A stretch of 26,111 nt of DNA from Planctomycetota bacterium (GTDB lineage Bacteria; Planctomycetota; GCA-002687715; DRQF01). A program made the position numbers and the translations under genes. Position 1 is the stretch's first letter. Every line of letters starts with the position of its first letter. The DNA is taken from the NCBI GenBank assembly GCA_027001995.1, contig JALTLO010000027.1, positions 1-26,111 on the forward strand, given 5' to 3'. The notes under the pieces are model-generated. The model was not told where the DNA came from. It did not search any database and saw only the letters and a program-made list of their open reading frames with translations. This document shows, piece after piece, positions 1 to 26,111 of this stretch.

Positions 1-1
1 G

Positions 2-148
2 ACGGGCTCTGCCGGCTGGAAGCTCCCGGAATCATCCGCCCCAGCGCCCCGCACCAAACCCGAACGGGCCCCTAACCATCGCACGGGTAAACAGCCCAAC
101 GTCAAAACCAAAGATGGTGATGACGCCGGTTTCGGTGATGGCGTTTAG
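2..148 (+). CDS. 3' end of an upstream gene (partial, low-complexity C-terminal tail)
   Basis: Frame 2 is open from the window edge to TAG at 146-148 (TGSAGWKLPESSAPAPRTKPERAPNHRTGKQPNVKTKDGDDAGFGDGV*) and ends just before the next gene. Product not identifiable. Confidence 0.5.
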   Translation, partial: TGSAGWKLPESSAPAPRTKPERAPNHRTGKQPNVKTKDGDDAGFGDGV

Positions 149-170
149 ATAGGTGGAGATGGAGAAGGGG

Positions 171-1145
171 ATGAGCCCAGAAGCACCTTACGTTTCCGTG
201 TTCATCCCCATCTATAACGGCGGTCCATTGTTCCGCCGGGTCCTCCAATCCATCTTCGATCAAGAGGTCGATTTCTCCTTCGAAGTGGTCTGCATCGATT
301 CCGGCTCAACGGATGAGACCTTGTCGATCTGCGAAGAGTTCCCTGTTCGCCTCACGAAAATCCCAAACACAGAATTCAACCACGGCCTTACCCGCAACCG
401 GGGCGCCCAAGAAGCTCGGGGTGAGATTCTCATCCTCTTGGTGCAAGATGCAGTTCCTCACGGCAAGGATTGGATGGCCACCTTCGTCTCCAACTTTGCA
501 GACCCAGAGGTGGCCGGAGCCTATTGCCACCAAATCCCCCACTCCAATTGCGGCCCGTTCTTGCGTGACCGTCTGAAAGGTTGGGTGTCTGGCCAGGGGA
601 AACAAGTCGTGAAGCAAGTGCAGGACAACATGGACTTTGAACTGTTGCCCCCTCTCGACCGCTGGCGAACCATCGCATTTGATAATGTCTGCTCTGCTGT
701 GCGACGCACGTTGATCCCCACCCTGCCCTTCGTAAAACGTCAATTCGGCGAAGACATCACTTGGGCCAAAAGTGCGATCTTTGCGGGACACAAAGTCGTG
801 CAAGATCCCCGTTGCGCCGTTGAACATTCTCACAATAATTCCATCTGGTATGAATTCCGTCGCGCTTACTTAGACCATCAAAACATCCACAATCTGACGG
901 GCCTCAGGCTCGCTGATAATTGGCACAGGATCATGGAATACACCGGCTCCTTGGCCAACCATCTCTATCAAGTGGTATGGGATGATGAAGAGAGTAATCT
1001 CTTGCAGAAGATGTGGTGGACCAGCAAAATCCCCTACTTCGCGTTTAGTCAAAATTTAGCCCAATTCATGGGGCCTACTTCAGATCGCCACAAGAAAAAG
1101 GGTGTCTGGAGCATATTGGACCGAGTCATTCGCAAAGGCATCTAA
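171..1145 (+). CDS. Glycosyltransferase family 2 protein (rhamnosyltransferase-like)
   Basis: GT2 N-terminus VSVFIPIYNG, IDSGSTDET, FNHGLTRNRG, LVQDA (DxD-like), FGED. Possible starts at 153, 159 or 171; 171 has GGAG 6 nt upstream. Confidence 0.9.
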   Translation: MSPEAPYVSVFIPIYNGGPLFRRVLQSIFDQEVDFSFEVVCIDSGSTDETLSICEEFPVRLTKIPNTEFNHGLTRNRGAQEARGEILILLVQDAVPHGKDWMATFVSNFADPEVAGAYCHQIPHSNCGPFLRDRLKGWVSGQGKQVVKQVQDNMDFELLPPLDRWRTIAFDNVCSAVRRTLIPTLPFVKRQFGEDITWAKSAIFAGHKVVQDPRCAVEHSHNNSIWYEFRRAYLDHQNIHNLTGLRLADNWHRIMEYTGSLANHLYQVVWDDEESNLLQKMWWTSKIPYFAFSQNLAQFMGPTSDRHKKKGVWSILDRVIRKGI

Positions 1146-1158
1146 CAATATCTTGGAG

Positions 1159-1671
1159 ATGAGGCTTGTGATTGAAACCGAAAGACTGCGTATCGTCCCC
1201 TGCGACTTGAAAATCTTCGATGCCCTGGCCAAAGGAAAAGAACATTTGGGCATTCTCCTCAGCGCCCGAGTCCCAGATTCCTGGCCACTCTTCCCTGAAT
1301 CCATCTCTTACTTCCACGAGCCCCTCAAGACCGACCCAGAGCTCCTGGGCTGGGGTACATGGATTGTGATAGACAAAGAATCCAACACCGTCATTGGCGA
1401 AGGGGGCTACGGCGGGAAACCCGGGGAGGAAGGCCAAGTCGAAATCGGCTATGGCATCACCCCCGAGCAAAGAGGAAAAGGACTGGCCACGGAGTTCGCT
1501 CAGGCTCTCATCACCCAAGCGTTCTCAGACAGCCGGGTCACCCGCATCGAAGCCGGCACCCTCAAGAAAGGCGACGAGGCCTTGGCCTCCATGCGCGTTC
1601 TCGAAAAATTAGGTTTCAGCAGAGCAAGAGAAACGGAATCCACCCACCGCTGGGAATTGACAAGAGGTTGA
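1159..1671 (+). CDS. GNAT family N-acetyltransferase (RimJ/RimL-like)
   Basis: IETERL start, VEIGYGI, acetyl-CoA motif QRGKGLATE, and ASMRVLEKLGF. ATG 1159 avoids overlap with the GT2 gene. Confidence 0.9.
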   Translation: MRLVIETERLRIVPCDLKIFDALAKGKEHLGILLSARVPDSWPLFPESISYFHEPLKTDPELLGWGTWIVIDKESNTVIGEGGYGGKPGEEGQVEIGYGITPEQRGKGLATEFAQALITQAFSDSRVTRIEAGTLKKGDEALASMRVLEKLGFSRARETESTHRWELTRG

Positions 1672-1891
1672 GGGCAAGCCGAAAGGGCTCGTGCTGCAAG
1701 AGCTCACAGGTTAGCGGACTCTTAGCACTCCAAGTTGAATACTGCGTCAGCAAGGTGGAAAACAGTGCAATCTATGGCTAAACAACCTCCGCCAAATTTT
1801 TCCGAATAGGACGAGGATGTCTTGCCCTATTTCGGAGCAATGCGATACCAGGGACCTCTTGATCACAGCAAAAATTTGGCGGGAAGAGGGC

Positions 1892-1939
1892 AAAATAAAA
1901 AAGGCGCCCCGAGGTTGGTTCTGCCAACAACGAGGCGCC
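1892..1939 (-). terminator. Intrinsic terminator-like hairpin, minus strand
   Basis: Minus strand reads GGCGCCTCG-TT-GTTGG-CAGAA-CCAAC-CT-CGGGGCGCC followed by TTTTTTATTTT. Stems of 9 bp (one G-U) and 5 bp. Confidence 0.65.
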
Positions 1940-2765
1940 AAGACTGCCAAGTTTCTCTTGATTCCCCTGAGAGAAACCGGCGTACCGATGGAGCCGGAGT
2001 GAGGGTCGGACCTGGTCATTCGACCTCCGGCTCTAGTTCTAAGCACGAGCCACTCCAGGCCCTTCGCACGATCAGCGTTACTGAGAGGAACTTCTCAATG
2101 AGAAAGACCTCACTCGCTACATCAACGCAAAACGGAGACCAAGAACCAGAAAAATGCCAAAGCTAAGGCCCAACCCCTTTGGATTCTCAAGACGACAATT
2201 CGAAGCGCATGGATGCGACGGACGCCGCGACCATAAATGCCTCGTAGAACGAGACTAAAGACAAAACAAGAAGGCAAATAAACAACCCCAAGTTGTCCTC
2301 GGGGTGGCCGGACAAACAGAGAGCAGCCTGACTCAAAGGGGGCAAGACGGTCAAACCGCGACAGAAGATGTCCGGGTTCCGGACACAGTGTACCGACTCA
2401 TGGCCTTGTCGATTCCTTCAAAAGCGCAGCCAGCTCGACAACGGATGAAACCGGAGAAGAACAAGTCTTCTCGAAGCAAACATAGGCGACCGATGAAATG
2501 GAATCTGAATACGCGGTGGCAAAGTAGGGCTTCTCCTGTGAGGCTGGATCCCACCATGAAACCTTCTTGTAGGTAAATGAGAATCACTTCGCGACATCGA
2601 ATAGAGCGCGACACTGGACATCTGATTTGGGACCAACAATAGTAATCACTAACGGTTCACCGGCGCATTCTGGGGATGTCCCTATTTCCGTTGAAATGAG
2701 ATGACATCGGTGGTTCCGGGTAACCTGGAGTTGAATGACAACCAGAAACCCAAGGAGGAACCACC

Positions 2766-2930
2766 GTGTCAAAGAAGAAGTACCGTAAGAAGACGACGAG
2801 GTCCATCCAAATTAGGAACGTTGACGAGTTCCGTGCCAGTCACCGAAGCCCTGTCGGCGCAAACCGAAAAGCCGAGTCGGCCTATCTCCGTCCGCTGACG
2901 TTCGCCTGGCCGCAAATTGACGTCGGCTGA
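2766..2930 (+). CDS. Small basic hypothetical protein, 54 aa (not in ORF track)
   Basis: Strong SD AAGGAGG at 2752-2758, 7 nt before GTG. MSKKKYRKKTTRSIQIRNVDEFRASHRSPVGANRKAESAYLRPLTFAWPQIDVG*. Confidence 0.5.
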   Translation: MSKKKYRKKTTRSIQIRNVDEFRASHRSPVGANRKAESAYLRPLTFAWPQIDVG

Positions 2931-2975
2931 CTTTTTGCACGCTACGGCCACTCATGTGACCACGAAAACGATCGA

Positions 2976-3278
2976 TTATGGCCAGTCTTGATAGATTGCG
3001 CAAACAATCTCCCCTATTCTTTTCTTCTGTTTATCGAGAACTACTGCTACGGCCTGGCCTCCTCCAATTTTATTCATCTCTTTGTATTGAACGGTAATGT
3101 TGGCCGAACTCGCAGTCACTGGGCTCACTTGCGAAAGCCGAGATCCGTGTCGATCAAGGAGAAAGCAAGAATCGGCCATTGGGAATGCCCCGGTTGAAAA
3201 TTTGCAATCCCCATCCCTAGTTGCAACCACCATGACAATATCAGTAGTCACATTTCTGTCGGATTCGCTTTGTATCAT
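2976..3278 (-). CDS. Hypothetical protein (~100 aa)
   Basis: Protein-like composition (NITVQYKEMNKIGGGQAVAVVLDKQKKRIGEIVCAIYQDWP). Fits without overlap between the convergent 54-aa ORF and the divergent 3580 gene. Start is ATG 3278 or TTG 3326. Confidence 0.45.
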   Translation of the reverse strand: MIQSESDRNVTTDIVMVVATRDGDCKFSTGAFPMADSCFLLDRHGSRLSQVSPVTASSANITVQYKEMNKIGGGQAVAVVLDKQKKRIGEIVCAIYQDWP

Positions 3279-3579
3279 GACAAGGCCGCGTGCGGGCAAA
3301 GCTAGCCCCGGGCTTTGGAATTCCAAGTGAATCGGGGGGCGTCAAGCTCCGGGCCCAATTGCACTCGAAGCCGACACGGCAATTGCCAAAAGGAAACAAT
3401 CTCCGTACGAAACCCCTTCTCCAAAAGAGGCACGCCTTTGCCACCGACCGCGTTATTCGTCTTCAATTTTCCGGCCAAGTCGGCTCATCGCGATACCCGG
3501 CGCAAAAGGCGAATCCGGCGAGTCAGAATCGGGGTTTTTTTTGAGGAACAAGGACAAGAAAAGAAGGTATCATTGACCC

Positions 3580-4635
3580 ATGAAACGCTACATCACACTC
3601 GTCTCCTCCCTCACTTTGGCCATCGCGTCCTTAGTGGCCATGGGCTCACACCAAAAAGAACTCAAAACCGGCCGAGACAACCCGGTGGAGTTAGGGACCG
3701 TTTCTTGGCAAAGAGATCTGAATAAGGGGATCGCCCGGGCCAAGAAAACGGGTCGGGACATTTTCCTTTTGTTTCAAGAAGTGCCTGGCTGAAAGGGCTG
3801 CAAAGACTTCGGCACTCAAGTTTTGAGTGACCCACAAATCGTCGATGCCATCGAAGGCCATTACGTTCCTGTTTGCATCTACAACAACATCAAGGGAAAA
3901 GATGCTCAAGTACTTTCCTACTTCAAGGAGGCTACCTGGAATTATCCTGTCACCCGAATTGTCGACTTGAATCGCAAAGATGTTGTGGCGAGAAGCAGCA
4001 ATTGGCGCAATGGCCGAGGAGTCGTGAAGCAACTCATCTCTGCCATGAAAGCCCGCAACAAAACCCTCCCCGGCTACTTAGAACTCATGGCGCTCAATAA
4101 CAAGAAGAATGGCTACGAAACGGCTGTCTTTGGCATGTCATGATATTGGGTGGGTGAGGCCGAGTTCGGTCTCAAGAAAGGAATCATTTCAACCCGCCCA
4201 GGTTGGTTAGGTAGCGTCGAAGTCGTGGAGGTAAAATTCGATCCTGGCGTCACTTCCTTTGAAGACTTGGCGAGACATGCAGCGAAGAAACGCTGCGCTC
4301 AACCCATCTTCGCCTGCAATGACAAACAAATGAAAACTGCCAAGGTGTTCACTTCTCAAGTGAAACCCAGAGGCCAGAAGAGCATTCGTTGGGTAAAAGA
4401 CAACAAGTACTACATGAGCCAAGGTTCTCTGAAGTACTTACCCCTCACGAAAACGCAGGCAACCCGAATCAACGCCGGTCTCACTCAAGCCAGCTATTGG
4501 CTTTCTCCCAGCCAGAGAAGAATGCTCAAAACAATCAAAGCTCACCCCAGAGCGGGATGGCCATCAGCCATTGGCAAGCCCTTTCTGGAATCCTGGGCAG
4601 CAGCAAGAAAAATCGCAAACAAGCTGAAGAGCTGA
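3580..4635 (+). CDS. Putative exported double selenoprotein: thioredoxin-like VPGUxxC domain plus MsrA-like domain (Sec71, Sec188), 351 aa
   Basis: Three track ORFs share one frame and the only internal stops are TGA 3790-3792 and TGA 4141-4143. Read-through gives LFQEVPG-U-KGCKDFGTQVLSDP and TAVFGMS-U-YWVGEAEFG...EVVEVKFDPGVTSFEDL (compare MsrA FxxGCFWGxE...EvVxVxfDPxxiSyxeL). N-terminus is signal-peptide-like. Hairpins follow both TGAs. Confidence 0.88.
3793..3833 (+). promoter_or_regulatory. Candidate bacterial SECIS element 1
   Basis: Two alternative stems after the TGA. One is AAGACUU/AAGUUUU (3803-3809/3818-3824), loop CGGCACUC starting 17 nt after the UGA. The other is CACUCA/UGAGUG (3813-3818/3824-3829), loop AGUUU. 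Both have G at loop position 2. Confidence 0.55.
4144..4200 (+). promoter_or_regulatory. Candidate bacterial SECIS element 2
   Basis: UGAGGCCG(4155-4162)-AGUU-CGGUCUCA(4167-4174): 8-bp stem, loop 19 nt after the UGA, G at loop position 2. A lower stem UGGGUGGG(4147-4154)/CCCGCCCA(4193-4200) is also possible. Confidence 0.7.
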
Positions 4636-4674
4636 GCCACGAAGACAACGTGGACGAAGGAGGGTCACCAAAGT

Positions 4675-5925
4675 TCATTCTGACTTGGAGTTGGCCAGAT
4701 CAAATCGGTCCAGGGCTTTCTGCCCTGGCCACCAGAATGATCGCCGCCAGATCATGACCCCAGCCTTGGTAGCAGCCAATTGGTCGGATCGGCTTGGCAC
4801 CCGGTCAAAAGGAAATGGCCAGCCAGAAGAACCATAGTGGCACCAAACCCCCACTTGGTTGCCACCTCCAATTCCACTGACGCATCTTTGAAGAAATGTA
4901 CCGCGACTCAAACCCCCTTTGCCACTGTCTCCCCGCAAGACGAAATCGCAATGGGTGTCAATAAATGGAGCGGTGATTCTGGGAGACCCAAATGGTTGGT
5001 CAGAGCCATTCAGATAGATGATCTTGTTTGGACCCAGTTGACGGCGGAGTGCTCGGATGAACGATCGCTGCTCAAGAAAATTACCCCTCAAACCGTCAAC
5101 ATAAAAGCCATCCAAGTCATAGAGCGAACGGAGTCGTTGCAACTCCTCTAACATGTTGTGACTCAGAGAATAGCGGGGAGAAACATAGGGGAGAAAACGC
5201 ATGCCATGGTTGTGCACATCCTCGATCGTTCGCCGAAACTGCTCTTCGTTCAAAGGCTCATGAAAGGCCGAGTGCCAAGGGTTCGGACGAAATCGGTAGC
5301 GGCTGAAACGAGGTCGAGCCTCGGGGAATTCCTCCTGCCAAAAATAGCCGTGCAAAGCAAAAATTTGAGCCTGTTGGCTAACAGCAGCAATGAGATCAGG
5401 ATGAGGAAGTTCTTCCCCGGATCGGGGCCTTCCCTCATGAGCAATTTGAACCCCTGCCAAAGTGGGATTGGGTAAACGCGGGGGAAAGACATGAAAGAAA
5501 AGAGACGCGTCTTGATCAATGGTGAATCGAGTAGGAGTGTCGAAACGATTCGACTGGCCTTTGAGCCGATAGACCCCACAGCCAAAGCCCTCACCTCGGT
5601 AATCAGCGGCCTGATCATTCGCCTCGAAAGAGCGCAGAGTAAAGAGCAAGGTCATCTTGGCAGACCAGGGCTCCTCTGAGGCGAATTCCACAAAACCATC
5701 CTCACAAATTTTGATGGCCTGAAGCCCACGCTTGAGCATCACTTCGGCGATGGATTCCTGGGCTATGTGCCAAGGTCCTGAGCCCTCCAGTTGCCATGTG
5801 ACCACTTCCGACCTTAAGGGCATCTTAGTCGTCACGGTCATGGAGTTCCCCGTGCAAGAAAAAGTCGCGCCAGTTGTGTCCACCACAACCATCTCACCCT
5901 CGCGCCGAATCTCATCAATCCTCAT
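4675..5925 (-). CDS. Putative glycoside-hydrolase-like (TIM-barrel) protein
   Basis: FRRTIEDVHNHGMRFLPY...YDLDGFYVDG pattern typical of GH TIM barrels, with a beta-rich N-terminus. ATG 5925 overlaps the upstream stop by 11 nt. Family uncertain. Confidence 0.55.
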   Translation of the reverse strand: MRIDEIRREGEMVVVDTTGATFSCTGNSMTVTTKMPLRSEVVTWQLEGSGPWHIAQESIAEVMLKRGLQAIKICEDGFVEFASEEPWSAKMTLLFTLRSFEANDQAADYRGEGFGCGVYRLKGQSNRFDTPTRFTIDQDASLFFHVFPPRLPNPTLAGVQIAHEGRPRSGEELPHPDLIAAVSQQAQIFALHGYFWQEEFPEARPRFSRYRFRPNPWHSAFHEPLNEEQFRRTIEDVHNHGMRFLPYVSPRYSLSHNMLEELQRLRSLYDLDGFYVDGLRGNFLEQRSFIRALRRQLGPNKIIYLNGSDQPFGSPRITAPFIDTHCDFVLRGDSGKGGLSRGTFLQRCVSGIGGGNQVGVWCHYGSSGWPFPFDRVPSRSDQLAATKAGVMIWRRSFWWPGQKALDRFDLANSKSE

Positions 5926-6904
5926 GGGAAGAAGAGACCTTTCGGCTAAGTGCGCCCAGTTGAGGAACAACCCAGGGCGACATCACTTCAGTGGCACTCA
6001 CCAAAGACTCCCGCAAGCGCTCACCTTTCCCTAATTGCGTGAAGACAATTTTGGGCTCATCTTCTTTCTGGCCCCACAGGGCATGGGCTCGATGAGCCAG
6101 ATCGAGAATCTTGATAGAAGTATGTTCCGTCGGCACGATGGTCCCTTTGAGCTGATAAACCAAAGTCGCCTCAATGGCATCGCAGGCATATGAGCTGGAG
6201 ATAAACAGCCGCTCCGCCCCGCGGTCTGTTACGGTGATAGGATTGCCTAACTTCACTTGCCGTCGAAAGATCTGGGCAACGCTCCCATCACTTCCCATCA
6301 CATTCGGCAAGCGTACAATACTCAAGACGACATTATCCTCCGCAAGGCTCTTCATCTCCTCTAACTTATTCTCAGCTTCTGCCTTGGATCGGCCCATGAC
6401 ACATTTTGAATTTACAGCTTTATCTGTGGACAGAAAAACGAATTGCTTAGCCGCGTTCCTGACAGCTTGAGAATAGAGATGCAGAGTGTGATCTAAGTTA
6501 TTGCGCTGGCATTCCCCCTCATTCGCCTCCATCAAGCCCACATGCTTATGGGCCGCGCAGTGGACAACGGACGTGAAAGGTTGCCTTTCAAAGGCATCGC
6601 CAACAGCATGGTAGTCACCAAGGTTGAGAACCAAGTAGCTGGGCTCATTCTTGATTCCTAACTCAGAACACGATTGCTGCAATTGGAAGAGCCCCTTTTC
6701 GCTCTTATCCAAGGCAGCCACTTGATGGCCAGCCTGAAGAAATCGTAGGACCATTTCCCGGCCGAGACTCCCGGCTGCCCCGGTGACCAAAATAGTTTGG
6801 GGGCGTATGGCCTCCAAGTCGATGGAGACCAAGTCCCGGCCCAATAGGTAGGCAGTTTCCTCGGGGGTGAGGGGCACGTCAAAGCCTGGGTCCTCAAGTT
6901 TCAT
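5915..6904 (-). CDS. Nucleotide-sugar 4,6-dehydratase, CapD/PglF-like SDR domain without membrane N-terminus
   Basis: ILVTGAAGSLG, HCAAHKHV, STDKAV, MGRSK, VRLPNVMGSDGSV, GERLRESL. Confidence 0.88.
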   Translation of the reverse strand: MKLEDPGFDVPLTPEETAYLLGRDLVSIDLEAIRPQTILVTGAAGSLGREMVLRFLQAGHQVAALDKSEKGLFQLQQSCSELGIKNEPSYLVLNLGDYHAVGDAFERQPFTSVVHCAAHKHVGLMEANEGECQRNNLDHTLHLYSQAVRNAAKQFVFLSTDKAVNSKCVMGRSKAEAENKLEEMKSLAEDNVVLSIVRLPNVMGSDGSVAQIFRRQVKLGNPITVTDRGAERLFISSSYACDAIEATLVYQLKGTIVPTEHTSIKILDLAHRAHALWGQKEDEPKIVFTQLGKGERLRESLVSATEVMSPWVVPQLGALSRKVSSSHED

Positions 6905-7502
6905 AACGCTTCTTTCCCAAGAGAACAGTCAGGGTTTGAAGGAGCAAGATAAAGTCACTTAAGAAAGTGGCGTTCTTCAAGTAAGCCGCTGAGAGCTCGA
7001 GTTTTTGCGGTTGAATTTCTTTCATGTAATATCCCTCTGGATCGGATTGGCCAAGCAATCGAGACTCCTCATCCAGGAATGCCAAAGTAGCGGGATCCGT
7101 CAACCCAGGCCGCACTGATAGAACGTATTCTTGCAAAGGGTGAGCCAGATTTATCAGCCCTACAGACTCTGGCCTTGGGCCCACCAAGCTCATTTGACCC
7201 CAGGCCACATGAATAAGTTGAGGCAACTCGTCCAGTCTATGCCTTCTCAAGAATCGCCCCAATGATGTTTGCCGCGAATCATCACCAGCGGTGACTTGAG
7301 GCCCCGAACCTGACGTCATGGTTTGAAACTTGAAGAGAGTGAAGATTCGCCCGCCTCTTCCCACACGCTGAGAAAAATAGAAGGGGGACTGCTGATCGCA
7401 AACAAGGATGAGCAATGAGATAAACGCCAAAAGAGGTATGAGGAGTGCCAGAGCAGTGACCGAAACCCCGAAGTCAAAGAGTCGCTTTGCCCAAGTGCTC
7501 AT
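6894..7502 (-). CDS. Sugar transferase (PglC/WcaJ-type phosphoglycosyl transferase)
   Basis: KRLFD, single hydrophobic helix, QRVGRGG, FKFQTM, RLDELPQL, MSLVGPRPE, VRPGLT. ATGA overlap with the upstream gene. Confidence 0.92.
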   Translation of the reverse strand: MSTWAKRLFDFGVSVTALALLIPLLAFISLLILVCDQQSPFYFSQRVGRGGRIFTLFKFQTMTSGSGPQVTAGDDSRQTSLGRFLRRHRLDELPQLIHVAWGQMSLVGPRPESVGLINLAHPLQEYVLSVRPGLTDPATLAFLDEESRLLGQSDPEGYYMKEIQPQKLELSAAYLKNATFLSDFILLLQTLTVLLGKKRYET

Positions 7503-8644
7503 CGGCATGTTTCCTGAACCGATGCGATGACATAGTCAACGTCAGAATCAGACATGGCTGGATAAATGGGCAGAGAAACATGAGTTCGCCAATAATGCTC
7601 GGCCACCGGAAAAGCACCGCTTCCTAATTTCAGTTTCTTTTGCGGTCCAAGGAGAAGATGAACTGGCTTAAAATGAACGGAAGTCCCAACTCCCCGAGCA
7701 AACAAGGCATCCACCAGGAAGTCTTGCGTGAGAGAAGAAGCTCCCGTCAATTCTAAGGCATAGACATGACGAGCGTGAAATCCTTCCAAGGGGATCTGGG
7801 GGGTGTCGATGGTAGGAATCTCGGCGAAGGCCTCATCGTATCGCTTACTGATTTCTTGCCGTCGCTTGGTCATAGAATCCAGGCGTTTCAATTGTTCTAA
7901 TCCAATGGCCGCAGCGATGTCAGACATATTGGCTTTCAAGCCAATCTCGGGAACATCGTAGAACCGAAAGCCCTGGCCATCCTCTCGCTGCCAAGCGTCC
8001 TTGTCGATTCCATGAAGTCGCAACCTCTTGGCCCGTTCATAGACTTCTTCGTTGGCAAGAGTAAGCAGGCCGCCCTCCCCGGTGGTGAGATTCTTGGTGG
8101 CATAGAAACTGAAAGCGCTGCCATCACCAACGGCACCCACCTTGCCAGCATCGCTCACGGTTTCAAATGCGTGTGCCCCATCATCAATGAGAAGAAGCCC
8201 ATGAGCGTCGGCAATAGCTTTGATGGCCTTCATGGGGGCCGGACAGCCCGCCAAATGAACGGGCATGATGGCCTTGGTCTTCGAGGTGATAGCGGCTTCA
8301 ATTCCTTGAGCATCCAAGTTGCCATTCACGGGGTCCACATCGACCAGTTTGACCTCGGCCCCCACGCGCCAAATGGAAGCCAAGGTCGCCACAAAAGTCA
8401 AAGGCGTGGTGATGACCTCATCCCCCGGACCAACACCCAACGACAAAAGTGCCAATTCAAGACCATCCGTGCAAGAAGACACCGACAGGGTGAAGCGGGA
8501 ACCCAAGTAAGTTGAGCAAGCCTCCTCGAAGGCAGCAACCCGAGGACCAGACGTCAACCAGCCCGACGTCATGACTTGGGCCACGGCGGCTTCTTCTTGA
8601 GGACCCAGGTTAGGCCGATGAAACGGTACTTCCCGATGCTTCAC
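7499..8644 (-). CDS. DegT/DnrJ/EryC1/StrS family PLP-dependent sugar aminotransferase
   Basis: SGWLTSGP, GPGDEVIT, IMPVHLAG, DDGAHA, FSFYATKNLTTGEGG (PLP Lys), SLPIYP. GTGA overlap with the upstream gene. Confidence 0.95.
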   Translation of the reverse strand: MKHREVPFHRPNLGPQEEAAVAQVMTSGWLTSGPRVAAFEEACSTYLGSRFTLSVSSCTDGLELALLSLGVGPGDEVITTPLTFVATLASIWRVGAEVKLVDVDPVNGNLDAQGIEAAITSKTKAIMPVHLAGCPAPMKAIKAIADAHGLLLIDDGAHAFETVSDAGKVGAVGDGSAFSFYATKNLTTGEGGLLTLANEEVYERAKRLRLHGIDKDAWQREDGQGFRFYDVPEIGLKANMSDIAAAIGLEQLKRLDSMTKRRQEISKRYDEAFAEIPTIDTPQIPLEGFHARHVYALELTGASSLTQDFLVDALFARGVGTSVHFKPVHLLLGPQKKLKLGSGAFPVAEHYWRTHVSLPIYPAMSDSDVDYVIASVQETCR

Positions 8645-10344
8645 GAGGGCTCCTTATCGATGCGGGCCATCCAATGACTTCGAAGGCAAGCGATTTTTTC
8701 GAGCCCTGACGTCAGCCAAGGAGCCCAATGAATTGTCCAACGAATAAGTGGAGGGATCAGGGTAAGGGAATTCGTAGTGATCGCATAGCGCCTTGAGCCC
8801 AGAAGATTCTTGAGGGCCGTTGGAGGAAATTTCCCCGTCTCTCCTAGGGGGCGTCGCCACTTCATGTCATGGACCAAAAGCCAACCTCCCGGCTTAAGAA
8901 CGCGCCAGGATTCTGCCAAAATCTGTCGGCGCATTTCCCCATTCTGAATGGAGGAGAAAACCAAGGAGATAACAATGCCATCGATGGTTGAGTCCTTAAG
9001 AGGAAGGGAACTCCCACAACCGTGATGGAAAGTCGCCTGTGGCAAGCGAGCTTGGGCCGCGGCGATGCGAGTCGCGGACAAGTCAACCCCTATGAGATCG
9101 TCTTCCGCCACCCCCAGACCCTCGAGAGCCATCATCCAATCTCCGCGGCCGCATCCAAGATCAATAACCTTTTGGCCTAGCCTCACATGCCCCTGCAAGA
9201 GATGTCGGCGAACCTGATCGCGCCCTCGGTCGAGGAACCCTTGAACCAAAGATGATTCTTGGGATTCACTATCCCGGCGGGCGAAAATGGCTTCAATCCG
9301 ACGAGCTTCCCCTGGAGAATGACTTCTTGCTCCCCTTCGGGAGCATAGTCCCAGCAAGAAGCCACATCCGTAAGACATGTGCAAGATCAACTGGGTCAAG
9401 AACACCAAGAAAAGCAGATGAAATGATCCTCGCCGAATGACCGAAGTCAAAGCCGAGAACAGAAGGAAGATCAAGTAGACTCCTTGACTGACCCCATGCA
9501 AGACTCCGATCCAACCACCCCCAACTGCAGCTCCCACTCCCGTGACCAAGAGCCAAAGCACGATCGCCGAAGGCAAAAAGTGGCGCACCTTCATAGCGGC
9601 AGGATGTTTTCTCAGTACCGCTGGCTTCCACAAGCCGTAGGCAAAGTATTGGCGCCACAAACCTCTTGGACTTTCCCGAGGCCGATAGTGGCTGCGGATC
9701 GTCGGATCCAAGTACACAGCCCCACCCCCCGAAAGAATCCGCATGTTGTGCTCGTCATCTTGGTTGCGAACCAGGCTCTCGTCGAAAACCCCGTAGGTGG
9801 TAAAGGTCTTTCTTGGCCAAGCCCCCAAATAGACCGTATCCACAAATTGCGCCTGGTGGCTTGAACGAAATGCCGCGCCTCCGCTGCCCCCCAGTCCCCC
9901 TGTAGCCCAGGCATAGGCCCGTCCCCAAGGTTTCTCGCTTTGAGGCTCTTGGCAACCCCCCACGCAATCAGCGGCGGATCCTTTCAAAGCCCTCAGAACG
10001 CTCTCTAAATAGTCAGGAGCGACCACCGTGTGACCATCAACCCGCACCAGGACCGGAGTCGAAGTCCCGGCGATGGCCAGATTTAAGCCGGCCGCGGCGC
10101 TCCCCTGGGAGTTCTTCAAAACTCGTACATGCAAGCCCGAAGCCTGGACTTGCCAAGCAAACCCTTCCACCAAGCGAAGGGTCTCATCCTCAGAACCTCC
10201 ATCAGCCACCACCACCTCGTATTGCTCTGGAGGCAAGGTCTGATTGGCCAAGGCCGCCAGAGTGTCCTCAATATCCCGAGCTTCGTTTCGAATCGGCAAG
10301 ACTACAGAGATGACCATCGCATTGTCAGATTCAAGGGGAACCAT
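8641..10344 (-). CDS. Fusion of GT2 glycosyltransferase (ExoA-like, with TM helices) and class I SAM-dependent methyltransferase
   Basis: N-terminal ISVVLPIRNE, DGGSED, RVDGH, NQDDEHNMR; about 3 TM segments; C-terminal VIDLGCGRG, GVDLS, LPLKDSTID, RVLKPGGWLLV. Confidence 0.88.
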   Translation of the reverse strand: MVPLESDNAMVISVVLPIRNEARDIEDTLAALANQTLPPEQYEVVVADGGSEDETLRLVEGFAWQVQASGLHVRVLKNSQGSAAAGLNLAIAGTSTPVLVRVDGHTVVAPDYLESVLRALKGSAADCVGGCQEPQSEKPWGRAYAWATGGLGGSGGAAFRSSHQAQFVDTVYLGAWPRKTFTTYGVFDESLVRNQDDEHNMRILSGGGAVYLDPTIRSHYRPRESPRGLWRQYFAYGLWKPAVLRKHPAAMKVRHFLPSAIVLWLLVTGVGAAVGGGWIGVLHGVSQGVYLIFLLFSALTSVIRRGSFHLLFLVFLTQLILHMSYGCGFLLGLCSRRGARSHSPGEARRIEAIFARRDSESQESSLVQGFLDRGRDQVRRHLLQGHVRLGQKVIDLGCGRGDWMMALEGLGVAEDDLIGVDLSATRIAAAQARLPQATFHHGCGSSLPLKDSTIDGIVISLVFSSIQNGEMRRQILAESWRVLKPGGWLLVHDMKWRRPLGETGKFPPTALKNLLGSRRYAITTNSLTLIPPLIRWTIHWAPWLTSGLEKIACLRSHWMARIDKEPS

Positions 10345-10478
10345 GGCTCAGAATAGCCCATTCCACCCCGAGAGGCACGTTTTCGGAGATAAACACAGAT
10401 TGGGACTTTGACCCACCCAGGAGGTTTTTTTACCTTTTCTTCGGAAAGTTGTCAGGAATCTCCTCGGCCAGCCCATCA

Positions 10479-11003
10479 ATGGACGACATGACGAACGCTA
10501 TGAAGACAGACATCAATAAATTCGTCCGAAAACACCAAGATAGCTTAAGGCAATACCTTCGGCTCTTGGGGTGTGCTGACGACATCCTTGATGACTTAGC
10601 CCAGGAGACCTTTCTGGTCTTCCTGCGTAAAGACCCAAGTTTGCCCAGCGATGGAGCCGCTGCCGCCTTCCTCAGGCGAACAGCCATCAATTTGTTGCGC
10701 AACTCAAGACGAATCGACGCCCGTCGAATGGCTATCCTACGCCAAGACGCCGCCGATAGGATCTGGTCTCGCTACCAGTTGGATGCTCGTCCCAGCGCCT
10801 ATGGGGACACCCTACGGGCCTGTTTGAAGGAGCTTCCTCAAAGCATGAACGACACAGTCAATCTTCACTACCGAGATGGCATGTCAGGACCCCAAGTCGC
10901 AGCAGCGAAGGGGCTCAGCGAAGCGGATGTTTGGACCACGCTCAGCCGTGCCCGCAGAAAACTTCGCAACTGCATCAACAGGAAACTGAACCATGAACTT
11001 TGA
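10479..11003 (+). CDS. ECF sigma-70 family RNA polymerase sigma factor
   Basis: Region 2 DDLAQETFL...AFLRRTAINLLRN and region 4 LRACLKELP...LHYRDGMS...VWTTLSRARRKLRNCI. Start uncertain (10449-10500). Confidence 0.92.
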   Translation: MDDMTNAMKTDINKFVRKHQDSLRQYLRLLGCADDILDDLAQETFLVFLRKDPSLPSDGAAAAFLRRTAINLLRNSRRIDARRMAILRQDAADRIWSRYQLDARPSAYGDTLRACLKELPQSMNDTVNLHYRDGMSGPQVAAAKGLSEADVWTTLSRARRKLRNCINRKLNHEL

Positions 11004-12525
11004 TCCTCTGGACGATGGCTTGGAACGAGAGTTTCTTGAACAGAACATGCGCGACATTTTGCAAGGTCGAAGAGACCAAGACCTTGCTGATTCCGTACGT
11101 CTTGCCATGGAAGCAGACGATCAAGAAGGAGAAAAGATGACCACGATCAGCGCAGACAAAACCTGGACCATCGACGAAGAAAAACCACATCGGACTCATC
11201 GAAAATTCTGGACTTACTTGGCCAACGCTGCATCTGTGGCCGCCATCTTTTTCTTGATCGCAATAAACTGGAAAAGTGGCGCCGAGCCCATCCCAGAAAA
11301 CGGTATGCCAAAACTCAATCCCTTGATGCAAGACCAAGACGAAATCGAAGATCACAACGAAGAGTTCAGGCCAGTTGAAGTCCGCAACATGAAGGATGTG
11401 CGAACCATCAAACCTGGAACCCTTGGCATCAACGCCTCTGGCGATGGCGTTACAGACGAGGTCGTGAGCGCAATATGTCGAACACAACCCCAGCTCACCC
11501 ACTTGGAACTGAGACACTGCTGGGTCACAGGTCGAGGCATGCAAGAAATCCGGCGGCTGAGAAATCTTCAATCACTGAACCTCTCCTCGAATCAATATAT
11601 TGATCGAAGTGGATGGATGGTTGTGGGCGATCTCAAGAAAATTAAGTTCCTCAACTTAGCTGTTTTCCTGGGACAGACAGCGGACGTGGTAGACGACAAC
11701 CAAAACACACCCCAACCACCTAAGAAAGGAATTGAAGCTGGGCCATTCTTGATTCCTGTCATCTGCTCATTGCCCGAACTTGAACACCTGAACATCTCCG
11801 GATTTGCCATGACTCCTCCTCAAGTTCGCAATCTATCCCGTGGCGTGGCGGAGAGCCTCACCACCATCGACATTTCTTTTACCCGCCTTAAGAGCTCTAC
11901 CTTAACGTTTTTCGGCACTTGCAAGAACCTTCGCAACATTCGGGCTCTGGGCATGGCCAAGGGCGAAGACTTTCCCCTGACGCCCTTTGTCCTCTTCAAA
12001 GAGCTAACCGAATTGACCATTGGAGCTGGGGGCATGTCCACTGTTGCTTTCGAACAATCCCAACTGGAAGTCTTGCTCAATGCAAAGAACCTGAAGAGAC
12101 TTGAGTTTGTCCGTGTCAACTTCGGTCCCGATCAAATCATGCAATTTGTCGAACGAGTGAAACGGAAGAAACGGGACAAAAACGGGATTCAGGCCCTTCG
12201 TTTCATTTCCTGCAGCGGCTTGAGTGACAAAGAATGTGAAGATTTGAAAACCATGCCCGCGATCAAAGAGATCGCAGTGGTCAACTGTAAAGGTATGAGC
12301 ACGGAGGGACTCCTCCACCTAACCAGGAGTCGCGCTACCCATCTGGATGTGCGCCATTCATTGAAGGGCATCAAGGCCACCCCAGTCATAGCCGCGCTGT
12401 CCAAGAGGCCCGAACTTTCGATTCGCATCTCCAAGGAACAAGAGACTTTGACAGATTTCCAAGGGTTCATTGAAGAAGACATGGGCGATCAAGGAGTCGT
12501 CCTAAAAGCCCAACCAAAGAAATAG
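10993..12525 (+). CDS. Single-pass membrane leucine-rich-repeat protein, probable anti-sigma factor
   Basis: Overlaps the sigma gene by 11 nt. Short acidic N-terminus, TM segment (YLANAASVAAIFFLIAI), then LRRs (LTHLELRHC, LQSLNLSSN, LEHLNISG, LTTIDISFT). Confidence 0.75.
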   Translation: MNFDPLDDGLEREFLEQNMRDILQGRRDQDLADSVRLAMEADDQEGEKMTTISADKTWTIDEEKPHRTHRKFWTYLANAASVAAIFFLIAINWKSGAEPIPENGMPKLNPLMQDQDEIEDHNEEFRPVEVRNMKDVRTIKPGTLGINASGDGVTDEVVSAICRTQPQLTHLELRHCWVTGRGMQEIRRLRNLQSLNLSSNQYIDRSGWMVVGDLKKIKFLNLAVFLGQTADVVDDNQNTPQPPKKGIEAGPFLIPVICSLPELEHLNISGFAMTPPQVRNLSRGVAESLTTIDISFTRLKSSTLTFFGTCKNLRNIRALGMAKGEDFPLTPFVLFKELTELTIGAGGMSTVAFEQSQLEVLLNAKNLKRLEFVRVNFGPDQIMQFVERVKRKKRDKNGIQALRFISCSGLSDKECEDLKTMPAIKEIAVVNCKGMSTEGLLHLTRSRATHLDVRHSLKGIKATPVIAALSKRPELSIRISKEQETLTDFQGFIEEDMGDQGVVLKAQPKK

Positions 12526-12530
12526 ACAGC

Positions 12531-12566
12531 GAAAAAGGAGCGCCACGAACAAGTGGTGCTCCTTTC
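12531..12566. terminator. Bidirectional intrinsic terminator
   Basis: AAAGGAGCGCCAC-GAACAA-GTGGTGCTCCTTT, a 13-bp stem between convergent genes. Confidence 0.8.
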
Positions 12567-12599
12567 GTCAATGAGTAGGACTGTCAGTGCCAAGGTCGT

Positions 12600-14231
12600 C
12601 TAATCAGGGATCTCAACAAACTGGCCGTCATGCTCGGCAGCCAATTTCTGCAACAAACCACCTCCTCCTCCGCCCAAGGAAATGCCATGAATGGCAATGC
12701 GTTGCAGAGAATTGATTTTGCGCATTTCGGCTAAGATCGCTTCTGTCTTGATCAGCCGACCAGCAGAAGGTGAACCGTCCGACAAGAGAAAGATCGTGTC
12801 TGCGGCGATGTCGTAGGATTGGTCGTAAGATCCGCGACCTGCGAACTTAAAAGCTTCCTCTAACCCACCGAACAAGTTGGTCGTGCCATCCGGTTTCTGA
12901 GTTACGATCCACGCCTTCAATGCTTCTTTGTTGGCCTTAGATGCGTAGACCATGTCTTTGCGCCAAGTGCGAATATTGTGGGTGAAAACCACCACGTTGA
13001 AGGTTGCCTTCTTAGGCAAAGAGGAAACGGACCGCACCAATTCCTTGGCCAAACGGTCAATACGACGTTTGCCATTGAGACGAATCAAACCGAAATCTTG
13101 ACTCCCTCCAGCCTTCCCATGATTGCCGGTGAACGTCATGCTGCCACTGAAGTCAAGAACGTAAACGACATGCTTAGAAGTGGTCTCCACACCATAAAAG
13201 CCTGTGCCTCCCCCTTGGGGCTGGGCTTTCTTCTTCCTTCTCCGCATTCCTGCCACCGGTCTTGCACCCTCATCGCCTCGATCAGCCCAATCCGGTGTAG
13301 GCGCATTTGCGGTTTCACTAGGCGTCCCCAAGAGACTGCCATTTTCGTCGATCCACTTCTTCCATAGGTGTCTGTTCTTGCGAAAGTTTTCGCCGGTCAG
13401 ATAGCGCAGCGCAGTGATAGCATCTGTCTTGAGTCGACCATCTTCGCGCTCAAGGCAGGCCACAAGAAATTCTGCCGCCCTCTTCCCTCCCACTTTCTTC
13501 AAAACACGAATTGCCTGGGCTCGAACAGGCCAAACTGTGTCTTCAATGCACACGAGAGCCAGCCGCATGGCTCGTTTTCCGCCCCATGCTTCAGCGGCGA
13601 TGAGAGCGCGCAAACGATCTAACTCATTCTTGGAAGCAACCAACTTGTTCAAGAAAAGGCCCACCTCAGGTAAATCGCATCCGATGAGGATCTTCAACAT
13701 GACCAACTTATCGTTGACGTCGCGACTTTTCTTGTAAGCCTTGATCATGGTCTTAAGGGCGTCGGCCTGATCGGCTTCGGGAAATTGGGCCACCAGCTTG
13801 CCAACAGTCTCCTGAAGAGCGGCAACGAACTCGCGGATCTCCTTGACAGCGCGATTCTTAGCTTTCAGCTCTTCTTTCTTCTCTGCCAACTCAGAGACAT
13901 TGCTTTGATTCACATTGCCAGGGCCACCACGACGAGCTTTGTTGATTTTGGTTTGCAAGAACTGAATGCGCGTATCGATCTCAGCGAGGGACTCTTCCGC
14001 CGCCGAAAGGTTCTTCGACGCATTCCGTATCCTCACGATCACAAAGCGCAAAGTCTTGCTATCCACGTGGGCGCTCATGTCCCGGGCAGCTTGAAGTCTG
14101 TCTTGGTGTGTTTCCGGAGAATACTTACGCTGCAGAATACGCCGAAGAGAGCCGAAGCTCTGAGCCTCCAGGACAGACGTCGTCCCCAAAGCGAGGAAGA
14201 GAAAAAGACAAACCCGGACAGTGGTTTTCAT
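12600..14231 (-). CDS. Secreted HEAT-repeat plus von Willebrand factor A domain protein
   Basis: Signal peptide, coiled coil, HEAT repeats (WPVRAQAIRVLKKVG, LKTDAITALRYLTG), vWA MIDAS motif VYVLDFSGSM, GTTN, IFLLSDGSP. Confidence 0.85.
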   Translation of the reverse strand: MKTTVRVCLFLFLALGTTSVLEAQSFGSLRRILQRKYSPETHQDRLQAARDMSAHVDSKTLRFVIVRIRNASKNLSAAEESLAEIDTRIQFLQTKINKARRGGPGNVNQSNVSELAEKKEELKAKNRAVKEIREFVAALQETVGKLVAQFPEADQADALKTMIKAYKKSRDVNDKLVMLKILIGCDLPEVGLFLNKLVASKNELDRLRALIAAEAWGGKRAMRLALVCIEDTVWPVRAQAIRVLKKVGGKRAAEFLVACLEREDGRLKTDAITALRYLTGENFRKNRHLWKKWIDENGSLLGTPSETANAPTPDWADRGDEGARPVAGMRRRKKKAQPQGGGTGFYGVETTSKHVVYVLDFSGSMTFTGNHGKAGGSQDFGLIRLNGKRRIDRLAKELVRSVSSLPKKATFNVVVFTHNIRTWRKDMVYASKANKEALKAWIVTQKPDGTTNLFGGLEEAFKFAGRGSYDQSYDIAADTIFLLSDGSPSAGRLIKTEAILAEMRKINSLQRIAIHGISLGGGGGGLLQKLAAEHDGQFVEIPD

Positions 14232-14626
14232 AGTGGACTTTCCGTGAAGAATCTAGGCTTGAAGATCAGGTGGTTCGATCTCTTGACTTGGGGATATTAA
14301 CGATGAATTCCACCATTAGGAAATTCTGCCGGAATTGATTTCCCAACCGCCTTGGCAACTGTAAGTTTGCTATTACAAGCATGACATTGCCATTGCTGGG
14401 ATGGTTAAAATGCGCAGAGTAGAACTCCAGACCCAGCAGCAGGACAATTGTCGCAAATGAAGATCGTATTGGACGTTGCGTTGATCCCGGACGAGAAGAC
14501 GAGGAGCCAAACCAACCCTCAGGCGCCGTCATTTCGGACTCTTTGCTGAAAATTCTGTTTTCTTGCATCCCTTTGATCATCTCAGGCCCCTACCCCGGTG
14601 TAGAGAACAAAGAAAGGATTTACGCC

Positions 14627-17467
14627 ATGACACAACCTCTGATGACCAACCCGGATGTGCTTCTGTCCCAAACTGAATGGCTGCACCATCTTGCCCGACA
14701 ATTGGTGGGCTCACGAGAAGCCCAAGAGGACCTCGTTCAAGAGACCTATCTGCAAGCTTTGTCCCAACCTAACCGAGAAATCGCCCACCCCGGCGCTTTC
14801 TTGGCAAAGGTCATGCGCCGACTGGCCGCTCGAACCACAAGTCGCGATGTCAAACGTGGAACTCTGGAGGCGCGATCCTCGAGGAATCTCAGCCATGGGT
14901 CCACTGAAGATCTTATCGAGCGTATCACGGTCCAAAGAGACTTGGTGAATGTGCTTCTTTCTATGTCGCAAGCTCAAAGAGATGTCTTGATTCTTCGGTT
15001 CTATGAGGACATGGGTCCAACAGAAATCGCTGCCCGTTTGGACATTCCCTTGGCAACAGCGAAATCAAGACAACAAAGAGGATTGGAAGTGCTGCGGGAG
15101 AAGCTAACGAACTTCTACGGCACCGACCGTGACTTCCGCTTGGCATTGGCACCTCTCGTGGCGCTTGCACACTTCGGGCCCAAAGCAGGTTCCACCACCC
15201 TATTCGGCTACGCCAGCTTTAAGGTTGCTGCCGCCTTTTTGATTGCCTTAAGTTCATGGGGCCTCTTTCAATTGCTGAGCGAAGACACTTCGGATGTTCG
15301 AGAATTGTCCAACTTGGGAGTGATCGAAGAAGAGGCTCGACCACAGATCGGGCGATCTCCAGGATACCAGCTCAAACAAAAAGAAGTCGCCCAAGTCCTG
15401 CCACAGGCGAAGAACATCATCCAAGTGCAAGATGCAGATGGCAAGTTGATCACTGATGTACCCATCGCCATCACGGCCCAAGTCCTGTCAAAGAAGACAA
15501 CGATTTGGCGAGGCAAGACAACAGGCTCCCAAGGCACGATCGACATATCTGATGGTTTGGCAGTGGTGGTCAAGGATAACCGCTGCGCCATCTACCGAGC
15601 CAGCTTTGGATTCCCCATTCTTGGGGGGCTCCAAAGCGAGATAGATCCAATCAAAGGATTAGAAGACCCGCTGGTGGCCACTCTTCCCCCCGTGGGCAAG
15701 CTCCAGATCAACCTCTTTGATCAATCGGGCAAACCATTCACCAAAGAAATCACTGTCACCTTCAATGGTCTTGCGCAGCCCGACGACTCCAGCGGTTACC
15801 TCTCATCCTACGTCGCCCAACCTTCGGAAGGCCAAGTGACTCTCCCTTATGTTGGTTTGGGCCTTCATCTCTTGGTGGAATTCACGGACCCCCATGGCAA
15901 AAGGCCAGCGCAAACGTTGAAGCTCCTAGGGCCCAAGACATCAGAGAAAGCGCTGGTTGTCTCCTTCACTGTGGCAGACGACTATCCCACCATCGAAGGA
16001 AAATTGGTCGACAAGAACGGCTCACCTGTGGCCAAAGCCACATTCCGCGCTGCCTTCGCAGACGACGAGAAAGTAGATTTCAGGGACTTCAAAGCCAGAC
16101 GCCGAATGCGTCAAGTACGTCGCCCTTTCATGATCGAAACCGATAACCGCGGCAAGTTCACCGCAACATGGCCTCGCCCGCCATCATTCCAAGGCAAGAC
16201 TGAACTCGTCATCGGGGAACACGTAGCCAGAGGCGGTGCATCCGTTGGCCGTGCAGCCCGGGTAGCTCTCCCAGCAGCCGTCAACAACACAAGCATCGAT
16301 GTGGGAACGCTCAAGCTTGACGGTGGCGGGCGTCTCATCCGTGGGCAGGTGGTGGACGTAGATGGGAAACCAATTGAGGGGGCCTACGTCACCTTAACTC
16401 CCCTCGGCAAAGGACGATCCTTGACCACAACCCGCACAACTCTATCGGGATCTTTTGCCATCGAGGGAAGTTCAGAGATCAAGAGAGCGAGCGTTCGGGT
16501 TAGGTGCCCAGGTTATGCTCGCCCAACGGGTTTGGAGTTCGACCTCGCAATCAAGAACCATCGCATTGTGCTTTTGCGTGCTGGGAGTCTCAAAGGTTCG
16601 ATCCATCTTCAATCGCCAACAGACGCTTGGGGTATGAGCATCCAAACAGCTCGCCAAACTGAAACCACATTTCGTGGCAAGACGTTTTCTCGTCGTCGCC
16701 ACAGTCGGCCTTTGACCGTTGAGGACGATGCCATTCGAAGAGATGGCTCCTTCATCATCGACAACATCGCTCCAGGCCAAGTGGATGTCGAAATCCTTGT
16801 GGGAGGTGAGGTAGTCAAGACCATCGCAAGGTTAGAGGTGAAAGCCGGCAGGGAATCCACGCCAAAAGCGCTCCAGAGCATCCAGCTCAAGAAACGTTCG
16901 CCAATCGTCTGCATTCAACTCTTGGACGACCAAGGCAAACCCATGGCCGGTCGAACAGTGGGAACAACGAAGACCCGAAAAGGAAGTCGTACAATCCAAA
17001 CCTCTAACACCACCGCCAAATTGGACGAAGATGGCAGCCTCTATCGGGCCGCACCACAGAACTCCACCAAGACCGTGGACCTAGCCATTCCTGGGTGGAA
17101 AGCTGTTTCCGTCAAGGCAATCAAACCCAAAACGGTCGTGCACTTAGAGCGAGGCCCCAAGATCGAATTCGAGTTCCCTGACTACGAGAACTTTCAGGGC
17201 GAGAACATAGTCCTCAAGCTGCAAAGAAAGCTCGGGCGACCAACCCGAGAACTCAATCCTGCGGTTCGAATCATGCATCGCTACACCACCGCCCTGGTTG
17301 ACGGCAAGGCTACACTGTTCGTCTCCGCCTATGGCGACTTCAATCTTGATGTGGAAGTGGAGAACAACAAGAATTCGAAAGTTAAGTTCACACCATCAAC
17401 GCTGATAATTGAGAAGATGGTGACCCAAGTGAAGCTCAAGAAGACCAAAGCACCTCAGAAGAAGTGA
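14627..17467 (+). CDS. ECF sigma factor fused to a TM helix and extracytoplasmic carboxypeptidase-regulatory-like beta-sandwich domains
   Basis: SD GAAAGGA before ATG 14627. EDLVQETYLQAL and RDVLILRFYEDMGPTEIAARLDIPLATAKSRQQRGL; TM segment VAAAFLIALSSWGLFQLL; repeats IEGKLVDKNGSPVAKA and IRGQVVDVDGKPIEGAYV. Confidence 0.88.
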   Translation: MTQPLMTNPDVLLSQTEWLHHLARQLVGSREAQEDLVQETYLQALSQPNREIAHPGAFLAKVMRRLAARTTSRDVKRGTLEARSSRNLSHGSTEDLIERITVQRDLVNVLLSMSQAQRDVLILRFYEDMGPTEIAARLDIPLATAKSRQQRGLEVLREKLTNFYGTDRDFRLALAPLVALAHFGPKAGSTTLFGYASFKVAAAFLIALSSWGLFQLLSEDTSDVRELSNLGVIEEEARPQIGRSPGYQLKQKEVAQVLPQAKNIIQVQDADGKLITDVPIAITAQVLSKKTTIWRGKTTGSQGTIDISDGLAVVVKDNRCAIYRASFGFPILGGLQSEIDPIKGLEDPLVATLPPVGKLQINLFDQSGKPFTKEITVTFNGLAQPDDSSGYLSSYVAQPSEGQVTLPYVGLGLHLLVEFTDPHGKRPAQTLKLLGPKTSEKALVVSFTVADDYPTIEGKLVDKNGSPVAKATFRAAFADDEKVDFRDFKARRRMRQVRRPFMIETDNRGKFTATWPRPPSFQGKTELVIGEHVARGGASVGRAARVALPAAVNNTSIDVGTLKLDGGGRLIRGQVVDVDGKPIEGAYVTLTPLGKGRSLTTTRTTLSGSFAIEGSSEIKRASVRVRCPGYARPTGLEFDLAIKNHRIVLLRAGSLKGSIHLQSPTDAWGMSIQTARQTETTFRGKTFSRRRHSRPLTVEDDAIRRDGSFIIDNIAPGQVDVEILVGGEVVKTIARLEVKAGRESTPKALQSIQLKKRSPIVCIQLLDDQGKPMAGRTVGTTKTRKGSRTIQTSNTTAKLDEDGSLYRAAPQNSTKTVDLAIPGWKAVSVKAIKPKTVVHLERGPKIEFEFPDYENFQGENIVLKLQRKLGRPTRELNPAVRIMHRYTTALVDGKATLFVSAYGDFNLDVEVENNKNSKVKFTPSTLIIEKMVTQVKLKKTKAPQKK

Positions 17468-17569
17468 GAAGGTTTCCCTTCCCCCAACATGGGAGAACAG
17501 GGCCCGCGCCGACGAACTCTGAATTGAACTTCGCAATTCGCGATGAGAGAGGATCAAAACGAATCAAGA

Positions 17570-18076
17570 TTAAAAAGGCAGATTCTCGAGGCGTTCAGAG
17601 GTGACGAACATGGAGAGGAGCTGGCCGGACAGGCTGAGATAGAGGCAACCGACAAAGAAAGGCAAAGCATCCATGCCGGTGAAACCACCGACGGCAGAGA
17701 TGGCAAAAAACAGCGGCAGGTTGCAAAAGGCGGCAATCAGGATCCCTGTGGGTCCGCTGGGTTCCAAGCGCAAGCATAGGTAGCCGCAAAGAGCCCCCGT
17801 TCCAGTCATCATCAACAAGGGCCAAAATGATAGATGGGCAACAGCTCCCAAGATCATGAGGTTGCCTATGGCACCAAGGAGGATGACAAGGCGTTTGAAG
17901 CGGCGGTTGTGACTGGCGCGGATATCAAGCTCGATCCCACGCTTGTCATTCTTGGAGTTGATCTCATCTTGAAACCACTGAGGTAGTTCTTCAAAAGATG
18001 GGGGCTCAACAGCTTCCGTTGATTTCACAGCCGAAGATGGACGGGTACGATCGCTCATGACCTTGATATCGGTCAA
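17570..18076 (-). CDS. Hypothetical membrane protein (~4 TM)
   Basis: Hydrophilic N-terminus followed by four hydrophobic segments; co-oriented just downstream of the methyltransferase. Start may be ATG 18058. Confidence 0.7.
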   Translation of the reverse strand: MTDIKVMSDRTRPSSAVKSTEAVEPPSFEELPQWFQDEINSKNDKRGIELDIRASHNRRFKRLVILLGAIGNLMILGAVAHLSFWPLLMMTGTGALCGYLCLRLEPSGPTGILIAAFCNLPLFFAISAVGGFTGMDALPFFVGCLYLSLSGQLLSMFVTSERLENLPF

Positions 18077-18115
18077 TTTCTCAGTTTGCTGGAATGGTGA
18101 TCCACGGGTTAGGCT

Positions 18116-18889
18116 TCAGCTTCGCTGCAAAACAAGCTGGTAGGCATTGGCCATGAACAGGAAGAGGGGACGCTTGCTGCCTGGGACCTTGATGAAATCC
18201 AAGCGATCCAGAAATACCTCAAGCCAATGAAATCCCTTGGGAAAGAGATAGACACCTAAGACTTCCACAGGCGTAAAGCCCGCGGCCTGCGCTTGGCCTT
18301 GAAGATTTCCGGCGCTCCGCCGCACTGCGTGCTTCTGAGCCTTCCATTGACCACGCCTCCAGGCCTTGAGAGTTCCGATGAGACTGGCGGCCAAGGAATG
18401 AAAGGACCATCGATTGAGCGTAATCATGTAGGCCATAGCCCCAGGCTCGAGCACCCGACTCATTTCGCCCAAGGCCCCCCGAACTTGGCTGAGGTGCTGA
18501 AGCACCCCAACTGTCACCAGGCCGCCGAATTGCTGATCAGCAAATGGCAGAGCATTTAGGTCTGCGGCGCAGAGACGGACACCTTTGGTGATCGTGGCCG
18601 CCCGTTTGAGCATGCCCAAAGAAAAGTCAGCCCCCACGGGCTTCAGGCCTTTAGCTTGGAGGGTATCGCAATAAATACCCGTTCCGCATCCCAAGTCCAC
18701 CATCCGGCAGCCAGATTTTGGGCTGTGCCTTTCGACAGTCAGGCTGATCGCCCGCAATCGTCGTGCTAAACCATGCTCAGACCAGCCAGAAATCGTGGCA
18801 TCACTACCCCCCCGAGAGGCAAAACGATCAAACCGAGCGCGCCAATCGGCTTCAAACCCAGCGTCTGACTTTTCTTCAATTCCGGACAT
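18116..18889 (-). CDS. Class I SAM-dependent methyltransferase
   Basis: MVDLGCGTG, GADFSLGML, ADLNALPFADQQF, GVLQHL, EMSRVLEPG. Confidence 0.92.
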   Translation of the reverse strand: MSGIEEKSDAGFEADWRARFDRFASRGGSDATISGWSEHGLARRLRAISLTVERHSPKSGCRMVDLGCGTGIYCDTLQAKGLKPVGADFSLGMLKRAATITKGVRLCAADLNALPFADQQFGGLVTVGVLQHLSQVRGALGEMSRVLEPGAMAYMITLNRWSFHSLAASLIGTLKAWRRGQWKAQKHAVRRSAGNLQGQAQAAGFTPVEVLGVYLFPKGFHWLEVFLDRLDFIKVPGSKRPLFLFMANAYQLVLQRS

Positions 18890-19010
18890 GAGACTCACAT
18901 TATCTCAGAAGAATAACCGATATAGAAAAAGCACGAACGTGGCACTTAAACAGACCTGAGAGGTGACATCCCTCTAATTGTCTGACGCACAAGCACTTGG
19001 AAACAGATTC

Positions 19011-19991
19011 ATGGCTCAAGAGATAGACTTTGCAGCGCCTCAGATCAAGACCTTAGAAGCTTGGTTGCAAGGATCTGTCTCAACTATGGCCAAAACTGTT
19101 GCTTCAGACTCGGGCCACTCCATCGACATCGACATCAAGGCTCTGGGGCTGAAGGAAGAAGCAGACATTCGTGAGCTCCTTCCTTCCGACGGCATGTCTT
19201 GGGGCCTGAGTCTCGAAGAATCAGACTCCCTATTCCTCCTATTTTGCCATCGCAACCCCGCCCTGGCACTGTCGAAACCGGCGGCAGAGGAAGAAGACCT
19301 CAAAGAACGCCTGGGGGACGAAACCCCCTTCACGGACGAAGAAAAATCAGCCCTTGAAGCCATTCAAGACAAACTCGCACAAGCCTTCATCCAAGCAAGT
19401 GCAACAGAGTGCGAAGGAAAGGCCAGCCCCGCCTGGACTGATTTTCTCCTTGCATCGGCCTGGGCGGGAGGAAAAGACCCTATCGGATCAGACCCCCTTT
19501 TAGTGGCTGAAGGCGAAATGAAGGTTGGCAGTGGGGAGGCAGACAAATTCCTCATCTTAATGGCTGCTGACCTCATTCGAGACAAATTCCCCAAGGCTCT
19601 GGAGACAAAGGAGACAGAAGAAAGCTCTGGCGGTGATGAGAATTTTCTTTTCTTCCCCGCATCCAGCGCCCTAAAAGACAACGTCTTGGCCCAACTGGGA
19701 ACAAGCACTCAAGAATGTGAAACTTTGGCAGAACTCATGCGAGGTTTCTTGGATGAGGGAACCCATGGTGCCGTCATCTGCGTCGGAAAGGGTGAAGAAC
19801 ATATTCTGTCTTTGCTGCGTGGCATAAAAGAGCTGCCAAACTGCCAGACAAAACCCATCGTTGTGGTTCTGGAAGATCCAACAACCATCAATGTGGTGCG
19901 CTGTGGCCGCTTGGGACTTTTCTCTGTCCTACCCCCGGAGTTTAGCCAGGATGAGTTCTTGGCCCGTGTTGCATCAACATCGGACGTCTAA
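19011..19991 (+). CDS. CheC/FliM-middle-like domain fused to a degenerate receiver-like domain
   Basis: N-terminus resembles the CheC/FliY fold (PFTDEEKSALEAIQDKLAQAF, LLVAEGEMKVG). C-terminus resembles a receiver (LLRGIKELPNCQTKPIVVV...LGLFSVLPPEFSQDEFLARV). Start is 19011 or TTG 18978. Confidence 0.6.
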   Translation: MAQEIDFAAPQIKTLEAWLQGSVSTMAKTVASDSGHSIDIDIKALGLKEEADIRELLPSDGMSWGLSLEESDSLFLLFCHRNPALALSKPAAEEEDLKERLGDETPFTDEEKSALEAIQDKLAQAFIQASATECEGKASPAWTDFLLASAWAGGKDPIGSDPLLVAEGEMKVGSGEADKFLILMAADLIRDKFPKALETKETEESSGGDENFLFFPASSALKDNVLAQLGTSTQECETLAELMRGFLDEGTHGAVICVGKGEEHILSLLRGIKELPNCQTKPIVVVLEDPTTINVVRCGRLGLFSVLPPEFSQDEFLARVASTSDV

Positions 19992-20002
19992 GCCAGGTGA
20001 GC

Positions 20003-20383
20003 TCAATCGTCTTGGATCACTTCAACAATCCGAACTCCATAGCGGTCTTTAACCACAACAATCTCGCCTCGAGCAATCAGCTTGTCGCCAATCACAAGAT
20101 CAATGGGTTCTCCCGCATTGCGCTCGAGATCGACGATCGACCCAGGCACCAAATCAATCACATCCGAGATCGTCTTGTGCACAATGCCAATTCTCGCTGT
20201 CATCGGCACCCTGACATCCATAACCCGACCAAGATTGTCTGGGGAAGCCCCTGGGGTGACTTGGGCAGCAGCAGCAAAGTCTTCCAGTTCAATGGGAGCG
20301 ACCTCTGCTCCTTGAGTTTCTTCACCAGTTTCGCCTTGGGATTCTGCCGTTGTGTCTTCTACATCTGCGGTATCTTGTGTCAT
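20003..20383 (-). CDS. fliN: Flagellar motor switch protein FliN
   Basis: SpoA domain NLGRVMDVRVPMTARIG...GSIVDLERNAGEPIDLVIGDKLIARGEIVVVKDRYGVRI. ATGA overlap with fliM. Confidence 0.92.
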   Translation of the reverse strand: MTQDTADVEDTTAESQGETGEETQGAEVAPIELEDFAAAAQVTPGASPDNLGRVMDVRVPMTARIGIVHKTISDVIDLVPGSIVDLERNAGEPIDLVIGDKLIARGEIVVVKDRYGVRIVEVIQDD

Positions 20384-21378
20384 CCCCCGCTCCCCTTATT
20401 GCTTTGTTGTGCAGCCTTGTCGCTTAGTTGTTTGGCGACTTTGAAGCCCATATTTTCGTCACAGCGACCAAGAGTTCCGGAGTACTTTGGCTTTCCGCCG
20501 ATCTTGAATTCGAGAAGTTGACCGGGCTTGCTATCTAAGACAATGATGTCCCCAGGGGCCAAGTTAGCCACATCCCGAAGACTGACATCAGCTTTGCCAA
20601 TCTCAACAGAACTACCTACGACCACGTCGCAAAGAACACGCTTCAAGCCTTGCCGCTGATCCTGGGCCACTTCCACCGGCTGAACCGGAATCGACGCCGA
20701 ACGCTCGATGGCCTTGGTAAGATCAGCGATGGGCAAGAGGAATTCGAAGCTCCATTCCAAGCCACCTTCGACTTTTGTTTCGAAATTTGCTGCCAAGAAT
20801 AGTTCCGTTGGTGGAAAAGCATGCATCTGCTCTTTCGAACCAATGAATTGACGCCATGCCATGGTCAGCTGGGCCACTCCAGACATGACAGATTGGTAAG
20901 CCTCGATCACGGGATTGACGACATCCCCCACCACCCGTTGCTCAATTGCAGTGAGATCTCTTTCGAGGGCTTCGCATTCGCCGGTGCCACCGACAAGTCG
21001 GTCAATGATCGACCCCGCAGTTTTCGTACCGATGGATAAGAAGGCGGGCAAGCCAAGCTCTTTCACCCCCAGTTCGATGACGCAACAGCGATCCGAAAGT
21101 CGGTCAACAACACTCCGCATGCGAACCAAGGAGAAGTCAGCAACGACACAGGACATTTGAGATCGAAGTGTTGCGCTCAGATCGCTGGCCATCCGATCTG
21201 CGACCATACGCAAACGTACACCCATAGACTGAAGAGCCTCAGGACAGAGAACGTTGGGCTGATCGACGGCAAACTCAGTCGTCGTCGACGCCAAGTCTTC
21301 TTGCACTTGCTGTCGAGAACGAAACCGTTCGAGCAGCGCGTCAATGGCCGGAATGTCTAAGAGATCACTTGAACTCAT
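20380..21378 (-). CDS. fliM: Flagellar motor switch protein FliM (divergent)
   Basis: N-terminal LLDIPAIDALL, middle IIDRLVGGTG...RDLTAIEQRVV, C-terminal SpoA LRDVANLAPGDIIVLD...GTLGR. Confidence 0.85.
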   Translation of the reverse strand: MSSSDLLDIPAIDALLERFRSRQQVQEDLASTTTEFAVDQPNVLCPEALQSMGVRLRMVADRMASDLSATLRSQMSCVVADFSLVRMRSVVDRLSDRCCVIELGVKELGLPAFLSIGTKTAGSIIDRLVGGTGECEALERDLTAIEQRVVGDVVNPVIEAYQSVMSGVAQLTMAWRQFIGSKEQMHAFPPTELFLAANFETKVEGGLEWSFEFLLPIADLTKAIERSASIPVQPVEVAQDQRQGLKRVLCDVVVGSSVEIGKADVSLRDVANLAPGDIIVLDSKPGQLLEFKIGGKPKYSGTLGRCDENMGFKVAKQLSDKAAQQSNKGSGG

Positions 21379-21423
21379 ATTCTCTTCAATGTCCCCGATA
21401 CGGAACGTTCTCCTTCTCGCTCT

Positions 21424-21451
21424 TATATCGGGCAACGAGCAGCCCTACTGA
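21424..21451 (-). promoter_or_regulatory. Candidate sigma-28 (FliA) promoter for fliM-fliN
   Basis: TCAG-N15-CCCGATAT compared with the consensus TAAA-N15-GCCGATAA; lies 46 nt upstream of the fliM ATG. Confidence 0.5.
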
Positions 21452-21685
21452 AATCGTTTCCTCACCGATGTTTAGGAATTTTCGTGTGTCCCAATTCTCG
21501 ACACTTAGAGGGCGCTGTGTCTACGAAACGGCCAACAAACCGTGCAAAAATCGAACATAACACCCCAATGCCCCCTCAACGTCCGAATCTCGAGTGGGAG
21601 TTTTTTTCAAGAGAACACAATAGATTCAAAGGATTCACTGCCGTTTCGAAGAGATTCTGGGCTTTCCGCCCCGGCAATCACCTGC

Positions 21686-22270
21686 TCAGAGGATCTGACG
21701 GTTAACCAGCTCGCGCCGAAGAGTCTTTGCGTCACGAAAACGGACCGAAGGGATCCCGCAATTGGTTGCGGTGTCGCAGTTCACACCGTTGTCGTCAATA
21801 AAAAGCGCCCCTGCTGGCAGCACTTGGAGATAGGCAAGGAGTCGGGTGAATGCCTGTGGGTTTGGCTTCCTGAGACCCCAGTCGCAAGAAACAAAACTCC
21901 AGGGCAAGTAGCGACTCAGGCCAAGTCGCCGATCGATTTCTAGGTACCAAAGGGGGTAGTTGCTCATGATGTGCATAAAAACCCCCGCCTTTGACAACTC
22001 CACCAGCAACTCCTCCATCCCTGGCAACCAGCGATAGGCTCGAAAAGTCACGGCTTTGAAACCTTCATGGTCGAAAGACCGGCCATCAGCGAAAAAACTG
22101 TCGAGAAACTGTTGCTCTGTCCAGTGGCCCTTCTCAAATTCTGTCCAAGCCGTTGGATGCTTGGCACGCATGAGTTCTTCCAAGGACAACCCAAAGAACG
22201 CTGGCATCTCCTGATAAAACGGGTCATACACCAGGGTACTCATGACATCCACAAGAAGGACTGGTTTCAC
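21686..22270 (-). CDS. HAD-superfamily phosphatase, FMN hydrolase (plant FHY1)-like
   Basis: LLVDVMSTLVYDPFYQEMPAFFG, KHPTAWTEFEKG, SNYP, RKPNP, FIDD. GTG 22270 makes a GTGA overlap with the kinase stop. Confidence 0.85.
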   Translation of the reverse strand: MKPVLLVDVMSTLVYDPFYQEMPAFFGLSLEELMRAKHPTAWTEFEKGHWTEQQFLDSFFADGRSFDHEGFKAVTFRAYRWLPGMEELLVELSKAGVFMHIMSNYPLWYLEIDRRLGLSRYLPWSFVSCDWGLRKPNPQAFTRLLAYLQVLPAGALFIDDNGVNCDTATNCGIPSVRFRDAKTLRRELVNRQIL

Positions 22271-25152
22271 TGTCGACTCCATTTCCCAAGAAGCTTCCGC
22301 GTCACACGAAAGCCAATCGACCAAGCGCTCGTCTCTTTCGAGACCGAGGCACGAAGGGCAACACGACTTCGCTCGGCTTCATTCTTAACGCTTCCACCTC
22401 GCAAGACATAGTCGTCAGGAGCGACCAAAGTATGCAAACCGTCCCCTGGAAAGAAAATCCCGTCAACAACAGGGATCCCATCTCGGGTGAACTCCCATAC
22501 ATTGCCAATCATGTTGTAGAAACCAAATTGATTGGGAGAATAGGCATCGATAGGGGCCACGCCCAAAAACCCGTCGTCCCAACTTTCACGCCCCGACCGC
22601 CGCATTTCGTCGTCCCCGAGGTTCACGCGCCCCACGAGTGATTCCCACTCTTGCCCCGATGGCCAGGGAGTGGTCGTCCCCCCTCGACAAGCATACTCCC
22701 ACTGCACATCCGTTGGCAGAACACAGCCAATTCGGCGGATAAACTGAATGACCATCTCACAGCTCATCCGAGTCAATGGCGATCGCCCAGCCCGACGAAA
22801 CTGTTCTTGAGTCACCTCCTTGCCTTCTGGGGCGATTCTGAGTTCCTCCCCGAAGGCCACTGCCCACTGGGCAATGGAAAACTCATGCTTGGCGAAGAGA
22901 AAAGGATCCAAGGAAACTTCACTCAAGGGAAGCTCTCGGCCTGTCCATCCAGGATCCACAAAGGGGGCTTCTTCGCCGAAGAAAGCTGGAGCCCTGGCAC
23001 CAACCCGAACGACACCGCCTGGAAGCAGAATGAAGATCACGGCGGACTCGGAAACGACATCGAGTTGACCGTCCTCTTTGCGCTGGGGAATGGTGCCCGT
23101 GAGAATGTCGGCAAATTCCCAAAGTTTGGTGGCCGGGTTTTCGCCCAAGGGAACCAACCCCAATTGGGGCTCCATGACCAGACCACCATACATGGCCGAT
23201 TCGCGAATGGACTGAATAGCTTGCTGCCACTCCTTCTTGTGGTCCACGATACTACGTTGCTCTACAACCGCGCATTGTTCTCTCAGTCGCCGGACTAGGG
23301 CTTGAGGTGCAAAAGGTTCGTCTATGATCTTGAGAACGCGGATACTCCGAATGATGCGCGTGATGTTCTTGTGTTGCCATTCGGCCTCTGTGTCATCAAA
23401 CTGATATTGAAATTGCTTCAGCGTCGCCTTCTCGGTTTCTTCAATCAAGCGATCTAAGTCTGACTTTAACTTTTCGAATTGTCGCCTTTCGTCAGCAAGG
23501 TCAGATTCCCTGAGCTGTTCCACGATTGTGGCTCTTCGTTGATAAAGGTCGTTGAGTTGCTGAACGTCATCAACGTAGACTTTCCCGCGGATCTCGGCCA
23601 AAGTAACAAGCTCGGACTTCTCCTCGAGAGCCTTTCTCTGGGCCAAATAGATGGGCTCTCGATCGATGAAATTCTGCACCCGACTGAGCCAGCCGTCCAA
23701 CTGAGGAATACGATCCGGGTGAGGAGGAAAGAAGCTTGGAATCTCCCGCTCGAAATGCTGAAAACGCAGACTGTCAGACAACATTTCGTAGTTTGACAAA
23801 GCCCGCCTTGCCTCTCGGGTCTTTTCGTCGGCGCGAACCCTTTCAGTCTCGCTCTTGCGCCATAAGTCCGTGGTCACAGCCAAGGCGGAGGTCAAGACGA
23901 CAAAGACAATCACGGACAAGGCCGCCACCACAGGGTTTCGCTGAGCCCAATGACCAAGACGAATAGACCAATTTGTTGGGCGAGCCTTGATGGGCAATCG
24001 ATTCAACAAACGGTCCAAGTCGTCGGCCAATTCTGCCGCTGTGCCGTAACGCCGATTGGGGTCTAATTCCATGCAGGTGGCAATGATCACATCTAGGTCT
24101 CGGCTCACGCCGAAACCCAAACTCGATGCAGCCGGAGGGTGGCCCAAGAGAATTTTGCGATAGAGGGCTTCACGGGTGGGCGCAGAAAACGGGCGCAATA
24201 AGGTAACGCATTCATAGAGGGTAACCCCAAGGGCGTAAACATCTGTGCGGCGATCTAATCGGTGAACGTCACCTCGAATCTGCTCGGGGGCCATGTAAGC
24301 GGGTGTTCCGATCAGGTCGCCCGTCCGGGTCAGGCCCATAGCCTGGGCGTCGTCGTCATGAGCGATGCCAAAGTCAAGGATGACCGCGCGCCCCGAATCA
24401 GAAACCATGATATTTCCCGGTTTGATGTCCCGGTGGACCATGTTGACCTCGTGAGCCGTGTGCAAGGCCCGAGCTACATCACGGATAATGGAAACGTAAG
24501 CATCAACCCGAGACCGAGCTTTCGCGTTGTTGGAAGCCAAATCCTGGGTTGCTGACGTCGCCCCAAGCACCTTGTGATCTGTGTTGCTCCCTGATGTCTG
24601 TGGACCTTGGCGTTCTGACTTGAGCTTCTGCCTCAAAGACAGTCCTTCAATGTACTCCATGGCGATAAAGGGAATCCCGTCGATCGTTCCAGTTTCATAC
24701 ACGGTGCAAATCCCCGTATCATGAAGTTTGGACGCTGCTTCGGCCTCCCGGCGAAAGCGGGCGAGGTTCTTCTCCGATTTCATCGCCATGCCGCTCAAAA
24801 CCTTCAAAGCCACGAGCCTTCCTAATCGTTCATCTGTGGCCAGAAAAACCATGCCTTGACCACCCTGGCCAAGCTGTTTGTGAATCCGGTAGTCCCCCAT
24901 CTGGTCGCCGGAAAAGGAGAACTCAGGGGGCTGAACGCCAATGGTCGGCAATTCTGTCTCGCCGGGCGAGCTCTCGTCGCAAGGAGGATTCGTTTTTTTG
25001 CCGTCAATCGAGCACCATCGCTCTAAGATTTCTTCCACCTCACTGGGAAACAAGATGCAATAATCCTCACAGGAGCGCTCGACCCCAAACTCGAGATCGG
25101 CCTGATACTGTTTGGCAAACGAATTGTGCTGGTTTGAAGGTTGCATCATCAT
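22267..25152 (-). CDS. Bifunctional Ser/Thr protein kinase / formylglycine-generating-enzyme (FGE-sulfatase) domain protein
   Basis: Kinase motifs GQGGQG, VALK, HRDIKPGN, DFG, GTPAYMAPE, DVYALG; TM segment; coiled coil; FGE motifs LPTDVQWEYACRGG, NQFGFYNMIGNVWEF, VLRGGS, GFRV. Confidence 0.93.
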   Translation of the reverse strand: MMMQPSNQHNSFAKQYQADLEFGVERSCEDYCILFPSEVEEILERWCSIDGKKTNPPCDESSPGETELPTIGVQPPEFSFSGDQMGDYRIHKQLGQGGQGMVFLATDERLGRLVALKVLSGMAMKSEKNLARFRREAEAASKLHDTGICTVYETGTIDGIPFIAMEYIEGLSLRQKLKSERQGPQTSGSNTDHKVLGATSATQDLASNNAKARSRVDAYVSIIRDVARALHTAHEVNMVHRDIKPGNIMVSDSGRAVILDFGIAHDDDAQAMGLTRTGDLIGTPAYMAPEQIRGDVHRLDRRTDVYALGVTLYECVTLLRPFSAPTREALYRKILLGHPPAASSLGFGVSRDLDVIIATCMELDPNRRYGTAAELADDLDRLLNRLPIKARPTNWSIRLGHWAQRNPVVAALSVIVFVVLTSALAVTTDLWRKSETERVRADEKTREARRALSNYEMLSDSLRFQHFEREIPSFFPPHPDRIPQLDGWLSRVQNFIDREPIYLAQRKALEEKSELVTLAEIRGKVYVDDVQQLNDLYQRRATIVEQLRESDLADERRQFEKLKSDLDRLIEETEKATLKQFQYQFDDTEAEWQHKNITRIIRSIRVLKIIDEPFAPQALVRRLREQCAVVEQRSIVDHKKEWQQAIQSIRESAMYGGLVMEPQLGLVPLGENPATKLWEFADILTGTIPQRKEDGQLDVVSESAVIFILLPGGVVRVGARAPAFFGEEAPFVDPGWTGRELPLSEVSLDPFLFAKHEFSIAQWAVAFGEELRIAPEGKEVTQEQFRRAGRSPLTRMSCEMVIQFIRRIGCVLPTDVQWEYACRGGTTTPWPSGQEWESLVGRVNLGDDEMRRSGRESWDDGFLGVAPIDAYSPNQFGFYNMIGNVWEFTRDGIPVVDGIFFPGDGLHTLVAPDDYVLRGGSVKNEAERSRVALRASVSKETSAWSIGFRVTRKLLGKWSRQ

Positions 25153-25390
25153 GACCCAAAACAGTTTAGCACTTATTGGCAATGCCTAAGCCATCACCAA
25201 GGAAACCCAACTGATTACCAATCGCCATAGTCTCAAATCGTCCAGAATCCTCTTTGACCAAACGGTTTGTCGTGTTGAATAAATATGCAAAGTCGATCGC
25301 AAAAAAGAACCCTGTCCTTGAGTAAGAGAAATGTTTAATCTCTGTCATCGCCCAAACCCAATTGCCGCCGAAAATCAGATCGTTCAAATC

Positions 25391-26111
25391 ATGCATTTCA
25401 AAGCTGCCATCTTTTGTTTCCTCTTCATTGCTACTCTCGGGCTCTCGGCCCATGGGCAAGTGGTCCGTGTGGCGCCAAGTGCAACCTACCCTGGAATCCA
25501 AGATGCCGTCAACGCTTCAGCCAATGGTGACATCGTCGAAGTGCCCCCAGGAAATTGGGTACTTCCGTTTCCCCTCGACTTTCAACTCAAAAACCTGACA
25601 TTGCGATCTCAAGCCGGCGCCGATGTCACCACTTTGTCTGGTCTCACATCCAAGATATCGATGTCCGGTGGACAGGATTCATCGACTCTCATCCAGGGGT
25701 TCACTTTCACTGGAAGTGTCGGCCCGGCTTTTGGTGGAGCCGTTCTGCTCATTGTAGCCAGCCCAACATTCTTAGAGTGCAAGTTCAACAACAACATTCG
25801 ACTCGATATCCACGACGGACATGGAGCCGCGGTTGCTTCCTACTTCTCTTCGCCCATTTTCTTGAACTGCGAATTCAACAACAACAAAGCAGGTCAAGGC
25901 CGGGTCGAGAATGTCGGTGATTTCTACACTAACTATGGCGGCCATGGTGGAGCCGTCTTCCTGGCCAATTCGTCGGCAGATTTCTTCGATTGCAAATTCT
26001 TCAACAACAGGGCTGGCCGTGGTGGATTGGGGTCTCCGGAAACCTCCATGGACCCAGCAGGACCCGGTGGGTTTGGCGGCGACGGTGGCGCCATTTACGC
26101 TGAGAATACAA
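25391..26111 (+). CDS. Secreted right-handed beta-helix protein with GGA(I/V)/FxxN repeats (partial, runs off the window)
   Basis: Absent from the ORF track because no stop is reached. MHFKAAIFCFLFIATLGLSAHG signal peptide, YPGIQDAVNASANGDIVEVPPG, then repeats GGAV..CKFNNN, GAAV..CEFNNN, GGAV..CKFFNN, GGAIY. Confidence 0.88.
   Translation, partial: MHFKAAIFCFLFIATLGLSAHGQVVRVAPSATYPGIQDAVNASANGDIVEVPPGNWVLPFPLDFQLKNLTLRSQAGADVTTLSGLTSKISMSGGQDSSTLIQGFTFTGSVGPAFGGAVLLIVASPTFLECKFNNNIRLDIHDGHGAAVASYFSSPIFLNCEFNNNKAGQGRVENVGDFYTNYGGHGGAVFLANSSADFFDCKFFNNRAGRGGLGSPETSMDPAGPGGFGGDGGAIYAENT

Follow-up and report, generated by a model that had tools for sequence, protein, structure and literature searches.

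In the window analysed here, a stretch of 26,111 nucleotides from a Planctomycetota bacterium, positions 3580-4635 of the plus strand are almost certainly one gene, in which TGA codons 71 and 188 are internal codons and not stops, and we regard it as very nearly certain that both UGAs are decoded as selenocysteine (Sec). The product of 351 amino acids, counted with both TGAs as Sec, combines a thioredoxin-like domain, with Sec at the N-terminal position of a UxxC motif, and a predicted domain of methionine sulfoxide reductase A (MsrA) descent, with Sec at the position of the MsrA catalytic cysteine. The family itself, Sec-MsrA enzymes, thioredoxin-Msr fusions and double selenoproteins are all known already, and this is no new kind of system. 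What appears to be new is the second Sec, in a stripped-down MsrA-derived domain, which is absent from Table 1 of the 2026 catalogue PMC13188914.

Translated with TGA as Sec (U), the gene is a single open frame that places U71 (TGA at 3790-3792, the catalogued Sec) in VPG-U-KG-C and U188 (TGA at 4141-4143, the uncatalogued Sec) in FGMS-U-YWVGE, and that stops at a TGA in codon 352; all features of the gene described below lie on the plus strand. The ORF listing and this translation bear out the preliminary description, which had assigned the ORFs 3580-3792, 3823-4143 and 4150-4635 to a shared frame. It had also expected gene callers to break the gene into three, and so they do, since all three fragments are present in a public collection as separately called proteins. 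A protein search yielded 84 homologues out of 2219 candidates (193-616 amino acids), and in 84 of 84 both TGA columns contain Cys, with no Trp or variable residues at either site, as the preliminary description had anticipated for genuine Sec positions; because TGA forms get split, the database is biased towards Cys forms. The protein used in the searches and for the structural model carried one additional residue from the terminal TGA, which affects only the last position. This terminal codon was also considered as a third Sec codon and rejected, as no notable fold was found (z 0.93) and relatives stop there with TAG, TAA or TGA.

The selA, selB, selC and selD genes that the preliminary description had named as the accompanying machinery are all present in the source genome (204 contigs, 92% complete, 2.6% contamination). 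The selA, selD and tRNA-Sec genes are clustered on one contig (L004, G000:C148:21658-25584) and selB lies on another (C17), with the selA, selB and selD proteins each scoring above their family cut-offs. The selD gene carries an in-frame TGA of its own, followed after 33 nt by a hairpin with nearly the same apical part as the first hairpin of the gene under study. The published model of the bacterial SECIS element asks for a loop of 3-9 nt with G in one of the first two places, a stem of 4-16 bp, a distance of 16-37 nt from the UGA and an MFE of at most -7.5 (PMC13188914). Folding and covariation place one SECIS-like hairpin after each internal TGA: hairpin 1 (3813-3829; 7 bp, loop GUU) 27 nt after UGA71, and hairpin 2 (4156-4173; 7-8 bp, loop AGUU) 19 nt after UGA188. 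Hairpin 2 agrees with the model at -11.7 kcal/mol, has a z of -4.92 against shuffles and is equalled or bettered at only 4 of 2000 control Cys codons from long ORFs of the same genome. A spacing of 19 gives the best hairpin in 16 of the 17 two-Sec genes, the median energy at this site is -11.0 kcal/mol after TGA (17 loci) versus -5.0 after Cys codons (25 loci), and across the 17 genes 94.1% of cells are paired, with 4 compensatory cells in 2 pairs. Hairpin 1 agrees with the model at a borderline energy: its apical stem alone has -5.9 kcal/mol, a value equalled by 80 of 2000 controls, and the 61-nt stretch has -14.2 with a z of -0.44. It is weak alone and rests on conservation, as 78.8% of cells are paired across 33 genes and 42 cells are changed on both sides, values that lie above 500 of 500 shuffles and all six slid controls, while two pair-count measures over the same 33 genes were not above shuffles. 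On scores for pairing and covariation, each hairpin exceeds 500 of 500 shuffles and every slid control; these controls overstate the case, since the genes are related and so not independent of one another, and each structure derives from folding the window itself. An Rfam scan of the window gave 0 matches.

These data bear on three readings in which at least one TGA is not a Sec codon. Two nonsense changes within a Cys/Cys gene, through decay to a pseudogene or an assembly error, could be argued from an assembly of 204 contigs in which the Sec genes lie on contigs other than that of the window, but the positional chance of such a pair is about 9e-5 (a crude, unweighted estimate over 152 single-base routes to a stop in the gene), in line with the earlier view that two chance nonsense mutations at both sites are very unlikely. 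The identical TGA pair, moreover, occurs in 16 other genomes, the 17 genes spanning 9 families with pairwise protein identities of 33-70%, and in 10 metagenome loci, with hairpins at fixed spacing, and we give this explanation hardly any credence. One public contig that spans the whole stretch has no difference but may be the very source of this DNA, a contig from a second study that covers TGA71 has no change listed there, and among the public contigs compared none was an independent-study contig of the same organism spanning TGA188. An alternative code, in which the organism decodes TGA as Trp or Gly, could draw on the existence of a tRNA with anticodon TCA, but this 98-nt tRNA is called SeC by ARAGORN and adjoins selA and selD, a tRNA-Trp(CCA) is also in the genome, the 9 Trp residues of the protein are all encoded by TGG and the homologues have only Cys at both sites, so that we attach next to no weight to it.

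Two recoding events reduce yield, a point in favour of a reading in which only UGA71 is efficiently decoded and UGA188 mostly terminates, the main product being the exported thioredoxin domain alone (amino acids 1-187), with the second domain rarely or never made. Thioredoxin-only members of the family are known (in G049 and G233), and the catalogue lists one Sec for the family (PMC13188914, Table 1). Against this, hairpin 2 is stronger and better conserved than hairpin 1, and the frame past UGA188 is open and conserved in 17 of 17 two-Sec genes, which makes termination at UGA188 a distinctly improbable outcome.

The preliminary description named an NCBI family of VPGUxxT proteins that would probably cover the first domain. 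The family exists (NF041383, VPGUxxT type 2) but spans both domains and not the first alone: the read-through protein scores 316.8 bits against a cut-off of 275, with residues 37-315 aligned to positions 1-286 of the 287 in the profile, whereas the three fragments scored alone reach 41-100 bits. The fusion of a thioredoxin domain with an MsrA fold is thus that of a family already known. The VPG-(U/C) motif of the family is present in the thioredoxin-like domain as VPG-U-KG-C; the 84 homologues, those bearing the NCBI name among them, have C (77) or S (7) at position +3, so that the T of VPGUxxT is not defining. Table 1 of PMC13188914 enters NF041383 as hypothetical protein OS_HP5, with motif VPGU and 1 Sec, predicted and with no experimental verification. 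Our gene matches this family over both domains and shares the VPG-U motif, but together with 16 relatives it has a second Sec in the MsrA-derived domain, and no row of that table joins a thioredoxin Sec with an MsrA-fold Sec. PMC13188914 was the only paper among the matches listed in a full-text literature search for VPGUxxT or NF041383, although NCBI records, the BSepDB or other papers may already hold the second Sec. The family terms are absent from the main text of PMC13326102, VPG and NF041383 are absent from the part of one of its supplementary files that was covered, and OS_HP5 does not appear in the main text of the source cited for it. The type 1 family (NF041382) has the N-terminal thioredoxin-like domain in common with our protein (125 bits, residues 20-163), but this score lies below its cut-off of 350, and loci that look like type 1 have an unrelated charged C-terminal region and no second Sec. 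Bacterial double selenoproteins such as NF041212, NF047649, NF045648, NF041536 and NF045694 likewise have two Sec per chain, each inserted by in-frame recoding, but none of those in Table 1 combines a thioredoxin UxxC with an MsrA-fold Sec (PMC13188914).

The N-terminus (amino acids 1-22; 3580-3645) resembles a signal peptide, with a basic start and a hydrophobic helix at residues 5-19 that the model also contains at low pLDDT, and in 40 of 47 family loci a crude window test found a hydrophobic 11-mer with a mean of at least 2.0 upstream of the domain. The protein is thus probably exported. The thioredoxin-like domain (amino acids 37-162; 3688-4065) is of a DsbD-gamma/DsbH-like kind with U71-K-G-C74 as its active site, and matches Pfam Thioredoxin_7 with an E of 1.2e-7. 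In the predicted model of the read-through protein (pLDDT 91.9, pTM 0.87), residues 40-162 adopt a thioredoxin fold that aligns to 3f9u with a VIA Z of 13.9 (rmsd 2.5, 121 residues aligned). Elsewhere among the family loci this domain is found alone or with a different C-terminal domain, so it need not serve domain 2. The genome also encodes a DsbD with all three domains (L069:490-2862, G000:C20). An in-frame TGA at L069:2530 lies within the active-site motif of its gamma domain, read as GYT-U-PNC, and is followed by a weak hairpin (-8.0 across 60 nt); the gene is probably that of a Sec-DsbD that gene callers cut. The signal peptide and the DsbD suggest an envelope reductase in which electrons would pass from DsbD to the UxxC motif and on to Sec188. 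The preliminary description had called the enzyme self-contained, which is unlikely for a protein that is probably exported and would need an envelope electron source such as DsbD.

Domain 2 (amino acids 177-325; 4108-4554) was assigned by VIA and hhalign as an MsrA-derived domain with a helical subdomain of the type found in CoMsrA, the seleno-MsrA of Clostridium (Alkaliphilus) oremlandii. Its model matches MsrA structures with Z scores of 11.4-13.6, the best being CoMsrA (PDB 4LWJ, 4U66; VIA Z 13.6 and rmsd 3.2 over 143 residues for 4u66, with model residues 177-323 aligned to 5-208), and residues 177-325 correspond to CoMsrA 5-210 with the C-terminal helical domain included. An alignment by hhalign to a profile of 8 MsrAs from relatives, 6 of Sec type with a helical domain and 2 canonical, gave 99.4% probability and an E of 1.9e-21 and also runs through the helical domain. 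Residues were mapped onto CoMsrA from this profile alignment and not from 3D residue pairs. On this mapping the MsrA catalytic residue, aromatic, Trp and Glu are present as U188, Y189, W190 and E214, the last (4219-4221) equivalent to the catalytic Glu55 of CoMsrA; C/U188, W190 and E214 are invariant, Glu and Trp occurring in 124 of 124 other rows. Three further active-site residues named for MsrA, Tyr47, Tyr90 and His137 (PMC4333827; PMC6316033), are missing. The Tyr47 loop (13-17 residues) and most of the segment before Tyr90 are deleted, which removes, with Tyr90, two oxygen ligands (E. coli Tyr82 and Tyr134). Tyr90 aligns to Cys239 (4294-4296), a candidate resolving Cys that is present at 33 of the 40 genome loci, in 38 of the 84 database homologues and in all but 3 of the 16 other two-Sec proteins. 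In the methyl pocket, the stretch D274-N-K-Y277 (4399-4410) has Asp in place of His137 and keeps Tyr140 as Tyr277; among the 16 other two-Sec proteins position 274 is D or E in 15, Y277 is kept in 15 and W209 in all 16.

The same losses of the Tyr47 loop, Tyr90 and His137 occur in Cys-only members, so Sec is no general compensation for them. Domain 2 scores 20.9 bits against the TIGR00401 (MsrA) cut-off of 108.1 and is marginal for Pfam PMSR (PF01625; 24.1 versus 23.7), covering only positions 1-32 of the 153 in that profile. The Sec-MsrA-like domain of the preliminary description is therefore right as to the MsrA fold and the Sec at the catalytic position, but the domain is not intact and keeps Glu alone of the three sulfoxide-oxygen ligands. 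On profile and model comparison domain 2 derives from a C. oremlandii-type seleno-MsrA and has been remodelled, and by its defining residues as aligned the protein is not an MsrA member. The only PF01625 match in the genome search is a separate canonical Cys MsrA with a lipoprotein-like N-terminus (L068, G000:C197:66928-67386, minus strand). A stand-alone C. oremlandii-type Sec-MsrA, with G-U-FW and the helical domain, was seen in 7 of 12 weak-match loci (L028, L029, L030, L031, L032, L035 and L036); from their sequences these genes of relatives are likely related to the one from which domain 2 descends.

A scan of the genome collection with the single protein as query returned only 2 loci, and two named genome records with relatives are both Planctomycetota, at 71% and 38% identity. 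With the NF041383 profile, 48 of 401 genomes of the phylum matched at an E of 1e-40 or better, and all 48 loci were read, with L006 removed because its protein duplicates that of L018 and L007 kept out of the count. Named by the residues at site 1 and site 2, the 40 full-length loci comprise 17 UU, 10 UC, 13 CC and 0 CU. Of the 8 loci without both sites, 6 have TGA at site 1 only and 1 has Cys at site 2 only; the last, missed by the search pattern, has on reading a TGA at site 1 and no domain 2. Across the 47 loci scored for site 1, 33 have TGA and 14 Cys. The best 80 of 538 confirmed metagenome matches comprise 67 CC, 10 UU, 3 UC and 0 CU, the CC count being inflated because one of the two seed patterns demanded Cys at site 1, which would not hide CU. 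Sec at site 2 was thus never seen without Sec at site 1 in the 40 phylum loci or the best 80 of 538 metagenome matches, a pattern to be expected if a catalytic Sec has to be recycled by a reductant that also carries Sec. A selA match is present in 17 of 17 UU, 9 of 10 UC and 11 of 13 CC genomes, the UC exception being G256, which is 84% complete; the expectation that Cys/Cys genes mark Sec-less genomes was accordingly wrong.

In a quick tree built with both sites masked from 41 loci and 29 of the 84 proteins from the database (70 rows in all), a single, modestly supported branch (SH-aLRT 80) carries 15 of the 17 UU proteins, and UU needs 2 changes versus 15.3 for shuffles. Sec188 may by this tree have a single origin, in which case the nesting of UU, UC and CC counts as few events and may reflect that one origin and no functional need. 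Trp209 (4204-4206) is present in 16 of 16 other two-Sec proteins versus 11 of 84 Cys-only database homologues and is a possible sequence signature of the two-Sec group. The Cys-only relatives include proteins of Bacteroidota and Verrucomicrobiota that bear the VPGUxxT type 2 name. We also noted a variant, L023 (G021), whose Sec-thioredoxin domain is joined straight to the C-terminal helical part without the MsrA core, and, among L025 (G049), L063 (G233) and L064-L067, Sec thioredoxin-only members and Sec members with a long charged C-terminal region, the latter probably type 1.

The gene stands alone in the window, with 1.9 kb lacking any long ORF upstream and a convergent polysaccharide cluster downstream. 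The upstream part (1672-3579) holds short ORFs only, of at most 140 amino acids, and no Rfam match; the downstream cluster (4675-10344, minus strand) encodes polysaccharide or glycosylation functions, namely a sugar epimerase, a sugar transferase, a DegT aminotransferase and a GT2-methyltransferase fusion. No promoter site was returned by a scan of 3200-4800, which also gave no plus-strand terminator, and no conserved neighbour genes were seen in 17 loci read by eye. Elsewhere the window contains two plus-strand ECF-type sigma factors (10449-11003 and 14543-17467), the second of 974 amino acids and fused to carboxypeptidase-regulatory-like repeats, a minus-strand FliM-like gene (20380-21435), accompanied by no other flagellar gene in a scan of 19 window proteins, and a minus-strand Ser/Thr kinase fused to an FGE-sulfatase domain (22267-25182).

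Two characterized systems resemble parts of the predicted protein. CoMsrA has Sec at the same catalytic position, and its Phe17/Trp18, Glu55 and Tyr140 correspond to Y189, W190, E214 and Y277, but domain 2 is without the Tyr47 loop, has Cys for Tyr90 and Asp for His137, and shares its chain with a thioredoxin-like domain and a signal peptide. CoMsrA itself lacks Cys and depends on a separate glutaredoxin for its recycling; with Sec it is 20-fold more active than with Cys (PMC4333827). Neisseria PilB, with a periplasmic thioredoxin-like N-terminus followed by MsrA and MsrB, is likewise an exported fusion of a thioredoxin-like with an Msr domain, export being predicted in our case. PilB is reduced by nDsbD (PMC6210582), and a DsbD is encoded in this genome too. 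Unlike PilB, the present protein has no MsrB, residues 37-325 being accounted for by the thioredoxin and MsrA folds with no MsrB family hit, and its domain 2 is of the reduced CoMsrA type, with Sec in both sites. In PilB the thioredoxin domain recycles MsrA between molecules, and only MsrB intramolecularly (PMC6210582).

With some reserve, we favour a cell-envelope double selenoprotein that acts like a thioredoxin-fed sulfoxide reductase. After export, DsbD would reduce the U71-C74 selenenyl-sulfide, and Sec188, assisted by Glu214, would attack an oxidised sulfur, most plausibly that of a methionine-S-sulfoxide in envelope proteins or of a related S=O compound; that the substrate is methionine-S-sulfoxide itself falls, in our estimate, a little short of an even chance. 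Cys239, which aligns to Tyr90, would then trap the resulting selenenic acid, unless U71 attacks it directly, and regeneration of the catalytic site would fall to the thioredoxin domain of the same or another molecule. With two of the three oxygen-binding residues gone, the higher reactivity of Sec may make up for their absence. A complex prediction of the two domains, made with a Cys-only homologue (P0046), scored 0.29 against a mark of 0.32, with no contacts given.

The main alternative, which we consider less likely, is that both UGAs encode Sec but that domain 2 has given up sulfoxide reduction, its MsrA fold now serving U188 and C239 as a redox pair for disulfide or sulfenic-acid exchange or peroxidase activity, or that the two active sites work independently. 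The absence, throughout the family, of the His and of two oxygen ligands out of three, the Cys that most genome loci have at the Tyr90 position, the canonical and probably exported MsrA already in the genome and the modularity of the thioredoxin domain all point this way. The invariance of the catalytic Glu and Trp and the retention of the helical domain, which holds the CoMsrA site together, fit retained sulfoxide chemistry instead, and Cys239 is not invariant. We think it unlikely that a widespread clade of envelope enzymes has turned the MsrA fold to a new selenium catalysis, in which Sec188, with a resolving Cys where the catalytic Tyr would be, works on some substrate that is not methionine sulfoxide and is recycled by diselenide transfer from its own UxxC domain, with a Sec-DsbD as the supply of the latter. 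If this were true, there would be a three-selenium electron chain in a bacterial envelope, and natural CC, UC and UU versions of one enzyme could be compared.

For annotation, a conserved gene is broken into three fragments in public protein sets, and the catalogue entry in Table 1 of PMC13188914 is without a Sec site carried by 17 of 40 full-length members in the phylum. Once domain 2 is traced to the seleno-MsrA of C. oremlandii and its kept and lost residues are mapped, the function of the family becomes testable. The natural series of CC, UC and UU forms, without CU, lends itself to studying what favours the use of selenium and whether a catalytic Sec must be paired with a reductant that also carries Sec.
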